From IMG/VR virus record IMGVR_UViG_3300027777_000031, positions 25,864-89,863 of that record: 64,000 bases of DNA. The stretch is one strand, 5' to 3'. Positions 1 through 64,000 of this stretch are shown piece by piece. This DNA is from a virus. A program made the position numbers and the translations under genes. The notes below the pieces were generated by a model. That model did no database searches. It worked only from the letters and a program-made list of their open reading frames with translations, and had not been told where the DNA came from. Every line of letters starts with the position of its first letter. Positions within the stretch are counted from its first letter, which is position 1.

Positions 1-1
1 C

Positions 2-508
2 CTTAAATTGGTTTTCTAAATGAACAATCAATTCCTCAGGACTATATTGTAGAACATCAAAGTAATGTCCGTTCTTCTCCACATTACTCTCCTTTAAAAC
101 CTGATATATCGCAGTTCTGAAATTAGAGATTAGTTTATAGAGGGGGTCAGACGATTTACGATTTCTTTCGTAATCACGTTTTATTTGACGAATTTTATCT
201 ACATTATTTTCTCGGTACTCTTTAATATATTCATTCCATTTATCTTTGTTATTTTCATACCAAATTTTATGTTTTTTAGATAATTTTTCTTTATTTTTTT
301 CTCTGTATTTTTTATCAGCAACTTTTTTACCCCCAATATTTCTTCTACCGGATGGACCAAGAACAACACCATTATCTCTTAATGTATTTAGAACAATTGT
401 TTTATGTATTTTTAATTTTTCACTAATAGTGGGGGAACCTAATAAATCTTCAGTATAAAGTTTTATGATTTCACTGACCTGTGATTCTGTTAATTCTATT
501 TTTCTCAT
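2..508 (-). CDS. Putative HNH homing endonuclease, runs off the window edge
   Basis: Manual translation MRKIELTESQ...SDPLYKLISNFRTAIYQVLK...FDVLQYSPEELIVHLENQFK; resembles the pre-HNH segment of 41859..42572. Confidence 0.6.
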   Translation of the reverse strand, partial: MRKIELTESQVSEIIKLYTEDLLGSPTISEKLKIHKTIVLNTLRDNGVVLGPSGRRNIGGKKVADKKYREKNKEKLSKKHKIWYENNKDKWNEYIKEYRENNVDKIRQIKRDYERNRKSSDPLYKLISNFRTAIYQVLKESNVEKNGHYFDVLQYSPEELIVHLENQFK

Positions 509-561
509 ATTAATAAATATAATATATTTGTCCAAAAAATCAACTATAACAAAATTAAAAT

Positions 562-589
562 AAAAAAAAGGGACATATAGTCCCTTTTT
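562..589 (-). terminator. Intrinsic terminator after the capsid gene
   Basis: AAAAAGGGAC-ATATA-GTCCCTTTTT hairpin with A/T tracts; near-identical copy at about 4170-4197. Confidence 0.75.
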
Positions 590-611
590 GTTAAATATTT
601 TAAGATTTTGA

Positions 612-2459
612 TTATCTCAATTCTCTTAAATCGAATGTTCTAACACCATCAACAGTAATTCTTCCGTAAAAGCGATTGTTGACCATCTTCTTAGCGTAAC
701 GGGTCATAATACCTTTTATCGGTGTAAAGTTGAATGGGTTGTACATTGTTGGAGTTAATTGTAACGGTACATACGGTGCGTAGATGTATCCTGTGTCTAA
801 CAATGATGTTCCTTTGTGTCCTACTAACACTGTGTTAGCTGGGAAGTAAGGGTCACGGTAAACTTGGTAACGTCCTGCTAATGTTCCAACTCTCTCAATA
901 CCCATATTGTATTGGTCTTGCTCAGGAGACGCGTTAGATACGTGGAAGTATTCTAAATCGTCAAAGATAGCAGAGATTTCAGAAGAAACCACAATCCAGT
1001 TAGCACCACCTCTTAAAGTAGATTTGTGGATTTGAGCTGATAATTGGTTAATCGCTGTGATTAACGTTTGGTTCCAGTCTTTTTGAGTGTAGTTTGTAGT
1101 TGCAGAAATTCTTCTCCATCCGTTGTAATCCCATCTTAAAGTCCAAGCTGCACCTTTACGTAAATCTCTTAAGATTTCACGGTCGATTTCAGCCGCAACT
1201 TGTTCAGATAATAAAGCTGTTAATTCAGCTTCAGCATCGATGTTATGGAAAGCCGCAACGTCTTGAGCTAACTCAGGAGACCATTGTGCTCTTAATTTTC
1301 TTTCAGTTACAGAAACTGTTACAGAATCTAAGTCGAAAGAAACCTCACCGATTTTATCTTCGAATTCTAATTCTTCGTAACGTCTGAATACCGCTTTAAT
1401 GTTAGTTTGACTCGCTGATACACCACTCCAAGTAGCTGCTAATAAAGTAGCTCCTGAGTATCCATCAGGTGTTGATTGACTACAAGATACACATACAGGT
1501 ACTTGAGTATCAATTTCTAAGTAAATAGTACCTTGTGCAGAACAGATATTTTTGAATGAACCTCCATTACCATCTGATGCCCAAGAAGTTTGACTTGTAC
1601 TACCATATTGAACAATTCCTTGACCATATTTTTGAGTAACAACTCTAAATAATAAGTTAGTAAATGTATTTGTTCCTAATTGAGCCGCAACTGCCGCGTT
1701 ATCAGTATACAATTTAAGACCTGATAAGAATTCTTCAGTATCCATTTCTTGACCCATAGGACCAATTAATTTTCCATCACCTGTGTTAGAGAAACCTGAC
1801 ATAGCGATTAAGATTTTTCTAAATTCAGTGTTTGCTGTTGTAGTATATGCTGCAGGAATTAACGCTCCATTAGACCATTGTACTGTAGTACAAGATGCTG
1901 TAATAGCTGACCATCTACCTTTAGAATAATCAAATAAACCTTCAGGGTCTAAACCTGGTTCAGTTCCTTCGTAGAATAAATCATAAAGGTTTTTTTGGTA
2001 AGCACCTGTGTCAGTACCATAACCAGCACCCGGATTACCAGGATAGTTACCCGGAGAACCTACCGGTGCGTAGTGTTGACCTGAATTAGCCTCAATACCA
2101 TTTGCAGAAGTCGCTCCTGTATATCCTTGAATTTTAGGTACAAAGAAGAATAATTTACCGATTGGTAAATTCATTGCTTGTACAGATACGATTTCATTCG
2201 CTAATAATTTAGAGAATACTCTTCTTACGATAGGGAAAACAACAGTTTCAAAAGCTCCGTTAGAACCTTCACCTGTAGCTTCGTTTATCAAGAAAGACGC
2301 TTGGTTCTCATATAACTGAGCTACGTTTTCTCTCATATGTCCTTTAAGACCTTCTAGGAATCCTAATTTATCCCATTTGTTGATTGTGTCTTCTTTAATA
2401 ACTTTAAGGTGTTTTAACCCAATGTTACCTACAAGACCTGATTCTAATAATGCTCCCAT
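612..2459 (-). CDS. Major capsid protein, T4 gp23 family
   Basis: FPIVRRVF, VSVQAMNLPIG, RKLRAQWSPELAQD, IDAEAELTALLS, YAPYVPL, GIMTRYA motifs. Confidence 0.95.
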   Translation of the reverse strand: MGALLESGLVGNIGLKHLKVIKEDTINKWDKLGFLEGLKGHMRENVAQLYENQASFLINEATGEGSNGAFETVVFPIVRRVFSKLLANEIVSVQAMNLPIGKLFFFVPKIQGYTGATSANGIEANSGQHYAPVGSPGNYPGNPGAGYGTDTGAYQKNLYDLFYEGTEPGLDPEGLFDYSKGRWSAITASCTTVQWSNGALIPAAYTTTANTEFRKILIAMSGFSNTGDGKLIGPMGQEMDTEEFLSGLKLYTDNAAVAAQLGTNTFTNLLFRVVTQKYGQGIVQYGSTSQTSWASDGNGGSFKNICSAQGTIYLEIDTQVPVCVSCSQSTPDGYSGATLLAATWSGVSASQTNIKAVFRRYEELEFEDKIGEVSFDLDSVTVSVTERKLRAQWSPELAQDVAAFHNIDAEAELTALLSEQVAAEIDREILRDLRKGAAWTLRWDYNGWRRISATTNYTQKDWNQTLITAINQLSAQIHKSTLRGGANWIVVSSEISAIFDDLEYFHVSNASPEQDQYNMGIERVGTLAGRYQVYRDPYFPANTVLVGHKGTSLLDTGYIYAPYVPLQLTPTMYNPFNFTPIKGIMTRYAKKMVNNRFYGRITVDGVRTFDLRELR

Positions 2460-2494
2460 TTTTTTGGTTTTTATTAATTTTAATTTATTTATTT

Positions 2495-4051
2495 TTATTT
2501 TATTTTTGTCATTAAATCTTTCATTCTTAAGAACTGTGGATTCTCATATGTTTTAGATTCAATTAAGTTAACTGCTCCTGTAGAAGGTGATTTTGCAATT
2601 GTTCTCTCGATTGACTCATTCATAGATTGAGTTTTAGTTCCTGCAGATAATTCGTTTTTAACAACTTGATATAAATTTTTAGATTCTTTAATAGTTTCAA
2701 CACTATCAAATCTTCTTAAAATGTTAATTTTTTCTTGTTTTGATGTTGAGTGTTCAGTGAACAAACGTGTAGCGTAAGCTAAGTTTGAGTTGAATACCGC
2801 AACCTCGTTTAATTTACTTCTAAAAACATTAAGTGCTTTTCTGTATTCTTCATTTTTTTCTCTAAGAATTTGTAATTCTTTGTTTGAAGAACTTTCTTTA
2901 ATATTCGCATTAAAACTTGAATGAGCAAATGGTTTAGGTAAACCACCTTTTCTGAAATTAGACCCCATACCTAAAGTACGAACTCCTTCTTTAGTTTCAG
3001 ATTTTTTCACAATAGGTTTTTTTGTTACTTCTTCTTTAGACTCAACTTTTTTAACCATTTTGTTTTTACCTAATTTATTACCAGCGTTTTCACCTTCTTT
3101 ATATTCAAATTTAGGTTTTCCGGTAAATCTTGTAGGTTTAGCGTGGTCAGCGTGTTTCAACTTTGTTGGAGTTGCAAAACCATCACCTAAACTTGGATTT
3201 TTGTCGTATTTGAATTTAGATGGATTTCCAATGTTTTTACCAACAGGTTTTACAGACATTTTTTTAGATTCAGATTCGTAGATAGATTCATCCATCTCTT
3301 CTTCATCCTCTTCATCATCCATTTCGATTTCATAAACGATTTCATCGTCCATATCATCTTCTTCATCCATTTCAAAATCTTTGTAGTGTCCATCACGTCT
3401 TTTAAAATCGTGGTCATTTCCACCCCATTCTTCGTCTTCGTCGTCCATATCTTCATCATCAGAACTAAACATTCTTTCAACAATACTTTCGATAGTTTCA
3501 CCATCCATATCGTCTTCATCCATATCGTCTTCATCCATTTCTTCCCAAGACTCGTCCATTTCTTCTTCTTCACCTTCACCAACAATCATATACTCTTTAC
3601 CGGTTCCCTCATCTTTTAAGTGAGTGTTTCCTTTGTCGTCTTTTGTAACAACAATGTTATCATCCGGTCCCATAAGTTGAAATACTCTAAGTACTTCTTC
3701 ATCGTCAGCATCAGTTAAGTCGATAGTGTCTTCGTCGTCCATATCTTCTTCGTCGTCACCGTCTTCATCTGAGTCGTCAGTATCATCAGTATCAATTTCG
3801 TCACCGTCATCTTCTGCATCATCACCAAATTTAATATCGGCGATATCCTCAGAACCTTCAGGTCCTTCCATTTCAACGTCATCAGTTTCAACCTCATCAT
3901 CTGCTTGTTCAGTTAGAGATTCTTTTACTAGGTCTTTGATTTCTTGTTTCATAGTAGAAGCAAGTATTCCTTTTGCGTTTTCAGCTACCGCTTCTTCCAA
4001 ATTTTTCATTTGGATGATAGCCTCTTCAACTAAAGATTTTTCTTTTGCCAT
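2495..4051 (-). CDS. Prohead scaffold/core protein (gp22-like position)
   Basis: Very acidic, coiled-coil C-terminus, many L/I-x-E sites; lies between protease and capsid genes. Confidence 0.7.
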   Translation of the reverse strand: MAKEKSLVEEAIIQMKNLEEAVAENAKGILASTMKQEIKDLVKESLTEQADDEVETDDVEMEGPEGSEDIADIKFGDDAEDDGDEIDTDDTDDSDEDGDDEEDMDDEDTIDLTDADDEEVLRVFQLMGPDDNIVVTKDDKGNTHLKDEGTGKEYMIVGEGEEEEMDESWEEMDEDDMDEDDMDGETIESIVERMFSSDDEDMDDEDEEWGGNDHDFKRRDGHYKDFEMDEEDDMDDEIVYEIEMDDEEDEEEMDESIYESESKKMSVKPVGKNIGNPSKFKYDKNPSLGDGFATPTKLKHADHAKPTRFTGKPKFEYKEGENAGNKLGKNKMVKKVESKEEVTKKPIVKKSETKEGVRTLGMGSNFRKGGLPKPFAHSSFNANIKESSSNKELQILREKNEEYRKALNVFRSKLNEVAVFNSNLAYATRLFTEHSTSKQEKINILRRFDSVETIKESKNLYQVVKNELSAGTKTQSMNESIERTIAKSPSTGAVNLIESKTYENPQFLRMKDLMTKIK

Positions 4052-4218
4052 TGTTTTTATATAGTTTTTAATATATAAATATCTCCCAATATGAAAAAAG
4101 TTTAAATTAAACTTAAATCACATTAGGTTTTTTATACATTGATAAATATCACCATAAAATAAAAAGCATAAAAAAAGAGGACATATAGTCCTCTTTTATT
4201 TAATAATTAAGATTTTAA

Positions 4219-4428
4219 TTACTCAATAACTTCGTCGATTTTACTTTCAACAATTGATGTGATTCTCCACTCCATTGTGTAATGTTCAAAAACTTTAGTA
4301 ACTTTAGCCTCTACATCAGTAGGGTTGTAACCACTTACTAATTTTTCTTCTCTCATTTTTTTAATCTTTCCTGATTCGTTATCAACTGAATCTAAGGTAA
4401 CTTTTGCGATAAAATACTTTTCTTCCAT
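4219..4428 (-). CDS. Hypothetical protein, head module
   Basis: 69 aa ORF co-oriented with neighbours, followed by a terminator. Confidence 0.65.
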   Translation of the reverse strand: MEEKYFIAKVTLDSVDNESGKIKKMREEKLVSGYNPTDVEAKVTKVFEHYTMEWRITSIVESKIDEVIE

Positions 4429-4442
4429 TTTTTGTTATTTAT

Positions 4443-5168
4443 TTAGTATCCCAAATAATCGTTTAATTTTTTCATTAAGTCAAGCGATTTGTTTCCGGAA
4501 TCTCCAACGTGTCTTTCAACACTCATTTTTTTCTCTTCTTCTAAGTTCTCATCGTATAGATGTTTGTCATCTTTATTTAAGAATAGATATGCTCCCGGAG
4601 TTGAAGGTGACGATACTAAGTCAAAACAGATTAATTCAAAATCATCCTGTACTTCATTTTGTTCCCCAATTTTTTTAAGTGACCCTACACCTCTTGAAGA
4701 GATACCTAACGTAACTCCTTGTCTAAGGTAGTTAGCGGCTAAGTCACCTTTGGTTGACACAATCCCTCTTTCGTGGAATCCCGGTGAAGTAAGTAATTTA
4801 ATCTTACCCATTAGGACATTACCTTCCCACCATACTTCAGTGATTGCGTGAGATACTCTATCTAAATCGATTAGAGATGATTCAGGGTGATTTAACTCAG
4901 ATAGAGCAGTTCCCTTCTTAATCATTTTTTTATAGTTCTCAGCCTCTCTTTTTAATATACGTTCAGGATATGTTCTACCATTTCTATTTGGGGTGTCATA
5001 TTTTTGTAATACGGCATAAAATTCAAATGGTTTTGAGTGGTCTAACATTTCGTTAGATTCTCTAATTAAAGTTTCATTACGAGTATCATTTGGGTTAACA
5101 TACCCTGCATCGTATTCAACTAATATACCTTTTCCTGATTCGTTCGGTTGTAATATTCTTAAACTCAT
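4443..5168 (-). CDS. Prohead core protease, T4 gp21 family
   Basis: NRNGRTYP, ELNHP, RVSH, LGISSRGVGS, DLVSSPS motifs. Confidence 0.92.
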   Translation of the reverse strand: MSLRILQPNESGKGILVEYDAGYVNPNDTRNETLIRESNEMLDHSKPFEFYAVLQKYDTPNRNGRTYPERILKREAENYKKMIKKGTALSELNHPESSLIDLDRVSHAITEVWWEGNVLMGKIKLLTSPGFHERGIVSTKGDLAANYLRQGVTLGISSRGVGSLKKIGEQNEVQDDFELICFDLVSSPSTPGAYLFLNKDDKHLYDENLEEEKKMSVERHVGDSGNKSLDLMKKLNDYLGY

Positions 5169-5191
5169 TTCAAATGTTTTATTTATAAATA

Positions 5192-5662
5192 TTAAACATT
5201 CTCGGTTTGTAACGATTCTTCTATTAATTTGCTCTTTTTGGTTAGATAAAAATTAAAATTTTCATTGTTTAAAAAATTATCTTTAAAAATTTGATGTGTA
5301 ATTTGTTGTAACGATTCTTTGATTTCATTTCCTTTAAAATCCATATCTTCTTGGATTAGGTAAAAATTTATTTCAAGATTCATAAATGATTTTTTATTTA
5401 CATTTAGTCCGCTGGACCTTAAATCTAAATCTACTATAAATTTTTCATCAAAAATTTTTTTGTTTATTGTCTCGTAAATTGAGTGTTTGATACTTCTACT
5501 TAGGTTAAGGACTGTTCTTGTCCAATTATCACATTCATAAATTGGTTCGACCCAAGTTTGTATGTTTAAGTAGAGAGATTTGAGTTGGATTGAATCTACC
5601 GTTCCATATACAATTTTAGCTGTTTTGAATCCGTGTAGTAGAGAAGTTTTTCCCTTTTTCAT
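5192..5662 (-). CDS. Hypothetical protein
   Basis: 156 aa ORF in head operon. Confidence 0.7.
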   Translation of the reverse strand: MKKGKTSLLHGFKTAKIVYGTVDSIQLKSLYLNIQTWVEPIYECDNWTRTVLNLSRSIKHSIYETINKKIFDEKFIVDLDLRSSGLNVNKKSFMNLEINFYLIQEDMDFKGNEIKESLQQITHQIFKDNFLNNENFNFYLTKKSKLIEESLQTENV

Positions 5663-5756
5663 TAAATTTCATATTTTCCCGTTTATTTTTTAAAATAATA
5701 GGGATTTTTATGTGTAATGTCAAAACTTTTTTGTAGGAGGAAGATATATGTATTAT

Positions 5757-5951
5757 ATGATAATAGTAAAACTAAATAACAACGTAACGATTGAAAAGGC
5801 TTTAAAACTTTATAAAAGTAAAGTTATTAAGACTCGTCAAAGTGGGGAACTTTTTAAAAGAAAGGAATTTGTTAAGAAGTCTGTTATTAAGAGAAATGAA
5901 CTTTCTAAGGCTAAGTATGTCCAAAAAAAGTTCAATTCTGATAATGATTAA
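5757..5951 (+). CDS. rpsU: Phage-encoded 30S ribosomal protein bS21
   Basis: MIIVK...IEKALKLYKSKV...ELFKRKEFVKKSVIKR...AKYVQK follows the bS21 pattern; antisense to the structural genes. Confidence 0.85.
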   Translation: MIIVKLNNNVTIEKALKLYKSKVIKTRQSGELFKRKEFVKKSVIKRNELSKAKYVQKKFNSDND

Positions 5952-6667
5952 AGATTCTCTTTAAGATTCTTAAGTTTGAAGTACGTAAGTTTATCGTATT
6001 TTTCAGAAATCACTTTTGAAATAGTTTCATCAATTCTTGTTTGCATTGATTTATCAGTGCTAGCATCTTTCATTTCCGTTAGTTTCGTAACCACGCTTTC
6101 TTTGATTGTATTATATTTTTCATTCAATGTTGAATCGTCTTCTGATAACAAATCAATTAATTCTTTTTTATCCGATTCATTTAAACCATCAATATAACTT
6201 TTGATAGTTTTGTTTGCAACACTTACCATAGTTGATAATGGTAGGTCAATTCCTTCAGTTTTTGTGATTGGTAATTTTTTAAGAGATTCTGAAATAACTT
6301 TTCTACTTTTGATTTTAGATTCAATAGTTAAAACATCGTTAGAGAATAACGTATCAATATCTGTATAGTTATTTTCAACATTTTTATTTCCAACCCAAGC
6401 AACGATTTTGTTGATATCCGATTGTTTTATTTTGTTTACAGTATTCTCGTAAAGTTTAATACTCTCATTGATATAATCGTTACAGTAAGATTCACTTAAT
6501 GATTTTGGAGAACCCAATTCATCGTATAAGTAAAACAACTTGCAAATGTTTTTATTTTCAATAACAAGTTTCTTAAATGTTTTTAATTCGTTTTTGAATG
6601 TGTCGTTAGCGTATGATTCTAATAACACATTTTCTATTCTTGATTTTAGTAATCCAAAATTTTTCAT
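5948..6667 (-). CDS. Hypothetical head-module protein
   Basis: Helical 239 aa ORF downstream of portal, with L/I-x-E motifs. Confidence 0.7.
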   Translation of the reverse strand: MKNFGLLKSRIENVLLESYANDTFKNELKTFKKLVIENKNICKLFYLYDELGSPKSLSESYCNDYINESIKLYENTVNKIKQSDINKIVAWVGNKNVENNYTDIDTLFSNDVLTIESKIKSRKVISESLKKLPITKTEGIDLPLSTMVSVANKTIKSYIDGLNESDKKELIDLLSEDDSTLNEKYNTIKESVVTKLTEMKDASTDKSMQTRIDETISKVISEKYDKLTYFKLKNLKENL

Positions 6668-6689
6668 ATCTAATTTTTATTATAAATAT

Positions 6690-8570
6690 CTAATCTTTTA
6701 GAAGTTTACCTAATTGTTCTTCAATATCTCCTAAAGAATTTTTTCCTTTGGATAAATCAATGTATGATTCATCTTCGGTTAATGATGCACTCTCAACTAA
6801 AATTTTTAAATTATCTCTCTTAAATGACTCAGGAGTTACTTCACCACCCGGTGCTGGTGCCGGAGCTTCAGGTGCCGGAGCTTCAGGTGCTCCTGCTTCA
6901 GGTGCTCCACCCGGTTCAGGTCCACCTAAACTTTCCATTCCTCCTCCGAAGCCTCCTCCTCCACCAGGAGGTGGTGGTGGGGATGACGGTGCCGCTCCAC
7001 CTGCAGTTGTACCTGAAGGAGCGTTACCGTATAATTTATCAATATTATCAAAGATTCCCGTATGAGTAATAATAGTTGCGGTGTTTGCTAATTCAGCTCC
7101 TACAGCCATCTCAATTCTTTGTTGTTGTAAATCAAGTTTAATTTCCTCATCTGAGAATCCTAAAATATGTTTCTTAGCCCACGATACAGATACCGGAGCG
7201 ATTCCCGCAATTGCTGCAACACCTTGTTGGTATAACGCAATTTTTTCTTTCCAAAGTTCAATTTTTAATAAATCGGCTTGTGATGATGGATTTGTTAACG
7301 CTAGTGTAAAGTTTGATAATTCATCTTCAAAACCTAATAGAAATAAATGAATGATTGCAATTTTATTTAATTCAGCAATCATAGATTTTTGAATTTTATT
7401 AATTGTTCTTGCAAAACGAATATCCATTAAAGATAAATTTTTACCATCACCAGCAGTTTCCTCAAAACCTAAGAACGCTTTTGGAACACGAAGTGCTGTT
7501 AATAATTTCTTTTGGATATATTCGATATCGGCAATTTCAGATAAGTTTGTTGCTCCCGGTAATGTATCAATTGGTGATGCGGCCGCTGGGTCTCTAACAG
7601 GAATAAAGTAATCTTGGTCAACGGCCATTTGATTAAATCTCATATCCACATTACCTGTTTTAGAATCCACAACTTGGTCTCTTTTAAATTTGTTCGCCAC
7701 ACGTTGTACATACGCTTCAACATCTTTATCATCCATATTCCCAACGAATACTTTGAATACACGTCTTTCAGGGGCTCTTGATGTTCTATAGATTAACATC
7801 GCGTCTTCAGACAACAATAATTGTTTCCAAATACGTCTTGCTTTTTCTAACATAGATGTTCCGTATGGGAGTTTTCTGTCATCACCTAATAATCTAAAGT
7901 GAGCAATCTCCCAAGAGTTGAACTCCATATCTTTGGCTTTCCATTTAAATCTTAGTCCTTTATTTTCCGCAGGTTCTTCAATATTTGCAGATTTGGCCGC
8001 CATACCTCTTTCCAAACGCTCAATTTCAATGTTTGGTAATTGCATACAACCAACAATACCTTTATCAGAATCCAATTTTAAATAAACAAAGTTATCACCA
8101 TATTTACAAGTATTTCTTGTCCACATAGTTAAGTTTGTATTGATATCTAATACATTGTTAAATAAATCGGCTAGTATGGATTTTATTCTTTTTGATTCGG
8201 AATAAATTTGTAACATATAACCATTCTCATCAACAGTTGTTGATTCTTCACCATAAATGTCTAACGCCGCTGATATTTCAGGGGTATATTCCATTGACTC
8301 GTAATCATAGAATGAAGCTAAACGAGTTGGTTCATAATAAACGGCTTGAGTATATAAGTTACTTTCAATTTTAGTCCATTGATTAGATAAATAAAAAGTT
8401 TGTTGAGCTTGTAATTTTTCTCTTTCATATTCGGCTTGAGAAGTAGTTTTTAATAACTCTTTTTTGTCAAGCTTATATGTTGGGTAGTCTTGATTTAATA
8501 GGGAATTTGGACCAAAGGCTCTTGATAACCTCTGCCAAACCGTTAAATCGTTATTTTGATTATTTTCCAT
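6690..8570 (-). CDS. Portal protein, T4 gp20 family
   Basis: PEISAALD, QLLLSEDAMLIYRTSRAPERRVF, DYFIP, IDTLPG, LRVPKAFL motifs. Confidence 0.93.
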   Translation of the reverse strand: MENNQNNDLTVWQRLSRAFGPNSLLNQDYPTYKLDKKELLKTTSQAEYEREKLQAQQTFYLSNQWTKIESNLYTQAVYYEPTRLASFYDYESMEYTPEISAALDIYGEESTTVDENGYMLQIYSESKRIKSILADLFNNVLDINTNLTMWTRNTCKYGDNFVYLKLDSDKGIVGCMQLPNIEIERLERGMAAKSANIEEPAENKGLRFKWKAKDMEFNSWEIAHFRLLGDDRKLPYGTSMLEKARRIWKQLLLSEDAMLIYRTSRAPERRVFKVFVGNMDDKDVEAYVQRVANKFKRDQVVDSKTGNVDMRFNQMAVDQDYFIPVRDPAAASPIDTLPGATNLSEIADIEYIQKKLLTALRVPKAFLGFEETAGDGKNLSLMDIRFARTINKIQKSMIAELNKIAIIHLFLLGFEDELSNFTLALTNPSSQADLLKIELWKEKIALYQQGVAAIAGIAPVSVSWAKKHILGFSDEEIKLDLQQQRIEMAVGAELANTATIITHTGIFDNIDKLYGNAPSGTTAGGAAPSSPPPPPGGGGGFGGGMESLGGPEPGGAPEAGAPEAPAPEAPAPAPGGEVTPESFKRDNLKILVESASLTEDESYIDLSKGKNSLGDIEEQLGKLLKD

Positions 8571-8682
8571 ATTATAAATTTAATTATATTTTTTCTTATA
8601 TAAATACTTGATAATTCTACATTCCACTTCCGTCATAATTATCGGTTGTTAATATTTCTAAAATTGTTCCGTTATAAAAAAG

Positions 8683-10341
8683 TTAATCTTTTATTAATCT
8701 CACTGAGAGTCCATTAGCTTTACTAATTACACTACTATTGATATTAGTACTATTATAAGCAATATATCGGTAATAAGCGAATGTTAATATAAAGTCTGTT
8801 GAACTCCACCATAATCCCTGATTATTAATAAGGTTAAAGGATGTTGTACGTATTCCTCCACCAAACGCTGAAAATCCGCTAGAATTAGTTGCCTGATTAG
8901 GTGTTAACCAATGACAACCACCCGTTTCTTTCATTGCTCCACCAGCAGGACTTATTCCTCCTAAATAATTTACAAGAGTTGTCCATTCGGTATCAGAAGG
9001 AATGTGATAACCGGTTGGGGCCAACCCTCTTGGGTCAGTTACCGCATACCAATTGTATAATTTTCCGTAAGTTGTTCCTGTAACCGAATCATTGTTATAG
9101 TAACACCAAGCACCTGTGGTTAAATTATTCCAAGTTGTTTGGTCAGTAACTTGAGGAATTACATCACCGTTACGATAAGTTGTTACATCTAAATTACATT
9201 TTGACCACGTTTGAGTCCCAATTGTTATATCCTGTACCGTACAATTTGGGCACGGATTTAATGTCGGTGTAGGTGTAGGTGTTTTAGTAAGTGTAGGTGT
9301 AGGTGTTTGAGTCGGAGTTAAAGTATTCGTTGGTGTAAGTGTTGGCGTAGGTGTAGGTGTTGGTGTGTTTGTATTTGTAGGTGTCATTGTAGGTGTCATT
9401 GTAGGTGTAGTACTTGGTGTTGGTGTGTTAGTACTTGTTTGAGTAGGCGTTGGTGTTTGAGTCGGAGTTAAAGTATTCGTTGGTGTAAGTGTTGGCGTAA
9501 CCGTAGGAGTAACCGTAGGAGTTGGCGTAGTAGTTGGTGTAGAAGTAATCGTAGGTGTTGGTGTTGGTGTTAATGTAGGTGTTATTGTTGGAGTAGGTGT
9601 TGGGGTAGGGCAAATAAACGTACCACAAGCAGGAATATCGTCAAAATTTGTTATTATTGTTATTATACCATCCACAACTGTTACGACATAAAGAGGTGGT
9701 GTATATATATCCGGATTTGAGGGGTATGAATTAGGTCCATACACATAATTACCTGTGAATATTTCCGGAATCCCAAATGAATTGTAAAATTGTGTTCCAA
9801 CATTAAAACCAATCTTTGAATAATAATAAAACTCAGACCCATTTACTTGGACTAAAGGATTAAAGGCTTTAGTAAAGTAACATTTTACATCACCAACCCC
9901 TAACGAACTAAAATTCCAATTTAGTACCCCGCAAATCGTAGCACTATACGATAAAATCACAATTGAGTATGTAGGTATAAATGTTGGTGTAATACTTGGT
10001 GTTGGTGTTATAGTTTGAGTTGGAGTAAGTGTTGGAGTAAGTGTTGGCGTAATAGTTGGTGTAGGTGTTGGAGTCGGAGGATTACCTTCACTTATAGAAC
10101 TAGGTTTAGGAAAATGTTTTGTAATGTTAAGGTTATCTCCATTTTTAACATTAAAAATCCCTTGACCATTCACATTAAGTTTTGAGCCCGCAATAATATT
10201 ACCTGATTTTTTTCTACTAACAAAATCACCCCCCTTAAAATTGTTTTGAACAATTACTTGGTTTGGTTTTGTTTCTTGTGTTAAATCTAGATTTATACTA
10301 ACTGGAACTTCAATACTTCTCTTTCTATCTGAGATACCCAT
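8683..10341 (-). CDS. Pro/Thr-repeat protein with C-terminal FISUMP (Fib_succ_major) domain
   Basis: (TP)n linkers; [42 protein letters not shown]. Confidence 0.8.
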
Positions 10342-10364
10342 TTATTCTTTTTAAATAAATATTA

Positions 10365-12131
10365 TCACATACCAAATAACCAACCATATTTTTGATAATC
10401 TTCACGACTAACTTGTTGGCTACCAAATTGATTAATTCTATCTTGGTAATGTGGAATAACAGGGTCAAAATTAATATTCTCTTTAATTGCTTCATTATTA
10501 CTCACAGACCAAGAATCAATCATTGCTTTGGTTTGTTCGGTAACCTTACTTAATTTACTAAAAGAAGATTCTGCGACGTAAGTTGCCATCGCAATTGACA
10601 TAATTAAGTCATCGTGATGTCCTTTTTGGTGGTCAGGACGACCATTGATATAAACAAAGGTATTCATCTCGTTGTATAAACGAGCACTATAAATTCTAAA
10701 TTTATGTCTCATCACTTCTTCAAATGACGCAATAATTTGAACCCTTTTATTGTTAAAATTTATTCCAGGAATTTTATCCATTGCTTTTGGGTCATATTTC
10801 CATTTGTTTGATAAATCAAGACCATCAACATATAAATCCCGATAATTCATTTCTTGTAGTTTTCTGGCGGTTGAAACACCCATTCCACCGGTGATATCAA
10901 TAACCACAAAACAAGAATATATTGTCGCCCATTTATGACAAATTTCCGCCATTGTATCAGGAGGTAATTTTCCCACATATTCCGCAACTTGTTCCTGAGT
11001 ATCAAAATCTATAATTTGAAATGAACTAAAATCTTCAGAATCCCCACGGGAAACATCGACACCCATAATATATTTGTGACCAACAACCGGTTCTTTCCAA
11101 ATCCAAAGAGCGTTACCCATCATTTTACTAATAGGTTCAAGAACCATATTTTCACGAATATTTTGCATCATAAGAGAATCAAATACATTATCTCCGGAAC
11201 CTAAGAAGTTACATTCCAACTCCTGAGATACTTTACGTTTATCGTATTTTAATTTCTTTACCATCGCCTCAAACCAAGATGAACAGGGTTTGTATCCGTC
11301 AGCCATTAGTAATTTAACATCATCAAAGTTTCTTGCATCATATGATTTACTACCCCAATCAATAAAATCATTAGGGTTATATTCTTCTTTGTTTAATAAA
11401 TAATGGATTATGTTTTCCGTTTTAACAAAATATAAATCTTTTGTATATCTAGGGTCTCTATACCAAAACATCTCCGTAATTTTGAAGTCATTCATATTAC
11501 GTAACGCTTGGTCATATATTTCATAGTAAATTGGGTCATATCCGTTAGGTGTTGAAACCACAATTACTTTACCCCCCGTAGATAGGGATGCCATACAGGC
11601 AGACCAGAAATCACTATCGGCTTCAATAAACGCAGCCTCGTCAAATACAAGTATGGTAGGTGTAAATCCACGTAACGCATCCTTAGATGTTGCAACGGCT
11701 TTAACCTCACACCCGTTTGTTAATTTATAGTGTCTTTGGGAATTTTTTGATTTATCAAAATCTACACCGGTCCAAGATGGCCATTGACCAACAAAGGATT
11801 TAATTTTGTTTGCCATCTCCAATGAAGTATCCAACTTATTGGCGATAATCAATATTTTCTCGGGAGTTTCTTTTCTTGCAAATACTAGTTTTTTAGACAT
11901 CCAAGCCGCGGTAACGGTTGATACCCCGGCCTGTCTGTATTTTAATGCAATGTTTTCGTTGTAGTTTTCGTAATCATCTAATAGAGTAATTTGGTCAGGG
12001 AAAAGTTCCAATGGAACATATTTTTTCACCGTGTTATCATAAGTTTCTAAATACGTTCTTAATGCGTATTCAGTATCTCTATTACATTTTACGTACTCTA
12101 TTAGTACTTGTTCTCTTGTTAAATTCGACAT
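10365..12131 (-). CDS. Terminase large subunit, T4 gp17-like
   Basis: KYRQAGVST (Walker A), ILVFDEAAF (Walker B), STPNG, GVDVSRG, HDDLIMS. Confidence 0.93.
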   Translation of the reverse strand: MSNLTREQVLIEYVKCNRDTEYALRTYLETYDNTVKKYVPLELFPDQITLLDDYENYNENIALKYRQAGVSTVTAAWMSKKLVFARKETPEKILIIANKLDTSLEMANKIKSFVGQWPSWTGVDFDKSKNSQRHYKLTNGCEVKAVATSKDALRGFTPTILVFDEAAFIEADSDFWSACMASLSTGGKVIVVSTPNGYDPIYYEIYDQALRNMNDFKITEMFWYRDPRYTKDLYFVKTENIIHYLLNKEEYNPNDFIDWGSKSYDARNFDDVKLLMADGYKPCSSWFEAMVKKLKYDKRKVSQELECNFLGSGDNVFDSLMMQNIRENMVLEPISKMMGNALWIWKEPVVGHKYIMGVDVSRGDSEDFSSFQIIDFDTQEQVAEYVGKLPPDTMAEICHKWATIYSCFVVIDITGGMGVSTARKLQEMNYRDLYVDGLDLSNKWKYDPKAMDKIPGINFNNKRVQIIASFEEVMRHKFRIYSARLYNEMNTFVYINGRPDHQKGHHDDLIMSIAMATYVAESSFSKLSKVTEQTKAMIDSWSVSNNEAIKENINFDPVIPHYQDRINQFGSQQVSREDYQKYGWLFGM

Positions 12132-12152
12132 ACATAATGTTGTCGGTAATTT

Positions 12153-13541
12153 TTAGAATCCTAACGAAGATAAATCAATATCGTCTAAGTCATCTAAGTC
12201 ATCAAATCCGTAATCTCCATAATTTTCACTATCATCCTCATCATCTTCGTCATCGGACATTTTTGTTTCGTATTCGTGTTTTTTAAGGATTTCAACGATT
12301 TCGTTAACCATTCTATTTATTACCTCTTTTGCTTCTGGTTTATCGGCTATAATAGCTTTTGCTAATACCATAAAATCTTTTGCCTCTAATTGAGACAATT
12401 TCATAAATAAATATTGTTGAAGGTGTCTTTGGTCGTCTTCATATAATTTGTCAGGCCAAGCCTCTCTAAATTTTTCCCAAAATATTGGTCCTAATCTTGA
12501 ATCCCATATTTCTGCCGGTAACGTATCTTCAGCACCAACAACCATACTTCTTTGAACTGGGTCGTTTGGTAAGCCTTGGTCACCATATAATGAATAAATA
12601 CCTTTAACTATTTCGTGAACTAATAACGGAAATGTAAATGCCTTTGCTTTAATTGTTGGTGGGTCAGTTTCAGGGTCAGATTCTGATTGTCCCATTTGAC
12701 CACCACCTGAACCAGCCATACCTTCCATATCAGGGTATAACCAATATAAGTGTTCCATTAGTGATTGTGTTACACCATATAAATTTAATAAGTTTGGACT
12801 TAATCTATTTATTTCATCACTAACTAAAGTATACATATGACCACCTTTAAATGCCGCTCCTTGAACTAATGAATTAATCAATCTTCTTTTTGCTTTTTCT
12901 AAATTGAATTTTTCCATAGAATCCATAAAGTCTTCCATTTCTTCTTGGTGTTCTTCACTTTCTTTGAAAGCTTCTTCCACATCTTCTTCATCCGGTTGTT
13001 CTGGTTGGGTTTGCATTCCTTCAGACGCCCCCATTGGTCCATTAACCAATTCTACATCAAATTGTAATTGTCCTTCAGGAATACCTAATTCTTTTTTAAC
13101 TAAATCAACCGCTAAGTTTTCAAGATATTCTTTATTCTGAACTTCAACTCTTTTAATTTGTTGTAAACTATTCATTACAGAACTCATTAATCCCATCATA
13201 GGATTATTCCCCTGAATTGGTGTAGTATCACCTAAAAATCTTCTTACTTTATCAACAGAGTCTTTAAATCTTTGAGAAGACATCATTTCAACAAAATCTC
13301 TATCCCCTTCTTGAGGTAATGCAGGATGTTCTGCGTATGGAGTTCTTTTTTGATTGATTTGATTTTCAATTCCCGGTTCCATTCTTTCAGGTCCTTCATA
13401 ACTAACAGGTGCCTCATTTAAACGACGATTAATTTCGTTTAACATAGTTTGTTGGTTATTAGTTAAACCTTCGTTAACTAATTTTTTATCTAAGTCACTT
13501 TTGACTTTCAATATTTTATCCATTTTTAAATTTGCACTCAT
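12153..13541 (-). CDS. Hypothetical protein, probably head-associated
   Basis: 462 aa ORF in the structural operon. Confidence 0.7.
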   Translation of the reverse strand: MSANLKMDKILKVKSDLDKKLVNEGLTNNQQTMLNEINRRLNEAPVSYEGPERMEPGIENQINQKRTPYAEHPALPQEGDRDFVEMMSSQRFKDSVDKVRRFLGDTTPIQGNNPMMGLMSSVMNSLQQIKRVEVQNKEYLENLAVDLVKKELGIPEGQLQFDVELVNGPMGASEGMQTQPEQPDEEDVEEAFKESEEHQEEMEDFMDSMEKFNLEKAKRRLINSLVQGAAFKGGHMYTLVSDEINRLSPNLLNLYGVTQSLMEHLYWLYPDMEGMAGSGGGQMGQSESDPETDPPTIKAKAFTFPLLVHEIVKGIYSLYGDQGLPNDPVQRSMVVGAEDTLPAEIWDSRLGPIFWEKFREAWPDKLYEDDQRHLQQYLFMKLSQLEAKDFMVLAKAIIADKPEAKEVINRMVNEIVEILKKHEYETKMSDDEDDEDDSENYGDYGFDDLDDLDDIDLSSLGF

Positions 13542-13543
13542 AA

Positions 13544-14542
13544 TTATTTTTGATTAAGACCTAACGAATTAAATTTTAAAAAACTTGGTAATTCTCTTTT
13601 AATTGCCTTTGGAGCCCCTTGTTTACTTGGGTCCGGAGCAAAAGGATGTTTTGGAGTTGTATTTGGTCTAACCTTTGGTTTTGCCGGAGCAACTTCAGTA
13701 TTTTCACCCATTTCTTTTTTCATAGCCTTTGGTGCACCTTTTTTTTCCGGGTCCGGTTGGAACGGGTGTTTTGGTTTTGTTCCTGGACTAACCTTTGGTT
13801 TTGCCGGAGCTGTTTTTGTGTCACCTTCTAAAAGATTTTGAAAATCTTTTTTAGACATTTTTGGTGTGATGTGTTTTTCTACAAGTCTCATAATTTCTTT
13901 CTCAATTTTACTTTCTCCCATAGTAAGACCTGGTTTCATTTGAGTCAGTTTAGCTTTACCAAGTTTAGTTAAAGCTCCCCCAACCATATCCATATAACTT
14001 TCTTTTGTCTCTTTTTTCTTTTCAGGAAGTTTGGCAAAGTTAGTCTTTTCTGCGAACTCATCAGCCATTTTACACCATTTTTTTTGTTCTTTTGTTTTTC
14101 CGTCACCACATTTAGCAAAGAAATATTTTTGTTGTTTTTTTGACTCAAATTTTTCGTCAATTTCTTTTTCCTCCATCATACCTGAACCGTCTTGATAATT
14201 TTCAAACCCATCATCAGTGCTTGGACCTTTTTGAATTGGGTCTTGAGTAGTTCCCCCTTTAGATTCATCATCTTTATCAAGTTCAATATCAGTTTGTTCA
14301 TTAGGCATAGCCATAAAAGTCCCATCAGGATTTTTCTTTACATTATATCCTTTAGGTGTTGCAGGTAAATTACCACCTTTTTCTCCGACTTTATACGCTG
14401 TTTTAGCCGGTTCTGTTACGGGAGTGATTTGTTCTTGTAATTTACTAAATAATAAATCAACCTGACTATCAGTCATTTTATTTAGAGTTGAGGCTTTGAT
14501 ACCTTCTTTCACTAGTTTCAATTTTTTTTGATTAGTGTTCAT
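13544..14542 (-). CDS. Hypothetical protein with Pro/Lys repeats
   Basis: Likely start MNTNQKK overlaps the upstream stop; duplicated APAKPKV...PKHPF..DP.K.GAPKA. Confidence 0.7.
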   Translation of the reverse strand: MNTNQKKLKLVKEGIKASTLNKMTDSQVDLLFSKLQEQITPVTEPAKTAYKVGEKGGNLPATPKGYNVKKNPDGTFMAMPNEQTDIELDKDDESKGGTTQDPIQKGPSTDDGFENYQDGSGMMEEKEIDEKFESKKQQKYFFAKCGDGKTKEQKKWCKMADEFAEKTNFAKLPEKKKETKESYMDMVGGALTKLGKAKLTQMKPGLTMGESKIEKEIMRLVEKHITPKMSKKDFQNLLEGDTKTAPAKPKVSPGTKPKHPFQPDPEKKGAPKAMKKEMGENTEVAPAKPKVRPNTTPKHPFAPDPSKQGAPKAIKRELPSFLKFNSLGLNQK

Positions 14543-14942
14543 ATTCAATTGTTTTTTCAAATTCCAATACGATATCTCTTTCGTATAATTTATCTTTGAC
14601 TGATTGTTCTGTTTCACCAAACTTGAAAACCAATCTTTTTTGACGAGTGAAATCAACATCTTCACTTTCGTTTTCCCAACATAATGCGATTATATCATCC
14701 ATTGAATCTATCATCGAAAAATAGTCAGAGTTTTGAATTACTGACATTGTGATTTGGTCATTCTTCAAAACTCCTACTTTTTTAATATGTTCTATGTCCG
14801 GTGGAAGTGGATAACCATTTGATGGTTTTGACTCCCAAGCTTCACCCCAAACATCTTCAGAACTATCCGAGAAAATAAATTCATATATGTTATCACCCTT
14901 ATAGTTAGGACCTAATTCATTAACATATATTAAATAACTCAT
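14532..14942 (-). CDS. Hypothetical protein
   Basis: 136 aa, abuts or overlaps both neighbours. Confidence 0.7.
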   Translation of the reverse strand: MSYLIYVNELGPNYKGDNIYEFIFSDSSEDVWGEAWESKPSNGYPLPPDIEHIKKVGVLKNDQITMSVIQNSDYFSMIDSMDDIIALCWENESEDVDFTRQKRLVFKFGETEQSVKDKLYERDIVLEFEKTIEYEH

Positions 14943-16303
14943 TAGATTATCTGACCTTTTGTATTAACTCTTAATTGTTCGTCATTCATTTCAAATACCA
15001 AGTTTTGTTTGTTTGTTTTCCCAACCAATTTAGCGTTTGGATATTTTTCCATTAATTTTCTTGCACCAACTTCTTGAGAAATACTTTCAGATAATTGTTT
15101 GATTTTATTAATTTTAGCTTTTTTACTTTCAGTAACTAATTTAGCTTGTCTTTTTTTAGATTCTAATAATTTTTTTTCTTTATTATCTATTTTAAAGTAA
15201 CCTTCGATAATTTTATCAACCTTAGATTCTGAAAAAATTCCTTCAATCATATCTTCAATATGACCTGCGTGATGAGGTTCAATATGTGGATGGTGTAAAC
15301 TTCTATGTTTTGGGTGTCTTGGTTTAGAATCACCATTATCCCATTTTGTTTTATATGATGGCATATCATCAGGAATACCTAAACCGTCGTATTCATCTTC
15401 ATCAAAATCGTCAAAATCACCAAATCCTTGAGGCATTTCACCTTCAGGTTCCATACCTAATTCATCGTCACTAATACCTTCTTCTCCGGTTGGTTCTTCA
15501 CCACCTTCTTCATCAGGGTTAAAATCACCCATACCTTCTTCTTCAGCCCCTTCAATTTTGTCAACAATCTCTTCTTTATCATCTTCGTCCATAGATTCTA
15601 AATCTAACGCCGATAAAATTGAGTTGATAACGTATTTTGAATCTTTAGAAGTCATTTCATCTTTACCTTCTTCAGTTTCTTGGAACGCTCTTAATTTTTG
15701 AGCTAACTTACCTGTTAATTTTTGAATAGATTTTAAAGTAACTTCTTCATTATCATCATCTTCAACATCTACATCTACATCAACATCTTCAGGAGCCGGA
15801 GCCGGTTCTTGTTCAGGTGCTGGTGCAGGTGCCGGAGATGGTGCAGGTGCCGGAGCAGGTGCAGGTGCCGGAGCTGGCGCCGCTTGTTCTGATGTTTCAC
15901 CACCATTCATTTTTAAAATATACTTAGTAGCCTCTTGAGGACTTTCGTAAAATAAATTAACATTCTTTTCGTTACCTTCATTAACATTAACTTCTTTAGC
16001 AACTAAATTAAGTCTTTTTAATGCTTGAGAATATGATGAATAGTATTTTCTATTTTTCATAGGCTCCATATAATCAAACTCATTAGTTGATTCAGTTAAA
16101 CTACACTTAAGTACATATCCACTTTTTTCTTTATCAATTTTATAAGTTTTACCATTAGCTAAAACTTTAGTATATTCAGTAGATTTATCCTCATTAATTG
16201 GCGTAGGTATATTTTCTTTGTATCTAGCGATTTCCATAATACGTTGGATTTTATCCATTCCTTGTAGTTTTTCGCTACCAACCGGTCTTAAATTGTTTCC
16301 CAT
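14942..16303 (-). CDS. Acidic hypothetical protein, possible head core protein
   Basis: AP repeats, acidic composition, INE/LTE/LSE sites. Confidence 0.7.
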   Translation of the reverse strand: MGNNLRPVGSEKLQGMDKIQRIMEIARYKENIPTPINEDKSTEYTKVLANGKTYKIDKEKSGYVLKCSLTESTNEFDYMEPMKNRKYYSSYSQALKRLNLVAKEVNVNEGNEKNVNLFYESPQEATKYILKMNGGETSEQAAPAPAPAPAPAPAPSPAPAPAPEQEPAPAPEDVDVDVDVEDDDNEEVTLKSIQKLTGKLAQKLRAFQETEEGKDEMTSKDSKYVINSILSALDLESMDEDDKEEIVDKIEGAEEEGMGDFNPDEEGGEEPTGEEGISDDELGMEPEGEMPQGFGDFDDFDEDEYDGLGIPDDMPSYKTKWDNGDSKPRHPKHRSLHHPHIEPHHAGHIEDMIEGIFSESKVDKIIEGYFKIDNKEKKLLESKKRQAKLVTESKKAKINKIKQLSESISQEVGARKLMEKYPNAKLVGKTNKQNLVFEMNDEQLRVNTKGQII

Positions 16304-16387
16304 TTTATATGTTTTTGTTTGGAATTATTTTATATATAAATATGTTCAGAATTAAAAATGTTATAATTCTGAATGGTTTATTGTTAA

Positions 16388-17125
16388 TTATATTGATTTT
16401 TCCTTTAAAGAAAGTTTTTTATCTTGATACTCATTTTGAAAATCAAATAGTTTTTGAATATAACCATTTCTTCTCAAAACTTTAAATACCAAATTTTCAT
16501 CAGACATTTCCCCACCATCTTCAAGACCAGCAGTTCTATATTTTTTTAATTTATCTTTAACTTTATTAATACTATCCATACCGGATTCTATTGATTTGTC
16601 ATCTGAATCCTCAATTACCTCATCAATAATTTTCATCCAATGTTTAGATTTATTTTGAATAAGTTCCGTATCAATTTCAACGTCTTCTTTTTTAGGTTTG
16701 GTTTTCCACTCATCAAATAAAACAGAATACTCACCACTACTAAAATGTGCCTCAACATCATTTTGAACATAAAGTTCCACATCATAACCATAGATTTTGA
16801 TATTGTGTTTGTCGTTAAATAAAGCTTTTTTTAATTTGAAAAGTTCTTCATATAATGGAAGTTCTTTTTCTGAGAATTGGTCAAAGTCCGCAATTAAGTG
16901 TAAATCAACATCGGAATATTGTGACCAATTGTAATTGGCTAACGAACCTGTCATAACAACATCTGATATTACAACATCAACACCTAAAAATTCAATGAAC
17001 TCGTATGCGATTTGTAATAGACGTTCTCTAACCTTAGAAGACATTTTATCAGACGATTCCCAAATCTTTGGATTTAGTTCGTCCTGTAAATGAAAACTAG
17101 ATAATATACTTTTTAGATTACTCAT
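16388..17125 (-). CDS. Pol-beta superfamily nucleotidyltransferase
   Basis: TGSLANYNWSQYSDVDLH (GS...DxD) and distal VELYVQ. Confidence 0.75.
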   Translation of the reverse strand: MSNLKSILSSFHLQDELNPKIWESSDKMSSKVRERLLQIAYEFIEFLGVDVVISDVVMTGSLANYNWSQYSDVDLHLIADFDQFSEKELPLYEELFKLKKALFNDKHNIKIYGYDVELYVQNDVEAHFSSGEYSVLFDEWKTKPKKEDVEIDTELIQNKSKHWMKIIDEVIEDSDDKSIESGMDSINKVKDKLKKYRTAGLEDGGEMSDENLVFKVLRRNGYIQKLFDFQNEYQDKKLSLKEKSI

Positions 17126-17155
17126 TAACTATAAATACTTAAATATCTATAATTG

Positions 17156-17398
17156 TTAGATTTTTTTGTGTTTGTAAGTTTTAACTATTTTTGACGAAAA
17201 GAATTTCCCTTGAGATTCCGCCATTCTGAATTGAGTATATACTTGGTGTGGAACTTCATCATATTCATATAATGAACCATTATTGAATTCTACGACTAAC
17301 TTTTTAGTTTCGGTGTCGTATTCTGTTTTCTTAACATTTGACGATTGGATTTCATTAATAATCTTCGTCCCTTGAATTGTTTCTTTTAATATTGCCAT
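17156..17398 (-). CDS. KTSC domain protein
   Basis: SSNVKKTEYD...LVVEFNNGSLYEYDEVP...AESQGKFF. Confidence 0.85.
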   Translation of the reverse strand: MAILKETIQGTKIINEIQSSNVKKTEYDTETKKLVVEFNNGSLYEYDEVPHQVYTQFRMAESQGKFFSSKIVKTYKHKKI

Positions 17399-17696
17399 CT
17401 TTTAAAGGTATTTCTAAATCTATTTGTTTTAATTTACTCATAATATAATTAGTAAGCTCTTCATTGTCAATATTCCCAAAATAAGATATTAATTCACTTT
17501 TTAAATCATTAATTAAATTTCCCAGTTTATGGTATCCATTCATAATATCCTGTGGATAATATGGTGGTTTCTTCAAATCTTCTTCACCCCAACCCTCTCT
17601 ATTAAATGCGTGACGAAGTTTTCTATAAAGATTAGCCAATTCAGATTCCGGATGAATCGTGTCCATATATTTTTTCCAAGCAGCTTTCTTTTCCAT
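17355..17696 (-). CDS. Hypothetical protein
   Basis: 113 aa, preceded by the TATTTAT motif. Confidence 0.6.
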   Translation of the reverse strand: MEKKAAWKKYMDTIHPESELANLYRKLRHAFNREGWGEEDLKKPPYYPQDIMNGYHKLGNLINDLKSELISYFGNIDNEELTNYIMSKLKQIDLEIPLKDGNIKRNNSRDEDY

Positions 17697-17807
17697 ATTT
17701 ATAAATATAATTTAAATTTGTTTTGTCCATCCAAATATTTGTATTACTTTTGTCGAACCATTTGAAATAATGGAATTAACCCTTATACTTAAATAAAACA
17801 ATTAATT

Positions 17808-19853
17808 ATGATAGAATCTATGGATGGTGGAAGTAATAGTGGAAATAAAGCAGTTAAGACTGACTCATCAACACCCGTATTAGACAATTTTAGTAGAGAT
17901 TTAATTAAACTTGCCGAAGAGGGTAAACTTGACCCTGTAATTGGTAGAGAAAGAGAAATCACACGAATCGCCCAAATCCTTTCACGTAGAAAAAAAAATA
18001 ACCCAATTATCATTGGAGAACCTGGTTGTGGTAAAACCGCAATCGTTGAAGGTCTTGCCATTATGATTTATAATGGGGAATGTCCAAGAAACTTAATGGA
18101 CAAACGTATCGTATCATTAGATATGACATCAATTGTTGCCGGAACCAAATATCGTGGACAATTCGAAGAAAGAATGAAAGTTATTATTGAAGAACTTCAG
18201 AACGCACCGAACATCATTGTATTCATTGATGAAATCCACACAATCGTAGGTGCAGGAAATTCGTCAGGTTCAATGGACGCATCAAACATCTTTAAACCGG
18301 CACTTGCCCGTGGCGAGATTCAATGTGTTGGAGCAACAACCTTAGATGAATACCGAAAAAACTTTGAGAAAGATGGAGCGTTAGAGAGACGTTTCCAAAA
18401 AGTTGTGGTGGATTCGGCGACCAAAGAAGAAACTTTGGAAATCCTTAAAAACGTAAAAGATAAATACGAGAACTTCCATAAGGTAACTTATACGGATGAA
18501 GTATTGTCAGTATGTGTTGATTTAGCGGACCGTTACATCACCGATAGAGAATTTCCGGATAAAGGGTTTGACATCATTGATGAGGTTGGAGCAAGAAGTC
18601 AAGTTGAAATTAAAATGCCAGAATCAATTGAGAAGTTAAAACAACAAGCCGCAGACATCAAACAAGAAAAAGTGGATGTTGTAAAACAACAACGATATGA
18701 GGAGGCAGCAAATCTTCGTGATAAAGAAAAACGCATCTTAACCAAACTTGAAGTTGAAAAGAAAAAGTTTGAGGAAGAACTTCTTTCACACAAAAAAGAA
18801 ATCAGTTTGGATTTAGTTTATGAGGTGGTTTCCAATATGACCAAAATTCCGGTAACCAAATTAAACGCAGACGAAACCAAATTATTATCTGATATGGAGA
18901 CAAACCTATCCGATAAAGTTATTGGACAATCTGAAGCCGTTTCAAAAATTGCAAAATCAATTCGTAGAAACAGAATCGGAATCAAGGACCCAAACAAACC
19001 AATCGGTTCATTCATCTTCTTAGGGTCAACAGGTGTTGGTAAAACATACTTGGCAAAACAACTAGCGAAACAAATGTTCGGTAGCGAAGATAATATGATT
19101 CGTGTGGATATGTCCGAGTATCAAGAAAAACACACCATTTCAAGATTAATTGGAGCACCTCCGGGATACGTTGGATACGATGAAGGTGGACAATTAACCG
19201 AACAAGTGAAAAACAAACCTTATTCTGTAATTCTATTTGATGAGATTGAGAAAGCCAATAAAGATATTTTTGGAACTCTTCTTCAAGTATTAGACGATGG
19301 TCACCTTACCGATGGTATGGGGAGAAAGATTAACTTCAAAAATTGTGTCATCATTATGACATCAAACGTGGGTGTTAAAAAATTACAGGATTTTGGTTCA
19401 GGTGTTGGTTTCAAAACTGGTAATAGTTCTTACGCTGAAGAAGAGTACAAACGTGAGGTTCTTAAAAAAGAACTTAAAAAATTCTTTACACCTGAATTCT
19501 TAAACAGAATTGATGAGGTCGTTATCTTCAACTCTTTGGTTAAAGAAGATGTTAAGAAAATTGTGACTTTGGAGTTGGATAAATTATCTAAAAGATTGGT
19601 TGGATTAAAATATAACATCACATTTGATGAAACTATTTTAGAATTAATTTCTGAAGTTGGATTTGACGAAACCTATGGGGCTCGACCAATCAAAAGAGCA
19701 ATCCAAGATAAGATTGAGGATTTTGTATCCGAAGAGATTATCAAAGGAAATATGGTGGAGGGTGTTCCATACACCCTTATAACCGTAGATAAAGAAGTGG
19801 TGGTTAAATCAGAACCTGTTAAAAAAACAAGAAAGAAAAAAGAGGATAATTAG
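17808..19853 (+). CDS. clpC: ClpC/ClpA-like AAA+ ATPase lacking the N-terminal Clp-repeat domain
   Basis: GEPGCGKT and GSTGVGKT Walker A motifs, GAPPGYVG pore loop, UVR-type coiled coil, VGF ClpP-docking loop. Confidence 0.88.
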
Positions 19854-19905
19854 TCCTCTTTTTTTTGTTCTAAAAATATAAGAAAAAAAAAGAGACCGAA
19901 GTCTC

Positions 19906-20484
19906 TTAATATTTTATTTTTTTTCTACAATCATTACAAATCCACAATAATTCATTTTTTACTTGGGAACCTTTTCCTTTAGCATCATTCATTAAACATT
20001 TAATATTTGTTTCACAATGAGGTATTCCTAAAGTATGTCCAATTTCGTGAACCACAACTTTAACCATTTCATCAGAATGATTTTTACCTAATCTTTTAAC
20101 TGATACAACACAAGGTTTACCACTCATAAGACCTAAACCAAAAATACCCCAATTATGATATAATTTACCGTTTAGTTCTCTATCGGTAGAAATATCAACA
20201 TCTGTTAAACCTAATACTTTACCATCACAATTTGAATACTTTGACTCTAAATAATTAAGTATTTGGTCTGCGTTATATTTTTTTAGACCATTAACTTTTG
20301 TTGATTTAGGAACCTTAATACGGTTTAATACTACAACATTAAAAGAATAAAATTTGTTTAATTCTTTTGAGCTCAATTCAACATCATCATTTGAGATGTT
20401 TCCCATAGGGACCAAATATATTGTTGGTTTACGTGTGGTAAATCCAAACAATAAAAATACGGATATTAATAATATTTTTTTCAT
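19906..20484 (-). CDS. Secreted Zn metalloprotease, archaemetzincin (M54)-like
   Basis: Signal peptide, HEIGHTLGIPHC, CLM Met-turn, C-terminal CxxC. Confidence 0.8.
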   Translation of the reverse strand: MKKILLISVFLLFGFTTRKPTIYLVPMGNISNDDVELSSKELNKFYSFNVVVLNRIKVPKSTKVNGLKKYNADQILNYLESKYSNCDGKVLGLTDVDISTDRELNGKLYHNWGIFGLGLMSGKPCVVSVKRLGKNHSDEMVKVVVHEIGHTLGIPHCETNIKCLMNDAKGKGSQVKNELLWICNDCRKKIKY

Positions 20485-20507
20485 ATCACAAAGATACGAA
20501 AAAAAAA

Positions 20508-21743
20508 TTAAGCAACCTCTTCTATTTTAGGTAACATTTGACCTAAAGATTCAAGATTAGGACATTGTTGTGAATCTTCACCCATTGCTTTGAAGAATTT
20601 ATCATTTTGAACTAAATAATTATTTTGAGTTTCACCAATAATAAAAACTAACGCACCGACTGCATATGGTCTTGCAATTTTTAAAAAGTCTTCAGGAAGA
20701 TTAATACAACCATATGATTTGTTAAATTTAGAAGTACCTAAATATTGTTCAACAGTTTTTATAAATGAATCCGGAATACTTTCAGATTTTGGTGATGCAC
20801 TACTACCCATAGCTTTTTTAAGTTCTCGCATTGCTTTTACTCTTGGAGCTTCATTATAAAATCCGTGAATAGCGTTTGCTAAACTTTCGCCGTCTAAAGT
20901 TGTTACATTAAAGATATTATTATCACCACCAACATAATCCTCATCAGTTTTTAACGCATTAATAGAATAAATTCCTTTAGGAAAAAATCTTGATTTATTT
21001 TTATTTATATAATCGTAAATTAATTCCTTATCATATTTTTTACCACCACCAGTTTTATCTTTATATTCTTGTGATTTCACATCATATTTAAAACCCGCAG
21101 CATTGGCATATTCGTCCCAAGACCATAATGCTTTAGCTATTGATTTAGCGTCTTGAGATTGAGCATTTAACCCATCTATCGTATATGATTTAGCAACAAA
21201 ATCGCCTTTTTTGTTAAACAAATAAATGTTATTATCTCTTGTATCAATAACGAAAAAATTTCTATTACTAAATTTAGGTCGTATACCAACATATGAAATT
21301 TCACAAGCACTTCTTACAGGAACACCATTAGAAATTAATTCTCCACCAACTTTTTGATATTGACTCATTTTTGTCAAATCAACCCCTTTAGTACTAGGTA
21401 TTGAAGGACAAAAATTTTGAGATGTTTTATCATCTTTTTTAATTGGTGTTTCAGGTTTTTTAATTTGCATAGTCTTATCACCAATAACTTGTTTAATACT
21501 AGTTATTGATTTATGATTTTTAGCCTCTTTCCAATTAGGGTACTTGTCACCATATTTTGTATTTTCTTTACCTTTAAAATAATATTTACCATTTTCAAAT
21601 TTATAATCATACGCATTATCGTGGTCAGTAACTATAATTGGAGACACACCTTGTTCACTTAAATAGTGACGTTTAGTTGCACTTTCGTGAAGATTTAATA
21701 TTCTATTTTTTTCTTCTTCGTTAATTATAAATAAATTTTTCAT
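20508..21743 (-). CDS. Putative L,D-transpeptidase (YkuD-like) domain protein with shared N-terminal tag
   Basis: AIHG...SYGCINL catalytic pattern; start MKNLFIINEEEKNRILNLH. Confidence 0.65.
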   Translation of the reverse strand: MKNLFIINEEEKNRILNLHESATKRHYLSEQGVSPIIVTDHDNAYDYKFENGKYYFKGKENTKYGDKYPNWKEAKNHKSITSIKQVIGDKTMQIKKPETPIKKDDKTSQNFCPSIPSTKGVDLTKMSQYQKVGGELISNGVPVRSACEISYVGIRPKFSNRNFFVIDTRDNNIYLFNKKGDFVAKSYTIDGLNAQSQDAKSIAKALWSWDEYANAAGFKYDVKSQEYKDKTGGGKKYDKELIYDYINKNKSRFFPKGIYSINALKTDEDYVGGDNNIFNVTTLDGESLANAIHGFYNEAPRVKAMRELKKAMGSSASPKSESIPDSFIKTVEQYLGTSKFNKSYGCINLPEDFLKIARPYAVGALVFIIGETQNNYLVQNDKFFKAMGEDSQQCPNLESLGQMLPKIEEVA

Positions 21744-21744
21744 A

Positions 21745-22563
21745 TTATTTCGGAGTTGTTGGGGTATAACCCTTAAATTCAGGGAATGATTTAGCTTTGA
21801 ACTGTGAACCCGCAGCTGTCGGTGCTCCCGCAGTTGGTGGATTAGTTCCAGCACCCGGTTGCCCTATTAAATCATTGATATCGATTTCAGAATATCCTGA
21901 ACCTCCACCAGCAGCTACACCACTATTTTCTGTACCGGTTTTTTGACCTCCGGTATTAGCACCTGTAGTTTGAGCACCTGTTGATGCACCTTGAACACCA
22001 GTTTCAGCGGTTTTCTTAATTGCTGCCGATGACGCGTCGGTAGTATTGTTGGTTGGTTGAGTTGTAGTAGTTGTTGTGGTTGCGTTTGTATCTGTTTTTG
22101 GTAAATTTTGTAATGACGATAAAATACTTGCAGATGTTTTAGGTCCATATTTACCATCCGGAGTTAATCCGGCTTGAGATTTTGTATTTAATAAAGTTTG
22201 TAATTCAACAATTGAAGGGTATTTAACCCCTATTTTAATAGGTGTCACTGGTGGTGGTGGTGTTGTTGCTGCCGGTGGAGTAGTTCCTGCAGCTGTTGGT
22301 GGAGTAGTTCCTGCTGCTGTTGGTGGAGTAGTTCCTGTGTTAGCACCTGTAACACCACCAATTTCTACACCAGGTTTAGACCCACCAATCGTATTTAGAG
22401 ATTGTTTAATAGCATCAACCACTTTTGGGTCTAAATTTCCATAATTCCCTGAGTCAATGTTTCCAGCAATAGTTTTAACATCCTGTTCAGAAATAACAAT
22501 ACCTCTTTTATACCCCAAAAGGTATTTCATATTTTCAATTTCTTTTAATATATTTTTTTTCAT
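21745..22563 (-). CDS. Peptidoglycan-binding domain protein, low complexity
   Basis: IVELQTLLN...LTPDGKYGPKT resembles PG_binding_1. Confidence 0.65.
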   Translation of the reverse strand: MKKNILKEIENMKYLLGYKRGIVISEQDVKTIAGNIDSGNYGNLDPKVVDAIKQSLNTIGGSKPGVEIGGVTGANTGTTPPTAAGTTPPTAAGTTPPAATTPPPPVTPIKIGVKYPSIVELQTLLNTKSQAGLTPDGKYGPKTSASILSSLQNLPKTDTNATTTTTTTQPTNNTTDASSAAIKKTAETGVQGASTGAQTTGANTGGQKTGTENSGVAAGGGSGYSEIDINDLIGQPGAGTNPPTAGAPTAAGSQFKAKSFPEFKGYTPTTPK

Positions 22564-23279
22564 TATCTTGGTCTATTTGCGTTTGCTTGTAATTGTTTTA
22601 TTGCATCATTAAGTTGGTCTGAAGTCATACCAACTTGTTGTTGTGCTTGAGCGATACCTCCAGCGGGTGTTCCTGTTGTTGGAGTTGTTGTCCCAGCAGC
22701 AGCTGCTGGTGGTGTTGTAACCTCTGATTTAGGAGTATCTTGTGGTTTACCATTTAATTTTTCATTAATTTTTTGTAACAAACCGGAATCCATAATACCT
22801 GTTTCAGGTAAACCTAAGAATTTTTGAATAGCCTTAGTATTTTCAGTTGTTTTAGCAACAATTTGTTGTTTATATTGTTGTAATTTTTTTGCCTTGTCAT
22901 CAGTTGTTACCGCAGTTTTAAATTCAGGGTCATTACAAGAATATTTTTCAGATTTATTATTGGCAACAGGTTGTTTACGTTTATAACCATTATTATAATA
23001 CACATAACCTTTTATTATATATGCTGTCGACCCGTCTGATAATTTAGTTGGTTTAACCCCTTGACTAGGGACACACGAATATATTCCTTCCCAATTTTTT
23101 TCTCTAGCAAGACCATCTTTCTTACCAGCACCTGCTTGAGCATTAAATCCAAGTGGATTATTTGGTATTGCTCCAAATGGTGAAGTTTGTTCATTCAAAT
23201 ATTGACGTTTTGTTGCACTCTCGTGAATATTTAAAATTCTATTTTTTTCTTCTTCGTCTAAGAAATATAATTTTTTCAT
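22563..23279 (-). CDS. Hypothetical protein with shared N-terminal tag and PG-binding-like helix
   Basis: EEEKNRILNIHESATKRQYLNEQ; KAIQKFLGLPETGIMD. Confidence 0.65.
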   Translation of the reverse strand: MKKLYFLDEEEKNRILNIHESATKRQYLNEQTSPFGAIPNNPLGFNAQAGAGKKDGLAREKNWEGIYSCVPSQGVKPTKLSDGSTAYIIKGYVYYNNGYKRKQPVANNKSEKYSCNDPEFKTAVTTDDKAKKLQQYKQQIVAKTTENTKAIQKFLGLPETGIMDSGLLQKINEKLNGKPQDTPKSEVTTPPAAAAGTTTPTTGTPAGGIAQAQQQVGMTSDQLNDAIKQLQANANRPR

Positions 23280-23330
23280 AAAATATTTTATTTATAAATA
23301 TCATATAAAAAAAAAAGAGACCGAAGTCTC

Positions 23331-24152
23331 TTAGAATAAATTTTTAAATTTTGGTTCTGATTTATATTGGTATTTCTGATATCCCAATCCTTCAATCATT
23401 TTTTTACCAGTTTCAATTCCATTATAAACATCCTCAACTACAACATATTCATTTCTTGTGTGATAGTCGTAATAACCTATTGCAAAATTGATACAGGCAA
23501 AATCAAAAGTATTCTTTAATGCGTAAACATCGGTATAAGGGTTTGAGAAGTATTCTTGTTCCCCATTGAAACTCTCGTTTAACACATTATTACAAGTCTC
23601 AAAGAACTCACTATCTCTTTCAAATAATCTTGTTCCCATACAAACTTCAGTAACCATTCTATTACCCGGAGCGTCAAACTGAATCCCATAACCAACATTC
23701 ATAAAGAAGTTTGGGTCGGCTTTTTTAGACCCGTGACATCCGGTTTCTTCTGATACGAAAAATGCTGCTTTCAGATTTGGTAATTCTTTTAATAATTCCA
23801 AACACGCATAAACACCACATTTATCATCACCACCAATTCCGGTTGGTTCATCAAAATCGTTATAAGCCTTTAAAGCCGGTTTAATTTCATACTGACTATT
23901 CTGTAACATTTCCTCACGAATATTGATTGAGTCAATACTATGAACTGTATCAGTGTGAGCTATTACGCAAGGGAAGTAATCGACAAATTCATCCGTTTGT
24001 TTAACAGCGTAAATATTGTAATGTTCATCCACATTGAAGGGAATCCCATTTTCTTCTAACCAATTGGTTATAAATTCAACCATAAGGTCTTCTTGATAAG
24101 TTTTTGTCGGAATTGACAAAACCTCTTTTAATAATTCGTAATTTCTTTCCAT
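23331..24152 (-). CDS. M20/M28 family metallopeptidase
   Basis: AHTDTV, GGDDKCG, SEETG, QFD, YHT motifs. Confidence 0.8.
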   Translation of the reverse strand: MERNYELLKEVLSIPTKTYQEDLMVEFITNWLEENGIPFNVDEHYNIYAVKQTDEFVDYFPCVIAHTDTVHSIDSINIREEMLQNSQYEIKPALKAYNDFDEPTGIGGDDKCGVYACLELLKELPNLKAAFFVSEETGCHGSKKADPNFFMNVGYGIQFDAPGNRMVTEVCMGTRLFERDSEFFETCNNVLNESFNGEQEYFSNPYTDVYALKNTFDFACINFAIGYYDYHTRNEYVVVEDVYNGIETGKKMIEGLGYQKYQYKSEPKFKNLF

Positions 24153-24194
24153 AGAGCAAATATAGGAAAAATAATTTGAATATTAACTATTATT

Positions 24195-25556
24195 TTAATT
24201 TATTCTAATAAACCCTTCAAATAACTCAGGTGAAACTAAAAAATTATTAAATTCTTCTTCAGTATAACTTCTATCTTCTATTCCCACACTACCGTCTTTT
24301 TTAAACACCTGAACAAGTATTCTATTATTTTTTGGGTTAATTCCTCTATAGAAAAATTCTCTTCCGGATTTAGTTGTATATCTGTTATTAATTTTAAATT
24401 TAGAATCAAGTCGTTTATATAATTCACCATACTCGTAGATATCGACATATTGAGATTCGTCCTCAAGTTTATCAATAATTTTATCCAAGTATCTTGAACA
24501 TTCGGAATCAAAATATTCTTGGTCAAAATCCACAGCATCTATTTCATAAATATAATCACCCCATCCAGTAATCTCCATATCTGAACCAATTCTAAACAAT
24601 AATTCACTTATAGTTAATGTTTTATCTCCCATTGTATCGTATAGAGATAATAACATCCCAACACTTGTAAAATATTCTCTAAAACAATGTTTTGTAAAAA
24701 TTCCGTAATTGTAGAATGGGTTACAAAAATCGTCTTTTATCATTTGGTTAAACCCTCTGGTTTTAGATTCATTTGTTTGTGAAGTATACTCGTAAATCAT
24801 TGACTCTACCTCATTCCCAAACATATTAAGTAATTTTTGACCTGCTTCCGATTTTTGGTCATCAGTATCTAATGGAACTGACTGTGGAGAAATGATTGAA
24901 AGAATTTGTTTTACCTTTGTAAGGTTTTCTTCATTAAATTGATTAAAAAAATATCCATCCTTAAAATCTTGGGTTGCCTGATAATCATCTTCCCACTCAT
25001 AGGTATCGTAGTTCCCGGTAATAGCGTTGTAATACCACATATCATCATCACTAGGATTGAATAACTTAATATAGTCATCCTCGTCAAAACTTAAATCTAT
25101 TTTACTTTTGAACGGAGCTTTTGGTGTGTATTTAAAATCGTAAATAGCATCGTCAGCATTCTCTAACTCACGACTACTAACTTGTTCACCCTTGGCAATT
25201 TTAGTTAATAACTTATACGTTTCACCAACACCAATAATATCATCAACAACTGATTTAACCTCATCGGGAAAATTATACAGAATATCATTTTTTGGACGAG
25301 CAGTACCATAGGTATTATAATATTCAATCTTACCATCCTCTTTATGAATCGTATAAGTAACCAAACCATTATTTAATTGGAGATTTTTATCTATAATAAA
25401 GTAAGTATCCCCCTCTCTAAATTGATTCCAACTACCTTTAAATTTTTCCGGAGCGTAATACACAAAGGCATCATAGTCCAATGGGTCTACAACCAACCAA
25501 TCGTCATTGTCTAATAATATGTTTTTCATTCCGTGAAAGCTCTTTGTATCAGGCAT
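24195..25556 (-). CDS. Hypothetical protein
   Basis: 453 aa acidic, aromatic-rich ORF. Confidence 0.7.
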   Translation of the reverse strand: MPDTKSFHGMKNILLDNDDWLVVDPLDYDAFVYYAPEKFKGSWNQFREGDTYFIIDKNLQLNNGLVTYTIHKEDGKIEYYNTYGTARPKNDILYNFPDEVKSVVDDIIGVGETYKLLTKIAKGEQVSSRELENADDAIYDFKYTPKAPFKSKIDLSFDEDDYIKLFNPSDDDMWYYNAITGNYDTYEWEDDYQATQDFKDGYFFNQFNEENLTKVKQILSIISPQSVPLDTDDQKSEAGQKLLNMFGNEVESMIYEYTSQTNESKTRGFNQMIKDDFCNPFYNYGIFTKHCFREYFTSVGMLLSLYDTMGDKTLTISELLFRIGSDMEITGWGDYIYEIDAVDFDQEYFDSECSRYLDKIIDKLEDESQYVDIYEYGELYKRLDSKFKINNRYTTKSGREFFYRGINPKNNRILVQVFKKDGSVGIEDRSYTEEEFNNFLVSPELFEGFIRIN

Positions 25557-25611
25557 TGATATTTATTTTAATAATAAATATAATTTTATTTGGATTTATC
25601 CAAAAATGTAT

Positions 25612-25619
25612 TATCTTTG
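25612..25619 (+). promoter_or_regulatory. Bacteroidota-type -7 promoter element for tmRNA
   Basis: TATCTTTG, with TTTG about 20 nt upstream; ends 14 nt before the tmRNA 5' end. Confidence 0.7.
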
Positions 25620-25633
25620 TGGTATCAAAATAT

Positions 25634-26027
25634 GGGAGCGACACGGAATTGATTATTAGTAATAGTTATTCGGGGCACGTAGTGAGATGTTCTCTATCAC
25701 TTAAATCTATGGGTACAACAATTTAGACGGAAACGTTTTAAACAAAATGGCTCTAGTAGGTCTTGTACGTCAAGACGAGCTTGTGAACGTAGCGTAAGCA
25801 AACTCACATTGGGGTCGGTGGACATATAACCCAGCAACAGGAGTCCCTACAAAGGTGTGGTACCTATCCGAAAAGGTACAAGTGGAGGATTAGTTCTCAG
25901 TAAACCAAACCACTCTAAAAATAAGGGAATTGTGAAATTTTGGATTGTTAGCTTAAACAATATCCTAAACGTGTAGTCCTTAATAGGTAGTACAAATAAG
26001 ACCGGAGTTCGAGTCTCCGCGCTTCCA
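25634..26027 (+). ncRNA. ssrA: tmRNA
   Basis: Acceptor stem GGGAGCG/CGCTTCC-A with G3.U70; T-arm CGGAG-TTCGAGT-CTCCG; internal tag ORF 25729-25797; smpB nearby. Confidence 0.9.
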
Positions 26028-26114
26028 CTTCCACCGGAGAGTCCCGACACCTCCATCAAAAGAAAAACCCATCATATGATGGGTTTTTTTGTTATCAGTT
26101 CAAATGTTTATTTT

Positions 26115-26480
26115 TTAATCTTGTAGTAAATCCTTTGATACCGGAGTTACATTTAATTTATTTATTAATTTATCAAATCTTGAATCCATAATTCTATATA
26201 CTTCATCAAAACCTTTATGTGTTTCGTCAGCTCTAGCATTAATATACCTATTTGTTTCCGTATATAATTCGTCTGTTCGTTTAATCTCACCATCTATACG
26301 ACGATGTAGTTCCTCACTTACTCTGTTTATATCATTAAAGATAAGTCCTTGTACTTGTTCCAATTGGGAACATTTTGATTTTAATCTTTTAATTTGAATG
26401 TACATCATAACCACAACTCCAACTCCCAGTATCCCGAGAACCAAACCTATACCCATAATGAACGATGTTAAATCTACCAT
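26115..26480 (-). CDS. Membrane-anchored coiled-coil protein
   Basis: N-terminal transmembrane segment followed by a heptad-like region. Confidence 0.65.
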   Translation of the reverse strand: MVDLTSFIMGIGLVLGILGVGVVVMMYIQIKRLKSKCSQLEQVQGLIFNDINRVSEELHRRIDGEIKRTDELYTETNRYINARADETHKGFDEVYRIMDSRFDKLINKLNVTPVSKDLLQD

Positions 26481-26578
26481 AATTTCTTTTTTTTATTTGT
26501 TTATTATTGAACTGATAATTAAGTATAATAAAAAAAGGGACTATTTCAAGTCCCTTTATTATATAGTATTTTTATATT

Positions 26579-27040
26579 TTAATTTTCGTCATCATCAAAC
26601 ATTCCCATTTCATCACCCCAAGATTGTAAAAAATCTTGTTCTTCTTCGTGGCTAGGTTCCTCATCATCTTTAGTATATTCCCAAGCTTGAACTTCATTCT
26701 TAAATTTATTAAATGAAAAATTAATTTCGTCTAAATCAAAACCTAATTTATAATCATTAAAAACATTTTTCATATCATCTTTAATGTTATGTTTCATATA
26801 TCCAACCATAACTTTGAAATACTTACGTAAATGATTTTCATTAAATGGTTCTCCAATAACTTCATCTAAAACGTGTTGGAAATGAGCGTCTATATAAAAC
26901 TCCCAAGCTTTAGATAATGTTAAAACTTTTTTGTTTGAACCTAAACTATCATCTTCTTTAATCACATTTTTTTTACCTGAGTGCATCTCAAGGATTCTAT
27001 TTTTCTCTTCTTGAGAAATGTTATTTAACAAATTTTTCAT
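26579..27040 (-). CDS. Hypothetical protein with shared N-terminal tag
   Basis: MKNLLNNISQEEKNRILEMH. Confidence 0.7.
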   Translation of the reverse strand: MKNLLNNISQEEKNRILEMHSGKKNVIKEDDSLGSNKKVLTLSKAWEFYIDAHFQHVLDEVIGEPFNENHLRKYFKVMVGYMKHNIKDDMKNVFNDYKLGFDLDEINFSFNKFKNEVQAWEYTKDDEEPSHEEEQDFLQSWGDEMGMFDDDEN

Positions 27041-27083
27041 ATTATTAGTTTTTTATTATAAATATATTAAAATTAAAAAAAAA

Positions 27084-27521
27084 TCATTTCAAGTCTCTTT
27101 TCATATCTCTATCAATGTCCCGAGATTTTATACTATCTCGTTTATCGTGGAGTTTTTTCCCTTTGGCAAGAGCAATCTCCATCTTAACTAATCCGGTGTC
27201 ATTTATGAAGACACGATAAGGAATGATGGTTGTCCCGTTGATTAACTCACTCTCCAACTTATTCAGTTCTTTTCTCTTGGCTAATAGTTTTCTATCCTTA
27301 ACGGTCTCGTGGAATGACCCAAACCCATAATCTGAGATGTTCATTCCTTTAACAAATAACTCATTATTATTGAAATAACAATAACTTTCCGAGATGGAGA
27401 CCTTTCCCTGACGGATGGATTTCACTTCTGAACCAACTAGTTTGATTCCCACAATTAAAGTTTCCAAGAAGGAATATTCAAACTTGGCTTTCTTATTGAC
27501 TATGTTAATTGATTTTTTCAT
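27084..27521 (-). CDS. smpB: SsrA-binding protein SmpB
   Basis: NKKAKFEY, GIKLVGSEVKSIRQG, RKLL, IALAKGKKLHDKR; TAnnTTTG promoter at 27526-27533. Confidence 0.95.
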   Translation of the reverse strand: MKKSINIVNKKAKFEYSFLETLIVGIKLVGSEVKSIRQGKVSISESYCYFNNNELFVKGMNISDYGFGSFHETVKDRKLLAKRKELNKLESELINGTTIIPYRVFINDTGLVKMEIALAKGKKLHDKRDSIKSRDIDRDMKRDLK

Positions 27522-27615
27522 ATGACAAAGATAATATAAAAATTGATATAAACAAAAAACCCCAACCAATTAAATGGTGGGGTTTTTATAATTTTATTTT
27601 TTTTAATAAAATATA

Positions 27616-28023
27616 CTATCTAGGTCCTAAATCATATTCATTATCATCTTCATCTTCATCATCATTACTATCTTCAACAGGAGTCACACTTAGTATGTTA
27701 AATCTTTTAGAAAATTTAGGAATTTTTGTTACATTAATTATAGATGAACTACTTCCAAATTCTGTTGAGTATCTTACTATCACTTTCTCATCATTACTAT
27801 CTTCAACAGGATTTACACTTCGTATATTAAATCTTTTAGAAAATTTAGGAATTTCTTTTACATCAATTATAGATGAACTACTTCCAAATTCTGTTGAGTA
27901 TCTTACTATTACTTCCACACTTTCATTTATTGTTTCTTTAGTAATAATACTCTTTTTATTTGAGTGCATCTCAAGTATTCTATTTTTTTCACCTTGTGAT
28001 ATATCATTAAATAAATTTTTCAT
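27616..28023 (-). CDS. Hypothetical protein with shared N-terminal tag and an internal tandem duplication of about 43 aa
   Basis: VIVRYSTEFGSSSSII...PVEDSND occurs twice. Confidence 0.7.
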   Translation of the reverse strand: MKNLFNDISQGEKNRILEMHSNKKSIITKETINESVEVIVRYSTEFGSSSSIIDVKEIPKFSKRFNIRSVNPVEDSNDEKVIVRYSTEFGSSSSIINVTKIPKFSKRFNILSVTPVEDSNDDEDEDDNEYDLGPR

Positions 28024-28056
28024 AATATTCTTTTAATATAAATATATGATATAAAC

Positions 28057-28090
28057 AAAAAAGGTGATACAAATTAATGTACCACCTTTT
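28057..28090 (-). terminator. Terminator at the 3' end of the large ncRNA
   Basis: AAAAGGTG...CACCTTTT hairpin followed by a T tract on the minus strand. Confidence 0.65.
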
Positions 28091-28091
28091 G

Positions 28092-28970
28092 GCTTAATAC
28101 GATGAGAATACTCGTCTTATTGAGAATCTTCGGAAGCATTATTTTTTCGCTTCTTTTCCACCATCTTTTGAATGGTAATCCTCATTGCCGATTGGTTAGA
28201 CCAATCACTCCTTGAGATATCATCTACTCTCTCATTATTCAACTCTCTTCAATCTTGCGAACTGACTCCGGATTCGACTCCGTAGAGGTTTTTGGCGAGA
28301 ATACATTCAGACTTGCGGTCATCCTGTGCAACGAACGGCTCGTTACTATGTAGGCAACTTGTCGACGATACCTGACAGACACTTTTGCTCTTTTCTGTTT
28401 AGTTTTTCACCATATTGAAAATAGTTAACGTGTTGTGGATGTGTCCAAGTAGAGGTCTGTCTTAGGCTTCATCATCTTTTGGACGAAGAAATACCAACCT
28501 ACTCGGTAGAGTGTCCCCACTCTCATATTTTAAGAATTCTTCAAATCAAAATCTTGGTAGATGTTTGATAAGGATAATGACAGCACCACCTGTTACTTAT
28601 CTTGTCTTTCGACTTTAAGATTTCTCTCATATTGGAACCCGCAATAATTAAGTTGGATAACCTAACTTCTTACTTGATTCCTATCACTTATTCCTGTTGG
28701 AGTTCCCCCCTCAACCGAAAGACCCACATCTCCCGGTCACCCAACCACTTTCTCTAAAGCGTCGCCCTCAATACTGAAGGTCAGATGGTATGTGACTTGT
28801 ATACTCGAGTCCCATTTCTGAGACCGCAAACCTGTTAACACAACAGATTCACTTTAGCCCGGTTTCCCGGTTTATTTAAGGATGATATACCACCCATTAT
28901 CGTTTTTATAATACCTAAGTACTATATGGATAATCTAAAATGTTTAAGAACGTTTTGAGGTTTCCCTCAT
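28092..28970 (-). ncRNA. Large structured RNA, GOLLD-like
   Basis: About 870 nt with no ORF in the track and higher GC; many GNRA hairpins (CCGG-GAAA-CCGG, GTC-GAAA-GAC, GAC-C-GCAA-GTC); promoter TACCTTTG at 28979-28986 and a terminator; next to tRNA-like genes. Family assignment from size and context, not from a search. Confidence 0.65.
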
Positions 28971-29029
28971 TTGTTTTACAAAGGTAAGTGATTTTTTTGA
29001 GAAGTCAAACACTTTTGTATTTTTTTTTA

Positions 29030-29227
29030 TTATTTAATATTTTGTAGTTCCCAATCAAAATTTTTTCCCCTCATAACATCATCTGTCATTAACTTACTTT
29101 TATGTAAATCCCAAATAACCTCAATCTTTAAAAATGGGTTAAAACCACTAATTAATAAAAGATATTGTTCATTATTGTTTGTTTTATTAGTTATAATATA
29201 ATAACCACTTTCAAGTTTTGTGTCCAT
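29030..29227 (-). CDS. Hypothetical protein
   Basis: 65 aa ORF. Confidence 0.5.
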   Translation of the reverse strand: MDTKLESGYYIITNKTNNNEQYLLLISGFNPFLKIEVIWDLHKSKLMTDDVMRGKNFDWELQNIK

Positions 29228-29264
29228 TTTTTTTATTTTTTTTATTTTTTTTATTTTTTTTTAA

Positions 29265-29383
29265 TCTGTGATAAGACCTTAAGATTTACAAATTCGTAGG
29301 TCACCCATTCTTTACTACCTAAAACTCGCACTCCCGGCAGGGATAGTCTGCTGTAATAGGTCTATCTGCTATCTTATCACAGA
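29265..29383 (-). ncRNA. Putative small structured RNA
   Basis: 12-bp terminal inverted repeat TCTGTGATAAGA/TCTTATCACAGA; non-coding; strand assumed from context. Confidence 0.45.
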
Positions 29384-29390
29384 ATAAATT

Positions 29391-29479
29391 ATGTGTGTGT
29401 ACGCTCTACCATTATAGCTAAACCTTGGTCATCACGATTACGGTTGTTGGAATCGAACCAACGACTTTACACTACACAT
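29391..29479 (-). ncRNA. Circularly permuted tRNA-like RNA (YrlA-like architecture)
   Basis: Order: terminal stem, AAGTC, T-arm GTTGG-TTCGATT-CCAAC, looped acceptor-like stem, D-arm TAGCTATAATGGTAGAGC, closing stem. Confidence 0.7.
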
Positions 29480-29483
29480 TTTG

Positions 29484-29575
29484 TGGTATCGGCAGGGTTC
29501 GAACCTACGGCACAGAGTCTTTCGTTACTCCTGCTCTACCAAAGGAAGACGAATCCCCCACTGAGCTACAATACC
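29484..29575 (-). ncRNA. Aberrant tRNA-like RNA
   Basis: Normal acceptor and T-arm; UUCG hairpin inserted in the D-loop; 8-nt anticodon loop AACGAAAG without U33. Confidence 0.65.
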
Positions 29576-29584
29576 ATTATAAGT

Positions 29585-29664
29585 TAGTGGACGTATGCTC
29601 TACCATCTGAGCTACAGCTTTTAATCACCGGAGGGATTTGAATCCTCGACACAACGTCCACCTA
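29585..29664 (-). ncRNA. Second circularly permuted tRNA-like RNA
   Basis: GTGGACGT stem, T-arm GAGGA-TTCAAAT-CCCTC, CGGT-loop-GCTG, D-arm TAGCTCAGATGGTAGAGC, ACGTCCAC. Confidence 0.7.
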
Positions 29665-29731
29665 TATTTTCAATAATTTTAAGAACTTTATTTCTTCTAC
29701 AAAGATAATACTTTTATTTTAATATATCAAA

Positions 29732-29890
29732 TTATTTTAAAAATAATTTTATTAATTGAGTTAATCCTCCCATACAACATATTCCCGCACAAAAATAACT
29801 AAATCCGGGATTTCTACCATTCTCTTTTTGTGTTTTTGCGGAGAATAGGTTTAATCCCATCAATCCGAATTGTAATAATACTATTTCCAT
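29732..29890 (-). CDS. Small hydrophobic protein (52 aa)
   Basis: Manual translation MEIVLLQFGLMGLNLFSAK...FCAGICCMGGLTQLIKLFLK. Confidence 0.5.
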   Translation of the reverse strand: MEIVLLQFGLMGLNLFSAKTQKENGRNPGFSYFCAGICCMGGLTQLIKLFLK

Positions 29891-29912
29891 AATTTTTATA
29901 ATTTAATGTTTG

Positions 29913-29985
29913 TAGTCAGGACAGGACTCGAACCTGTAACTTTATTCCACTACACGGTTTGCGTCTACCATTCCGCCACCTGACT
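29913..29985 (-). ncRNA. tRNA-like RNA with degenerate anticodon arm
   Basis: AGTCAGG/CCTGACT acceptor, TGGCGGAATGGTAGACGC D-arm, ACAGG-TTCGAGT-CCTGT T-arm. Confidence 0.6.
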
Positions 29986-30137
29986 ATGTTTCGTTAATGT
30001 TAAAAACTGATTCAATCCTCCTAAAAAACACTAACTTGCTACTTACTGATATTGGCTCGCCCATCCATTTCTCATATTGATTTACCTGAAACTTCTTCGG
30101 GTTGTTGATTGACCACTCCCGCTTACTCAAGTAGTTT

Positions 30138-30392
30138 TTACATACTCATCATCCAACCCATTCGGTTTTGTTCTTGATACTGAGAATAAGTACATTTTCT
30201 CATTGACTTATAATCCGGTCTCAACTTAGTGTGAGTTGGGTATTTCTTCTCGTGTTCTTTCTGTTCTCTCATAACACGAGCATACGCCTCTCTTTTACTT
30301 GGTGCCCACACATCATTAAATCCACCACCAATCCAATTAAACAAATATAGGTATTCACCATTAACACTTCTATACAATTTCTCTTTAGCCAT
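30138..30392 (-). CDS. Hypothetical protein
   Basis: 84 aa, TAnnTTTG promoter at 30414-30421. Confidence 0.7.
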   Translation of the reverse strand: MAKEKLYRSVNGEYLYLFNWIGGGFNDVWAPSKREAYARVMREQKEHEKKYPTHTKLRPDYKSMRKCTYSQYQEQNRMGWMMSM

Positions 30393-30575
30393 AATTTATC
30401 CGTTTTGTGAGTACAAAGATAAGCATTAAATTCAAACTACCAAACTTTTTTTAATTTTTTTTTATTTTTTTTACTACAACGATTCCGTAAATTTTTGTGG
30501 CATAGAACTTGATATAGTGGGTGTAATAAACTATAATTTTAACGAACTTAAAATTAACATTAAAAACAAATTATT

Positions 30576-30737
30576 ATGAAAAAAGTATTTTTAGCCCTTG
30601 CAGTAGTAGCGACGTTATCTTTAACATCTTGCAAACACGAAGCAAAAACTTCTGAAACTGAAGTTGTTGCCGATTCAACATCTGTAGATTCTACATCAGT
30701 TGATACCACTCAAGTAGACACTACTGAAGTGAAGTAA
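30576..30737 (+). CDS. Small lipoprotein (53 aa), absent from the ORF track
   Basis: MKKVFLALAVVATLSLTS-C lipobox and DST/DTT-rich tail; followed by the CCCCTC-TTCG-GAGGGG terminator. Confidence 0.75.
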   Translation: MKKVFLALAVVATLSLTSCKHEAKTSETEVVADSTSVDSTSVDTTQVDTTEVK

Positions 30738-30767
30738 AACAAACAACCCCTCTTCGGAGGGGTTTTT

Positions 30768-31403
30768 TTATTTTAATAATTGTTTGATTCTATCTATATC
30801 GTTAATTATTCGTTTTTGTTTACTTTCGTTTAAACCAAACATTGGTTTAGCTACTTTGGAAATCATATCTATCATAAAATTTTGACCGAATTTTTTAGCT
30901 CCTTCCTCACTATCCGCCTCATCTCCACTTGAACTACCATCATTTGATGAACTACCAACATTATTAGAAACGTGAATATGGTTTTCGTGTTTTCCATCAC
31001 TAAATCCAAAATATAAAACAGCCTTATCATTTCCTGATTCACGATTAATCGTATAACTATAACCATTGGACAATTTATTTACAAATGCTATAATACTATC
31101 ATAGATTCCATTTTTTTTGGCGTCCGCCACAGAACTCCATCCTTTACCATTAATTCTATTAATATCAATAGCCTCACCTGTTTTATGTCTACTTTGATTA
31201 CCTGACGATGTTGTATCTCTATGTCCGGAATTTGCGGTCCCAATAGTCACTGTTATACCAACAGCATCAGCAGCATTATCAATATCTTCAAGTAATGATG
31301 AGTTTATTTCATCTGATGCTGCACTACCCTCCCATTTTATATTTGGATAATCCGATGTGTTAACAGCACTAACATCTTCCATTAAATTGATTAACTTTTT
31401 CAT
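30768..31403 (-). CDS. Peptidase M15-like peptidoglycan hydrolase
   Basis: SRHKTGEAIDI and HIHV Zn-binding pattern. Confidence 0.65.
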   Translation of the reverse strand: MKKLINLMEDVSAVNTSDYPNIKWEGSAASDEINSSLLEDIDNAADAVGITVTIGTANSGHRDTTSSGNQSRHKTGEAIDINRINGKGWSSVADAKKNGIYDSIIAFVNKLSNGYSYTINRESGNDKAVLYFGFSDGKHENHIHVSNNVGSSSNDGSSSGDEADSEEGAKKFGQNFMIDMISKVAKPMFGLNESKQKRIINDIDRIKQLLK

Positions 31404-31404
31404 A

Positions 31405-32010
31405 TTATTGTTCTAAATGGTTCATTAATACACCACCAATAGATGTTGAATAAACCAATAAATGATTTACCGATTCTTCATTTAATTTTGTTTTTTTCTT
31501 GGTATAATCAATACCTAACATACCAATAAATCGACCTTCAATACATTTTATCGCAAAAAGATAACCTGATTTACATCCAGTATCTTCAGCAATATATTTT
31601 AACCCAAAAGTTGCTATAGTTTCATCTTTAAAGTCAGATATTTCAATTTTATCGTGTTCTAATAATTGATTAATTGAACGGCTAAATAAATTAACAGGTA
31701 TATTGTGAAAATTCCCCTGTATTGAAGATACTGATGGTGCCACAGATTCATATATAATACTGAATTTTGCCATCGATTTCCCGGTTGGGTAAAAATTACC
31801 TCCATTATGAAATTGTGCAACCCAAACTCTATCTCCTTTTAATTCTTCTTTAATATGGTCTAATTTTGTCATTACAAGTTCACTGACTTTTAACGTTTCC
31901 AACACCATATCCGGTTTTTCTTCTTTTTTCTCTAATTTATTCTTGATGAATAATAATAGAACGGGACCTAATACCCCCGTAATAAACGCTACTATTATAG
32001 ATGCACTCAT
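31405..32010 (-). CDS. Single-TM protein with GAF-like domain (candidate T4 gpT-like holin)
   Basis: N-terminal TM; DRVWVAQFHNGG...KSGYLFAI...IGMLGIDY GAF-like pattern; directly upstream of the M15 peptidase. Confidence 0.5.
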   Translation of the reverse strand: MSASIIVAFITGVLGPVLLLFIKNKLEKKEEKPDMVLETLKVSELVMTKLDHIKEELKGDRVWVAQFHNGGNFYPTGKSMAKFSIIYESVAPSVSSIQGNFHNIPVNLFSRSINQLLEHDKIEISDFKDETIATFGLKYIAEDTGCKSGYLFAIKCIEGRFIGMLGIDYTKKKTKLNEESVNHLLVYSTSIGGVLMNHLEQ

Positions 32011-32015
32011 AAATT

Positions 32016-32567
32016 TTATCTTAAATTACCAAAGTTTTTTAAGAATTGTTCCTTAGTAATTTGTAATTTTTGACCACTTTTAGTTCTAACCACCATCATT
32101 TCAGGTTTTTTAGGTGTGGATTCAACAATTTTTTTCTTTGGAACTTCAAAAACTTTAGGTTTATGGTTTTCAACCACTTTAACTTTTGGTTCTTCAATAA
32201 TAGGTTCTTCCTGTTGGAAAACCTCAACAGTTAATCTTGGTTTTTCTTCTTGTTCTTGTTCAGAAACAACCACATTAACTTTTTTGTTTGTTTTTACACC
32301 AAAGTCAGAACTCCAAGGCTCAAAATAGACATCGTCGGCAATGACCTCTAATCTCATATTACCTTTTGTTCCTTCAGGTAAAAAATGTTTAGTTTTTGGG
32401 ATATTTACTTCACACACTCCTGTATTTTCAATAGCACCATTAAACATATAAGACATTTCATCTGTCTCAATTACTAATCTTACTTTAGATTTCGCTAAAG
32501 AAGTTCCTTCAATTTGTATATTACAATTGAATTTATTCGGTTTGTCTGTATATAAAAAGTAACTCAT
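32016..32567 (-). CDS. Hypothetical protein
   Basis: 183 aa with beta-rich N-terminus. Confidence 0.65.
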   Translation of the reverse strand: MSYFLYTDKPNKFNCNIQIEGTSLAKSKVRLVIETDEMSYMFNGAIENTGVCEVNIPKTKHFLPEGTKGNMRLEVIADDVYFEPWSSDFGVKTNKKVNVVVSEQEQEEKPRLTVEVFQQEEPIIEEPKVKVVENHKPKVFEVPKKKIVESTPKKPEMMVVRTKSGQKLQITKEQFLKNFGNLR

Positions 32568-32581
32568 AGCTAATAAATATC

Positions 32582-32908
32582 TTAATCTTTTATAATTGTC
32601 ACATCAACTTTAATATTTTTCTGTTCTTTCATCAATACTTCCACATCTTTTAACTTTACTGTGACTTTATTGTTCTTAGTTTTATTAACTCTTGTCTCAA
32701 ATTCAATCTCATCAACATCTAATCTTACAAATAATCCAATTAAGGTTGCGACTTCGTCTTGCCTTAATTCTTTCATTTTTTTACGGATTCTTGGTCCAAT
32801 ACCTCCTGCACCAACAATTTTCTGAATTACGCAAGCCTCTTTCCACGTAAATGGTGTCTCCATCCACGCGAAAGGTGTATCATCCCAAGAATAACAAATG
32901 CTTCCCAT
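32582..32908 (-). CDS. Hypothetical protein
   Basis: 108 aa ORF. Confidence 0.6.
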   Translation of the reverse strand: MGSICYSWDDTPFAWMETPFTWKEACVIQKIVGAGGIGPRIRKKMKELRQDEVATLIGLFVRLDVDEIEFETRVNKTKNNKVTVKLKDVEVLMKEQKNIKVDVTIIKD

Positions 32909-32946
32909 ACTATTTATAAATAACTAAAAATTTGTAAAATTGTAGT

Positions 32947-35900
32947 ATGTCTGATATTTCTAATCAATTAATTAAGGATTCATATAATTATGTCCTACAA
33001 TCTGACCTATCAACCGGTAATATTTACCGTATTGGTGGGGGTATTCCCGTTAATCCAATATTTTTATCCGGATTAACAATTATCTCAAGTTTTAAATTTT
33101 CAAATGGTTCTGAAAGAGCAGGATATGTTTTAACATCAGATGGTTCAGGTAATGCAACTTGGAGTCCTGTTTCAAATCAAAAAATAATATTAAAAAAAAT
33201 TGATTTAGGCACTAGATTAATTAATGGATTGGGTAATGTTGTAGTTAATTTAGTTAATGTTTGGGATAGGTTAACTAATTCTATTATTGGTAAACAACTT
33301 TACTATTCCGGAGTTAAAGTTGATTATTATTTTACTTACAATAATCCAAATAATGGTATTAGAACTAAAGAATTATGGACAACTCAAACATTTAATGTAA
33401 ATCTCAATACATCATTTGCGTTTAGTGGTATTTGCAATTATATTAGTCAAAATTATGAAACAACATTAGTGAATTTTTATTGTGAAATTTATTTAAATTT
33501 AAATCAAAATTATTTATCTCCAACACAAGTTAGATTAACCAATCCACTATTTAATTCATTAAATCCGTACAAATATAGTAGAGGTAAAAATTATACAGGT
33601 GAGGCTGAGTTTGTACGAAGTAATAATAACTTACCAAAATCATTGAATTCTATTGAAAATAATTTTATAAATGGCTGGCAATATTATTACGACGTTGGAG
33701 CTTCAAAAGATATTGTGAAAAAAGTATATGATATAATTTCAACACCTGAATTTTATGGTCCATTCTCGGCAGAGTCACAGTCAATATTAATTTTTGACAC
33801 TCCATATTCAAATGAAAGTAGAGAGGTTATTAAAAATAGTGTCTATGTTGAAACTTTAACCGGATTTTATTCAAAATTTAAAATACCGGTAAATCAACAC
33901 GGATTTTTCGAATCTTGTGTAAAATTATTTAATAATTTTTATGGTAATTTATTGTATGATATTGTTAGTGGCTCTACACCTACAATTAATAGTCACGCAT
34001 CAATAGATGGGTATAATTCATCATCATTCTATCAAATGATTGACACTTATCGTATTTACCCCAAAGGAACACCAGGAATAATTTATTACACGGTTAATTT
34101 TAAATTAAATGATTTACTTTTTTCAATGGGAATAGATAAACATCTAAAATATATTGGAAAATTTAGACAAAAGTCATATGTTCAAGTATTGCCGTATTAT
34201 CAAAACGTTTATATATTAAAAATAAGTGTTAATGGGGATAATAATCCACTATTATTTATTAATAATTTAATTAATAATTATCTTCAAATTAATGACTCGT
34301 CACTAAAAAGTAAAATCATCGATAACACCCCTAATCCTTATTGGACTAACGGGAATTATGGTTATATGGCTAATGAAAATTATTTTTATAATTATAACCC
34401 TTATGGTCCGTATTTGGTAATTCAATCAACGGATGAAAAGATGTATCAACTATCTCAAAACCCAATTTATACTGCGAGTAGTGTGGATACCATTTATATT
34501 GGGGGTGGTTTTACTAATTATAATCACAACGGAGCAAATTATATTATTAACTTAAATACGGATGGCTCAGTTAATTCCACATATAATTCAGGATTTGATA
34601 GTTATGTTCAGGTAATTGTAATACAATCAGACAATAAACTATTAGTTGGCGGTAATTTTTATAGTTATAACGGAACCGGAGCAAGTAGAATTATTAGATT
34701 AAACTCAGATGGTTCAGTTGATTCATCATTTGTTTATGGTTCGGGATTCAATGGTAAAACAACTGTTCAAACAATTGCAATACAATCAGATAATAAAATA
34801 TTGGTTGGCGGTGGTTTTAATAATTATAACGGAACCGGAGCAAATTATATCATTAGATTAAATTCAGACGGTTCGGTTGATTCATCATTTGTTTATGGTG
34901 ATGGATTTGATGACCTTGTTAATATAATTACAATACAATCAGATAATAAAATATTGGTTGGCGGTGGTTTTAATAATTATAACGGAACCGGAGCAAATAG
35001 AATTATTAGATTAAACTCAGACGGTTCGGTTGATTCATCATTTGTTTATGATGATGGATTTGATAGTGATGTTCAAACAATTGTAATACAATCAGATGGA
35101 AAAATATTGGTTGGAGGTTATTTTAGGAATTATAACGGAACCGGAGCAAATAGAATTATTAGATTAAACTCAGACGGTTCGGTTGATTCATCATTTGTTT
35201 ATGGTTCGGGATTTGATAACCTTGTTAATATAATTACAACACAATCAGACAATAAAATATTGGTTGGTGGTTATTTTAATAGTTATAACGGAACCGGAGC
35301 AAATTATATCATTAGATTAAACTCAGATGGTTCAATTGATTCATCATTTGTTTATGGTTCGGGATTTGATAACCTTGTTAATATAATTACAACACAATCA
35401 GACAATAAAATATTGGTTGGTGGTTATTTTAATAGTTATAACGGAACCGGAGCAAATTATATCATTAGATTAAACTCAGACGGTTCGGTTGATTCATCAT
35501 TTGTTTATGGTGATGGATTTAATACGTTTGTTCAAACAATTGCAACTAAAGTAATAACAAATTCAATTAATGTTGACGCAATTTATAAAGGAACATCATT
35601 TAAACCATTTATTTATCCATTAAATTTAAATCAATTAACTTTAGAAGTTCCGGTAACAGATGATAATAATCAGTTTTTTATGGATGGAACCAAAGAATTA
35701 AGATTTATAATAAAATATATTAAATTACAACAATATGATGTTTCAACGGCACAAATAAAAGTAACAACTATTAGAAATGAAACTTCTGATAATAAATTTT
35801 TTACATTAACCCTATCTACGAATGACTCATTTGAAAGCACTGTTTTAGGTGAAATAAGTCATACTAATCGAAAACAATTTAGACCTGGAAATGTTGAAAT

Positions 35901-36030
35901 ATATTTATCATTTTTTGATACCAATACTAATGAAACAAGTTTAATACCGAATTATAAAATAATCATTGCAAAATATGGTGATAATGAGGTATTTAAATTA
36001 ATAAAGGGTCCAAACGTTATCAATATTTAA
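32947..36030 (+). CDS. Tail fibre/adhesin with delta-60 beta-propeller repeats
   Basis: GYVLTSDGSGNATW fibre motif; about 7 repeats of QSDNKILVGG.F..YNGTGAN.IIRLNSDGSVDSSF. Confidence 0.75.
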   Translation: MSDISNQLIKDSYNYVLQSDLSTGNIYRIGGGIPVNPIFLSGLTIISSFKFSNGSERAGYVLTSDGSGNATWSPVSNQKIILKKIDLGTRLINGLGNVVVNLVNVWDRLTNSIIGKQLYYSGVKVDYYFTYNNPNNGIRTKELWTTQTFNVNLNTSFAFSGICNYISQNYETTLVNFYCEIYLNLNQNYLSPTQVRLTNPLFNSLNPYKYSRGKNYTGEAEFVRSNNNLPKSLNSIENNFINGWQYYYDVGASKDIVKKVYDIISTPEFYGPFSAESQSILIFDTPYSNESREVIKNSVYVETLTGFYSKFKIPVNQHGFFESCVKLFNNFYGNLLYDIVSGSTPTINSHASIDGYNSSSFYQMIDTYRIYPKGTPGIIYYTVNFKLNDLLFSMGIDKHLKYIGKFRQKSYVQVLPYYQNVYILKISVNGDNNPLLFINNLINNYLQINDSSLKSKIIDNTPNPYWTNGNYGYMANENYFYNYNPYGPYLVIQSTDEKMYQLSQNPIYTASSVDTIYIGGGFTNYNHNGANYIINLNTDGSVNSTYNSGFDSYVQVIVIQSDNKLLVGGNFYSYNGTGASRIIRLNSDGSVDSSFVYGSGFNGKTTVQTIAIQSDNKILVGGGFNNYNGTGANYIIRLNSDGSVDSSFVYGDGFDDLVNIITIQSDNKILVGGGFNNYNGTGANRIIRLNSDGSVDSSFVYDDGFDSDVQTIVIQSDGKILVGGYFRNYNGTGANRIIRLNSDGSVDSSFVYGSGFDNLVNIITTQSDNKILVGGYFNSYNGTGANYIIRLNSDGSIDSSFVYGSGFDNLVNIITTQSDNKILVGGYFNSYNGTGANYIIRLNSDGSVDSSFVYGDGFNTFVQTIATKVITNSINVDAIYKGTSFKPFIYPLNLNQLTLEVPVTDDNNQFFMDGTKELRFIIKYIKLQQYDVSTAQIKVTTIRNETSDNKFFTLTLSTNDSFESTVLGEISHTNRKQFRPGNVEIYLSFFDTNTNETSLIPNYKIIIAKYGDNEVFKLIKGPNVINI

Positions 36031-36129
36031 GACCCATAATGAGGTGATGTCCGTTAAGGATAATGAGTTACCGTAAAAAGGGGGTAGTTGTTATTAATAT
36101 TCTATCCCCATATTTTTAAAAAAAAATTA

Positions 36130-39100
36130 ATGAGATATAATATTAAACTAAATTGGGGTTACTCAACCGATGTTAAACCAATAACATCACAAATTGGTGA
36201 TAGATTTTTAGAAATCGATACTCAATTAGAATATGTATTTTTAGATTACAATCAGTGGAGTTTAATAGGTTCAAATACAAACACATTCTCCGGTGGAACC
36301 GTTTCAGGTGCAACCAATTTTACAAACGGTTTAAGTGCTAACACAATATCGGCAACAACTTATTATAATTTACCACAAGATATTTATGTTACCGGAGGTA
36401 CCTATTCATCAGGAACAGCGATATTTACTAACAATACCGGAGGAACATTTAATGTTACAGGTTTTAAAACAAATGATGTTTTTGTAACAGGAGGTACATA
36501 TTCAGCAGGAACAGCAATATTTACTAACAATACCGGAGGAACATTTAATGTTACAGGTTTTAAAACAAATGATGTTTTTGTAACAGGAGGTACATATTCT
36601 AATAACAAATTTACCTACACTAATAATACAGGTGGAACTTTTAGCGTATTATTCAATACGGTTACGGGATTAACAATCAATGGTGATTTAACTGTTACCG
36701 GAAATACATCACTACAATCGTTAAGTGCAAGAACAATATCCGCAACAACTTATTATAATATTCCAATTAAATATTATGCAGAATATTCGGGTTCACCAAC
36801 GACATCACCAATTGTTTTATCAACCAATAGTATTGCTATTGGAGATGGTGCTCAAGCAAATAGTTCTTCTATGTTTGTTGTGGGTTTAAATGTCGGTTAT
36901 CAATCAACGGGTGTTACAGGCTCAAACTTTATTGGTCAAAATGCCGGTCAACAAGCATCAAATTCAAGTAATTCAAATTTCTTTGGTGTAAATTCCGGTT
37001 ATCAAGCGTCAAATTCAAACGATTCAAACTTTATTGGTAGACAATCAGGTTATCAATCAACAGGTACAACTTACTCAAACTTTATAGGTTATTCTGCCGG
37101 TCAACAAGCATCAAATTCAAGTTATTCAAATTTTATTGGTCAAAATTCCGGTTATCAAGCAACAAGTTCAATTTATTCAAACTTTATTGGTATACAATCA
37201 GGTTATCAATCAACAGGTGTTACATCCTCAAACTTTATTGGTTTTAATGCCGGTTATGTAGCGTCAAATTCAAGTTATTCGAATTTCTTTGGATATCAAT
37301 CGGGTCAACAAGCATCAAATTCAACTTATTCAAATTTCTTTGGTCAAAATTCCGGTTATCAAGCGTCAAATTCAACTTTTTCAAATTTTATTGGTCAAAA
37401 TTCCGGTTATCAATCAACAGGTACAACTAACTCAAACTTTATTGGTCAAAATGCCGGTTATGTAGCGTCAAATTCAACTTTTTCAAATTTTATTGGATTT
37501 CAATCGGGTCAACAAGCATCAAATTCAAGTTATTCAAATTTCTTTGGTGTAAATTCCGGTTATCAAGCGTCAAATTCAAACGATTCAAACTTTATTGGTA
37601 GACAATCAGGTTATCAATCAACAGGTACAACTTACTCAAACTTTATAGGTTATTCTGCCGGTCAAGGAGCAACAGTTTCAAGTAATTCAAATTTTATTGG
37701 TCAAAATGCCGGTTATCAAGCAACAGGTGTAACTAACTCAAATTTCTTTGGTTTTCAATCAGGTCAAGGAGCAACAGTTTCAAGTTATTCAAACTTCTTT
37801 GGTCAAAAATCAGGTTTCTTGGCTACAGGGGTAACTTATTCAAACTTCTTTGGTTACCAAGTTGGTTCAGGTATGACGGGTACTAATAATATTATAATTG
37901 GGACAAATATTTCATTACCAATCAATACAAATAACTCTATTAACATAGGTGGTGTTTTATTTGGTACCGGTGCATATAGTACAACATCAGGTAATCCATT
38001 TACTGGTGCAACAAGTACAGGTAAAATTGGTATTAATGTTGTCACACCATCAGAGGCCTTACACGTATCAGGAAATACATTAGTTCAAGGTTCTTTAACC
38101 GCAAATACAATATCAGCAACAACATATCAAAACTTACCAACTGATGTTAGATTAACAGGTGCAACATATTCTAATAATACATTTACTTACACCAATAATA
38201 CAGGTGGAACATTTAGTGTATTATTTAATACGGTGACAGGATTAACAGTTAATGGTAATTTAACTGTAACCGGTAATACAACATCACCAAATTTTAGTGG
38301 GAATAGTGATACTATTTCAGGAACTAAAGGAACTGTAACAACAAATGGTAGTTCTACCACAGCTTTCATTAATGTTTCAGGAAGTAATACTATCGGTGGT
38401 ACAGGATATACCGATTTTATTCGAGTAACAAACACTTCCGCAGGTGCAACTAACCCAAACAAAACCATACGTGTAAATAACGTCGGTGGGATGGAATTTT
38501 TAGATAGTGCGTACAATAATGTTAGATTTTCAATTAGTGATGCTGGTGGTGTAGGTTTTGGTCTTTCAACAACATCATCAAGTGATGCAACTTCAAATTA
38601 TTTATTTTTAAATAATAATAATTCACAATTATATGATGATGGTAATTTTCACATTCATAGTAGAGGTGCCGGACAATCTATGTGGATTAACACAAATAAT
38701 GGAGCAATTATTTTAGGTAACCAAAGCCCCGTTGCAGGTGGTGGTGCAGCATCATCAATTATTATGGGTTCAGGTTCAACAACCACTAGAGCGTATGTAA
38801 ATGTTTATGGTTCTAAAACATACTCGATTGGTACTTACGGATTTTTGTACACAGGTGGTGCTGGTACAGGTGGTAGTACAACAGGTACTTTTGGTTTATA
38901 TTGTTCTAATCGTATTGAAGCTAGTGAGTTTGATGCAACATCTGATGAAAGACTAAAAAATATTCAAGGTGATATTGAGTTGGATGATGCAATTAAATTA
39001 GTAAATAATATAAAACCAATTAAATTTACTTGGAAAGATAAAGAAACTGAAGGTATTAAAACAGGGTATTCCGCACAACAAGTGGTTAAGTCAGGTTTTA

Positions 39101-39306
39101 ACCATTTGATTAGTCATATCCCTAATGAAGATTTGAAAGAAACAACTGACGATGAAGGTTTTACAAGTCCTGAAGGTTTCCAATTAACTATGGGATATGA
39201 CCAAGTAACACCTTATCACGGAGTTGTTATAAAACATTTGTTGGAACAAATTGAATTATTAAAAGAAGAAATAAAAGAGTTAAAAAATAAAAAAAGTGAG
39301 GTGTAA
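36130..39306 (+). CDS. Tail fibre with 17-aa repeats and C-terminal intramolecular chaperone (peptidase S74)
   Basis: SNFIG..SGYQ repeats; SDERLKNI...IKPIKFTW...GYSAQQV and a terminal coiled coil. Confidence 0.82.
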   Translation: MRYNIKLNWGYSTDVKPITSQIGDRFLEIDTQLEYVFLDYNQWSLIGSNTNTFSGGTVSGATNFTNGLSANTISATTYYNLPQDIYVTGGTYSSGTAIFTNNTGGTFNVTGFKTNDVFVTGGTYSAGTAIFTNNTGGTFNVTGFKTNDVFVTGGTYSNNKFTYTNNTGGTFSVLFNTVTGLTINGDLTVTGNTSLQSLSARTISATTYYNIPIKYYAEYSGSPTTSPIVLSTNSIAIGDGAQANSSSMFVVGLNVGYQSTGVTGSNFIGQNAGQQASNSSNSNFFGVNSGYQASNSNDSNFIGRQSGYQSTGTTYSNFIGYSAGQQASNSSYSNFIGQNSGYQATSSIYSNFIGIQSGYQSTGVTSSNFIGFNAGYVASNSSYSNFFGYQSGQQASNSTYSNFFGQNSGYQASNSTFSNFIGQNSGYQSTGTTNSNFIGQNAGYVASNSTFSNFIGFQSGQQASNSSYSNFFGVNSGYQASNSNDSNFIGRQSGYQSTGTTYSNFIGYSAGQGATVSSNSNFIGQNAGYQATGVTNSNFFGFQSGQGATVSSYSNFFGQKSGFLATGVTYSNFFGYQVGSGMTGTNNIIIGTNISLPINTNNSINIGGVLFGTGAYSTTSGNPFTGATSTGKIGINVVTPSEALHVSGNTLVQGSLTANTISATTYQNLPTDVRLTGATYSNNTFTYTNNTGGTFSVLFNTVTGLTVNGNLTVTGNTTSPNFSGNSDTISGTKGTVTTNGSSTTAFINVSGSNTIGGTGYTDFIRVTNTSAGATNPNKTIRVNNVGGMEFLDSAYNNVRFSISDAGGVGFGLSTTSSSDATSNYLFLNNNNSQLYDDGNFHIHSRGAGQSMWINTNNGAIILGNQSPVAGGGAASSIIMGSGSTTTRAYVNVYGSKTYSIGTYGFLYTGGAGTGGSTTGTFGLYCSNRIEASEFDATSDERLKNIQGDIELDDAIKLVNNIKPIKFTWKDKETEGIKTGYSAQQVVKSGFNHLISHIPNEDLKETTDDEGFTSPEGFQLTMGYDQVTPYHGVVIKHLLEQIELLKEEIKELKNKKSEV

Positions 39307-39317
39307 ACCCCACTTTA

Positions 39318-40343
39318 TTACAGTTTTTTAAATTCCGGTCTGATTAGGTTCCATATGATTTCAGAGTAATCTTTTTTATCAAACATTCTGAATAGAATCC
39401 CTGACATATGTTTAGGTTGGGTTGATACCCACTCAGCAAACTCTTTTCTATCAGTGATAGGTTCTTGGTCGTTATATTTCCCATACATTTTATAGTCAAA
39501 CTTTTTACCAACATCTTCAGATATTTGGAAATAACCATATCTTAATTCTTTAACATAGTTTTGAATTTTTTTATAAAATTCATCCGGAACATCTTTTAAT
39601 AATTCCAACACATCTTCACCATTTTTTAAATACTCCCAAACTCCGGTTGTGGTTACGTTGGTCATTATTTTATGAAGACGAAGATACTCGGCACCTTTCA
39701 CTTTGACTCTGTCTCCGTTAGAGAACTTTACCACAAACCCTTCTTGGTCGTTTTTAACCATTTCTTTTAGTTGTTTGTAGTCAGATATACCATCGTATTT
39801 TTTAACAACATCAAACCCGTATTCTCTCCACATTTCCACATCATATTCTTTACCATTCTTATCAAAGGTTCCTAATAGGACTAGTTTCTCATCATCACCA
39901 TAATCCAAAACAATTCTGTTTTCCATATATATAATTTCAAAGCAGAAAGTCAGATGTCTGAACATTATGTCGGTATTGTATTTTCTTAAGATTTCTCTCG
40001 CTTTGATTGCTTGGTCAGAGGTGAATGAACCACGAGTGGCAACCACCCATTGACCTTCATACCAAAACACAATTCCCAATGAACCATCCATTTTTTCATA
40101 AACCTCAAACTTTTCAGTTGGTTCAAATTTACCTTCTTCTATATTGAAGAACTTTTGGAATGGGGTTGCAACGATGTCTCCGTTGTTGTCGGTAACTAAA
40201 CCTCTACACATAAGAGTCACCTCATCCCACAGGTTCTCGTACTGAACTTTCTCAGTATAATTCCATATGGTTAATGGAAGTGATGGATGTACTTGTTTGT
40301 AAAGTAATCCGTCTTCGTAATATTTGTTTAGTTTTTCTAACAT
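39318..40343 (-). CDS. T4 Rnl1-type RNA ligase
   Basis: CRGLV, KFFN, EKMDGSLG, TRGSF, EGFVV, RVKVK motifs. Confidence 0.88.
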   Translation of the reverse strand: MLEKLNKYYEDGLLYKQVHPSLPLTIWNYTEKVQYENLWDEVTLMCRGLVTDNNGDIVATPFQKFFNIEEGKFEPTEKFEVYEKMDGSLGIVFWYEGQWVVATRGSFTSDQAIKAREILRKYNTDIMFRHLTFCFEIIYMENRIVLDYGDDEKLVLLGTFDKNGKEYDVEMWREYGFDVVKKYDGISDYKQLKEMVKNDQEGFVVKFSNGDRVKVKGAEYLRLHKIMTNVTTTGVWEYLKNGEDVLELLKDVPDEFYKKIQNYVKELRYGYFQISEDVGKKFDYKMYGKYNDQEPITDRKEFAEWVSTQPKHMSGILFRMFDKKDYSEIIWNLIRPEFKKL

Positions 40344-40344
40344 C

Positions 40345-40674
40345 TTATCCTATTTGTTTCAAATTTTCTTCCAATCTACTTAAGAATGATTCCTCACCAT
40401 CATCACCTGATAATAACCAATCCACTCGTTGAGCGTATTCTTGAGCAATATGAAGAGCTTTAACCGCCTCTTTCATCTTCTCAATAACCTCGTCCGAATA
40501 TTTGTAATGGAATTTATCTTCAGGGTATTTTACATACCACTCAGGGTCTCTCCACCATTCGTCTTTAAGTTCTTCCGGTGTTTTCTCAACACCATTCTTT
40601 ACAATAATCTCGTCTATTTCGTCTGCGATGTAACCAATCTTATATTGGTTGTAATCAAATGCTCCTCCGCTCAT
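40345..40674 (-). CDS. Hypothetical protein
   Basis: MSGGAFDY...RVDWLLSGDDGEESF. Confidence 0.7.
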   Translation of the reverse strand: MSGGAFDYNQYKIGYIADEIDEIIVKNGVEKTPEELKDEWWRDPEWYVKYPEDKFHYKYSDEVIEKMKEAVKALHIAQEYAQRVDWLLSGDDGEESFLSRLEENLKQIG

Positions 40675-40707
40675 AATTAAATAATTTTAGGGGACAAAGA
40701 TATGGAA

Positions 40708-41103
40708 TTAAAGTTTTACTTCAAAACGATTTTTCATTATTTCCAATTTATCTTCCGGAACCCCGTGTTCATTAACCCCACCGTGTCTATTCTCTACAAT
40801 AAGTGAATGAACTCTGTAACCATATTTTTCCGCTAATTCAAAATAAGGTGTCATTTCCCACTCTTGGGTGAATGTATTTGATACCACAACTTTATGCTCG
40901 TATTTCATAAGGAACTCAACCTCTTCTTGACACCAAGCGTGAGCATCTCTTAATGATGTAACATCAAATTTGTAGTTACCATCCCCATCGACAAAATACA
41001 TATCCGCCTCTTTGTGACAATAATCTTTATCACCAACTAACATTTTTGCCAACGTTGATTTACCACTTCCCGGTAATCCTCTTAATAAAAATAACTCTTT
41101 CAT
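40708..41103 (-). CDS. P-loop kinase, polynucleotide kinase-like (AAA_33)
   Basis: LRGLPGSGKST, EADMYF, VVSNTF, HGVPEDKLEIM. Confidence 0.82.
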   Translation of the reverse strand: MKELFLLRGLPGSGKSTLAKMLVGDKDYCHKEADMYFVDGDGNYKFDVTSLRDAHAWCQEEVEFLMKYEHKVVVSNTFTQEWEMTPYFELAEKYGYRVHSLIVENRHGGVNEHGVPEDKLEIMKNRFEVKL

Positions 41104-41390
41104 ATATCGCACTCTTTTAAATGTTTAACAATTTTTTCAATACCTTCAACATCATCCGGATTGATGATAAACTCATCAAACGCCCCATATCTTGATTGAT
41201 GTCCAAAAATATATTTCAATCCATAACCAACTCTTTGCCAAAATGGGCGTTTAACCAAATGCGTATGGACATAAACCATTGGAAATCTTACACCATCAAT
41301 ATCGTCCTCATCATATAGGACAACCATTTGATGTTCCGTGTTATGACAGGAACACACAAATAAATCTTTTTTTGTTTGTTTAATTCTCAT
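41100..41390 (-). CDS. Hypothetical protein
   Basis: CSCH motif; overlaps both neighbours. Confidence 0.65.
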   Translation of the reverse strand: MRIKQTKKDLFVCSCHNTEHQMVVLYDEDDIDGVRFPMVYVHTHLVKRPFWQRVGYGLKYIFGHQSRYGAFDEFIINPDDVEGIEKIVKHLKECDI

Positions 41391-41650
41391 ATTACTTTTA
41401 CTTCTATTAGTTTTCTTCTTAACCATTGTTCATCAACATTATCAGGTCTTTTACCTAAAATGATTTCATCAATTGTATCACCAAGAAATTCCATCAACAT
41501 TCTTTTAATTTCAGATGGTGCATCCATTGCTGCATACGAATAACAATCTTGTAACATTTCGTGAGATAATGGAACCTCAATTATAATCCGTGACGATATT
41601 AATGAACCATCTTCATTAAAGTGGTTGTCTTCTACTCTTGTGTTTAACAT
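41387..41650 (-). CDS. Hypothetical protein
   Basis: 87 aa, promoter at 41663-41670. Confidence 0.6.
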   Translation of the reverse strand: MLNTRVEDNHFNEDGSLISSRIIIEVPLSHEMLQDCYSYAAMDAPSEIKRMLMEFLGDTIDEIILGKRPDNVDEQWLRRKLIEVKVI

Positions 41651-41725
41651 ATTATTTTTTTACAAAGATAAACATTTTTTTTTAATAAAAATAGTATTTT
41701 ACATTTTTTCCATATATTTATATAT

Positions 41726-41881
41726 ATGAGACCAACATTAAAAGAAGAAGACAAGCGTGTTAAAGTATCCATAACTTTAACTCCGGAAATTAACAAAAAA
41801 ATGGAAGATGATTTAACCAATAAATCAAAATTAATTGAAAAATTATTAAGAAAATATTATGGAATCAAAGATTTGTACTAA
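41726..41881 (+). CDS. Small ribbon-helix-helix-like protein (51 aa)
   Basis: Manual translation MRPTLKEEDKRVKVSITLTPEINKKMEDDLTNKSKLIEKLLRKYYGIKDLY; overlaps the HNH start. Confidence 0.55.
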   Translation: MRPTLKEEDKRVKVSITLTPEINKKMEDDLTNKSKLIEKLLRKYYGIKDLY

Positions 41882-42572
41882 GTGTAAAATTGAAAAAGAA
41901 TTATGTGAATTTAATAAATATTATTTATCAAAAGATGGTCATAAACCAAATTGTCGTGAATGCCAAAAAATTGAAACTAAAATTTATAAATCAAAAAATA
42001 AAGAAAAAATAAAAGAGCAAAGTAAAGAATATTATATAAATAATAAAGAAATTATAATAAAAAAACATAATGAATATTATCTAAAAAATTTAGAAAAAGA
42101 AAAAAATAGGGGTAAAAAATATTATAACAATAATAAAACAAAATATCTAATAAACCAGCAATTATATAGGGATAATAATAGAGAAAAAGTCAATAAAAAT
42201 AAAAATAATTACCAAACCAATAGACGAAAAAATGATTGTTTGTATAAATTAACTGAAAATATGAGAGGTAGAGTTAAAGATTATTTAAAGATAAAAAATA
42301 TAACTAAAAATAATAAAACTTTTGAGATTATTGGGTGTTCCCCGGAATACTTAAAAGAATATTTAGAACAAAAATTTACTGAAGGAATGTCTTGGGATAA
42401 TTATGGGTTATTTGGGTGGCATATTGACCATATAACCCCATTATCTTCTATCAATACAGAAGAAGATTTGTATAAGTTATGTCATTACACAAATCTTCAA
42501 CCATTATGGGCGTTTGATAATTTAAGTAAAGGTAATAAAATATTAACACCTCTATCCAACAACACCTTTTAA
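41859..42572 (+). CDS. HNH homing endonuclease
   Basis: N-terminal CxxC pairs; WHIDHITPLS...HYTNLQPLWAFDNLSK. Confidence 0.8.
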   Translation: MESKICTKCKIEKELCEFNKYYLSKDGHKPNCRECQKIETKIYKSKNKEKIKEQSKEYYINNKEIIIKKHNEYYLKNLEKEKNRGKKYYNNNKTKYLINQQLYRDNNREKVNKNKNNYQTNRRKNDCLYKLTENMRGRVKDYLKIKNITKNNKTFEIIGCSPEYLKEYLEQKFTEGMSWDNYGLFGWHIDHITPLSSINTEEDLYKLCHYTNLQPLWAFDNLSKGNKILTPLSNNTF

Positions 42573-43202
42573 TTCATCCGTGTGGTGGTCAAATAACATA
42601 TCCGACGCAATCTCACGTTTATCCATTATTCGTATAATATCATCCATATCATACACACCAAACGTTGGGTGACCATCCATACCAACGTCCATTTTTTTAC
42701 CTTTACCAAACCTTAAATTTGTTGGGAGATGTACGTGCCCGTGAAGTTGGATATGTCCTTTATTTAATCCATCCCAACTCGTTACAGGATAGTGAAATAA
42801 AACAAATGTTTTGAATTTATACATCAATTTTGTGTAGTGACTAACACTTGTAAATAATTCTTGTACATTCTCTCTATTTTTTTCTATGCTTGTATCGTGA
42901 TTTCCCAATATAAGGTGAATCTCTTTACACAAAATTCTATCTCTAAACTTTTGAATGTTTTCCACACCAGAAAAACTCCAATCCCCAAGATGAATTAACA
43001 CATCGTCTTGTCCAACAACACTATTAATGTTATTGACGATTGTTTCGTTCATCTGTTCTATTGTATTAAAATCTCTTGTTTGAGATATTGGAACACTTCC
43101 ATCAGGAAGACGCCATTCGGTCACTCCTCTACAAATATTTTTGTGTGCGAAATGTGAATCTGAGCACACCCACACTTTTCTATCTTTTTCTATCTTAATC
43201 AT
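42552..43202 (-). CDS. Calcineurin-like metallophosphoesterase
   Basis: SDSH, LGD, GNHD, HGHVH motifs. Confidence 0.85.
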   Translation of the reverse strand: MIKIEKDRKVWVCSDSHFAHKNICRGVTEWRLPDGSVPISQTRDFNTIEQMNETIVNNINSVVGQDDVLIHLGDWSFSGVENIQKFRDRILCKEIHLILGNHDTSIEKNRENVQELFTSVSHYTKLMYKFKTFVLFHYPVTSWDGLNKGHIQLHGHVHLPTNLRFGKGKKMDVGMDGHPTFGVYDMDDIIRIMDKREIASDMLFDHHTDELKGVVG

Positions 43203-43692
43203 ACTGCAAATCTAATTCTTTTTTTCCAAACCAAAAAGGTTTTTCTCTGTTTTTCCAAGATGCCAAACTAATTTTTGCACCCATATAATAATTTCTATAA
43301 GATTCCACAACAGAATCTACCTTAAACTCATCCGGCATCGCTCTCGCCGGAGTGGTAAAACCAATGTCCGGAATGTTAGGTCTATTTACAATACACCATT
43401 CAATCACCTCAATTGATTTGTGTCGTTTACCATACCTGTGGGTATATTCCTTACCTAATTCCAATCCCAATTCACACAAGTACAAATAATTTGATAAACT
43501 CTGACGAGCCCATACCGCACAAGGATGATTCTTATGTGACAACTTGTAGGGTACTTGGGGGGTAACTTGGGGGGTCGTGTGATGAACCGAACATAATAAC
43601 TGAGCCGTTTCCAAAATCATTTTAACTACGTGTTTATCTACGTGGTATCTTGCCGACAATGTCGGATTCTCATCTAAGAAAAATATATTCAT
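43195..43692 (-). CDS. Pyrimidine-dimer DNA glycosylase / DenV-related family protein
   Basis: MNIFFLD, DKHVVKMILETAQLL, HKNHPCAVW, EYTHRYGKRH. Confidence 0.65.
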   Translation of the reverse strand: MNIFFLDENPTLSARYHVDKHVVKMILETAQLLCSVHHTTPQVTPQVPYKLSHKNHPCAVWARQSLSNYLYLCELGLELGKEYTHRYGKRHKSIEVIEWCIVNRPNIPDIGFTTPARAMPDEFKVDSVVESYRNYYMGAKISLASWKNREKPFWFGKKELDLQYD

Positions 43693-44141
43693 TATACGTG
43701 TGGTATTTGGACTCTCACACAAGTTTGTGCTTGACCCTCGTTCATTAAAAAATTGTTACAAAAACCCATTATATTACTCGCCCCGATTGGATTAGCCGAA
43801 TGAACATACACAATTGGAAACACAAATTTATGAGCTTTTCTTTCACTTCGTGTCATATTAAATCGTTCTTCATTTGTGTTGTGAAATAACGATACCAAAA
43901 ACTTTATAGCATCATAACCGGTTTTTTCGTGAATATTATTATAATCCAAAGTGTAATTTGGTGAAACATTATCAAAATATTCTTTCATTGCTGTATCACC
44001 CAAATCGTGGTCTAAGGAAATAATATCAATATTACCCAACCCAAGTTCATTAACTTTATCTACGAATTCATCGTAATTTCTTACGACAATCCAATTATCT
44101 CCGGTGGGAGTTCTTACGTCATCTAAATAAATTCTATACAT
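43692..44141 (-). CDS. Cyclic-phosphate-processing receiver domain protein
   Basis: IYLDDVR, ISLDHDLG, TGYD, VHSANPIG. Confidence 0.75.
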   Translation of the reverse strand: MYRIYLDDVRTPTGDNWIVVRNYDEFVDKVNELGLGNIDIISLDHDLGDTAMKEYFDNVSPNYTLDYNNIHEKTGYDAIKFLVSLFHNTNEERFNMTRSERKAHKFVFPIVYVHSANPIGASNIMGFCNNFLMNEGQAQTCVRVQIPHV

Positions 44142-44244
44142 ATCTCTTAATTTTGCTACAAAGATAATCAAATATTTGAAATAAAAAAATCCATCACGAA
44201 AAAAATGATGGATTTAATTTGAAACCTTGTTATTTGTTTATTTT

Positions 44245-45105
44245 TTAGAATTTGTTCCCACAAGAAGAACAAAATTTATCGGAATCTTTTTTTCTTTTTT
44301 TTCCGCAGTTAGTACAATACACTTTTAAGTCTTGTTTTTCAAAAACCTTTTGTGACACCGGAAGAATCTTCCATATAGATGTTGCACAAGTATAATGGTT
44401 AAAAGTTTTATCCACAGTTTTGAAAGATTGGTCAGATGAACCACCTTTTTCAACCCTACCTGTTTCAATAGAATTTTCACTATTATCTATTAAAGAATCC
44501 ATAGTAACTTCACTACGAGAATTACCTTTAGATTTTTTTGCACTTCGTAAATTTGGTCCCGCAAAAGTATTACTTGATGCCGTATTAAAACTAATACCTC
44601 CTGTATTAGATGTTGATGTAAAATTTAAATTTGTTGATGGTACCGAACCATTACTTACATAACCCCCCGTTACATTATAACTATTATAAGTGTTACAAGT
44701 TGGTATACCAAATGAACCCCCAATATAAGTTATAGGGTTATTCCACACCGGTTGTTTATATTCATCAAAGAAGTCAATAACAACATCCCCATTTCCGGCG
44801 ATGGCATCCAATACCTCATTTGATGTTCCATCAACCTCATAAGTTTCAAACTTAAATTTACGAGCGTCGTCAAGGTATCTTTCAAGAAATACTCTTTGTC
44901 CCGGTTTAAGAACAATTCCTCCTCCGGAGATATAACTTCCGTCAAGTTTGATTTTCGCTAATACTGTGGTTGATGAGGGGTTAAATAATTCTAGTTCAAA
45001 TTCTTCCCCGTTGTTTAGATAGACAGTTTGTCCAAATTGTTTAAGACGTTTTCTGTCTTTTGTGATATACGCACAAGGCGTACCTGTTTTTGTTTGGTAA
45101 TACAT
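44245..45105 (-). CDS. Hypothetical protein with C-terminal zinc ribbon
   Basis: CTNCG...CSSCG at the C-terminus. Confidence 0.7.
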   Translation of the reverse strand: MYYQTKTGTPCAYITKDRKRLKQFGQTVYLNNGEEFELELFNPSSTTVLAKIKLDGSYISGGGIVLKPGQRVFLERYLDDARKFKFETYEVDGTSNEVLDAIAGNGDVVIDFFDEYKQPVWNNPITYIGGSFGIPTCNTYNSYNVTGGYVSNGSVPSTNLNFTSTSNTGGISFNTASSNTFAGPNLRSAKKSKGNSRSEVTMDSLIDNSENSIETGRVEKGGSSDQSFKTVDKTFNHYTCATSIWKILPVSQKVFEKQDLKVYCTNCGKKRKKDSDKFCSSCGNKF

Positions 45106-45277
45106 AATTTCCTTATTTTATTTTTTATGTTTATTGAACTTCTCTTCGTTGGTATCAATTCCAACTCAAATGCCTCTGTGGACACGAGAACCTCAGCAAC
45201 AAGGTTTCATTTATAAATATAAGGATACTTTATTTTGTTGTAAATAAAAAACCCCCAAGTTTCATTGGAGGTTGTTG

Positions 45278-45349
45278 TGGCCTCGGGGAATCACGATATC
45301 CCAACCTTTTCGTTATGAGCGAACTGCTCCACCTTTGAGCTACGAGACC
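45278..45349 (-). tRNA. tRNA-CAT (probably Ile2; Met not excluded)
   Basis: Cloverleaf, loop CTCATAA, atypical T-loop ATCGTGA. Confidence 0.75.
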
Positions 45350-45388
45350 AATTATGGGTTTTTAATGAACCCACAAACATATGTCAAC

Positions 45389-45619
45389 TTATTGGTGGTG
45401 TTTCACATACCTACCAAATTTATCAACCCTCACAGAGAGTTTCTCCAATCTAAAGTTCCATTGTTTGAACTTTCCTAAGCCCGATTTAATTCGTGCTTGT
45501 TTAATCGCAGATTCCTCTGCCTTCTCACGTCCTTCTTCCGTAGTTTCTACGAAAAAAGTGGGAGCCTGAACACCGTTATAAACGGGGACTACTCTCCAAA
45601 TTCTCAATTTCTGAGTCAT
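45389..45619 (-). CDS. Hypothetical protein preceded by a uORF and hairpin
   Basis: 76 aa ORF. Confidence 0.6.
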   Translation of the reverse strand: MTQKLRIWRVVPVYNGVQAPTFFVETTEEGREKAEESAIKQARIKSGLGKFKQWNFRLEKLSVRVDKFGRYVKHHQ

Positions 45620-45688
45620 AATACTTGAATAATCAAGTACTACGTGGAGTTGGGTTGGTTGTTTTTCATATTAGTAAATATTATTCAG

Positions 45689-45773
45689 TATCCGGAAAGG
45701 GACTTGAACCCTCAATTTCTCTTCAGAAAACTAGATTTTAAGTCTAGCGTGTATACCATTCCACCACCCGGAT
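45689..45773 (-). tRNA. tRNA-Leu(TAA)
   Basis: CTAGA-CTTAAAA-TCTAG; long variable arm. Confidence 0.9.
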
Positions 45774-45999
45774 GTTTGGAAAAACTGATGAACACGTTAT
45801 CCATCTTTGACTTGAGTTAGTCGTTACCGTTTTTCCGTTTTTTTTGAGAGATTTCCCATTGAAGTAATGTCAATCTCGTCCTAAACCAAACCATACTTTC
45901 TTTTAAGGATAAGAAACTTCTAACTACCTATTTGATGCCACTGACTTTTCTTAACTACAAAAAACAGACTCACAAACTGAACCCCGAAAAAACGACTCG

Positions 46000-46116
46000 T
46001 GGATAGAGTAGGATTCGAACCTACAATAGTACCATACTTTTTCACCTGCCGGTTACTTCAAGGACTCGAACCTCATATTCCGATGCCTCGGACGCTTTAC
46101 CATTTACCACCTACCC
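46000..46116 (-). ncRNA. tRNA-like RNA with two T-arms
   Basis: GGGTAGG/TCTATCC acceptor, TCCGA-GGCA-TCGGA hairpin, two GGTTCGA.TCC arms. Confidence 0.6.
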
Positions 46117-46122
46117 ATTTTG

Positions 46123-46196
46123 AGCTTCCTGTCAGAATCGAACTGACTCTATTCCGGGTTACAAATCCGGTGCACCACCATTCGTGCGTAGGAAGC
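46123..46196 (-). tRNA. tRNA-Thr(TGT)
   Basis: Loop TTTGTAA, cloverleaf. Confidence 0.85.
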
Positions 46197-46351
46197 CTGT
46201 CGCAGAGCATTTTTTTTAAGTAGAAGTCAGCTCTGTCTCTTAAACTACTATTTTAACATCATCACTTCGGCCACATTGGGAGAACCGCAGTTCCCACGTT
46301 GTTTAAGGAGGTAGTTGGCGGTGTATCACACCGAGTTATGATAATGTATTG

Positions 46352-46424
46352 TACCTCAGGAGGGAATCGAACCCTCAAAATCTTGTTCCTAAGACAAGCG
46401 TGTCTACCGTTCCACCACCAAGGC
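46352..46424 (-). tRNA. tRNA-Leu(TAG), short variable loop
   Basis: CTTGT-CTTAGGA-ACAAG. Confidence 0.85.
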
Positions 46425-46432
46425 AATTGTTG

Positions 46433-46504
46433 TACCCTCAATAGGACTCGAACCTATATCAAAACATTAGAAGTGTCTTATTCTATCCCTTGAACTATGA
46501 AGGC
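46433..46504 (-). tRNA. tRNA-Arg(TCT)
   Basis: Loop CTTCTAA. Confidence 0.88.
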
Positions 46505-46511
46505 AATTTTG

Positions 46512-46585
46512 AGTAACTAGCCGGTCTCGAACCGGCCTTATTCCACATTGGAAGTGTGGTGCCATACCTACTAGGCGATAGTTAC
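46512..46585 (-). tRNA. tRNA-Gly(TCC)
   Basis: CCACA-CTTCCAA-TGTGG. Confidence 0.88.
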
Positions 46586-46634
46586 ATTTTAAACTTATAC
46601 CTTGAAAATAAATTTAAATTTTAAATCTATAAGT

Positions 46635-46808
46635 TTATACTTTTGTTTTAAGAGTTTCAATCTCTTTGTTGATTCTCTTCTTATCAGAATCAGTTAATGG
46701 AACTTTCACATCTCGTGTCCCTTTTTCGGTTTTTAAACCATTTTTTAATTGTTTCTCCAACATTTCAAGAACTCTTTGTTGTCTTGACCTTTTTGCTGCT
46801 GTTGCCAT
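46635..46808 (-). CDS. Small basic protein (57 aa)
   Basis: Manual translation MATAAKRSRQQRVLEMLEKQLKNG...KRINKEIETLKTKV. Confidence 0.6.
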   Translation of the reverse strand: MATAAKRSRQQRVLEMLEKQLKNGLKTEKGTRDVKVPLTDSDKKRINKEIETLKTKV

Positions 46809-46831
46809 ACGGATTTAGTTATTAAATTAGT

Positions 46832-46903
46832 TGCAAATCTCAGGAATTGAACCTGATTAAGTCAGCTTATGAGACTGATGAGATACCTTACCTCCCGACT
46901 GCT
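46832..46903 (-). tRNA. tRNA-Met(CAT), bulged acceptor
   Basis: TCAGT-CTCATAA-GCTGA; T-arm TCAGG-TTCAATT-CCTGA. Confidence 0.7.
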
Positions 46904-46918
46904 GTGTATTCTTCTTTG

Positions 46919-46994
46919 TAGCGAAGTGCAGGTACCGCCCCTGCCTTATGTCAAGTTTATGAGACTTGCGGAAACTCTATGCCCCCCACTCGCG
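46919..46994 (-). tRNA. tRNA-Met(CAT), atypical
   Basis: CAAGT-CTCATAA-ACTTG; T-loop GGCGGTA; bulged acceptor. Confidence 0.6.
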
Positions 46995-46999
46995 ATGTA

Positions 47000-47668
47000 T
47001 TATTTTTCGTAATTTTTTTTCCATTTTCTAATAGTATTATCACTAACACCATATTTTTTTCCACACCCTCTATAACCTAAAGAATTAATTTCATCAATCA
47101 ATTGAAAGTAATTAGGTCTCTCAACTTTACGTTGTTTAATTTGAGAACATTTAACACAATTTTTATTTTTTTCAAAAGTTGGATTACCACATTCACATTT
47201 ATGAATAACTTTATCAAGATGTTTCACATTTCTACCTCCGTGAGTAGGTAATCCTGCATTACAGTTAGGACAAACAATTCTTAAATTTTCAATTCTATTG
47301 TCATTATTAACACCATTTATATGGTCTAAAATTAAACTAATTTTATTACCCATCCAATTTTCATCTTGACCACAAATTTCACAACATTTTTGTTTTAATT
47401 CTTCTTTGTAAAGTCTCTCTTTCAAAATAGTTGTATTTAAGTATAATGAATTTTCAACTAAAATATCAACTAATTCTATTTTTTTCTTACCTTTACCACC
47501 GGATGATGTTAGTCTAAAATGATTTGTCGGAATTTCAAATAGATTAATATATTTTTTAACTGTTTGTCTATTACCATAAAATGGTTGTAAACCTAATTTC
47601 TTTGTTACTTCCGAATAATTGTTAGATGAATTAACAATCTTTTCTAAAATTTCTTTTGAATATCTCAT
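47000..47668 (-). CDS. HNH endonuclease within the tRNA array
   Basis: CEICG, LDHINGVNNDNRIENLRIVCPNCN, C-terminal HTH. Confidence 0.85.
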   Translation of the reverse strand: MRYSKEILEKIVNSSNNYSEVTKKLGLQPFYGNRQTVKKYINLFEIPTNHFRLTSSGGKGKKKIELVDILVENSLYLNTTILKERLYKEELKQKCCEICGQDENWMGNKISLILDHINGVNNDNRIENLRIVCPNCNAGLPTHGGRNVKHLDKVIHKCECGNPTFEKNKNCVKCSQIKQRKVERPNYFQLIDEINSLGYRGCGKKYGVSDNTIRKWKKNYEK

Positions 47669-47733
47669 AATCTGTCTTTTATTATAAATATCTCGAACTC
47701 TTAAAAAGTGACAGAAATTTATATTTTTTTTTG

Positions 47734-47809
47734 CGGTCCCGGAGGGTTTCGAACCCTCATTTTAGAGCAGTGACAGTGCAATTCCCCTACCAATGGGGCT
47801 CACAAGACC
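47734..47809 (-). tRNA. tRNA-Asp(GTC)
   Basis: Loop CTGTCAC. Confidence 0.8.
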
Positions 47810-47908
47810 AAAATTTCAATTCAAAGGTGACAATCCTATAACAATTGAAGGAGAAAGAACCGTGTTTCCCGGGTAGTGACTTCCCGTATTCTGTCTTTCT
47901 GTTTTTTG

Positions 47909-47980
47909 TGGAGATATAGGGAATTGAACCCTAATTTACGATTTGCAAAACCATTGTAATAGCCGTTATACTATATCCCC
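47909..47980 (-). tRNA. tRNA-Ala(TGC)
   Basis: G3.U70 pair, loop TTTGCAA. Confidence 0.9.
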
Positions 47981-47985
47981 AATTG

Positions 47986-48057
47986 TAGCCCCACCGGGAG
48001 TCGAACCCGACTTTTTTGGATGAAAACCAAATGTCCTAACCGATAGACGATAGGGCC
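47986..48057 (-). tRNA. tRNA-Glu(TTC)
   Basis: TTTGG-TTTTCAT-CCAAA. Confidence 0.9.
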
Positions 48058-48102
48058 GTTTTATATTACCAATACGTCAATTAACTTGTTTCAGTTTGAT
48101 GG

Positions 48103-48356
48103 TACAAAGATAATACTTTATTTCATTATACCAAACTTTTTTTATCCTTCTCTATCCTCAATAGAAAACCCTGCACTATCGTATTCAGGTCCTTGGTCTT
48201 CTTCCGGAGTGACATTTACCAATCCGTATGTTACACCTAAAATGGGAGAATATTCCATCCCTAACTCTTCATTCATCGTTTTTTTGTCCGACATAATAAT
48301 TACATTTTTAATTCGTTACAAAGATAATACTTTATTTCATTATACCAAACTTTTTT
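48103..48356 (-). repeat. 40-nt direct repeat containing the promoter, flanking a 50-aa acidic ORF
   Basis: TACAAAGATAATACTTTATTTCATTATACCAAACTTTTTT at 48103-48142 and 48317-48356; ORF MSDKKTMNEELG...IEDREG between them. Confidence 0.8.
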
Positions 48357-48357
48357 A

Positions 48358-48393
48358 CAAAAAAAAATCCACCTTTTTTGAAGATGGATTTTT
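48358..48393 (-). terminator. Attenuator terminator upstream of tRNA array 2
   Basis: AATCCATCTT-loop-AAGGTGGATT followed by a T tract. Confidence 0.75.
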
Positions 48394-48419
48394 GAATATT
48401 TTTTTTACTTAAATATATA

Positions 48420-48494
48420 TCATACCATCTGCTTCCAAGTTGTATCTCTACCCTCAGTTCCTGCTATCGTAAGTAATATGTTTAAAGTTTGCAT
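48420..48494 (-). CDS. Putative leader peptide 2, MQTLNILLTIAGTEGRDTTWKQMV
   Basis: 24 codons ending shortly before the terminator; codons match array 2 tRNAs. Confidence 0.7.
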   Translation of the reverse strand: MQTLNILLTIAGTEGRDTTWKQMV

Positions 48495-48566
48495 TTGTTG
48501 TGTTATTGTAATTTCTAATAAATATATACCTTTTTATAAAAGTGTCAAGTATTGGTAAGATTTATT

Positions 48567-48911
48567 TTAATTATCCCAAATATTTTTATCTTTATTCCTT
48601 TTAAGGGATTTTTTATATTCAATAACTTTCTTTGGATTTATGAATCGAACCCCATTATAAACGAACGAGTGATTATCAATTAAGTCATCAATATCGTATT
48701 TGGGCCAATTATTGAAAAATTCAATATCTTTGGTTCTATATTCACCTTCATCATTAAATTCCCATTTTGATGGTCGTATAATCACATCTAAGTCATTAAC
48801 ATCATCAATCATACCGGTGATTACTAATGGCGCGGAGCCAAAAACCGCATAATCCTCAGAATCTAAGTTATAGTCCTTGAGTTTATCCATTAAAAATTTA
48901 AAGTTTTTCAT
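48567..48911 (-). CDS. Small nucleotidyltransferase-like protein
   Basis: YAVFGSAPL...NDLDVII; C-terminal RNKD. Confidence 0.6.
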   Translation of the reverse strand: MKNFKFLMDKLKDYNLDSEDYAVFGSAPLVITGMIDDVNDLDVIIRPSKWEFNDEGEYRTKDIEFFNNWPKYDIDDLIDNHSFVYNGVRFINPKKVIEYKKSLKRNKDKNIWDN

Positions 48912-48930
48912 ATTGATAAATATAAAGAAA

Positions 48931-49126
48931 AAAGTTTAACAACCCCGCCCTCGGGTCGTAGCGGGCTACAATGGGAATTCCGGAATTGGTCGTGTTCCTC
49001 ACCGGCGTACCAGTCCTTATCTATCCTTTACCGTATTTCTACGGTGCTACTGTTGGGAGGTCACCCCTATCAACACGACTAGTCCATTAGTTTTTTAGAG
49101 TATGGACACCCCGGTTGTTAAACTTT
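48931..49126 (-). ncRNA. Putative structured RNA of about 195 nt
   Basis: 14-bp terminal inverted repeat AAAGTTTAACAACC/GGTTGTTAAACTTT; GC-rich internal hairpins; strand assumed. Confidence 0.55.
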
Positions 49127-49135
49127 TTATTTTAA

Positions 49136-49287
49136 AAAAACAGACAATGAGGATTCTCCGATATTTCAGTCTTAGGGGACTAGACGGGCATCATACCCGT
49201 GTTTACCCTCGGCGGTCTCTTGGTTTGATTGATTACTCCGAACCTCACCCCTACACTACCACTGACGTAAGTTATAGGTCTGTTTTT
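49136..49287 (-). ncRNA. Putative structured RNA of about 150 nt
   Basis: Terminal stem AAAAACAGAC/GTCTGTTTTT; internal ACGGG-CATCATA-CCCGT; strand assumed. Confidence 0.45.
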
Positions 49288-49357
49288 ATTTCTTCAGGAG
49301 AGACCCCCAAGGGATAACCATAACGGAATTACCCTTGACTCACTCTCCGTCTTCTTG

Positions 49358-49464
49358 CCCTTCCAGTGGGAATCGAACCCACATACTCTTAATACATTCT
49401 TGGGATGGTTACCGGAGGGAGATGTATTCGTCTCTGTGTTTTGCTCTTGTTAAACTACAGAAGG
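49358..49464 (-). ncRNA. tRNA-like RNA with expanded anticodon domain
   Basis: CCTTCTG/TGGAAGG acceptor, D-arm, T-arm GTGGG-TTCGATT-CCCAC; about 55 nt middle with an AATACAT/ATGTATT stem. Confidence 0.6.
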
Positions 49465-49470
49465 ATGTTG

Positions 49471-49542
49471 CACGCCGCCAAGGACTCGAACCCTGAACTT
49501 TGAGGTTGGAACTCAAAATGATAACCATTTCACCAACGACGC
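49471..49542 (-). tRNA. tRNA-Trp(CCA)
   Basis: TTGAG-TTCCAAC-CTCAA. Confidence 0.85.
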
Positions 49543-49593
49543 ATTTTACTGCTCAAATTTAAGACTATTTACTGCTCAAATTTAAGATTTTTG

Positions 49594-49663
49594 AGGTCTC
49601 GGTGGGAATCGAACCCACTCTGTAGATTTTGCAGACCTACCGGTCGCCACGACCATCAAGACC
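49594..49663 (-). tRNA. tRNA-Cys(GCA)
   Basis: Loop CTGCAAA, U73. Confidence 0.85.
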
Positions 49664-49735
49664 ATTTTAAAAAAACACCCGACCTGACCTGCCAGATATT
49701 ACGTGTCGTAGCGCTTTCGTTACGTAGCGGGTGTT

Positions 49736-50596
49736 TTATTTTACAACAATAAATTTTGTTTTTGGGTTCTCATTTATTTTATCATAAGGAACCACATTCT
49801 CAATTCGTTTATTGGCTATCTTAACATATTCTTCACTAATATCAATTCCTATAAAATTACGATTATTCAACTTAGACATTTTGGATGTTGTCCCGGAACC
49901 AACCATAGGGTCAAGAACAATATCACCCTCATTAGACCAACTCAATATATGGTCTTCAACAAGTTCTTCCGGAAATATTGCAGGATGTTCAAATGCGAAC
50001 GAATCTTTAGTTGAATAATTTTTACCAGTATTATATTGCCAAACATTATATCTATTACCATATTCCGCAATTGTGAAATCCGGCATTTCTTTTAATTCAC
50101 CATCTTTGGTCCTCATAACCCGTTTCCCAAAATTAGAATAACCTGCCCATTTGTTTTTTTTATCTTTCAATAGATTCACCGTTTTTGGTTTTCCTTTAGA
50201 AAATACAAACATATATTCAAAAACTTGAGAATAACGTTTTTTTTCGGGAAAAGGAGCTCCATTTTTCATATAAATCATTGTATCATACAATGTAAATCCT
50301 TGAGACATAAATCCTAATGCTTGTCTAAATGAACTCCCTGTTTCACCACCATTCTTTACTTGGTCACCAACAACCCATACGACAATACCACCATCTTTTG
50401 TGATTCTATATAATTCCGATACCATAGATTCAAAATCAAAACTAAAACCGGTTTCTTTAACTCCCGTAATTTTATTGTTATACGTTCTAAGATTATCGTA
50501 TGGTGGAGACGTAACAGTTAAGTCAACGTAATCATTTTGTATTTCCTTTACAATTTCAATAAAATCGCCAGTTGTGTTGTTATTTAATAATCTCAT
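49736..50596 (-). CDS. N6-adenine/N4-cytosine DNA methyltransferase (beta class)
   Basis: TSPPY precedes HPAIFP and DPMVGSGTT. Confidence 0.9.
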   Translation of the reverse strand: MRLLNNNTTGDFIEIVKEIQNDYVDLTVTSPPYDNLRTYNNKITGVKETGFSFDFESMVSELYRITKDGGIVVWVVGDQVKNGGETGSSFRQALGFMSQGFTLYDTMIYMKNGAPFPEKKRYSQVFEYMFVFSKGKPKTVNLLKDKKNKWAGYSNFGKRVMRTKDGELKEMPDFTIAEYGNRYNVWQYNTGKNYSTKDSFAFEHPAIFPEELVEDHILSWSNEGDIVLDPMVGSGTTSKMSKLNNRNFIGIDISEEYVKIANKRIENVVPYDKINENPKTKFIVVK

Positions 50597-51266
50597 AATT
50601 TACCGGGTTTAACTCTAAGTGATATATTTTTTGTTTAGGAATCACCCCTCCTTTAATTATACAGTTTTCTGTTAGATTATCAATGGACCAATCAGACATT
50701 CTAAAATCAAATGATGTTCTGTGACTATTATCTTTAGCATTTCCACTCCATTTATGTGAACCTAAATCAAATATTCCGGCAAACACTCCACTAAATAAAC
50801 CGTTATTGTTTGTTAACGATAACTTTTTTTCTCTATCAATTTTAAAATTAATTAATAAAAAATTATCAACTTTAGATGTTGATGAAGTTGAACCCTGCCA
50901 AGAATTATCATTTTGACTTAATTTAATCTCCAAGTAATATTTTTCATTAGTAGTAATATCAATAAAAACTAAATCATAACTTTTAACTATATTTGATTCT
51001 CTTTTTAAAACAACCCTTAAAAAAGATTTTTGGGACTCCAAATAATCGTTTAAATTGTACTTTAAAAAGGTATAAAAACTGTGAGACATTTGTGCCGTTA
51101 ATTGTGTGCCAATTTGATTAACCTCTTCTAAATCATAAAACTCATTAAGAGATTCATTGTTTTTACAAGCCCCGTAAAATTGTTGAACAATTAAATTGTT
51201 CTCTATGTGCAAAAACGCATAGTCCACAAAATTAACTCTTTTTAATTCATTTATTACTTTTTTCAT
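50580..51266 (-). CDS. Putative PD-(D/E)XK restriction endonuclease
   Basis: YDLVF...YLEIKLS; overlaps the methyltransferase start. Confidence 0.5.
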   Translation of the reverse strand: MKKVINELKRVNFVDYAFLHIENNLIVQQFYGACKNNESLNEFYDLEEVNQIGTQLTAQMSHSFYTFLKYNLNDYLESQKSFLRVVLKRESNIVKSYDLVFIDITTNEKYYLEIKLSQNDNSWQGSTSSTSKVDNFLLINFKIDREKKLSLTNNNGLFSGVFAGIFDLGSHKWSGNAKDNSHRTSFDFRMSDWSIDNLTENCIIKGGVIPKQKIYHLELNPVNYEIIK

Positions 51267-51318
51267 AGTTATTTATTTTTCAACAAAGATACAACTATTT
51301 TTTAATCTGCCAAAATTT

Positions 51319-51828
51319 TTAGAAAAATAAATATGGTTCCCACTCTTTTGGAATTTCGTGATGAACCTGTTTCATCAACATCAAATAGTGTGGTCGTCTT
51401 GGCTGTGGAATTTCCTTACCATACTCTTCCAAAGTCAAATTTGACTTCTCACTATTACATTTTCTACAAGCCGTAACCAAGTTGTCCCAAGAATCTTTCC
51501 CCCCCTTAGATTGGGGGATTACGTGGTCTAATGTCAATGTCTTTCTATTACTATCACCACAATACACACACTCAAAGTTATCTCTACGATAAACATTCTC
51601 TCGACTTAAAGGAACTTTTTGAATTACCTGATTCACATATTTATAAACCCGGATAATTGATGGTTTTTTGATATCCAATTCAGGATTCACTAATTTAAAT
51701 GATTCCGGATGTTCGTGGACGATGTCGGCATTACCTTTATAAGAAATGACGAAAGCCCTCTCTGTGGATATAATACTCCTTGCCATAAAACTTGAATCCA
51801 AAACCAAAGTTTTTTGGTACTTACTCAC
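51319..51828 (-). CDS. HNH endonuclease (McrA-like)
   Basis: RDNFECVYCG, TLDHVIPQSKGG, NLVTACRKCNSEK. Confidence 0.88.
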   Translation of the reverse strand: MSKYQKTLVLDSSFMARSIISTERAFVISYKGNADIVHEHPESFKLVNPELDIKKPSIIRVYKYVNQVIQKVPLSRENVYRRDNFECVYCGDSNRKTLTLDHVIPQSKGGKDSWDNLVTACRKCNSEKSNLTLEEYGKEIPQPRRPHYLMLMKQVHHEIPKEWEPYLFF

Positions 51829-51862
51829 GACTTTTGATTTTTTAATTAAACATTCTTTTTTG

Positions 51863-51934
51863 TGACCCCGGAGAATTTCGAAATCTCGACTCCCAAGTTA
51901 AAAGCTTGGTACTCTACCGCTGAGTTACGAGGTC
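51863..51934 (-). tRNA. tRNA-Lys(TTT)
   Basis: CCAAG-CTTTTAA-CTTGG. Confidence 0.9.
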
Positions 51935-52018
51935 AATATTGAGCTCATTTTGTTTTGTTATTTGGCTCAAATTATAAGTAATTTGAGCTTAATAATCAAA
52001 CTCTATGAGCCACATTTG

Positions 52019-52092
52019 TAGGTGGTATGAGACTCGAACTCATAACCTCTTCGGTATCAGCGAAGGACTCCAACCAATTGAGCTAACCACCT
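52019..52092 (-). tRNA. tRNA-Ile(GAT)
   Basis: CTTCG-CTGATAC-CGAAG. Confidence 0.9.
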
Positions 52093-52156
52093 AAAATCTA
52101 ATTCTACGCTTCCCCCATACTGTTAGGGTTCTATAAATTAGTAACAATCTCCCTCG

Positions 52157-52229
52157 TCGAGAATGTACGATTCGAACGTCTCCTCATACGTCCAAGGTAT
52201 GAATGCAGCCTGGTTACACCTCATTCTCG
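52157..52229 (-). tRNA. tRNA-Pro(TGG)
   Basis: CATAC-CTTGGAC-GTATG. Confidence 0.8.
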
Positions 52230-52232
52230 TTT

Positions 52233-52415
52233 TTAACTTATTTTTAATTTTCCTGAACGATAATCTTCTTGCATTTGTCGTATTCTTTCGTCTCTTTTTT
52301 CAATACTCTTTTTTATCCTTTCAATTTTTTCAGGACTTGGGTTAGAATCAATTGTATAAACTACCCCCATTTCATCTAATTCTTTTAAGAATTCTTTTGT
52401 TTCAAATTTTTTCAT
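52233..52415 (-). CDS. Hypothetical protein (60 aa)
   Basis: Start MKKFETKEF; lies between two tRNAs. Confidence 0.55.
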   Translation of the reverse strand: MKKFETKEFLKELDEMGVVYTIDSNPSPEKIERIKKSIEKRDERIRQMQEDYRSGKLKIS

Positions 52416-52429
52416 AACATTATGTTTTG

Positions 52430-52515
52430 CGGAGAGCAGAATACTCGAAATCCATCCATTTAACCGAACCACTCGCTTAGCAGGCGGTGACAATACCCTG
52501 ATTGTTTTACTCTCC
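52430..52515 (-). tRNA. tRNA-Ser(GCT)
   Basis: GGAGAG acceptor, loop CTGCTAA, long variable arm, G73. Confidence 0.8.
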
Positions 52516-52521
52516 ATTTTG

Positions 52522-52594
52522 TGTCTCCAGCAGGAGTCGAACCCACATCATCTAGTCCGTAGCCAGACGTTTTATCCAATTAAACTATGGAGAC
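52522..52594 (-). tRNA. tRNA-Arg(ACG)
   Basis: TCTGG-CTACGGA-CTAGA. Confidence 0.88.
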
Positions 52595-52600
52595 ATTTTG

Positions 52601-52706
52601 TAGTCAGGACAGGACTTGAACCTGTACTGCCGGGAATTCAAATAGGAGCGATTAACACTATTCCCCAATTTACCTATTTTAGCGTTTACCATTCCGCCAC
52701 CTGACC
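52601..52706 (-). ncRNA. tRNA-like RNA, same family as 29913-29985
   Basis: GGTCAGGTGGCGGAATGGTAAACGC...ACAGGTTCAAGTCCTGTCCTGACT with a longer, unrelated middle. Confidence 0.6.
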
Positions 52707-52801
52707 AATTTGAGGTTGAGAACTCCTCTGTGTTATTCTTTACTGTTTGTTGCAACAACCTTGTAGCCACTCTATATCCTTTCTCAAGGGAACAACACAT
52801 T

Positions 52802-52990
52802 TTACTTCCATTGAGTTTTTCGGTTATACTTCCAAGTTTTATGTTCTCTGTATTTGTGAGAAAATTGTCCTTTTCTGTAATGAACACCCTCATCCCAATA
52901 AGATGGGTATTCAAACTTTAACCAAATCAATCTGTAATCTTTGGAACAAGTTGCCTTGTTCAATTTCATTCTGTTTGTGTTTACACTCAT
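52802..52990 (-). CDS. Small basic aromatic protein preceded by a uORF and hairpin
   Basis: MSVNTNRMKLNK...TWKYNRKTQWK. Confidence 0.6.
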   Translation of the reverse strand: MSVNTNRMKLNKATCSKDYRLIWLKFEYPSYWDEGVHYRKGQFSHKYREHKTWKYNRKTQWK

Positions 52991-53059
52991 AATCTCTGAG
53001 CCCATTGTTTAGTGGACCTCAAAGATTGTCTAATACTTTTTTCATAATATTTTAATTTT

Positions 53060-53132
53060 GGGTGTTAGGACGGTACCGCCCCGTCTTCTTTGGTTCCACA
53101 AACCAACGCTTCACTAAAAAGCTTCAAACACC
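53060..53132 (-). tRNA. tRNA-His(GTG)
   Basis: TTGGT-TTGTGGA-ACCAA; T-loop GGCGGTA. Confidence 0.8.
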
Positions 53133-53208
53133 ATATTACCCCACTTCACCGGCTTAACGGACCGGCTGCCATATGGGAGTGGGGGTTTCCTGTTATATCA
53201 GGACTCCG

Positions 53209-53280
53209 CGGACTTGGGGAATTTCGAAATCCCGACCCTTCACTTAACAGGCGAACGCTCTTCCTCTGAGCTACAAGTCC
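53209..53280 (-). tRNA. tRNA-Asn(GTT)
   Basis: Loop CTGTTAA. Confidence 0.88.
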
Positions 53281-53430
53281 AATTTTGACCACTATGTTAT
53301 TTTGCGAACGTATGAAGCTCGTATCATTATTAAATCATAGTAGTCCAAGGCGTTACGCATCCGTCTGTAACTTTACTTTTCTTGAGTCCCGATGTGGCCA
53401 CATCAACTCTGGGAACGATTACCTTGTTTG

Positions 53431-53503
53431 TGGGGATTACAGGTTACGCTCCTGTCTCTTTGATTCTTCAGACCAACGCTTTCACTAGATTAGCTTAATC
53501 CCC
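53431..53503 (-). tRNA. tRNA-Phe(GAA)
   Basis: Loop CTGAAGA; T-loop AGCGTAA. Confidence 0.8.
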
Positions 53504-53646
53504 AATTAAAATGATGGTGAGATACCCGTTTCGTCTCACTCTTGACTGCTTAATAGTAGTTTTACTGTGCACAGGCAGAGGGTTATAATTTCGTTTGTTG
53601 TAATCAGAATTGTCGACATTCTTTCATACTGAAATTCATCATTTTG

Positions 53647-53727
53647 TGGGACACTATGGAATCGAACCATACCCTACTACAGAACGGTGTTACAGACCGC
53701 TTATCACACCAGTGACTGAAGCATCCC
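53647..53727 (-). tRNA. tRNA-Tyr(GTA)
   Basis: GCGGT-CTGTAAC-ACCGT; long variable arm. Confidence 0.82.
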
Positions 53728-53777
53728 AATTAATTTATTCTATTTCACACTACCGGACTTTATCAGGATGTGGTTTT

Positions 53778-53846
53778 TACCTTGCAGGACTTGAACCTGC
53801 GTCTTATCGGCTCCCGCCGATTGTTCCACCAACCGCAACTAAAGGT
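53778..53846 (-). ncRNA. tRNA-like domain with 5-bp acceptor and tetraloop anticodon arm
   Basis: ACCTT/AAGGT, ATCGGC-GGGA-GCCGAT, GCAGG-TTCAAGT-CCTGC. Confidence 0.5.
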
Positions 53847-53858
53847 TGAATAAATTTG

Positions 53859-53929
53859 TACCCCGAGATGGAATTGAACCACCACCATTTGTATGTAAGA
53901 CAAATACGCTTCCATTACGCCATCGGGGC
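53859..53929 (-). tRNA. tRNA-Val(TAC)
   Basis: TTTGT-CTTACAT-ACAAA. Confidence 0.88.
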
Positions 53930-53935
53930 AAATTG

Positions 53936-54003
53936 TACCGAGAAATGGTAACGCTCCATTCTATAGTCGGATATGAGCCGTCTATGGTCCTTGACCTCTC
54001 GAT
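53936..54003 (-). tRNA. tRNA-Met(CAT), reduced D-arm
   Basis: Loop CTCATAT; T-loop AGCGTTA. Confidence 0.55.
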
Positions 54004-54058
54004 GTTTTTGGTGGACATAGATTCATCACCTACTCTTGGGTTTCCACCGAACCCTTCG

Positions 54059-54130
54059 TTACCCCTGAGAGAATCGAACTCCCCCCGCGTGGACCAAAAC
54101 CACGTGTACTAACCGATATACGAAGGGGCA
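54059..54130 (-). tRNA. tRNA-Gln(TTG)
   Basis: CGTGG-TTTTGGT-CCACG; U1-A72. Confidence 0.88.
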
Positions 54131-54232
54131 AAATATTTTTTAGTTAAAGAACGGTTACCACAATTACGTTCGCCCCGGACTCTACTCCGGACATTCTTTT
54201 TTGGGTGTGGATTAAACTATTTAACTAACCCG

Positions 54233-54320
54233 CGGAAGGAGTGGGACTCGAACCCACACGTGTGTTACCACCAACGGTTTTCAAGACCGCGACCCGTAGA
54301 CCGACTTGGCTTACCCTTCC
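54233..54320 (-). tRNA. tRNA-Ser(TGA)
   Basis: GCGGT-CTTGAAA-ACCGT; long variable arm. Confidence 0.88.
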
Positions 54321-54409
54321 ATTTTTTCTTACCAATATTTCAAATAACTTGTTCCTTTATTTTGATGGGACAAAGGTAATCCTTTTTTTCTAACTTCCAA
54401 TTTTTTTAT

Positions 54410-54443
54410 AAAAAAAAATCCTGAACTTTTTGAGTTCAGGATT
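54410..54443 (-). terminator. Attenuator terminator upstream of tRNA array 1
   Basis: AATCCTGAACT-CAAAA-AGTTCAGGATT followed by a T tract. Confidence 0.8.
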
Positions 54444-54467
54444 CTTATTATATGTTATGATTAATTT

Positions 54468-54590
54468 TTATTCAAAAATAATATCACTTAATAAATCAGC
54501 TGAACTTGTATGCGAAATACGCGGATACGAACAATTACTAAATTGTTGGTTCCAAATTGAGACATTCATATGTTTATTAGTGTTTTTCAT
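54468..54590 (-). CDS. Putative leader peptide 1, MKNTNKHMNVSIWNQQFSNCSYPRISHTSSADLLSDIIFE
   Basis: 40 codons between promoter TAAGTTTG (54638-54645) and the terminator; codons match array 1 tRNAs. Confidence 0.72.
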   Translation of the reverse strand: MKNTNKHMNVSIWNQQFSNCSYPRISHTSSADLLSDIIFE

Positions 54591-54679
54591 TTTTCTTTTT
54601 TTTGTGGTATTTCTACCTGTGTTTCTTATAACTATCACAAACTTACGAAAAGTTTAATAAAAGTCAAATATTTTTTTTA

Positions 54680-54946
54680 TTATACCAATCTTTTTGCGAT
54701 ATCGGTAATTCTATTTTCATCTTCAGGTGATAACAAATGTCTTGAATCTCTGAGTTTCACTAATGACTCCCACCACTCATCATCTAATAGAGTGTTGTGA
54801 ATGTTTGTGGGTTTAACTTGTCCGTTGAATGAATCTAAATGACCTTCTTCAACAAGAGCCTCAATTAACTCTTTAACTTCTCTATTGGAACACGCTGAGA
54901 TATAGTCCCAAGCATCAATATCAATTTCTGTACTAAAATCTGGCAT
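54680..54946 (-). CDS. Hypothetical protein
   Basis: 88 aa ORF. Confidence 0.65.
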   Translation of the reverse strand: MPDFSTEIDIDAWDYISACSNREVKELIEALVEEGHLDSFNGQVKPTNIHNTLLDDEWWESLVKLRDSRHLLSPEDENRITDIAKRLV

Positions 54947-54949
54947 AAT

Positions 54950-55210
54950 TTATAAATTTTCTAATCTGTTAATAATTTTTGTTACTTCTTCTTTTGAATT
55001 CCACCCTAAAACATCATTACCGTCTTCCATTGGTACAAACTTACCAAGTGTTTTGTAGAATGCAGCGACTTCAAATGAAGTTGTTCCATTTCCGTATAAA
55101 CCTTCACCACCAACAACAGAAACTTCAATATCGTTTCCTAAGTCCAATCTTGCTTGAACTCCGTTACGTATTACGTGTGGTTTAAATACTAAATCATCAA
55201 ATGTTTTCAT
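54950..55210 (-). CDS. Hypothetical protein
   Basis: MKTFDDLVF...GLYG..FEVA; promoter at 55215-55222. Confidence 0.7.
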   Translation of the reverse strand: MKTFDDLVFKPHVIRNGVQARLDLGNDIEVSVVGGEGLYGNGTTSFEVAAFYKTLGKFVPMEDGNDVLGWNSKEEVTKIINRLENL

Positions 55211-55368
55211 AGGACAAAAGTAATATAAGTTATTTAATTAAACAAATTTATTTTAAAAAAGTTTTGGGCAACAAAAAGGTGTCTTACGACACCCTTCTGC
55301 TAGATTTAGAATTCTCCCCTTTCTTTTAGATGGTTAATCCCATCCGGTTTTCTACACCGGAGGTACGT

Positions 55369-58300
55369 TTAAGGCTGTACCGCCTTTGTTTTCATTTCTT
55401 GAGCTTTATCTTTAAGTTTGTTTGAGATATTACCCAATACAGGACAAATTAATTTATGAACACCTTTATGAATGTTTTTTGTTAATTCTGTTCTGTCAAT
55501 TGATTTATCTAAACCATCTTTAACAATTGACGAAATATCATTATTTTCAATATCTTGATTTTTAGACACTTTACTAATAATCGCATCTGACATTGATGAT
55601 GAGATTTTTTTAGCGATAAAGTCACAATCAACAATTTTGTCCAAATCTTCAATGTGAATATCGTTTATTGCTTTTTTAATTTTTTCACCCATCCATCCGT
55701 TAGGATTAATTGATGTTAATTTATCAACTAAATGTTTACCCATATATTCTTTAAATGTTGAGAAGATGGCATTTGACCCGTGTTCTCCGAATAAACCTTT
55801 TAATGATTCCCAAAACTCTTCTTTAATAAGTTGTTTATCAAAACCTTGAGAATTAAGATACATTGCTTCAGAAATAATTTCATTGAAGAATTTTTCTCTT
55901 GGTTGTTTGAATTTAAGAATTCTATTTTCAGTTAATATTTTAGTTCTTGTTTGAATAATTCTAGTTTCCGCTAATAAATTATTAGTTTTTTGTTCAGATA
56001 ATTTTTGTAAATTTTCTTTAATTAAATTAGTCAATTTTACTTTAGATTCATTCATTTGTCTCGTGTCAAGAGTCAACGGTAAAAATGGATTTTTACCTGA
56101 TGGACCTACTTTTGGTAATTTGAAATGTTCACCTGTTAATAATTTTTGAACATCTTTAATATCTAAATCACTACCAAATCCACGCAATCCTGTAAATGGA
56201 TTATCTTTATCTGTAAATTGAACATCTATATCCGTAGCCGTAATTGGACTCATCTTATCAAATACTCCACTTCTATAACATCCTTGTAATCCTTTTCTAA
56301 CAGCGTTAGAATTAAGACTATTATTTGCGGTACCTTGTTTTTCAAATTCAAATGCCGCTGAAAGATATGCCACTAAATCTGCTCTACATTTAGCAGGGTC
56401 GTACTTAGCACCTTTAAAATCATTTGTAAGTCTTTCACCACGAGGAATGAATATCTTAATTTGTTTATCCATATAGGTTAATCCTAAAGCATCTGCAGTA
56501 ACTGTGTTGTATTGGTCTAACTCATCATTTGGTGGATAAGTCATTGACGTTTCATTCACAGGTAAAAGTTTAGTACGATTTGGGTCCCAATAAGTTAACA
56601 TATCATTCCAACTTTTAAACACCATTGACCTAGCCTTTTTAGTGTTTATTAAATCTTGGAATCTATCAGTTAATGTTCTTATTTGATAATATGGGTCTGA
56701 ATTATAATCTAACGGATTAATACCAAATAGTCTTAAAATTTCTGTTTGTTGTGGTGCAATATCCTCAAAAGGAATTCCTTTAATGTGACTAATAACTCCT
56801 TTATTATCTCTAAGATATTTAAATTCACAAGAGTCACCTTGTCTTACTAATATTGTACCATTATAAGTTAAATAAGCTGTACTACCATCTTTTAATTTAA
56901 ATGATTTACCCGCGAAATATACTTTACCACCTTCAACAACAACCGGTTTAGATGTCTGATTTTTTGTTCTACATAATGTCTCTAAAGTTCCTGTATTTTT
57001 TAATATAGGATTTGTTTGTAAAGCATTTAATTCATCTGCAGGTGCCATAACAACTTCTTGTGTTTCCTGCGTTTGTTCTATAATAAAATTGTTAACCTCA
57101 TTAATAACTCTTTCTAAAGCATCCATAGCCGATTCATTTTGATTTAAATTTAAAGGTTTGTTGATATCAAAACCTTTGATTTCAGGAAATTTTTTGTTAG
57201 ATAATTCTGAAAATGGACTTGATTTTTTAACTTCCGGTTTAAAACTAATTTCAGGTTTATTTGTGCCTGATAATTCATCCGGTGTTGTCCAACTACTTCC
57301 AAAGAAATTTTGTTCCGGTTTTCTTGTTTTATCAGGAGAAGTTACCCATCCTGAACTTGCAGTCCATACTTGACCATCTTCAGTTGTAATAACTAGACTA
57401 TTATTTTTACAAGACCATTTACCATATACTTTAGTTCCGTCTTTAGAAACATATAAGAATGTAAAATCTTCCCAGAAAAATCCTAAATCGTTACCAAATG
57501 CGGCGATTACAATTTCTTTTCCATCACTATCTTGAGATAATTTAAGATTTTTTATAATTTTAATACAAACAGCCCATTCCGGTAAATTTGCCGGTGTTGT
57601 GTCAGTATCTACTGTAGTATTTACAGTGGATGCTGTTGAGGTATCGGTAGTTGATGGGTTACAGTCTTTAACTAAATCAGCATACGCCTTATTTAATATT
57701 TGAACTGAACTATCGTATTTAGGATTATCGCTGATATTAAAAATTCTACCGGTTTTAACTCTTTTGGCTAACCATTTACAATTTTTACTAACTTGATAAA
57801 CATACATTTTACTTCCCGTTGGGTCTGTTAACCATTCTGTTGATGTTGGGATTTCATCTGTATCATCTGTATGTGGTGGTTTTGGTGGTTGTATGATAGA
57901 ATCATTTTTATGTTTTTCCCACCAAGCTTCTAAATCCTCTTTAGTATTGTAAATCCATTTACCACCTTTTTTAATTAATGATGGAATACCTCTTTTAATT
58001 TTTTTCCAAAATTCTTCACCACCGGTTTTTATTCTTCTTAATAATTCAGCGTCAGTAATTGTGTCCCAATTGATTGGGTCTTCTTGTTGATTACCACCAG
58101 TTCCTCCACAAATTTTTAAATCTTTTGCCCAATTTAAATCACAGACATAAACTTCATAAAATCGTTTTTTATCTTTAGGAAAATAAACAACTTTACCTTT
58201 ATTAGGTCCTTTTTGAAATTTAGTTTTATGTAACCAATCGTAGAAATTATTTGTTGTGTTTTCTGATAAAAAATATTGTTTTTCAAAACTATCAGAATCT

Positions 58301-58371
58301 TTTACTTTACTCGGAAACTTAACCCCGTCACTAACCAATGCGTTATATAATTGTACTATATGTGTTTTCAT
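55369..58371 (-). CDS. Large hypothetical protein, probable virion/internal protein
   Basis: 1000 aa with internal INE/IKE/LTE-rich helical tags. Confidence 0.7.
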   Translation of the reverse strand: MKTHIVQLYNALVSDGVKFPSKVKDSDSFEKQYFLSENTTNNFYDWLHKTKFQKGPNKGKVVYFPKDKKRFYEVYVCDLNWAKDLKICGGTGGNQQEDPINWDTITDAELLRRIKTGGEEFWKKIKRGIPSLIKKGGKWIYNTKEDLEAWWEKHKNDSIIQPPKPPHTDDTDEIPTSTEWLTDPTGSKMYVYQVSKNCKWLAKRVKTGRIFNISDNPKYDSSVQILNKAYADLVKDCNPSTTDTSTASTVNTTVDTDTTPANLPEWAVCIKIIKNLKLSQDSDGKEIVIAAFGNDLGFFWEDFTFLYVSKDGTKVYGKWSCKNNSLVITTEDGQVWTASSGWVTSPDKTRKPEQNFFGSSWTTPDELSGTNKPEISFKPEVKKSSPFSELSNKKFPEIKGFDINKPLNLNQNESAMDALERVINEVNNFIIEQTQETQEVVMAPADELNALQTNPILKNTGTLETLCRTKNQTSKPVVVEGGKVYFAGKSFKLKDGSTAYLTYNGTILVRQGDSCEFKYLRDNKGVISHIKGIPFEDIAPQQTEILRLFGINPLDYNSDPYYQIRTLTDRFQDLINTKKARSMVFKSWNDMLTYWDPNRTKLLPVNETSMTYPPNDELDQYNTVTADALGLTYMDKQIKIFIPRGERLTNDFKGAKYDPAKCRADLVAYLSAAFEFEKQGTANNSLNSNAVRKGLQGCYRSGVFDKMSPITATDIDVQFTDKDNPFTGLRGFGSDLDIKDVQKLLTGEHFKLPKVGPSGKNPFLPLTLDTRQMNESKVKLTNLIKENLQKLSEQKTNNLLAETRIIQTRTKILTENRILKFKQPREKFFNEIISEAMYLNSQGFDKQLIKEEFWESLKGLFGEHGSNAIFSTFKEYMGKHLVDKLTSINPNGWMGEKIKKAINDIHIEDLDKIVDCDFIAKKISSSMSDAIISKVSKNQDIENNDISSIVKDGLDKSIDRTELTKNIHKGVHKLICPVLGNISNKLKDKAQEMKTKAVQP

Positions 58372-58381
58372 ATTATTTTAA

Positions 58382-60196
58382 TTATTGTGGAATTCCACCA
58401 TTTAAAGTATCATTATTAATTGGATTTGTACCTCCATCAGGAATAACATTTCCATCATCTTCTGTTTCACCTCCCGGAGCAACATTTCCTCCACTATTAT
58501 CAGGTGATGTACCACTACCGTTATTTTTGTGTCTATTTTTCAACATTTCAACCGCTTCATCTGCACTTTTCGCAGTCCTTAAAACTTCCTGTATTTCTTC
58601 CGCACTATAACCTTCATCTTTCAATAATTGTTCTATATATGGAGGAAGTTTTAATCGGTTGAGCCCTTGTTCGGTTGTATCAAAGTAATCCAATATTTTA
58701 AAAAATCCTGGTTTATGTAACGATAATCCCATAATAAAACTTTTAAATGTTACTTCACCATTATTATTTTCATATTCAGAAACAAATTCTTCACCAAAGG
58801 CGGCAGCCATTGCTGTTTTAAAATCATCATAAACTGTCCCCTCGTGTTCAGTAAAACGTAATAGAACTAGATTTTGAACAACATCATATAACGCCAAAGT
58901 TGCGGGAATTCCAACGTGTTCCGCCACCCATAAGTGCCATAATAAAGTTAAAACACCTTTAGCCCTATTAGTTCTAAACCAATATGGTGAGAACTCACCC
59001 TTACCAGTAACCAAACCTAATCTTTTAGGTGACGCTGATGCTATCCAACCACCAAGTCTATCAACCAATTCTATTAAATCGTCACCCACTGTTTTATTTC
59101 TATAACTTTTTAAAGTAATTAATCTAGCAATTGCGTTAATTGTTTGTTGACTCGCAGTCATATTTAAAAATTTCCACCAATAACTTTTTTCTAATATTGA
59201 ACCTTTTCTAAAAGGGTCAGATTCTTTTAATTTTTCCATTATTTCCGGAACTTTAGAACGAATTTCGGAATCATCAACAGTCAATAAAGTCTTTTCTATT
59301 TGTTCATATAATGTATCTAAAGCCGTTTGATTTTCTTCATTTTTAACTAAAATTCTATGAATTTTTTGTGCAGTATTTCGTAATTCCCGTTCAATTAATT
59401 CAGCGTTTGATTGTGTTAAATCCCCGGTTATTTTTTTACCGGTTCTCACTAAATCATTATAAATACTTTGAATAAAATTTTCTTCACCTAAAGCTTGTTC
59501 TTCAAAATAAACCCAACTTCTATTTATATTTTTTCTAACAGTATTAAAAAGTGTTCTATTTGTTGCAAATCTTTTACGAAGCCAAGACAAATCCTCTGAC
59601 GCGTCATTTTTTTTAACTTTAACATTTTTAAGTTTAGAGGCAAGGTTGTCAGATACATTTGCCGGAGGTTTAGGGATTTCCTCCTCAAACGCGTTTTTTT
59701 CAAAATCTCTAAGTTTTTTATATATTTTTTGTGATAATAAATTAGGTATAAATACATCGGAATCTCCTGACATATCCATAAGAATCTTAGACAAAGGTTC
59801 ACCAGAATTACGAGACTCAAGAATTTTACGATAAATATCTGTTTCACTAAGACCCAAATCTCTTGTCATTTTTTTAAATATTGATTTATAAGCATCATCC
59901 ACATATTCAGGAGATTGCGCTGCGATTTTTGCCATTATTATTTTTAAGTCGTTAGACAACGTATCAAATAATGAGGGGTCATTTAGTACATCTTTAATTT
60001 TTCTTAATGCGGTAGTTGAGACTCTTTGGGTCCCAACCTCAACTTCATTAGCGATATTTGCAATTCTTTTTTCATTTGATATTATAAAGTCTTGTAATAT
60101 TTCACGTAAATTATCAAATATCGTATTTTCGGTTAATAATTTACTGAACCCCATAAGTTCTCTGTTTCTATTTATCTCAGTAATTAATTCTTTCAT
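58382..60196 (-). CDS. Hypothetical protein with hydrophobic segment, probable virion/internal protein
   Basis: N-terminus MKELITEINRNRELMG..LLTE. Confidence 0.7.
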   Translation of the reverse strand: MKELITEINRNRELMGFSKLLTENTIFDNLREILQDFIISNEKRIANIANEVEVGTQRVSTTALRKIKDVLNDPSLFDTLSNDLKIIMAKIAAQSPEYVDDAYKSIFKKMTRDLGLSETDIYRKILESRNSGEPLSKILMDMSGDSDVFIPNLLSQKIYKKLRDFEKNAFEEEIPKPPANVSDNLASKLKNVKVKKNDASEDLSWLRKRFATNRTLFNTVRKNINRSWVYFEEQALGEENFIQSIYNDLVRTGKKITGDLTQSNAELIERELRNTAQKIHRILVKNEENQTALDTLYEQIEKTLLTVDDSEIRSKVPEIMEKLKESDPFRKGSILEKSYWWKFLNMTASQQTINAIARLITLKSYRNKTVGDDLIELVDRLGGWIASASPKRLGLVTGKGEFSPYWFRTNRAKGVLTLLWHLWVAEHVGIPATLALYDVVQNLVLLRFTEHEGTVYDDFKTAMAAAFGEEFVSEYENNNGEVTFKSFIMGLSLHKPGFFKILDYFDTTEQGLNRLKLPPYIEQLLKDEGYSAEEIQEVLRTAKSADEAVEMLKNRHKNNGSGTSPDNSGGNVAPGGETEDDGNVIPDGGTNPINNDTLNGGIPQ

Positions 60197-60240
60197 TTTT
60201 TTATTGTTTTATTTATAAATATATTATAATTTTATTTAAA

Positions 60241-61896
60241 TTAAATCTTAACCCATTCTACACCATTAATAAGTCTTGAATCAATTACTTGGTCGTCTTT
60301 TATTTCAGGAGTTCTTTTAATCCAACCATCTTTATTTAACGATTGTTCTATATCTTTTTCACTCAAATCTTTCCATTTTGTGCCGGTAGATTCCACTGCG
60401 GATTTAACTTTTGAATAATACCATTTACCAATATTTTTAACAAATTTATCTTCTTTTTTATTAATTATTTCTTTAAATTCTGTAGAATTAATTATTTCTT
60501 TAATATTAGTAGGGTTACTAACTAAATTATATGTTAATTCTTTTTGTAATTCTTCAGGTATGACTTGATAAACTTGTTTAATTTTTTGTTTTTCCTCATT
60601 ATTTAATGTTTCACCAAAAAAATGTTCAATAATCATATTAGCAGCGATTAAAGGTCCGTGAGCCATAGATAATTCTCTAACCCATAATTTTTCAAATGCC
60701 GATAATTTAACAAACATATCAGGATGTTTTTTTAATAATTTCTCAGCACCTTTTGTAATTAACTTAGGTAATTCAGCATCCAATTCAGTTTTTAGTGATT
60801 TCCACATAACTTCTTGAGTATACTTGTCTTGGGATAACATTTGAGACACAATTTTTTTACCATCCTCAGATAACGTACCATAAAATTTAACATAATCCCT
60901 AACTGTTGATGATTTGTTTAATCCGGATGCCAACATTTTTTCTGAAACCTCCGCAAAAGCCACTTTATTAATCCCTTTAAACCAATTCCTGGTTTTTAAT
61001 AAAGGTAATGCTGCAAAAATTATTGACGCTACGGCAGATACATTATTACCTTTTTCATATTCACGCCAAGCAACCTGACCACCTATACCTGCCTCATATA
61101 ACAATTCTATTAATAATGTGGTACTAATACCCCAAGTTGTCCCAAAAGTGAAGAAACCTGCAATGATTGAAACTACAACACCCCCCAATTGAAGCCACAT
61201 TCCCCATTCATCTATAAATTGTTGCCAATCATTTCGTTTATCGACCCATTTTGGTGGTGTATATGGTTTTTTAGTTTCTCTATTTCGATAATAACCAAAT
61301 TTCCAAATACTTGAATCATTTTTTCGTGTAATATACCCACTATAATAATCATTACCGATGTAAAACCCCTCAACAGCACCAATAGGTAATATTTTAGATA
61401 AATTACTAATTGTTTGTTCTTTATCTATTTTAGGGTATTTTTTAATTAAAAAATCAACAAATCTACTAATTTCAGGCACGTCCCAAAACACAATTTTACT
61501 ATCTTCCGGAATTGGGAGACTTTCAATTGAACCTGGTTTTTCAGTTGATGGTGATGAATAATAACAAAATCTTTTTCCGGATTTAGGGTCTGTTAAAATA
61601 GAATCATTACCTTCAGCACCTTCAGGATTTTTTGGGATTGCAACAGCTTTATCAGGATATCTACACCAATTAGGGTATTTATTCAATTCTTCTTCAGCAT
61701 CTTGAGCTGCTTTTTGTCGGTCAAGTTCTTTTTGACCTTGATTTAAAATATCTTTAGTTTCAGGATTGTCAAATCTTGAATCAGGTTGTTCAAGTATAGT
61801 TTGAGTATTTTCATTTAAAGTTTTAGACATATCATAACTCATTAATAGTTTAACTCTATTAACAAGTAATTCGCCTTCATTTAATTGATTTTTCAT
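60241..61896 (-). CDS. Hypothetical protein with TM hairpin, probable virion/ejection protein
   Basis: N-terminal LNE tag; LQLGGVVVSIIAGFFTFG hydrophobic hairpin. Confidence 0.7.
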   Translation of the reverse strand: MKNQLNEGELLVNRVKLLMSYDMSKTLNENTQTILEQPDSRFDNPETKDILNQGQKELDRQKAAQDAEEELNKYPNWCRYPDKAVAIPKNPEGAEGNDSILTDPKSGKRFCYYSSPSTEKPGSIESLPIPEDSKIVFWDVPEISRFVDFLIKKYPKIDKEQTISNLSKILPIGAVEGFYIGNDYYSGYITRKNDSSIWKFGYYRNRETKKPYTPPKWVDKRNDWQQFIDEWGMWLQLGGVVVSIIAGFFTFGTTWGISTTLLIELLYEAGIGGQVAWREYEKGNNVSAVASIIFAALPLLKTRNWFKGINKVAFAEVSEKMLASGLNKSSTVRDYVKFYGTLSEDGKKIVSQMLSQDKYTQEVMWKSLKTELDAELPKLITKGAEKLLKKHPDMFVKLSAFEKLWVRELSMAHGPLIAANMIIEHFFGETLNNEEKQKIKQVYQVIPEELQKELTYNLVSNPTNIKEIINSTEFKEIINKKEDKFVKNIGKWYYSKVKSAVESTGTKWKDLSEKDIEQSLNKDGWIKRTPEIKDDQVIDSRLINGVEWVKI

Positions 61897-61964
61897 AAAA
61901 TGTTTTACAATAAATAGTTTGGTTTATATTAAAATAAACCATATCTTTGTAAAAAAAAATAGAT

Positions 61965-62297
61965 ATGAGATATAATATTAATGATAGGGTTGTTGTAGTT
62001 AGTAGTAATGAAAATAAAATAATTTTAGATTGTGAAATTATTTTAGGAACTGAGATTTATTATATGACAGATAAAACATCATATAGTGTATCACAATTGA
62101 CAGATTATTATGAATTTAGTGATAACAATGAAGAATTACTTAAAGAAATAATTAATTCTCCAGGTTTAAAAGAAATAACTGATTCTAAAATTGAAGAATT
62201 TGCAAATAATGCGGTTAAATGGTATGAGGATAATTCCACAACACCTAATAAACAAGAAATTAAACCCAAAAAATGGTTTAATTGGTTTAATTTTTAA
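61965..62297 (+). CDS. Hypothetical protein
   Basis: Promoter TATCTTTG at 61942-61949. Confidence 0.65.
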   Translation: MRYNINDRVVVVSSNENKIILDCEIILGTEIYYMTDKTSYSVSQLTDYYEFSDNNEELLKEIINSPGLKEITDSKIEEFANNAVKWYEDNSTTPNKQEIKPKKWFNWFNF

Positions 62298-62298
62298 T

Positions 62299-62559
62299 TT
62301 AAGGAACCGGGTTTGCGTGACCACGAGTTAGTTTTCCACCCCACTTTTCACCTGAAAGACCCAACATATTTGCTGGTCCTCTGTTAAGTCCGGTTTCCCA
62401 TTTTCTACCTCGAGCATTTGTGTTTCCACCACCTCCACCGCTACTAGACGCTGTTGAGGAAGCTGCCGGGGATGCACCCTCTTCTTCATCCAATTCACCA
62501 CTAGTTTTTGGTGTATATTCCTTCATTAAGGAAATTATATAATCAATATCTGTTCTCAT
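62299..62559 (-). CDS. Hypothetical protein
   Basis: Start MRTDIDYII; W....RG.AN motif occurs twice. Confidence 0.6.
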   Translation of the reverse strand: MRTDIDYIISLMKEYTPKTSGELDEEEGASPAASSTASSSGGGGGNTNARGRKWETGLNRGPANMLGLSGEKWGGKLTRGHANPVP

Positions 62560-62620
62560 AATAGATAAATATTTTGGTATTAGATAAAAAAGTCGTATAT
62601 TTGTAAAAAAATAAAATACT

Positions 62621-63127
62621 ATGAAGAAATTACTTTTATTGTTGTTGGTTTTTTTAACCTTAATTTCTTGTGAAAGATACCAAGAACCATCCTCATTATC
62701 TTTAAGTGGTGAATATGTGATTGATAAGATTACAATGTTAAGTACAGAGAACACAACCACTACCAATGGAACAATATTTGAGATGGGAACACATTATGTT
62801 AATCCATACGATATCTTACCAATGGACGACATTTGGGTTGGATTTTCTAGATGGCATTTTGATTATAGTGTTATCTCACTTTACCCGGTTAATGATGCAA
62901 ACGGAACCACGCATTGGCAAAGACAGTATTTTTATACAGTTATAAGAAACTATAATGTATATGACTTGGGTTATATTCAATTTTATGTAAACGGGTCTGT
63001 TAGGACATTCAAAATCCTTGATGATGGATTGGAAAGTTTAACCCTTCAAACCACCGGATTGTATCCTTATGCAAATGTAGGACCAAATCAAATTGTTACC
63101 TTACATTTAACTCGTGTAGGACCATAA
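62621..63127 (+). CDS. Lipoprotein
   Basis: MKKLLLLLLVFLTLIS-C lipobox; promoter TATATTTG at 62596-62603. Confidence 0.75.
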   Translation: MKKLLLLLLVFLTLISCERYQEPSSLSLSGEYVIDKITMLSTENTTTTNGTIFEMGTHYVNPYDILPMDDIWVGFSRWHFDYSVISLYPVNDANGTTHWQRQYFYTVIRNYNVYDLGYIQFYVNGSVRTFKILDDGLESLTLQTTGLYPYANVGPNQIVTLHLTRVGP

Positions 63128-63159
63128 AAAAACCCCTCTTAACGGAGGGGTTTAATTTT

Positions 63160-63462
63160 TTAGTATAGTTGGGTTTCAGGTAATCTATCCGGATAAATCA
63201 AATAATATTCATTTAGGAATGATATTATTTCTTCTTCGTCCAATTCTGTATCATCATCGTCAAATATATCTTCAAATTCTTCATCGTCAAAAAAATCTGA
63301 TGTTGATTCTTCTAATAAATTATAACCAAATGTTTTTGTTTCTGATAAATCAATTTGGTCAGTTCTAATTTCGTCGTCATTATCTATATGAATTCTAAAA
63401 GTAACATCTAAAGTTTGGGATGCTTCATTTATATAAAACGACTCTAACTCTTTAATTTCCAT
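63160..63462 (-). CDS. Acidic hypothetical protein
   Basis: 100 aa ORF. Confidence 0.65.
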   Translation of the reverse strand: MEIKELESFYINEASQTLDVTFRIHIDNDDEIRTDQIDLSETKTFGYNLLEESTSDFFDDEEFEDIFDDDDTELDEEEIISFLNEYYLIYPDRLPETQLY

Positions 63463-63468
63463 TGTATT

Positions 63469-63741
63469 CTATTTTTCTTTGTCAAATGCGTTGTGGAATT
63501 TTCCAAATCGCTTATACATATTTCTTTTTGAAACTTCACCTTTCCATCCTAAAAATTCAGATGTTGGTTCAAAATTTTTAAAATGTTTTGGGTGTTTTTT
63601 AACGTGCGGATGTAAATTGTGTAATTCTTCATCAGACATATTAGCAAAATCTAACCTATCCTCTTCCATTTCTTGTTCTTTAATGACACGCTTAATTATG
63701 TTCATTAAATCACTTTCTTTTAATCTAACTATTTTTTTCAT
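63469..63741 (-). CDS. Hypothetical protein with N-terminal tag
   Basis: MKKIVRLKESDLMNIIKRVIKEQ. Confidence 0.65.
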   Translation of the reverse strand: MKKIVRLKESDLMNIIKRVIKEQEMEEDRLDFANMSDEELHNLHPHVKKHPKHFKNFEPTSEFLGWKGEVSKRNMYKRFGKFHNAFDKEK

Positions 63742-63742
63742 A

Positions 63743-63985
63743 TTAGTTATATTTTGTAAATCTTTTAAACATATCTAATGATTCTCTTATATCATCAAAT
63801 AACCCCTCAACTTCTTCATCATCAATATCATTTTCATCGTCAAACATTCTATCGTCCACATTAAATTCTAAAGTATCATCTTCGTCATCATATTCATCAT
63901 ATTCAGGACTAACAAGAATTTCATCTTCTTCATCTTCGTGTCCGAATACCCCGTGTTCTAAATCATCAGGACCATCACCAATCAT
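63743..63985 (-). CDS. C-terminal part of an acidic protein, probably starting beyond the window
   Basis: Ends IRESLDMFKRF. Confidence 0.55.
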   Translation of the reverse strand: MIGDGPDDLEHGVFGHEDEEDEILVSPEYDEYDDEDDTLEFNVDDRMFDDENDIDDEEVEGLFDDIRESLDMFKRFTKYN

Positions 63986-64000
63986 ATCTAATTGTTCCCC

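Follow-up and report, generated by a model that had tools for sequence, protein, structure and literature searches.

Two tRNA blocks on the minus strand

The locus lies in an uncultured, lake-derived giant phage with a Bacteroidota-type host, analysed here as a stretch of 64,000 nucleotides (hereafter the 64-kb window). Every feature described below, leaders, terminators and tRNA blocks alike, is carried by the minus strand. The phage encodes 24 standard tRNA genes and 4 odd tRNA-like elements (53775–53849, 52598–52706, 49355–49464 and 45999–46116), arranged in two blocks; a sequence-only reading of the same DNA had counted 26 tRNAs, a figure that falls between the 24 standard genes and the 28 obtained with the odd elements. 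ARAGORN with default settings reports 20 tRNAs from 54320 to 45277, relaxed settings add Pro-TGG (52156–52229), Ser-GCT (52429–52515) and Phe-GAA (53430–53503), and Rfam together with folding adds a CAT tRNA at 46832–46902.

Block 1 (49470–54320) contains genes for Ser-TGA, Gln, Val, Tyr, Phe, Asn, His, Arg-ACG, Ser-GCT, Pro, Ile-GAT, Lys, Cys and Trp. Two of the odd elements lie inside it and a third, at 49355–49464, just beyond its end. Block 2 (45277–48057) contains Glu, Ala, Asp, CAT (46832–46902), Gly, Arg-TCT, Leu-TAG, Thr-TGT, Leu-TAA and a second CAT gene (45277–45349), along with one odd element, and is closed by a terminator at 45273–45250. The anticodon sets, 14 species in block 1 (54320–49470) and 10 in block 2 (48057–45277), have no overlap. 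Two co-oriented arrays with disjoint anticodons had been proposed from the sequence, with CAT as the one anticodon common to both; the first part holds, but both CAT genes belong to block 2, and in this phage no CAT gene appears in block 1 even with ARAGORN at -ps70. Several relatives do have a Met-CAT gene in block 1. Nor are the two blocks pure arrays: block 1 is interrupted by an HNH gene (51319–51828), a 228-aa ORF and a DNA methylase gene (49736–50596), and block 2 by another HNH gene (47000–47668), with small ORFs among the interruptions as well. Just downstream lie genes for RNA ligase 1, a P-loop kinase, a phosphoesterase and a cyclic-phosphate-processing domain, which we count as supporting context.

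A leader module in front of each block

Both blocks are headed by a promoter, a short ORF and a strong intrinsic terminator, in the order first noticed from the sequence. Starting upstream of block 1, a promoter of the Bacteroidota type, TTTG-N19-TAAGTTTG (54638–54668), was found by pattern match and is conserved in leader-1 alignments. The pattern, whose -7 box consensus was taken from the accessible part of PMC7641319, has 17 matches in the 64-kb window against 2.66 expected. The predicted leader 1 ORF (54468–54590) has 40 codons and a stop, encodes MKNTNKHMNVSIWNQQFSNCSYPRISHTSSADLLSDIIFE and has no Pfam family; codons 2–27 are its presumed sensing part. Within the ORF, RNAalifold predicts a hairpin, AACAATT-TAGT-AATTGTT (54530–54547), which is possibly a pause hairpin. 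Five of its seven pairs are unchanged in the alignment and two are altered on one side only, and the core recurs in type B relatives and in locus L057; the pattern used to find relatives fixed the last 16 nt of this hairpin, so its invariance across those loci is partly ascertainment. Codons 29–33 hold a candidate antiterminator strand, AGTTCAG..GATT (54494–54506), complementary to the 5′ arm of terminator 1, a conserved intrinsic terminator with a 14-pair stem (54414–54446) and a T-run reaching to about 54405. Between terminator 1 and tRNA-Ser lie a second promoter-like box, TTG-N19-TACCTTTG (54371–54400), and, directly before the first tRNA, a conserved box (54329–54353). The motif of this last box occurs just twice in the 64-kb window, once ahead of each block.

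The leader 2 module is more compact. Its promoter, TTG-N19-TATATTTA (48519–48548), which a sigma-70 scan also scores as TTGACA-16-TATATT, keeps its position across aligned variants. The predicted ORF (48420–48494; 24 codons and a stop, MQTLNILLTIAGTEGRDTTWKQMV) keeps its frame in type B, which has lost 3 nt in frame, and in L159, which has gained one codon. By complementarity, AGATGG (48430–48425) in the final codons pairs with CCATCT in the 5′ arm of terminator 2, and the stop codon lies three bases past this antiterminator strand. Terminator 2 (48363–48393) is an intrinsic terminator of 13 pairs with a T-run, and its 5′ arm, AAATCCATCTTC, is unchanged in 19 aligned variants despite a diverged spacer. 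From terminator 2 to block 2, two promoter boxes (48349–48319 and 48135–48105), which are 100% identical 36-nt copies, flank a 50-aa ORF (48294–48142). Locus L022 lacks this ORF and has its tRNA-Glu at +187. The second copy of the conserved pre-tRNA box lies at 48066–48090.

Leader codons match the tRNA block behind them

Each leader is largely written in codons read by its own block, as the sequence-only reading had held. After the start codon, 30 of 39 codons in leader 1 and 17 of 23 in leader 2 are own-block codons, and the match is concentrated early: 24/26 in codons 2–27 of leader 1, which sample all 14 block-1 species, and 16/18 in codons 2–19 of leader 2, which sample all 10 block-2 species. 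The split extends to isoacceptors, with CGT and ATT in leader 1 and AGA and ATA in leader 2. Over both leaders, the own block reads 47 of the 62 codons. When the 24 species were divided at random into groups of 14 and 10, 123 of 1,000,000 partitions reached 47/62 and the best seen was 48, a match above chance under a null of unstructured random partitions; this is not the sole possible null, and partitions structured by amino-acid type would be another. A Fisher test on the entire leader ORFs gives p = 1.4e-4. Control windows of 26 codons were drawn from 39 long ORFs; of 13,994 such windows, 4 contain as many as 24 block-1 codons, and the complete set of 14 species is seen in none. For leader 2, 16 block-2 codons never coincide with all 10 species in 14,306 control windows. 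The leaders lack tandem runs of regulatory codons, and every species occurs in them 1–5 times in scattered positions. In classical attenuators, such an arrangement would give little sensitivity to a partial shortage.

Competing pairings in the leader RNAs

In leader 1, the ORF segment covaries with the 5′ arm of the terminator at the expense of the terminator stem. In 4 of 20 sequences both partners of two antiterminator pairs, 164:245 and 165:244, are altered, a level reached by none of 500 shuffles, and the same arm changes convert terminator 1 pairs to G–U or unpaired cells. Over the alignment, 96% of antiterminator cells are paired, against at most 57% in slid controls. The covariation probably represents one or two events only. 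In type B, a different ORF segment, GGTT.GGG, fits a different arm, CCCTGAACC.

In both leaders, folding puts the antiterminator within reach of a ribosome that has come late into the ORF. When the nascent RNA is cut before the terminator 3′ arm, the antiterminator is part of the minimum-free-energy structure; in the folding calculations a ribosome footprint at codons 27–34 of leader 1 or 19–24 of leader 2 abolishes it, and a stall further upstream keeps it. Ribosome-free nascent leader 1 RNA likewise folds into the antiterminator, which is a point against the attenuator reading and leaves the default state uncertain. The leader 2 antiterminator has just 5–7 bp and its support comes from folding, the search pattern having fixed the antiterminator segment and so placed covariation there out of reach. 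Overall, covariation and folding for leader 1, and folding for leader 2, support an antiterminator and a terminator that are mutually exclusive and placed such that a ribosome could decide between them.

Leaders and blocks in related phages

Both modules recur across dozens of related giant-phage contigs. Leader 1 DNA was found in all five relatives' genomes searched, and 40 loci yielded 22 distinct intact ORFs, counted as nucleotide variants; the leader 2 pattern was matched in 37 contigs. Wherever a tRNA was called behind leader 2, the nearest one is Glu or Asp. The upstream flank of leader 1 is variable, and the module stays joined to the tRNAs. In L084 and L115 the order of the blocks is swapped, block 2 and its own leader 2 variant preceding leader 1 and block 1, and each leader keeps to its own block through the exchange.

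Tyrosine offers a finer view of the same association. In type B, the Tyr-GTA gene sits behind leader 2, which carries Tyr at position 6; in leader 1 of these phages Tyr is confined to codon 27, adjoining the antiterminator strand. In type A the arrangement is reversed. The Tyr gene and the Tyr codon thus appear to have moved together between leaders, in one relocation event. Covariation of leader codons with block content, put forward for testing in the sequence-only reading, is seen in this case but not throughout. The block present at L057 supplies a cognate gene for 13 of the 26 sensing codons. The type B leader 2 has 11 block-2-type codons out of 16 and includes Lys, His or Arg, Asn and Pro codons, and Arg codons are missing from the type B leader 1, whose block does carry Arg-ACG. 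Among 20 changes of tRNA species in leader 1 codons 2–27, 14 lead to another own-block codon and 6 do not, a share not clearly above the 55% background.

These exceptions bear on a reading in which the leaders are real attenuators that respond to translation as a whole, for instance to how many ribosomes are available or to their coupling with RNA polymerase, and not to single tRNA species, and in which the codon match is a by-product, for example of leaders shaped for fast reading by phage tRNAs. The missing tandem codon runs, the leader kept at L057 by a block lacking many cognate genes and the loosely confined substitutions all fit such a sensor, as does the Anabaena tRNA array, which answers general translational stress according to the accessible parts of PMC8421152 and PMC10272220. 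It gives no reason, however, for the two leaders to divide 24 species as the blocks do, nor for a Tyr codon to change leaders with its gene, and we regard it as unlikely.

Against drifting flanks, many leader codons show no nucleotide changes, a pattern also compatible with a trans-acting main product, either the leader peptide or the terminated leader RNA, as with rnTrpL/peTrpL of Sinorhizobium, for which control of the tRNA genes would be secondary. Attenuator products with roles in trans are described in the accessible portions of PMC6614838 and PMC7298713. The leader peptides match no family, however, the C-terminal third of leader 1 is free to vary, and a role in trans leaves the codon partition unexplained; we consider this reading very improbable.

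Promoter-like boxes behind the terminators

In this phage a promoter-like box follows each terminator, and therefore the blocks need not depend on read-through. A second promoter box was matched by regular expression in 16 of 21 distinct leader 1 variants. Four of the 21 (L044, L160, L084 and L115) have no promoter match between terminator 1 and the first tRNA, which are 28–40 nt apart, and in some relatives read-through appears to be the sole route into the tRNA genes. In addition, a metatranscriptome contig of 276 nt covers 54401–54676 and ends at terminator 1, a weak piece of evidence drawn from contigs only.

The downstream boxes and the contig that stops at the terminator would equally suit short ORFs or RNAs that are independent mini-genes ending at ordinary terminators, with the blocks driven only by the promoters behind them and the codon match coincidental. 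Against this stand the four variants without a promoter, a terminator arm that covaries with the ORF segment while weakening its own stem, modules that follow their blocks through rearrangement, and partition statistics that speak against coincidence. We judge independent mini-genes to be quite unlikely.

A proposed attenuation mechanism

We propose that a transcription attenuator of the ribosome-mediated, leader-peptide kind stands before each tRNA block and gates read-through into it, an interpretation of the sequences that we hold to be probable. The sequence-only reading had suggested attenuators of the trp/his type matched to the block behind. Conservation of the modules, the swapped blocks, the promoter-less variants, the compensatory change and folding support that proposal, but the match is imperfect in relatives.

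In the proposed mechanism, smooth translation would bring the ribosome to the last third of the ORF (codon 27 onward in leader 1, codon 19 onward in leader 2), where it would mask the antiterminator strand; the terminator would then form and the transcript would end. Where a cognate tRNA is scarce, the ribosome would stall earlier and the antiterminator would form first, allowing RNA polymerase to enter the tRNA genes and replenish exactly the sampled species. Put simply, the phage probably raises its tRNA output whenever a shortage brings ribosomes to a halt. In this phage, such read-through would add to transcription from the second promoter-like box behind each terminator. Candidate natural triggers are host tRNA decay, codon demand and a tRNA-cleaving defence. 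Stalling on tRNA loss, the ensuing rise in read-through and a purpose directed against anticodon nucleases are steps that we infer.

Comparison with known systems

Leader-peptide attenuators are familiar from enterobacterial amino-acid operons, including the multivalent leaders of thr and ilvGMEDA, and also trp, his, leu and phe. The phage modules share with them a promoter, a short leader ORF, an intrinsic terminator, an antiterminator strand that a late ribosome could mask, and leader codons that relate to supply from the downstream genes. As opposed to the enterobacterial systems, the regulated genes here are tRNA genes and not genes for biosynthetic enzymes, and each leader inventories 10–14 tRNA species with 1–5 codons apiece in place of runs of one to three amino acids. 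The phage modules are also phage-borne, divide the code between two leaders over two blocks and, in this phage, have an extra promoter behind the terminator. T-box riboswitches likewise let tRNA status govern a choice between terminator and antiterminator, but they do so by direct binding of uncharged tRNA and without an ORF; Rfam scans of the region returned no T-box match at E up to 1 or up to 10, and this class was rejected. Membership of the Rfam family Thr_leader (RF00506) was rejected as well, as the match (54410–54467) scores 29.7 bits, short of the gathering threshold of 55, and falls almost wholly on the terminator hairpin and T-run. General descriptions of leader-peptide attenuators are given in the accessible parts of PMC1183508 and PMC3082878.

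The nearest published system that we found is the repressor-controlled tRNA array of Anabaena sp. PCC 7120. In the accessible parts of PMC8421152 and PMC10272220, this trn L-array, with about 26 spare tRNA genes, is induced under translational stress, and thus its expression, as proposed for the phage blocks, follows impaired translation; both have RNA repair genes associated with them (rtcB there, Rnl1 and kinase genes here). In contrast to the leader attenuators proposed here, it is controlled through direct repeats in its promoter, bound by the repressor TrcR, and it is a cyanobacterial chromosomal or plasmid array, not a phage one. The available text of PMC8421152 does not contain the words attenuat-, leader or terminator.

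Phage tRNAs have also been described as an escape from tRNA-cleaving defences, among them PrrC/RloC, retron effectors and PARIS (PMC10264068, PMC11555353, PMC11464382 and PMC2610378, in their accessible parts). There, as may be the case here, phage-encoded tRNAs replace host tRNAs, and phage tRNA repair enzymes counter anticodon nucleases; neither the term 'transcription attenuation' nor a sensing switch was found in the accessible text of the literature matched on this subject. The arrangement had been put forward as one without prior description, and the literature searched yielded no published account of it.

Possible implications for tRNA-rich phages

On a broader and more tentative reading, which we think somewhat doubtful, the two leaders would form a two-channel, codon-by-codon gauge of decoding capacity, in which the loss of any of 24 species, for example through a host anticodon nuclease or through decay of host tRNAs driven by the phage, would stall a ribosome in the leader that matches it and so switch on exactly the replacement block. 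Such a gauge would work with the adjacent RNA ligase, kinase and phosphoesterase as a layered system of repair and replacement, and would be widespread in tRNA-rich phages.

Two tRNA blocks on one strand

The tRNA genes of the window fall into two blocks, on the minus strand throughout, and the observation that a codon-matched leader heads each of them is confirmed with small corrections. With default settings, ARAGORN finds 20 tRNAs from 54320 to 45277; relaxed settings recover Pro-TGG, Ser-GCT and Phe-GAA as well, and Rfam together with folding adds a CAT tRNA at 46832–46902. The total, put at 26 by the sequence-only reading, is 24 standard genes plus four odd tRNA-like elements. Block 1 (54320–49470, minus strand) holds 14 anticodon species and block 2 (48057–45277, minus strand) holds 10, with no species in common. 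The Met (CAT) tRNA previously placed in block 1 is absent even at a very lax threshold, and both CAT genes lie in block 2. The odd elements (53775–53849, 52598–52706, 49355–49464 and 45999–46116, minus strand) possess T-arms, but their anticodon regions are abnormal, containing a tetraloop, long insertions or a pair of T-arm-like hairpins; the type found at 53775–53849 is also present in the relatives' loci L028, L030 and L036.

Both blocks are interrupted, by two HNH endonuclease genes and an N6/N4 DNA methylase gene (47000–47668, 51319–51828 and 49736–50596, minus strand) and by small ORFs. Among relatives, block content and spacing are highly variable, and extra copies of Pro, Leu-TAA and Gln genes sit in the 'wrong' block; together with the endonuclease genes, this variability fits turnover driven by homing endonucleases. 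A 94-aa ORF at 52233–52517 (minus strand) overlaps the Ser-GCT tRNA gene (52429–52515) and is probably not a gene. Two more tRNA genes, Thr-GGT and Tyr-GTA, lie 15 kb from the blocks (29483–29985, minus strand), with a promoter-pattern match between them at 29700–29731. Directly downstream of block 2 is an RNA repair gene set (39318–44171, minus strand), with a T4-type RNA ligase 1 (PF09511, 1.7e-18), an AAA_33 P-loop kinase-like protein, a metallophosphoesterase and a cyclic-phosphate-processing receiver domain (PF20274, 2.5e-18).

Architecture of the block heads

The proposed order of promoter, short ORF and intrinsic terminator is found before both blocks, on the minus strand. Leader 1, the short ORF heading block 1, has a promoter of Bacteroidota type (TTTG-N19-TAAGTTTG, 54668–54638), including what we take to be its −33 element. 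Its 40 codons (54590–54468) are preceded by an A-rich 5′ region and followed by the 14-pair terminator 1 (54446–54414). Leader 2, which heads block 2, consists of a promoter (TTG-N19-TATATTTA, 48548–48519), an ORF of 24 codons (48494–48420) and the 13-pair terminator 2 (48393–48363). In the window's phage, another promoter-like box lies downstream of each terminator. The −7 box consensus used for the leader 1 promoter follows PMC7641319.

The first tRNA of each block is abutted by a box of approximately 25 nt (54329–54353 and 48066–48090, minus strand) with the sequence AACAAGTTA.TTGA..TATTGGTAA; within the 64 kb, the motif derived from it occurs at these two sites only. It may be a processing or processive-antitermination signal and is reminiscent of boxA-type elements. 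Related boxes precede the first tRNA in relatives, including the promoterless L044, L084 and L057. Between terminator 2 and tRNA-Glu (48105–48349, minus strand), a 50-aa ORF (48294–48142) stands between two 36-nt promoter boxes that are 100% identical; the ORF is missing in the relative L022 and present as a diverged version in relatives L004–L010. The arrangement resembles the insertion of a small gene cassette in which the promoter was duplicated.

Neither leader peptide matches a Pfam family, nor do the flanking ORFs of 88, 114, 50 and 76 aa, and Rfam finds nothing over the region beyond the tRNAs, chance-level matches and a sub-threshold Thr_leader match that falls almost wholly on the terminator hairpin and T-run. 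Membership of the Thr_leader family is excluded, the match being below threshold, and the Rfam scans exclude the T-box family.

Leader codons match their own blocks beyond chance

Each sense codon was assigned to the tRNA species that reads it, with U34 reading whole family boxes and one CAT gene taken as Ile2. Own-block codons make up 30 of the 39 codons after the start in leader 1 and 17 of 23 in leader 2. The match is densest in codons 2–27 of leader 1 (24/26, covering all 14 species) and codons 2–19 of leader 2 (16/18, covering all 10 species). The block-1 share in a background of 39 long ORFs is 0.548. Fisher's test gives p=1.4e-4 for the whole leader ORFs and 4.9e-8 for the sensing parts delimited by the sequence-only reading, the boundaries of which were chosen post hoc. 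Of the control windows, 13,994 were 26 codons long; 24 block-1 codons are attained in 4 of these, and the full set of 14 species in none. Another 14,306 were 18 codons long: 47 reach 16 block-2 codons and 43 contain 10 species, with no window doing both. When the 24 species are re-dealt 14/10 at random, without structure by amino-acid type, and the leaders are kept fixed, 123 of 1,000,000 partitions reach the observed 47/62 (best 48). By a hand count from the species lists, every species of a block is sampled by its sensing part, for both blocks at once, in only 6 of 1,961,256 partitions. By permutation and by control windows, the match of each short ORF to its own array exceeds chance.

Source, host and conservation of the modules

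The window lies within an 89.9-kb uncultured-virus fragment that is approximately 30% complete; the relatives are phages of 280–320 kb, sampled from fresh water and other aquatic habitats. Nothing matches in 50,697 phage records, whether 45000–55000 is searched by megablast, the leader-1 unit by blastn or the neighbouring 1000-aa protein by tblastn, leaving no cultured relative in that collection. The Bacteroidota-type promoter pattern TTTG-N18-20-TAnnTTTG matches 17 times in the window, against 2.66 expected (0/100 shuffles as high), and this enrichment points to a Bacteroidota host. The genome G006 (281 kb), from a more distant relative, has just 5 tRNA matches and no match to the leader-2 pattern, and was dropped as a comparator.

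Leader-1 DNA is present in all five relatives' genomes searched. A 24-nt anchor from the second promoter retrieves 16 contigs, all with the module and with differing upstream sequence, and a 16-nt core pattern retrieves 110 stretches, reduced to 30 loci by a filter for a short ORF in frame and a tRNA no more than 600 nt away; taken together, these give 22 distinct intact ORF sequences from 40 loci. The leader-2 pattern finds 37 contigs with 24 distinct variants, 22 of which were aligned, two short ones being left out. Wherever a tRNA is called downstream of leader 2, the first is Glu or Asp, with Cys/Trp mostly just upstream. The idea that the two-block split is arbitrary is rejected on this ground. 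Leader 2 occurs as two types, A and B, separated by an in-frame 3-nt deletion in type B and by numerous substitutions; start codon, stop codon and terminator arm are nonetheless preserved in type B.

In two IMG/VR contigs (L084 and L115) the block order is reversed: block 2 leads, headed by a leader-2 variant and terminator of its own, and behind it come leader 1 and block 1, the terminator of leader 1 lying 40 nt from tRNA-Pro. A promoter match is present in the 86–132-nt gap after the terminator in 16 of 21 distinct leader-1 variants, and one (L127) has a −7 box only. In the other four (the type-B L044 and L160, along with L084 and L115), the distance from terminator to first tRNA is 28–40 nt with no promoter match, so that on sequence grounds their tRNAs seem reachable only by read-through of the terminator.

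An alternative pairing between leader ORF and terminator

A segment of the leader-1 ORF, AGTTCAG and GATT separated by a 2-nt bulge (54506–54494), is complementary to the 5′ arm of terminator 1. Across 20 aligned variants, the two strands pair in 96.3% of cells, as opposed to at most 57% in a slid-partner control. Two of these antiterminator pairs change on both sides in four sequences (L025, L028, L032 and L057), a score that 0/500 shuffles reach, and the four probably represent one or two events only. The covarying arm changes leave the matching terminator pairs G-U or unpaired, and hence the arm has tracked the ORF segment rather than the 3′ strand of its stem. In type B the arm reads CCCTGAACC instead, and the ORF segment that matches it, GGTT.GGG at a similar position, likewise differs. 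For leader 2, the search pattern fixed the antiterminator strand, making its 37 contigs uninformative on covariation; two variants found by synteny (L084 and L159) are consistent with a GAGATGG/CCATCTC pairing but, at n=2, are too few to count. RNAalifold predicts a seg1:seg2 helix, with one covarying pair.

When the nascent leader-1 RNA is cut just before the terminator 3′ arm, the minimum-energy fold contains the antiterminator, extended by A/U-rich pairs of the ORF end with the spacer. Under a modelled ribosome footprint, this antiterminator is kept with the ribosome at codons 6–24 and lost at codons 27–34. The leader-2 fold contains a 6-bp AGAUGG:CCAUCU helix, kept with footprints at codons 3–17 and lost at 19–24, and the stop codon follows the helix by three bases. 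In these folding models, the geometry of both leaders is that of a trp-type switch. Contrary to that geometry, leader 1 folds into the antiterminator without any ribosome, and the leader-2 helix is short. Taken together, the reversed block order, the promoterless gaps and the alternative pairing speak for function in cis.

Four metatranscriptome runs cover parts of the region as contigs, which give no starts, ends, strand or level; uncovered stretches (for example 46555–47958 in X7) carry no meaning, and DNA may be present. One 276-nt contig matches 54401–54676 with zero differences and breaks off where terminator 1 ends, and contigs from two other runs span the terminator (54322–54471 and 54262–54441). 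Given how blind such contigs are to ends and strand, and the possible DNA, these are a weak hint of partial termination at terminator 1.

Leader codons and block content across relatives

The match of leader codons to array content holds where both blocks are well covered. Own-block codons account for 24 of leader-1 codons 2–27 in the window, 25 in L029, L030 and L115, 23 in L084 and 22 in L044 (each of 26), and for 14 of leader-2 codons 2–17 in the window, L029 and L030 and 12 in L084 (each of 16). The relocation of Tyr is, at the level of sequence comparison, informative. In type A, the Tyr gene is in block 1, with a Tyr codon at leader-1 position 22 and none in leader 2; in nine type-B loci with enough downstream sequence, Tyr-GTA lies behind leader 2, which has a Tyr codon at position 6, and the sole Tyr of type-B leader 1 is codon 27, adjoining the antiterminator strand.

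Other results stand against this reading. L057 retains codons for Asn, Ile, Val and Trp, and the AGT codon, with no such tRNA genes called in its block (13/26); the Arg codon is missing from it, as is the Arg-ACG gene. Type-B leader 2 contains Lys, His or Arg, Asn and Pro codons (block-2-type 11/16), and type-B leader 1 has no Arg codon though the Arg-ACG gene is in the block. Among 20 distinct species-switching changes in leader-1 codons 2–27, 14 are to own-block and 6 to other codons, not clearly above background, and this substitution analysis gives no support either way.

A candidate leader-peptide attenuator for tRNA genes

The reading of the modules as leader-peptide attenuators is well supported by comparison. 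The sequences show how the heads are built, that the modules are conserved together with their blocks, that an alternative pairing exists and that the codons are partitioned; a trigger by tRNA shortage and a purpose in defence are what we infer beyond this. In the proposed mechanism, both leaders would be translated by ribosomes. Smooth translation would destroy the antiterminator and let the terminator form, and a ribosome stalled at any sampled codon would leave the antiterminator intact. The polymerase would then enter the tRNA genes, supplementing their transcription in the window's phage and supplying it in some relatives. The RNA ligase 1, kinase, metallophosphoesterase and cyclic-phosphate-processing genes downstream make tRNA damage a plausible pressure on the system.

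The device belongs with leader-peptide attenuators, among which the multivalent thr and ilvGMEDA leaders come closest. It differs from these in its target, which is tRNA genes, in an inventory-like leader without codon runs, and in being phage-borne and pairing two leaders with two blocks. The nearest published idea that we found is the Anabaena trn array, which is reported to be silent until translation is impaired, with a repressor, TrcR, acting at the promoter and rtcB co-regulated (PMC8421152, PMC10272220); the terms attenuat-, leader and terminator do not appear in PMC8421152. In the literature searched, with most subscription journals outside its scope, attenuation of phage tRNA genes is undescribed, in line with the earlier statement that no description was known.

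How and why phages deploy tRNA genes has been debated for decades, and with a self-contained module of approximately 250 nt, the question becomes directly testable. If the mechanism holds, the switch would gauge decoding in the cell one codon at a time and respond with the tRNAs that match; it would provide a natural, compact sensor of individual tRNA availability, usable as a reporter, and would extend leader-peptide attenuation from enzyme genes to tRNAs. It may also bear, by a link that we infer, on phage counter-defence against tRNA-cleaving systems. For the phages themselves, it would mean that the supply of tRNAs is regulated by demand, beyond mere expression.

Follow-up and report, generated by a model that had tools for sequence, protein, structure and literature searches.

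The trp and his leaders are single-amino-acid attenuators, and pheM is the leader of pheST, a target that belongs to the translation apparatus. Multivalent leaders are known from enterobacteria, wherein ilvGMEDA is preceded by Ile, Leu, and Val codons and thr by Thr and Ile codons. T-box riboswitches also sense tRNA status and control terminator read-through ahead of translation-related genes, but they bind uncharged tRNA directly and carry no ORF. Phage tRNA genes are usually viewed either as constitutively expressed aids to codon usage or as replacements for tRNAs that defence systems cleave, and to our knowledge little has been established about the control of their expression. Self-contained cassettes of promoter, gene, and terminator are familiar in phages as morons, which encode a protein with its own function. 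A search of the literature, covering titles and abstract openings, revealed no leader-peptide control of phage tRNA genes. In cells, a long tRNA array named the trn operon is described as silent in Anabaena sp. PCC 7120 until translation is impaired, its promoter being controlled by the RHH repressor TrcR and by direct repeats (PMC8421152; PMC10272220). The terms "leader peptide", "attenuat", and "terminator" do not occur in the main text of PMC8421152.

The window examined here is a 64,000-nucleotide stretch of IMG/VR record IMGVR_UViG_3300027777_000031, which derives from a giant (about 300 kb) freshwater phage with a probable Bacteroidota host. It carries two tRNA arrays on the minus strand, each preceded by a unit (leader 1 or leader 2) that constitutes a complete promoter-ORF-terminator cassette. 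Like the ilvGMEDA and thr attenuators, leader 2 consists of a short ORF with codons of many kinds followed by a terminator, the 5′ arm of which is predicted to pair alternatively with the last part of the ORF, such that the position of a ribosome would decide the outcome. With the trp, his, and pheM leaders it would share the sensing of charged tRNA by ribosome stalling. Whereas ilvGMEDA and thr encode biosynthetic enzymes whose leaders contain runs of codons for one to three amino acids, and trp, his, and pheM use tandem codons for one amino acid ahead of protein-coding targets in cellular genomes, the targets here are phage tRNA genes, and the leaders sample 10 to 14 tRNAs with one to three codons apiece. 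The units also differ from the ilvGMEDA and thr leaders in that no 1:2 "protector" pairing was found, a promoter separates the terminator from its target, and no Rfam match was obtained. With the Anabaena trn operon, the likeness is an accessory tRNA array that is raised under translation stress, and the difference is promoter control on a cellular megaplasmid rather than a leader in a phage. Morons resemble the units as self-contained arrangements of promoter, small ORF, and terminator located between conserved genes, but what leader 2 conserves is codon content rather than the peptide sequence, and its ORF is probably coupled to the terminator.

The promoter of leader 2 (48519..48548, minus strand) reads TTGACA-16-TATATT, matches the consensus at 11 of 12 positions, and is conserved in relatives whose flanking sequences differ. 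It can alternatively be read as (C)TTG-N19-TATATTTA, which is near the Bacteroidota-type −33/−7 motif. About 25 nt past the −7/−10 element begins the ORF (48420..48494, minus strand), which comprises 24 codons plus a stop and has the sequence MQTLNILLTIAGTEGRDTTWKQMV from 48494 to 48420; codons 1 to 19 are exactly those listed in the first-pass annotation of this DNA. The 5′ UTR is A-rich, lacks a Shine-Dalgarno sequence, and is unpaired in the minimum free energy (MFE) fold. Within codons 15 to 18 lies the motif GGTAGAGATAC (48442..48452, minus strand), a GUA-GAGA-UAC hairpin that is unchanging at all three codon positions in the alignment of leader 2 relatives (A2) and whose only other exact occurrence is in the 5′ UTR of leader 1. 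This GAGA-loop hairpin may be a pause hairpin. The putative antiterminator strand AGATGG (48425..48430, minus strand) spans codons 22 to 24, 3 to 8 nt ahead of the stop codon, a stretch that a terminating ribosome would occupy, and is complementary to CCATCT at 48387-48382. The latter belongs to an intrinsic terminator identified by a terminator scan (48359..48393, minus strand), with a stem of 9 to 13 bp at 48393-48363 and a tract of nine U residues that ends at 48359.

Between this terminator and the array lie two identical 33-nt copies of a host-type promoter, both on the minus strand. The first (48317..48349; TTTG-N19-TATCTTTG) is conserved 3′ of the terminator in relatives, and the second (48103..48135) is located directly ahead of tRNA-Glu. 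The first-pass annotation had noted downstream promoters at 48319 and 48105. Both copies fit the pattern TTTG-N19-TAnnTTTG, over 48349-48319 and 48135-48105, and this pattern has 18 occurrences in the window where 3.2 would be expected. A conserved promoter of the same type is located 3′ of the leader 1 terminator as well. The two copies at leader 2 bracket a 50-aa ORF (48142..48294, minus strand) that looks like an insertion outside the switch. This ORF is variable among relatives, in which the distance from the leader 2 unit to tRNA-Glu can be as short as 153 nt; in three of them (L055, L065, and L083) tRNA-Glu begins only 153 nt past the leader stop, too close for the ORF to fit. No Pfam family was matched by the 50-aa ORF or its 114-aa neighbour. 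Because two promoters and the inserted ORF intervene, array 2 does not depend on read-through, which can only add to promoter-driven expression. Classic attenuators have no promoter between leader and target; at both leaders here at least one intervenes.

Array 2 (45277..48057, minus strand) comprises Glu-TTC, Ala-TGC, Asp-GTC, a CAT tRNA (46832-46902), Gly-TCC, Arg-TCT, Leu-TAG, Thr-TGT, a tRNA-like element (46000-46116), Leu-TAA, and another CAT tRNA (45277-45349), interspersed with an HNH endonuclease gene and small ORFs. The CAT tRNA at 46832-46902 scores 30.9 bits with Rfam, and the tRNA-like element scores 29.4 bits and is called by ARAGORN as Ser-GCT with an insertion. Isotype labels from blastn were ambiguous for both CAT tRNAs. 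For the one at 45277-45349, a candidate lysidine-modified Ile2 tRNA according to the first-pass annotation, the 24 nearest annotated phage tRNA records (76-78% identity) are divided equally among tRNA-Ile (8), tRNA-Met (8), and other or unlabelled (8). It has a G1-C72 pair and an anticodon stem without three G-C pairs, which argues against an initiator. A TilS-type PP-loop gene (PF01171) was found in 0 of 4 records, comprising the window's own record and three near-complete relatives; for the former this means little, as that record is only about 30% complete. Array 1 (49470..54320, minus strand) comprises Ser-TGA, Gln, Val, Tyr, Phe, Asn, His, Arg-ACG, Ser-GCT, Pro-TGG, Ile-GAT, Lys, Cys, and Trp, of which Phe, Ser-GCT, and Pro are called only at a lowered ARAGORN threshold.

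The codons of each leader match the array that follows it. Under the loose wobble rules of the first-pass annotation, wherein U34 reads an entire four-codon box and CAT stands for Met plus Ile2, array 2 indeed reads 17 of leader 2 codons 1 to 19, as had been proposed, and 18 of the full 24. The 26 codons that these rules assign to array 2 account for a fraction of 0.448 of the codons in the record's 72 ORFs of at least 120 aa, giving binomial probabilities of 6.6e-5 (17/19) and 0.0026 (18/24). Strict wobble lowers the counts to 12 of 19 and 13 of 24, for which the background is 0.355; the match requires superwobble. By the loose rules, all 10 array 2 tRNA kinds are sampled inside the 19 codons, and each kind is sampled one to three times in leader 2. 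Such 10-kind coverage is reached by a single ATG-initiated ORF among 318 of 20 to 40 aa, namely the leader 2 ORF itself, and by 4 of 22,743 windows of 19 codons taken from long ORFs, all four of which fall short of 17/19. Leader 1 covers all 14 array 1 kinds in 30 codons, a result equalled in 0 of 21,951 30-codon windows of long ORFs and in 1 of 387 small ORFs. Simulation gave rates of 8 and 173 in 200,000. When codon usage is left out of the test and the 24 tRNA kinds are instead split at random into sets of 14 and 10, the fit of both ORFs is matched by 23 of 200,000 splits; for the cores of the ORFs (40 of 44 codons), one split in 200,000 fits equally well. Even isoacceptors obey the division, with CGT and ATT present in leader 1 and AGA and ATA in leader 2. 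Chance falls far short of explaining how well the two leaders match their arrays.

The earlier proposal that every member of array 2 is represented holds for the 10 kinds it listed and fails for the array as a whole, which also includes the second CAT tRNA (46832-46902) and the tRNA-like element (46000-46116), whose AGY codons are missing from the leader 2 ORF. Six of the 24 leader 2 codons (CAA, AAC, TGG, AAG, CAG, and GTA) belong to array 1. Among relatives, 9 of 15 distinct leader/array pairs include extra array tRNAs that the leader does not sample, and two loci (L054 and L068) retain Glu, Asp, and Arg codons with no such tRNAs called downstream by ARAGORN. The leader 2 ORF also contains an invariant block, GAGGGTAGAGAT, which is a nucleotide motif; part of the apparent sampling (E, G, R, and D) may therefore be kept for another reason.

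Comparison with relatives indicates that the leader 2 ORF is retained, whereas its peptide is not. The ORF is intact at 24 codons in 37 of 37 IMG/VR loci, which represent 14 distinct versions. Variable sites are distributed 11/11/11 over the three codon positions, with no third-position excess, and most amino-acid replacements in codons 3 to 13 yield codons that still belong to array 2. Downstream tRNAs were called in 34 of the 37 loci examined, and in 31 of these the first tRNA after the unit is tRNA-Glu, the usual head of array 2. An E-G-R-D-T-T block is conserved in the leader 2 peptides. We considered and rejected a function for this block as peptide; it coincides with the nucleotide motif that is also present in an untranslated part of leader 1, and we therefore take it to be an element that acts as RNA or DNA.

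The leader 1 unit (54406..54668, minus strand) is built in the same manner, with a promoter at 54668-54638, a GNRA hairpin at 54617-54607, a 40-codon ORF at 54590-54468, and a terminator at 54446-54414. A protein search with its 40-aa peptide returned 12 matches at 84-95% identity and none more distant, and JGI labels these homologues only as hypothetical proteins. A second clade (clade B; G002 plus seven more loci) has the same layout with other peptides (MKHNLYMDLTTGAEGRNPRMEMV and MRTSINHISNSVQPQFKNCWSADSYGSGGIS). There, Tyr-GTA sits in array 2, and a TAT codon appears in the corresponding leader 2′. In clade B 34 of 48 codons fit, which 381 of 200,000 random splits equal. Between the clades the peptides differ in order, with the set of kinds retained. 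Start, stop, and length (24 codons, or 23 in clade B) are preserved in 45 of 45 loci despite many substitutions. More distantly, a blastn search of 44500-52000 against isolated phages gave only tRNA and methylase matches, and in the one isolate inspected, Flavobacterium phage immuto 2-6A, the four tRNAs are dispersed and nothing comparable to the leader units is present.

The first-pass annotation also proposed that AGATGG pairs with CCATCT in the 5′ arm of the terminator. The two sequences are present, and for both leaders the lowest-energy nascent fold, before the 3′ arm is made, has the ORF strand paired to the terminator 5′ arm. The predicted antiterminator fold has an energy of −8.0 kcal/mol in leader 2 against −9.1 for the terminator hairpin, and the equivalent values for leader 1 are −12.8 and −13.9. 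Across 22 sequences the leader 2 terminator is 99.6% paired, and 10 of them have a compensated change of one pair from UA to CG. The invariant core of the leader 2 antiterminator is only 5 bp (GAUGG:CCAUC), the sixth and seventh pairs do not form in 7 of the 22 sequences, and no covariation above shuffled controls was detected in this set. The copy in the window, at 6 bp plus 1, is among the weaker ones, and about half of the relatives form 8 bp. In leader 1, the strand AGTTCAG (54506-54500, minus strand) pairs with CTGAACT (54439-54433) to form 7 bp in 20 of 20 distinct relatives. In 5 of the 20, two of these pairs carry substitutions in both strands, and the 3′ arm of the terminator does not follow; all relatives fall in one phage group, so this compensatory change may be a single event. 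A helper hairpin in leader 1 shows a lineage-specific CG/UA swap (10 versus 10 sequences), and RNAalifold retains only the 7-bp closing helix in the antiterminator region. The entire leader 2 RNA folds somewhat better than shuffles (z = −2.59). Rfam, with its Trp, His, and Leu leader families, gave no match at 48355-48550 and no T-box or other known leader family in 28000-56000 at E values up to 1; the Thr_leader model (RF00506) scored 29.7 bits at 54410-54467, the leader 1 terminator, below its cut-off of 55. A 1:2 protector pairing was not found in the leader RNAs, and the default in the absence of a ribosome would therefore be read-through.

The idea of a leader attenuator advanced in the first-pass annotation is favored by the codon fit, its recurrence in clade B, the retention of the ORF, the predicted fold, and the compensation in leader 1; the leader 2 covariation result, the intervening promoters, and the unsampled array members count against it. 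On balance, we consider it probable that leaders 1 and 2 are paired ribosome-mediated transcription attenuators, each sensing the tRNAs of its own array. In the model we propose, the leader promoter would start a short RNA that includes a 24-codon ORF written in the codons of the downstream array. We infer that this ORF is translated, and assume that transcription and translation are coupled in the host. If decoding is fast, the ribosome would reach the stop codon and cover GAUGG/AGAUGG, allowing the terminator to form and to end the RNA at the U-tract. If a ribosome stalls at any sampled codon, or if none is present, the AGAUGG strand would be free to pair with the terminator 5′ arm once this is made. 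The terminator hairpin would then not form, and polymerase would read past the promoter of the array into the tRNA genes, adding to basal expression. The signal would be the supply of the array's own tRNAs, with stalling as the event that switches termination.

Six metatranscriptome runs hold parts of this region, and four were compared. They consist of assembled contigs, which are silent on ends, strand, and level, and DNA carry-over is possible. One contig, from X24, breaks off at 48359, on the final U of the terminator tract, another, from X22, bridges 48443-48136 across the leader 2 terminator, and a third, from X8, spans 54401-54676; each is a hint only.

Other explanations can account for portions of these findings. 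A real switch might not be specific to its array, in that any slowdown or lack of translation, due to amino-acid shortage, host shut-off, or ribosome damage, would cause read-through and the mixed codons would form a general gauge of translation. Such a gauge would fit the weak leverage that one to three samplings per kind give to any one tRNA, the 6 of 24 leader 2 codons drawn from the other array, the extra tRNAs that the leader does not track, and an antiterminator that is the default fold when no ribosome is present. We nonetheless regard it as doubtful, in that it needs neither two leaders with reciprocal codon sets, nor the isoacceptor split (CGT versus AGA, ATT versus ATA), nor the shift of Tyr in clade B. 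Compatible with a promoter 3′ of each terminator, a conserved GNRA-hairpin motif in both units, and the completeness of the cassettes is a role other than read-through, wherein the codon-matched ORFs act as leader RNA or peptide in trans, affect transcript stability or processing, or accompany a terminator that insulates self-promoted arrays from upstream transcription. This would leave unexplained why complementarity between the ORF strand and the 5′ arm is kept by compensatory changes not shared by the 3′ arm, and why each unit has a fixed place before the array that matches its codons, and we judge it quite unlikely.

The remaining explanations dispense with a switch. An ordinary gene for a small phage protein, carried in a moron-like cassette, would have its own promoter and terminator, as is observed, and the hypothetical-protein labels of the leader 1 homologues and the conserved E-G-R-D-T-T block are in keeping with one. 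The fit to the arrays would then be a product of chance and post-hoc rules, and the wobble rules and the 19-codon window were in fact chosen after the data were seen. We find this improbable given that the joint fit is equalled by so few random splits (8-23/200,000) and recurs in clade B, that third positions show no excess of change, unlike in a protein under purifying selection, and that peptide order is shuffled between clades with the kinds retained. Least probable, in our estimation, is a non-coding small RNA in which the open frame is incidental. The GAGA-loop hairpin block, invariant at all codon positions, and the fold score of the leader RNA relative to shuffles would suit such an RNA, but start, stop, and length persist through many substitutions in every locus, the A-rich 5′ UTR stays free of pairing in the MFE fold, and the stop codon exactly adjoins the pairing strand.

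If the paired-attenuator reading is correct, the leaders would represent a new use of attenuation, wherein the molecule sensed is the product itself and the tRNA pool feeds back directly on its own genes, and this would be the first such control of tRNA genes found in the literature searched. Each unit would also be a compact natural sensor of codon-specific decoding speed. More tentatively, each array might be under the control of a dedicated "test message", a short ORF in which all tRNA species of that array are polled. Specific depletion, whether from host codon mismatch, shut-off, or anticodon nucleases and other tRNA-targeting defences, could then cause only the replacing array to be transcribed, making the whole a viral circuit for tRNA homeostasis and counter-defence derived from a trp-style attenuator. 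That two sets of tRNAs are polled separately suggests that they answer to different stresses, and the leader units offer a testable handle on the purpose of phage tRNA arrays.

The 24-codon ORF of leader 2 (48494-48420, minus strand, as is every tRNA gene in the window) reads MQTLNILLTIAGTEGRDTTWKQMV, and its codons are identical to those in the first-pass annotation, which proposed that this ORF samples every anticodon of the downstream tRNA array 2 (45277-48057). If U34 is allowed to read a whole four-codon box and CAT is counted as both Met and Ile2, array 2 reads 17 of the first 19 codons, exactly as that annotation had counted, and 18 of 24 in total; across the 72 long ORFs of the record, these 26 codons have a share of 0.448. 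With strict wobble, array 2 reads 12 of 19 and 13 of 24, and the background is 0.355. All 10 tRNA kinds of array 2 occur within the first 19 codons, which holds for leader 2 alone among 318 small ORFs and for 4 of 22,743 19-codon windows of long ORFs. The statement that every array member is represented stands for these 10 kinds, but array 2 also contains a second CAT tRNA (46832-46902, minus strand) and a tRNA-like element (46000-46116, minus strand; Rfam tRNA, 29.4 bits). This element has two T-arm-like GGTTCGA boxes, its sole ARAGORN call is a Ser-GCT with a 29-nt "intron" (insertion), and its codons are absent from the leader 2 ORF.

Array 1 (49470-54320) is preceded by the same layout on the minus strand: a promoter with a perfect host-type motif (54668-54638), the 40-codon ORF of leader 1 (54590-54468), which reads MKNTNKHMNVSIWNQQFSNCSYPRISHTSSADLLSDIIFE, and a terminator (54446-54414), followed by another promoter and a tRNA-Ser. 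Counting Phe-GAA, Ser-GCT, and Pro-TGG, which are called only at a lowered ARAGORN threshold, array 1 has 14 kinds, and the first 30 codons of leader 1 hold all 14. No 30-codon window among 21,951 from long ORFs does so, and this coverage is matched in 8 of 200,000 simulations. The two leaders are reciprocal, wherein leader 1 contains 30 array-1 and nine array-2 codons, and leader 2 contains six and 17, respectively (Fisher p = 1.4e-4). Even isoacceptors obey this split, with CGT and ATT in leader 1 and AGA and ATA in leader 2. In a test independent of codon usage, the 24 tRNA kinds were redistributed into groups of 14 and 10; 23 of 200,000 such splits matched the two whole ORFs no worse than the real split did, and a single split of 200,000 was as good for the cores. 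Thus, chance does not account for the fit of leader to array, even when the post hoc choice of reading rules in the earlier annotation is considered, and we are highly confident that the match is real and selected.

There are at least two CAT tRNAs in array 2. For the one at 45277-45349, a G1-C72 pair and an anticodon stem without a run of three G-C pairs argue against initiator identity. Its nearest annotated relatives are labeled evenly as Ile and Met, and no TilS-like gene was found in the parent record or in three near-complete relatives. The two ATA codons of leader 2, previously taken to suggest a lysidine-modified Ile2 tRNA, are the best argument for such a candidate in array 2, but this argument is circular.

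The parent IMG/VR record, of which the window is positions 25864-89863, is 89.9 kb (CheckV completeness about 30%), and gene-sharing relatives of the window are contigs of 280 to 320 kb; we take the source to be a jumbo phage. The DNA runs containing the window are freshwater or lake metagenomes. The host is probably a member of the Bacteroidota, as inferred from a G+C content of 31%, from tRNAs similar to those of Flavobacterium and Cellulophaga phages, and from 18 occurrences (3.2 expected) of TTTG-N18-21-TAnnTTTG, which we take to be the Bacteroidota housekeeping promoter motif. The window also carries a full-length GOLLD RNA (28099-28506, minus strand; RF02032, 298.8 bits, E = 7.5e-85) near tRNA-like genes, with weak YrlA-like matches at 29374-29674. 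An ORF-free stretch of ~430 nt (48935-49365, minus strand) between tRNA-Trp and a 114-aa gene has a G+C content of 43 to 48% versus 31%, a predicted fold with z = -2.59, GNRA hairpins (e.g. ACCGUA-GAAA-UACGGU), and a terminator-like hairpin at its end. It has no Rfam match, and one RNA-library contig spans 48943-49277 with zero differences.

The leader 2 unit of promoter, ORF, and terminator is present at 82 to 100% identity in 28 loci obtained via neighboring genes. A degenerate pattern recovered it in 37 IMG/VR loci, where the ORF is always 24 codons long (37 of 37; 14 distinct versions) and where the first downstream tRNA is tRNA-Glu in 31 of the 34 loci having any downstream tRNA call. Variable sites in the ORF are spread evenly over the three codon positions (11/11/11), and replacements in codons 3 to 13 (I/T, L/I, T/L, A/T/I, G/A, and T/A) stay within array-2 codons; the exceptions, three in number and rare, introduce Ser or Asn. 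Therefore, conservation lies in the codon class and not, as for a protein, in the peptide.

A second clade, made up of the remoter relative G002 (75.7 kb, 28 tRNAs) and seven further loci, has different leader peptides, MKHNLYMDLTTGAEGRNPRMEMV for the counterpart of leader 2 (leader 2′) and, in G002 only, MRTSINHISNSVQPQFKNCWSADSYGSGGIS for that of leader 1 (leader 1′), in an unchanged layout of ORF, terminator, host-type promoter, and array. Here, array 2 includes Tyr-GTA (four of four loci with enough sequence) and leader 2′ has a TAT codon; leader 1′ has ATA, and array 1 has a low-scoring Ile-TAT candidate (28.6 bits, slightly below the Rfam cut-off). The leader-to-array fit covers 34 of 48 codons (equaled by 381 of 200,000 random splits) and 21 of 22 kinds (305 of 200,000). 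As misfits, Arg-ACG has no codon in its leader, and leader 2′ opens with the array-1 codons Lys, His, and Asn. Against a simple attenuator, extra lineage-specific tRNAs (Ser-CGA, Arg-TCG, Pro-TGG, and others) are not tracked by the leaders in nine of 15 distinct leader/array pairs, and two loci retain Glu, Asp, and Arg codons though no such tRNAs are called downstream.

Codons 14 to 19 of leader 2 (GAG GGT AGA GAT ACA ACT) are near-invariant at each position and include GGTAGAGATAC, a small GAGA-loop hairpin whose only other exact match in the window is in the leader 1 5′ UTR, so the E, G, R, and D codons may owe their invariance to something besides sampling. The GNRA-loop mini-hairpin GGTAG-NR-ATAC (48442-48452 and 54607-54617, minus strand) is exact only in the two leader units, lying within the ORF in leader 2 and within the 5′ UTR in leader 1, where relatives keep the loop as GAGA, GAAA, or GTGA. 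Separately, codons 14 to 20 of leader 1 form a perfect palindrome, ACAATT-TAGT-AATTGT (54530-54551, minus strand), that is a hairpin in all predicted structures. This hairpin may cause transcription to pause and may account for the invariant QQFSNC.

The signals described for leader 2 were confirmed: the terminator (48393-48363, minus strand) and its nine-U tract, whose last base is 48359, AGATGG shortly ahead of the stop codon, CCATCT in the terminator 5′ arm, and two identical downstream promoters. The terminator is well supported, being 99.6% paired with a UA-to-CG change in 10 sequences. The proposed antiterminator shows conservation only: GAUGG:CCAUC is invariant, shuffled controls are not exceeded, and the window helix is 6 bp plus 1; an 8-bp version (GGAGAUGG with CCAUCUCC or CCAUCUUC) occurs in roughly half of 22 sequences and in the second clade. 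In leader 1, the partner of AGTTCAG (codons 29 to 31) is CTGAACT of the terminator 5′ arm, and the two strands pair in 20 of 20 distinct sequences. Five of these have AATC in the arm and GATTCAG in the ORF, altering two pairs on both sides, while the terminator 3′ arm remains AGTTCAG and loses one pair. Such compensatory changes are good, but not overwhelming, evidence for a putative antiterminator, because the five sequences may descend from one event. Between the pairing strands, a helper hairpin is made from the ORF end and the spacer; its loop contains the stop codon, and it carries a CG/UA swap (10 versus 10).

With the RNA folded as before synthesis of the 3′ arm, the antiterminator is the lowest-energy structure for both leaders. 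Predicted energies are -8.0 (leader 2) and -12.8 (leader 1) versus -9.1 and -13.9 kcal/mol for the terminator hairpins, and such near-equal values are what a kinetic switch would need. A ribosome at the leader 2 stop codon would have the pairing strand in its E and P sites. Protector (1:2) pairing was not found in the leaders, so that read-through would be the default without a ribosome. Metatranscriptome contigs, which show neither ends nor strand, span and bridge the leader units.

Downstream of each terminator lies a conserved host-type promoter of consensus sequence, and therefore read-through can do no more than supplement the transcription that the arrays already have. In the window, leader 2 is followed by two identical 33-nt promoter copies flanking a 50-aa ORF (48103-48349, minus strand) that matches no Pfam family and that in relatives is divergent (44 to 100% identity) or has no room. 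The distance from the leader 2 stop codon to the first tRNA ranges from 153 to 936 nt among loci, which indicates that this ORF, flanked by a duplicated promoter, is an insertion; the pattern suggests that it entered by recombination at the promoter. The ~50 nt between array promoter and first tRNA (48058-48105 and 54321-54370, minus strand) are similar in both arrays (CCATCAAA..AAGTTAnTTGAnnTATTGGTAA) and kept in relatives; they may act as a pre-tRNA 5′ leader or processing signal common to both. Two HNH endonuclease genes (47000-47668 and 51319-51828) and an N6/N4 DNA methylase gene (49736-50596) lie inside or between the arrays (minus strand), whose spacing is highly variable among relatives.

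The original observation is thus confirmed and its interpretation supported in part; the downstream promoters and the unsampled extra tRNAs argue against a simple attenuator. On balance, we somewhat favor a role for leader 2 in ribosome-mediated attenuation tuned to the array that it precedes. The mechanism in question is leader-peptide attenuation, as in the multivalent ilv and thr leaders, which are attenuators of this type and the closest known systems to the array leaders. Rfam leader and T-box models gave no match, and among the papers listed by full-text literature searches, none dealt with control of tRNA genes through a leader peptide. The nearest published case found is the Anabaena trn array: translational stress induces it, but its control acts at the promoter, through the repressor TrcR (PMC8421152, PMC10272220). 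The switch itself is known; what would be new is tRNA genes as its target and a single ORF that polls 10 to 14 tRNAs.

Follow-up and report, generated by a model that had tools for sequence, protein, structure and literature searches.

The locus lies in the genome of an uncultured large phage with a Bacteroidota-type host, where a leader cassette stands ahead of about 15 tRNA genes; by the window we mean the whole stretch of 64,000 nucleotides that was analyzed. Along the minus strand the parts follow each other as a promoter (P1), an A-rich initiation region, a 40-codon open reading frame (ORF), an intrinsic terminator, a second promoter box and tRNA-Ser (Table 1). The motif TTTG-N17-21-TANNTTTG has 20 matches in the window, while 4.4 would be expected, and none of 100 shuffles reached 20. 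P1 is kept in the relatives that we inspected. The Bacteroidota promoter consensus, as described in a passage of PMC6847099, rarely has G at -9, and P1 itself carries G at this position. In Flavobacterium johnsoniae, an A at -3 and at -6 promotes initiation (PMC6847099), and the alignment columns directly 5' of the leader ATG are invariant. The first 27 residues of the ORF listed in a first-pass annotation of this DNA are the same as those that we read directly in the sequence. A longer, GTG-started frame of 56 amino acids was set aside because its start falls within the P1 -7 box.

Table 1. Features of the leader cassette and of the tRNA array behind it, in minus-strand order (positions in the window)
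Feature	Position	Strand	Description
Promoter P1	54638..54668	-	TTTG, 19 nt, TAAGTTTG; Bacteroidota -33/-7 type; predicted start near 54633
5' untranslated region	54591..54633	-	A-rich; A at -3 and -6; no Shine-Dalgarno sequence
Leader ORF	54468..54590	-	40 codons plus TAA; ATG at 54590, stop TAA at 54470-54468
In-ORF hairpin	54523..54553	-	Codons 13-23; inner 7 bp invariant
Antiterminator strand (putative)	54500..54507	-	AAGTTCAG, codons 28-31; complementary to loop-side half of terminator 5' arm
Antiterminator loop (putative)	54447..54499	-	ORF tail, stop codon and spacer; hypervariable; regional identity 0.62
Intrinsic terminator	54410..54446	-	14-bp stem, then run of 9 T
Promoter P2	54366..54401	-	-7 box TACCTTTG at 54378-54371; degenerate -33 element (ATTG) in the window; predicted start near 54366
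5' leader before first tRNA	54321..54365	-	About 45 nt, conserved; near copy before tRNA-Glu of array 2
tRNA array 1	49470..54320	-	ARAGORN (default and relaxed), Rfam and relatives' alignment; same set in relatives

Array 1 runs in the order Ser-TGA, Gln, Met-CAT, Val-TAC, a tRNA-like element, Tyr, Phe, Asn, His, Arg-ACG, Ser-GCT, Pro, Ile-GAT, Lys, three protein genes, Cys and Trp, the last two lying 2.2 kb further on, beyond the protein genes and another promoter match. The first-pass annotation had counted 15 tRNAs here, and a total of about 15 stands, but ARAGORN at its default settings calls only 11 in 49470-54320, and the rest come from Rfam, a relaxed threshold or the relatives. Phe (53431-53503) and Pro (52158-52228) were added by Rfam, and Ser-GCT (52429-52515) was called only at the relaxed ARAGORN threshold. 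Met-CAT (about 54002-53932) was missed by both programs; the candidate can be folded into a cloverleaf and lines up with Met-CAT tRNAs called by ARAGORN at this position in the relatives. The extra tRNA-like element (53775-53849), which that earlier list lacked, has a tetraloop where the anticodon loop is expected. No similar cassette was seen at the third tRNA pair (Tyr and Thr, 29483-29985), and a search of deposited phage genomes for near-identical copies of 53800-55800 gave no match.

The leader frame and its codons

Alignment of 54 distinct homologous sequences from lake metagenomes reveals that the frame is open in all of them, with lengths of 36, 40 or 41 codons and TAA or TAG as the stop. 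Insertions and deletions within the ORF measure 3 or 9 nt and are all in frame, and the stop is kept though the tail is only 62% identical. Codons 1 to 30 are nearly invariant and codons 31 to 40 hypervariable. The near invariance of codons 5 to 30 includes the third positions (variable columns, counted by codon position, number 3, 8 and 10 of 27 each), which fits a constraint on the RNA or on the nascent peptide as well as it fits reading by tRNAs. Within codons 13 to 23, the invariance of the third positions can be attributed to the in-ORF hairpin, where 9 of 12 pairs never vary, A58G turns one pair into G-U and 23 of the 54 sequences break pair 52:73, at a regional identity of 0.979. This element may act as a pause or timing hairpin.

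Searches of Pfam and PHROGs with the leader peptide, a second leader peptide (see below) and three neighbouring proteins gave no family match. Among 5.8 billion proteins, the leader peptide found 12 close clusters only, 84 to 95% identical and either nameless or labelled "hypothetical protein," so that distant variants for further covariation were not at hand. A scan with a 15-nt pattern of the promoter block proved unspecific (at least 120 stretches); seven of the fetched loci passed our filter, of which L083 and L131 were useful.

We took codons 2 to 25 as the sensing part of the leader, since a ribosome stalled there would leave the motif AGTTCAG further down the frame free. Of these 24 codons, array 1 anticodons can read 22 by strict wobble (background 0.50; P=1.9e-5) and 23 if superwobble is allowed (P=2.9e-5), and of the other 15 leader codons they can read 8. 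The sensing part covers all 14 amino acids of the array, in agreement with the proposal that the leader samples the whole array and with its two reservations: Thr4 (ACT) has no reader in array 1 of the window, and GTC can be read by Val-TAC only through superwobble. Among 23,061 windows of 27 residues from the 83 long ORFs of the phage, one has at least 26 residues in the set and three include all 14 amino acids. Random ORFs (n=39,768) reach 26 in the set 73 times and cover all 14 amino acids 104 times but never do both, and the leader ORF alone does both among the 263 small ORFs of the record. Arginine is encoded by CGT, which makes up 14% of the Arg codons of the phage and is read by Arg-ACG of array 1, while the reader of AGA (72% of the Arg codons), Arg-TCT, belongs to the other array.

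The match is a property of the family as well. All 54 variants cover the 14 amino acids, with a median in-set fraction of 0.96 in the sensing part versus 0.44 in the tail, and the only out-of-set codons found in the sensing part are ACT, ACA and AGA. Each tRNA is sampled by one to five leader codons and there are no tandem runs, so that sensitivity to any single tRNA may be low. A second cassette, unrelated in sequence, heads the other array (48494-48363); 15 of 17 codons at its positions 2 to 18 are readable by its own array with superwobble (P=2.6e-4), and 2 of 17 by array 1. This second cassette is the weaker one, for its commoner form pairs over 5 to 6 bp only and most relatives have small protein genes with promoters of their own between cassette and tRNAs.

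Pairing between the leader and the terminator

The first-pass annotation had pointed to AGTTCAG in the leader as the complement of CTGAACT in the terminator 5' arm. Both were found, at 54506-54500 and 54439-54433, the latter within a 14-bp hairpin (5' arm, 54446-54433; loop, 54432-54428; 3' arm, 54427-54414) that ends in a T run and whose stem is paired in 98.5% of the cells across 54 sequences. The antiterminator strand and CTGAACT are 52 to 64 nt apart in the 54 aligned forms, and the incomplete contig L161 shows a much shorter spacer. By itself a 7-nt complementarity is weak (P=0.02 with shuffles, 0.076 with random genomic 140-mers), but it is strengthened by covariation. With a single exception, every row shows standard pairing in the helix columns (98-104 : 180-186 of the alignment), and in 8 of the 54 rows two adjacent pairs have changed on both sides, A-U to G-C and G-C to A-U, with a further pair gained. 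The observed covariation score was reached in none of 500 shuffles, and every slid control scored lower.

These same eight rows leave the 3' arm of the terminator unaltered, while the top terminator pair is broken (in nine rows) and one G-U pair is taken; the change therefore goes with the upstream strand rather than with the terminator. The complementarity is thus kept in the homologues, in these 8 of 54 by changes on both sides. The covariation, which is carried by eight linked sequences and broken in one recombinant (L194), probably goes back to one evolutionary event. Gene conversion between the two direct AGTTCAG copies, one in the upstream strand and one in the 3' arm, was set aside because the eight covarying upstream strands differ from the 3' arm and match the complement of the 5' arm.

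Folding of the RNA as it would stand before the 3' arm is made places the helix AGUUCAG:CUGAACU in the predicted minimum-energy fold of all 54 sequences when a ribosome is stalled at codon 20 (median pair probability, 0.97) and of 45 when no ribosome is present (fold energies of -8.9 to -20.6 kcal/mol). With the A site at codon 30, the antiterminator is predicted to be blocked in all 54 (P=0.0), and in the full-length RNA the terminator is predicted to win over it. The models thus agree with the earlier suggestion of a stable alternative structure that an upstream stall would leave free. It had also described further imperfect pairing inward, which is present in the fold of the window (TTTATTA with TAATAAG), but its sequence is not conserved and other variants form different inner stems. 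We sought an anti-antiterminator (1:2 pairing), which would cause termination on an untranslated leader, in the folds and found none that was convincing: the only partner for the antiterminator strand was a weak 5-bp one, UGAAY in codons 8 and 9, and the antiterminator persisted in the 45 ribosome-free folds mentioned above.

Between the end of the antiterminator strand and the stop codon lie 29 nt (17 nt in most 36-codon forms, 14 nt in L180). A ribosome that has reached the stop would leave AGTTCAG uncovered, and the geometry is therefore not of the trpL type; in this state the helix is still predicted, with a median P of 0.92 when sterics are ignored. Because the stop lies so far downstream, termination would need a ribosome whose passage over codons 25 to 35 is well timed, or else a second one.

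Four metatranscriptome runs contain parts of the region as assembled contigs, which do not allow ends, strand or level to be read and may include DNA. Run X7 gave one exact contig (54401-54676), both ends of which lie in A/T runs. Contigs bridging the terminator to tRNA-Ser came from X20 (54262-54441, 1 difference) and X22 (54322-54471, 12 differences), again with DNA possibly present.

A putative attenuator and its alternatives

We consider the cassette to be a ribosome-dependent transcription attenuator in front of the phage tRNA array, a reading to which we give roughly even credence and in which we infer translation of the leader, ribosome stalling, timing, read-through and the signal that is sensed. 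Transcripts from P1, plus any arriving from upstream genes, would bear the 40-codon leader. Within it, AAGUUCAG (codons 28-31) would pair with the loop-side half of the terminator 5' arm, where the terminator hairpin would have to nucleate; if this helix formed first, the terminator would come too late and transcription would continue through tRNA-Ser and the genes behind it. Under brisk translation, a ribosome would lie over AAGUUCAG during synthesis of the terminator, which would then form and end the transcript near 54410. With a ribosome held in codons 2 to 25, or with none at all, AAGUUCAG would be free and read-through would follow. Slow reading of the leader codons would, in short, probably lead to more array tRNA. 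The sensing codons make up, almost exactly, a set with at least one per tRNA species of the array, so that shortage of or damage to any one of these tRNAs, or of its host counterpart, would raise the whole set, and P2 would supply a basal level that bypasses the gate.

The predicted folds also leave room for a switch that is real and driven by translation yet reports something more general. As 45 of the 54 variants are predicted to form the antiterminator by default when no ribosome is present, any loss of translation would give read-through, and the cassette could respond to general translation capacity (failure of initiation or elongation, host shut-off or ribosome-targeting defences) or to a programmed arrest by the nascent peptide, the codon match being a by-product. 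Residues 5 to 30 are indeed conserved beyond the needs of a codon list, third positions included, as is seen in arrest peptides, and tandem regulatory codons are lacking. We nevertheless judge this reading unlikely, since the codon set matches the array beyond chance and does so at the isoacceptor level (CGT and not AGA, ATT/ATC and not ATA), and since the second cassette has the complementary codon bias. Moreover, none of the 54 variants has gained Ala, Asp, Glu, Gly or Leu by substitution within the sensing part, and the hairpin accounts for the third-position invariance of codons 13 to 23.

The second promoter, named as a caveat by the first-pass annotation, is well supported: of 57 distinct sequences downstream of the terminator, 55 have the -7 box of P2. 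P2 lies between terminator and tRNAs, so that in this phage the latter do not depend on read-through, and a near copy of P2 and the conserved leader block behind it heads array 2. Such an arrangement would suit a separate small gene that encodes a 40-residue peptide or yields a small RNA of about 225 nt, has a promoter of its own and ends in an efficient terminator that insulates the tRNA operon, with tRNAs driven by P2 and an AGTTCAG pairing of no regulatory role. The strength of the terminator (14 bp, a 9-T run and far greater stability than the alternative at equilibrium), the high conservation of the peptide and the fact that a 7-nt complement is not rare by itself are in keeping with this, as is the variable spacing between terminator and P2, which includes a 38-nt insertion in some relatives, as for separate modules. 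The compensatory changes point the other way, since they hold the pairing of the upstream strand with the 5' arm while weakening the terminator. In addition, the P2 box is absent in L153/L160 and L169, where the terminator stands 38 to 40 nt ahead of tRNA-Pro, and tRNA expression must there pass through the terminator; L153 and L160 have the same tRNA set in rotated order, and in L169 only the first tRNAs are seen. A small gene would also leave the codon match unexplained, and its peptide would belong to no family, with no more than 12 close clusters among the proteins searched. We therefore regard an independent gene as rather improbable.

It is very improbable that the frame is untranslated and that a protein, a small RNA or a tRNA sets a riboregulator by binding the conserved 5' part, for although codons 5 to 30 are as conserved in nucleotides as the terminator, the fold is significantly stable (z = -5.55 over 241 nt) and variable sites are not enriched at third codon positions, the frame persists, together with length class and stop, across the hypervariable tail with indels in frame only, the initiation region matches the Bacteroidota pattern, and no Rfam family at threshold and no T-box was found.

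Relation to known systems and meaning

The reasons for tRNA genes in phages, and the occasions of their use, have been under debate for decades. In the literature covered, we found no description of such control of tRNA genes. Leader-peptide attenuators, multivalent ones among them, are familiar from enterobacteria (ilvGMEDA and thr; also trpL, hisL, pheL and leuL). The phage cassette resembles them in having a promoter, a short leader and a terminator whose 5' arm has an alternative partner in or near the leader, in regulatory codons that match the downstream product and in the read-through that a slowed ribosome would cause here. It differs in what is controlled, tRNAs instead of biosynthetic enzymes, and in sampling about 14 amino acids once or a few times each, whereas the enterobacterial leaders carry runs of one to three amino acids. 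Its stop is, moreover, too distal for a ribosome there to mask the antiterminator, no clear 1:2 anti-antiterminator was seen in its folds, and P2 lies behind its terminator. The only Rfam hit for this RNA, Thr_leader (RF00506), scored 29.7 bits, below the gathering score of 55 (E=0.03), and covered the terminator only (54410-54467).

T-box riboswitches are also terminator/antiterminator switches that report the state of tRNA. A T-box senses a single uncharged tRNA by direct binding, works without a ribosome and governs synthetase or amino-acid genes. The leader cassette, as proposed, would likewise be a switch on tRNA state, but no T-box was among the 32 Rfam matches at E up to 1 in 44000-56000.

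Closer to the presumed host, amino-acid operons of Flavobacterium psychrophilum have been inferred to be preceded by leader-peptide attenuators, with the same TAnnTTTG promoter type and the same class of mechanism as proposed here (PMC9723704). Those cases concern amino-acid operons of the host, and the passage describing them makes no mention of tRNA genes (PMC9723704). The trn operon of Anabaena sp. PCC 7120 is a long tRNA array that is reported to stay silent until translation is impaired (PMC8421152, PMC10272220). There too an accessory tRNA array goes up when translation is in trouble, and the RNA ligase gene rtcB is co-regulated with it; control, however, is at the promoter, through the repressor TrcR on direct repeats, and the words "leader," "attenuat" and "terminator" have 0 occurrences in the main text of PMC8421152. 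A motive for sensing tRNA loss is offered by reports that phage tRNAs counter tRNA-cleaving defences by replacing destroyed host tRNAs (PMC10264068, PMC11555353, PMC11464382); these reports deal with the function of tRNAs and not with the regulation of their genes.

If the attenuator reading is true, the loss of any tRNA of the array, through host anticodon nucleases or host shut-off, would be sensed as a slowed ribosome, and replacements would be transcribed. The cassette would then be the first cis-acting sensor that ties decoding speed to the transcription of tRNA genes, and it would extend the logic of trp and his attenuation from amino-acid supply to tRNA supply, with more than a dozen species surveyed at once. 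That large phages gate their arrays with such "codon inventory" leaders, each array behind a mini-gene with a codon for every tRNA in it, as a feedback from decoding to tRNA synthesis without a protein regulator that was invented independently in several lineages, is a wider principle of phage tRNA biology that we put forward tentatively and consider possible rather than probable. With about 230 nt, the cassette would be a compact part for reporting tRNA availability in Bacteroidota, and the leader would make it possible to predict the tRNAs that work as a single unit for a phage.

Elements of the leader and of tRNA array 1

Read-through into tRNA array 1 may be gated by a ribosome-dependent attenuator whose sensing codons are those that the array serves, a reading that we hold at even balance. 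The elements concerned are listed in the table.

Features of the two leader cassettes
Feature	Position	Strand	Basis or remark
P1, promoter ahead of the leader ORF	54668-54638	minus	TTTG-N17-21-TANNTTTG type
A-rich 5' region, A at -3 and -6	between P1 and leader ORF	minus	sequence
Leader ORF, 40 codons	54590-54468	minus	sequence
Terminator, 14-bp hairpin and nine-T run	54446-54410	minus	
Second -7 box TACCTTTG (P2)	54378-54371	minus	
Shared 5' leader, ~45 nt, ahead of tRNA-Ser-TGA	54321-54365	minus	
tRNA-Ser-TGA, first tRNA of array 1	begins 54320	minus	
Second cassette: promoter, 24-codon ORF, terminator	48494-48363	minus	sequence unrelated to first
Shared 5' leader, ~45 nt, ahead of first tRNA of array 2	48058-48104	minus	

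The window covers the final 64 kb of a virus record in IMG/VR that is 89.9 kb long and has an estimated completeness of about 30%. A near-identity search against deposited phage genomes gave no match, and the relatives of the phage are freshwater metagenome contigs reaching 322 kb in length. The expression signals are of Bacteroidota type: a two-part motif, TTTG-N17-21-TANNTTTG, given as the -33/-7 consensus of Bacteroidota in PMC6847099 and PMC9723704, occurs 20 times in the window versus 4.4 expected (0 of 100 shuffles reach 20).

The first-pass annotation had counted 15 tRNAs in array 1; the number stands, but default ARAGORN alone yields only 11 of them. The Phe and Pro tRNAs were added by Rfam, Ser-GCT was called by ARAGORN only with a relaxed threshold, and Met-CAT (~54002-53932, minus) was missed by ARAGORN even then and by Rfam at E up to 1. 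This Met-CAT homologue folds into a cloverleaf with a non-canonical T-loop (AGCGTTA) and can be aligned to Met-CAT tRNAs called by ARAGORN at the equivalent position in relatives. A tRNA-like element (53775-53849, minus) has a normal T-arm, a 5-bp acceptor stem and, in place of the anticodon loop, a 6-bp stem with a GGGA tetraloop; ARAGORN labels it 'tRNA-??? (gg)', as it does at the same array position in two homologous loci (L013, L018). Three protein genes inside the array (49736-51828, minus) separate Lys from Cys and Trp. From translations read by eye, one may carry an HNH-like Cys/His pattern, a 228-aa product is of no assigned kind, and a 286-aa product might resemble a DNA methyltransferase. 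A promoter match lies at 51284-51314 within this stretch.

Match between leader codons and array 1

The codon test window (codons 2-25) was set by anatomy, not by outcome: a ribosome whose A site is at codon i was taken to cover about three more codons, and AAGTTCAG starts in codon 28, so stalls at codons 2-25 leave it free. The proposal that the leader samples the array was borne out, as 22 of these 24 codons are readable by array-1 anticodons under strict wobble (background 0.50 from the long ORFs of the phage; P=1.9e-5) and 23 with superwobble (P=2.9e-5), while 8 of the 15 leader codons outside this range are readable. The range contains all 14 amino acids that array 1 serves; less in keeping with an attenuator, each tRNA is sampled by one to five codons, without runs. 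Among 23,061 windows of 27 residues from 83 long phage ORFs, one reaches 26 in-set residues and three have all 14 amino acids; among 39,768 random-sequence ORFs of phage composition the numbers are 73 and 104, with both in none. The leader ORF is the sole one of the record's 263 small ORFs with both the in-set count and full coverage. The match reaches isoacceptor level: the Arg codon is CGT (14% of phage Arg codons), read by Arg-ACG of array 1, and not AGA (72%), read by Arg-TCT of array 2; the Ile codon is ATT, not ATA.

Searches with an upstream 88-aa gene (three related loci), a degenerate leader pattern (17 viral loci) and a relaxed one (69 metagenome stretches) placed the motif in 93 loci in total, from which 54 distinct sequences complete from just 5' of the ATG to the T-run were aligned. 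All 54 keep an open leader frame of 36, 40 or 41 codons, with in-frame indels and a TAA or TAG stop. Pairwise identity averages 0.92-0.98 across codons 1-31 and 0.95 in the terminator, but only 0.62 in the ORF tail and spacer. Substitutions in the sensing part (codons 2-25) are limited to K, R, T, S, N, I, V, P and H, its out-of-set codons are only ACT, ACA and AGA, and all 14 amino acids are covered in each variant; the median in-set fraction is 0.96, versus 0.44 in the tail. Some variants have Ser, Ile or Asn at position 4, which is Thr in the window and was flagged earlier as the outlier. Variable columns number 3, 8 and 10 of 27 at codon positions 1, 2 and 3, without third-position excess, another awkward point for the attenuator reading. 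The peptide matched no family in Pfam or PHROG and has only 12 close clusters among 5.8 billion proteins.

The terminator/antiterminator switch

The complementarity of AGTTCAG to the terminator 5' arm is, taken singly, weak evidence: 2% of shuffles and 7.6% of random genomic 140-mers contain a perfect complement of at least 7 nt. Comparison among homologues gives stronger evidence. Eight of the 54 sequences carry AGATTCAG for AAGTTCAG in the upstream strand and CTGAATCT for CTGAACTC in the 5' arm, with two adjacent pairs swapped (A-U to G-C; G-C to A-U) and one further pair gained. The covariation score was matched by 0 of 500 column shuffles, and all slides of the 3' partner by 1 to 3 columns scored lower. 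The terminator 3' arm is unaltered in these eight, whose terminator has acquired a G-U and lacks the top pair; the 5' arm therefore tracked the upstream strand and not its terminator partner, which also rules out that one of the two direct AGTTCAG repeats was copied onto the other. The eight vary in N-termini and tails, and the covariation is most simply a single event. Complementarity is thus conserved in the homologues, with one exception: a metagenome contig (L194), apparently recombinant, combines the common upstream strand with the variant arm and has the only mismatched antiterminator, which is predicted to be weaker (-8.9 kcal/mol, versus -11.0 to -20.6 in the remaining 53).

The alternative structure expected upon an upstream stall was also predicted. 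In RNA ending just 5' of the 3' arm, with a ribosome stalled at codon 20, the antiterminator helix is in the minimum-energy fold of 54/54 (median P 0.97), and in ribosome-free RNA lacking the 3' arm it is predicted in 45/54. With the A site on codon 30 its probability is 0.0 in all 54, and in the full-length fold the terminator displaces it completely. The helix takes up the loop-side half of the 5' arm and no more, and nucleation of the terminator hairpin presumably has to occur there. Another hairpin, within the ORF (codons 13-23, inner 7 bp invariant), accounts for the invariant silent sites there and might conceivably time RNA polymerase.

The stop codon lies 29 nt downstream of the end of the antiterminator strand, 17 nt in most 36-codon forms and 14 nt in one (L180); its position shifts within the 52-64 nt between the two antiterminator strands of the 54 forms. 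With a ribosome on the stop codon the helix is still predicted (median P 0.92, sterics ignored). Since such a ribosome would leave the strand unmasked, termination would need a ribosome moving over codons 25-35, or a following one, as the terminator forms. Also less easy to fit, no convincing anti-antiterminator was found in folds of the leader variants. Assembled contigs from four metatranscriptome runs include parts of the region, some over the leader and some from terminator to tRNA-Ser, and these are uninformative on transcript ends and strand. The main rival reading accepts the switch but makes it a reporter of general translation failure or of nascent-peptide arrest; it is appreciably less probable than codon sensing.

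Related systems, P2 and forms without it

The second cassette backs the codon-sensing idea, less cleanly than the first. Its codons 2-18 are readable by array 2 at 15/17 with superwobble (P=2.6e-4) and 11/17 strictly (P=0.013), versus 2/17 by array 1, and the complement of its own terminator 5' arm lies in the last ORF codons. After removal of 4 unrelated hits from 28, 24 distinct variants fall into two forms, arm CCATCTCC with GGAGATGG (8 bp) and arm CCATCTTC with only 5-6 bp. In most relatives this terminator is separated from the tRNAs by small protein genes that have promoters of their own. The consensus promoter block TTTGGTATAATGAAATAAAGTATTATCTTTG occurs in two identical copies (48105-48135 and 48319-48349, minus), one ahead of a 50-codon ORF and the other ahead of tRNA-Glu; the intervening gene varies among relatives.

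Multivalent leader-peptide attenuators act on amino-acid operons. The first cassette is like them in its ORF, terminator, exclusive antiterminator and matching codons, but differs in having an internal promoter and no masking by a stop-codon ribosome; termination timing is looser than in trpL. It belongs to no Rfam family, scoring 29.7 bits for Thr_leader (threshold 55), with no T-box match. Among published accessory tRNA arrays under regulation, the closest is the trn operon of Anabaena, in which the repressor TrcR acts at the promoter; 'leader', 'attenuat' and 'terminator' each occur 0 times in the main text of PMC8421152. Our searches of the phage tRNA and Bacteroidetes attenuation literature found no account of such control of tRNA genes.

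The caveat raised earlier about a second promoter below the terminator stands: of 57 distinct sequences downstream, 55 have its -7 box; its -33 element varies (ATTG in the window, TTTG in many relatives). The promoter-plus-leader block also stands ahead of tRNA-Glu of array 2. The ~45-nt leaders of the two arrays share sequence, and their 3' half (…TTTGANATATTGGTAA…) persists in L153 and L169 although the promoter is missing there; a role in processing is one possibility among others. Some relatives (L003, L004 and others) have a 38-nt insertion between terminator and P2 with an inverted repeat (TGAAAT…ATTTCA), absent from the window.

Three loci (L153, L160, L169) keep leader and terminator intact without P2: the T-run is followed by 38-40 nt without a TAnnTTTG box and then tRNA-Pro. 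After Pro, the rotated array of L153 and L160 reads Ile, Lys, Cys, Trp, Asn, Tyr, Gln, Met, Val, Phe, His; in L169, just Pro and Ile were read. The first tRNAs of these loci can be reached only via the terminator. The reading as a separate small gene, insulated by its terminator, is unlikely and hard to reconcile with the covariation and with these P2-less forms. An untranslated riboregulator, at odds with the preserved frame, is very improbable. Under the favored attenuator reading, P2, lying between terminator and tRNAs, gives the tRNAs of the window's phage a supply that bypasses the gate, which fits that reading less neatly. The leader in L153 and L160 is tied to the tRNA set and not to a particular first gene.
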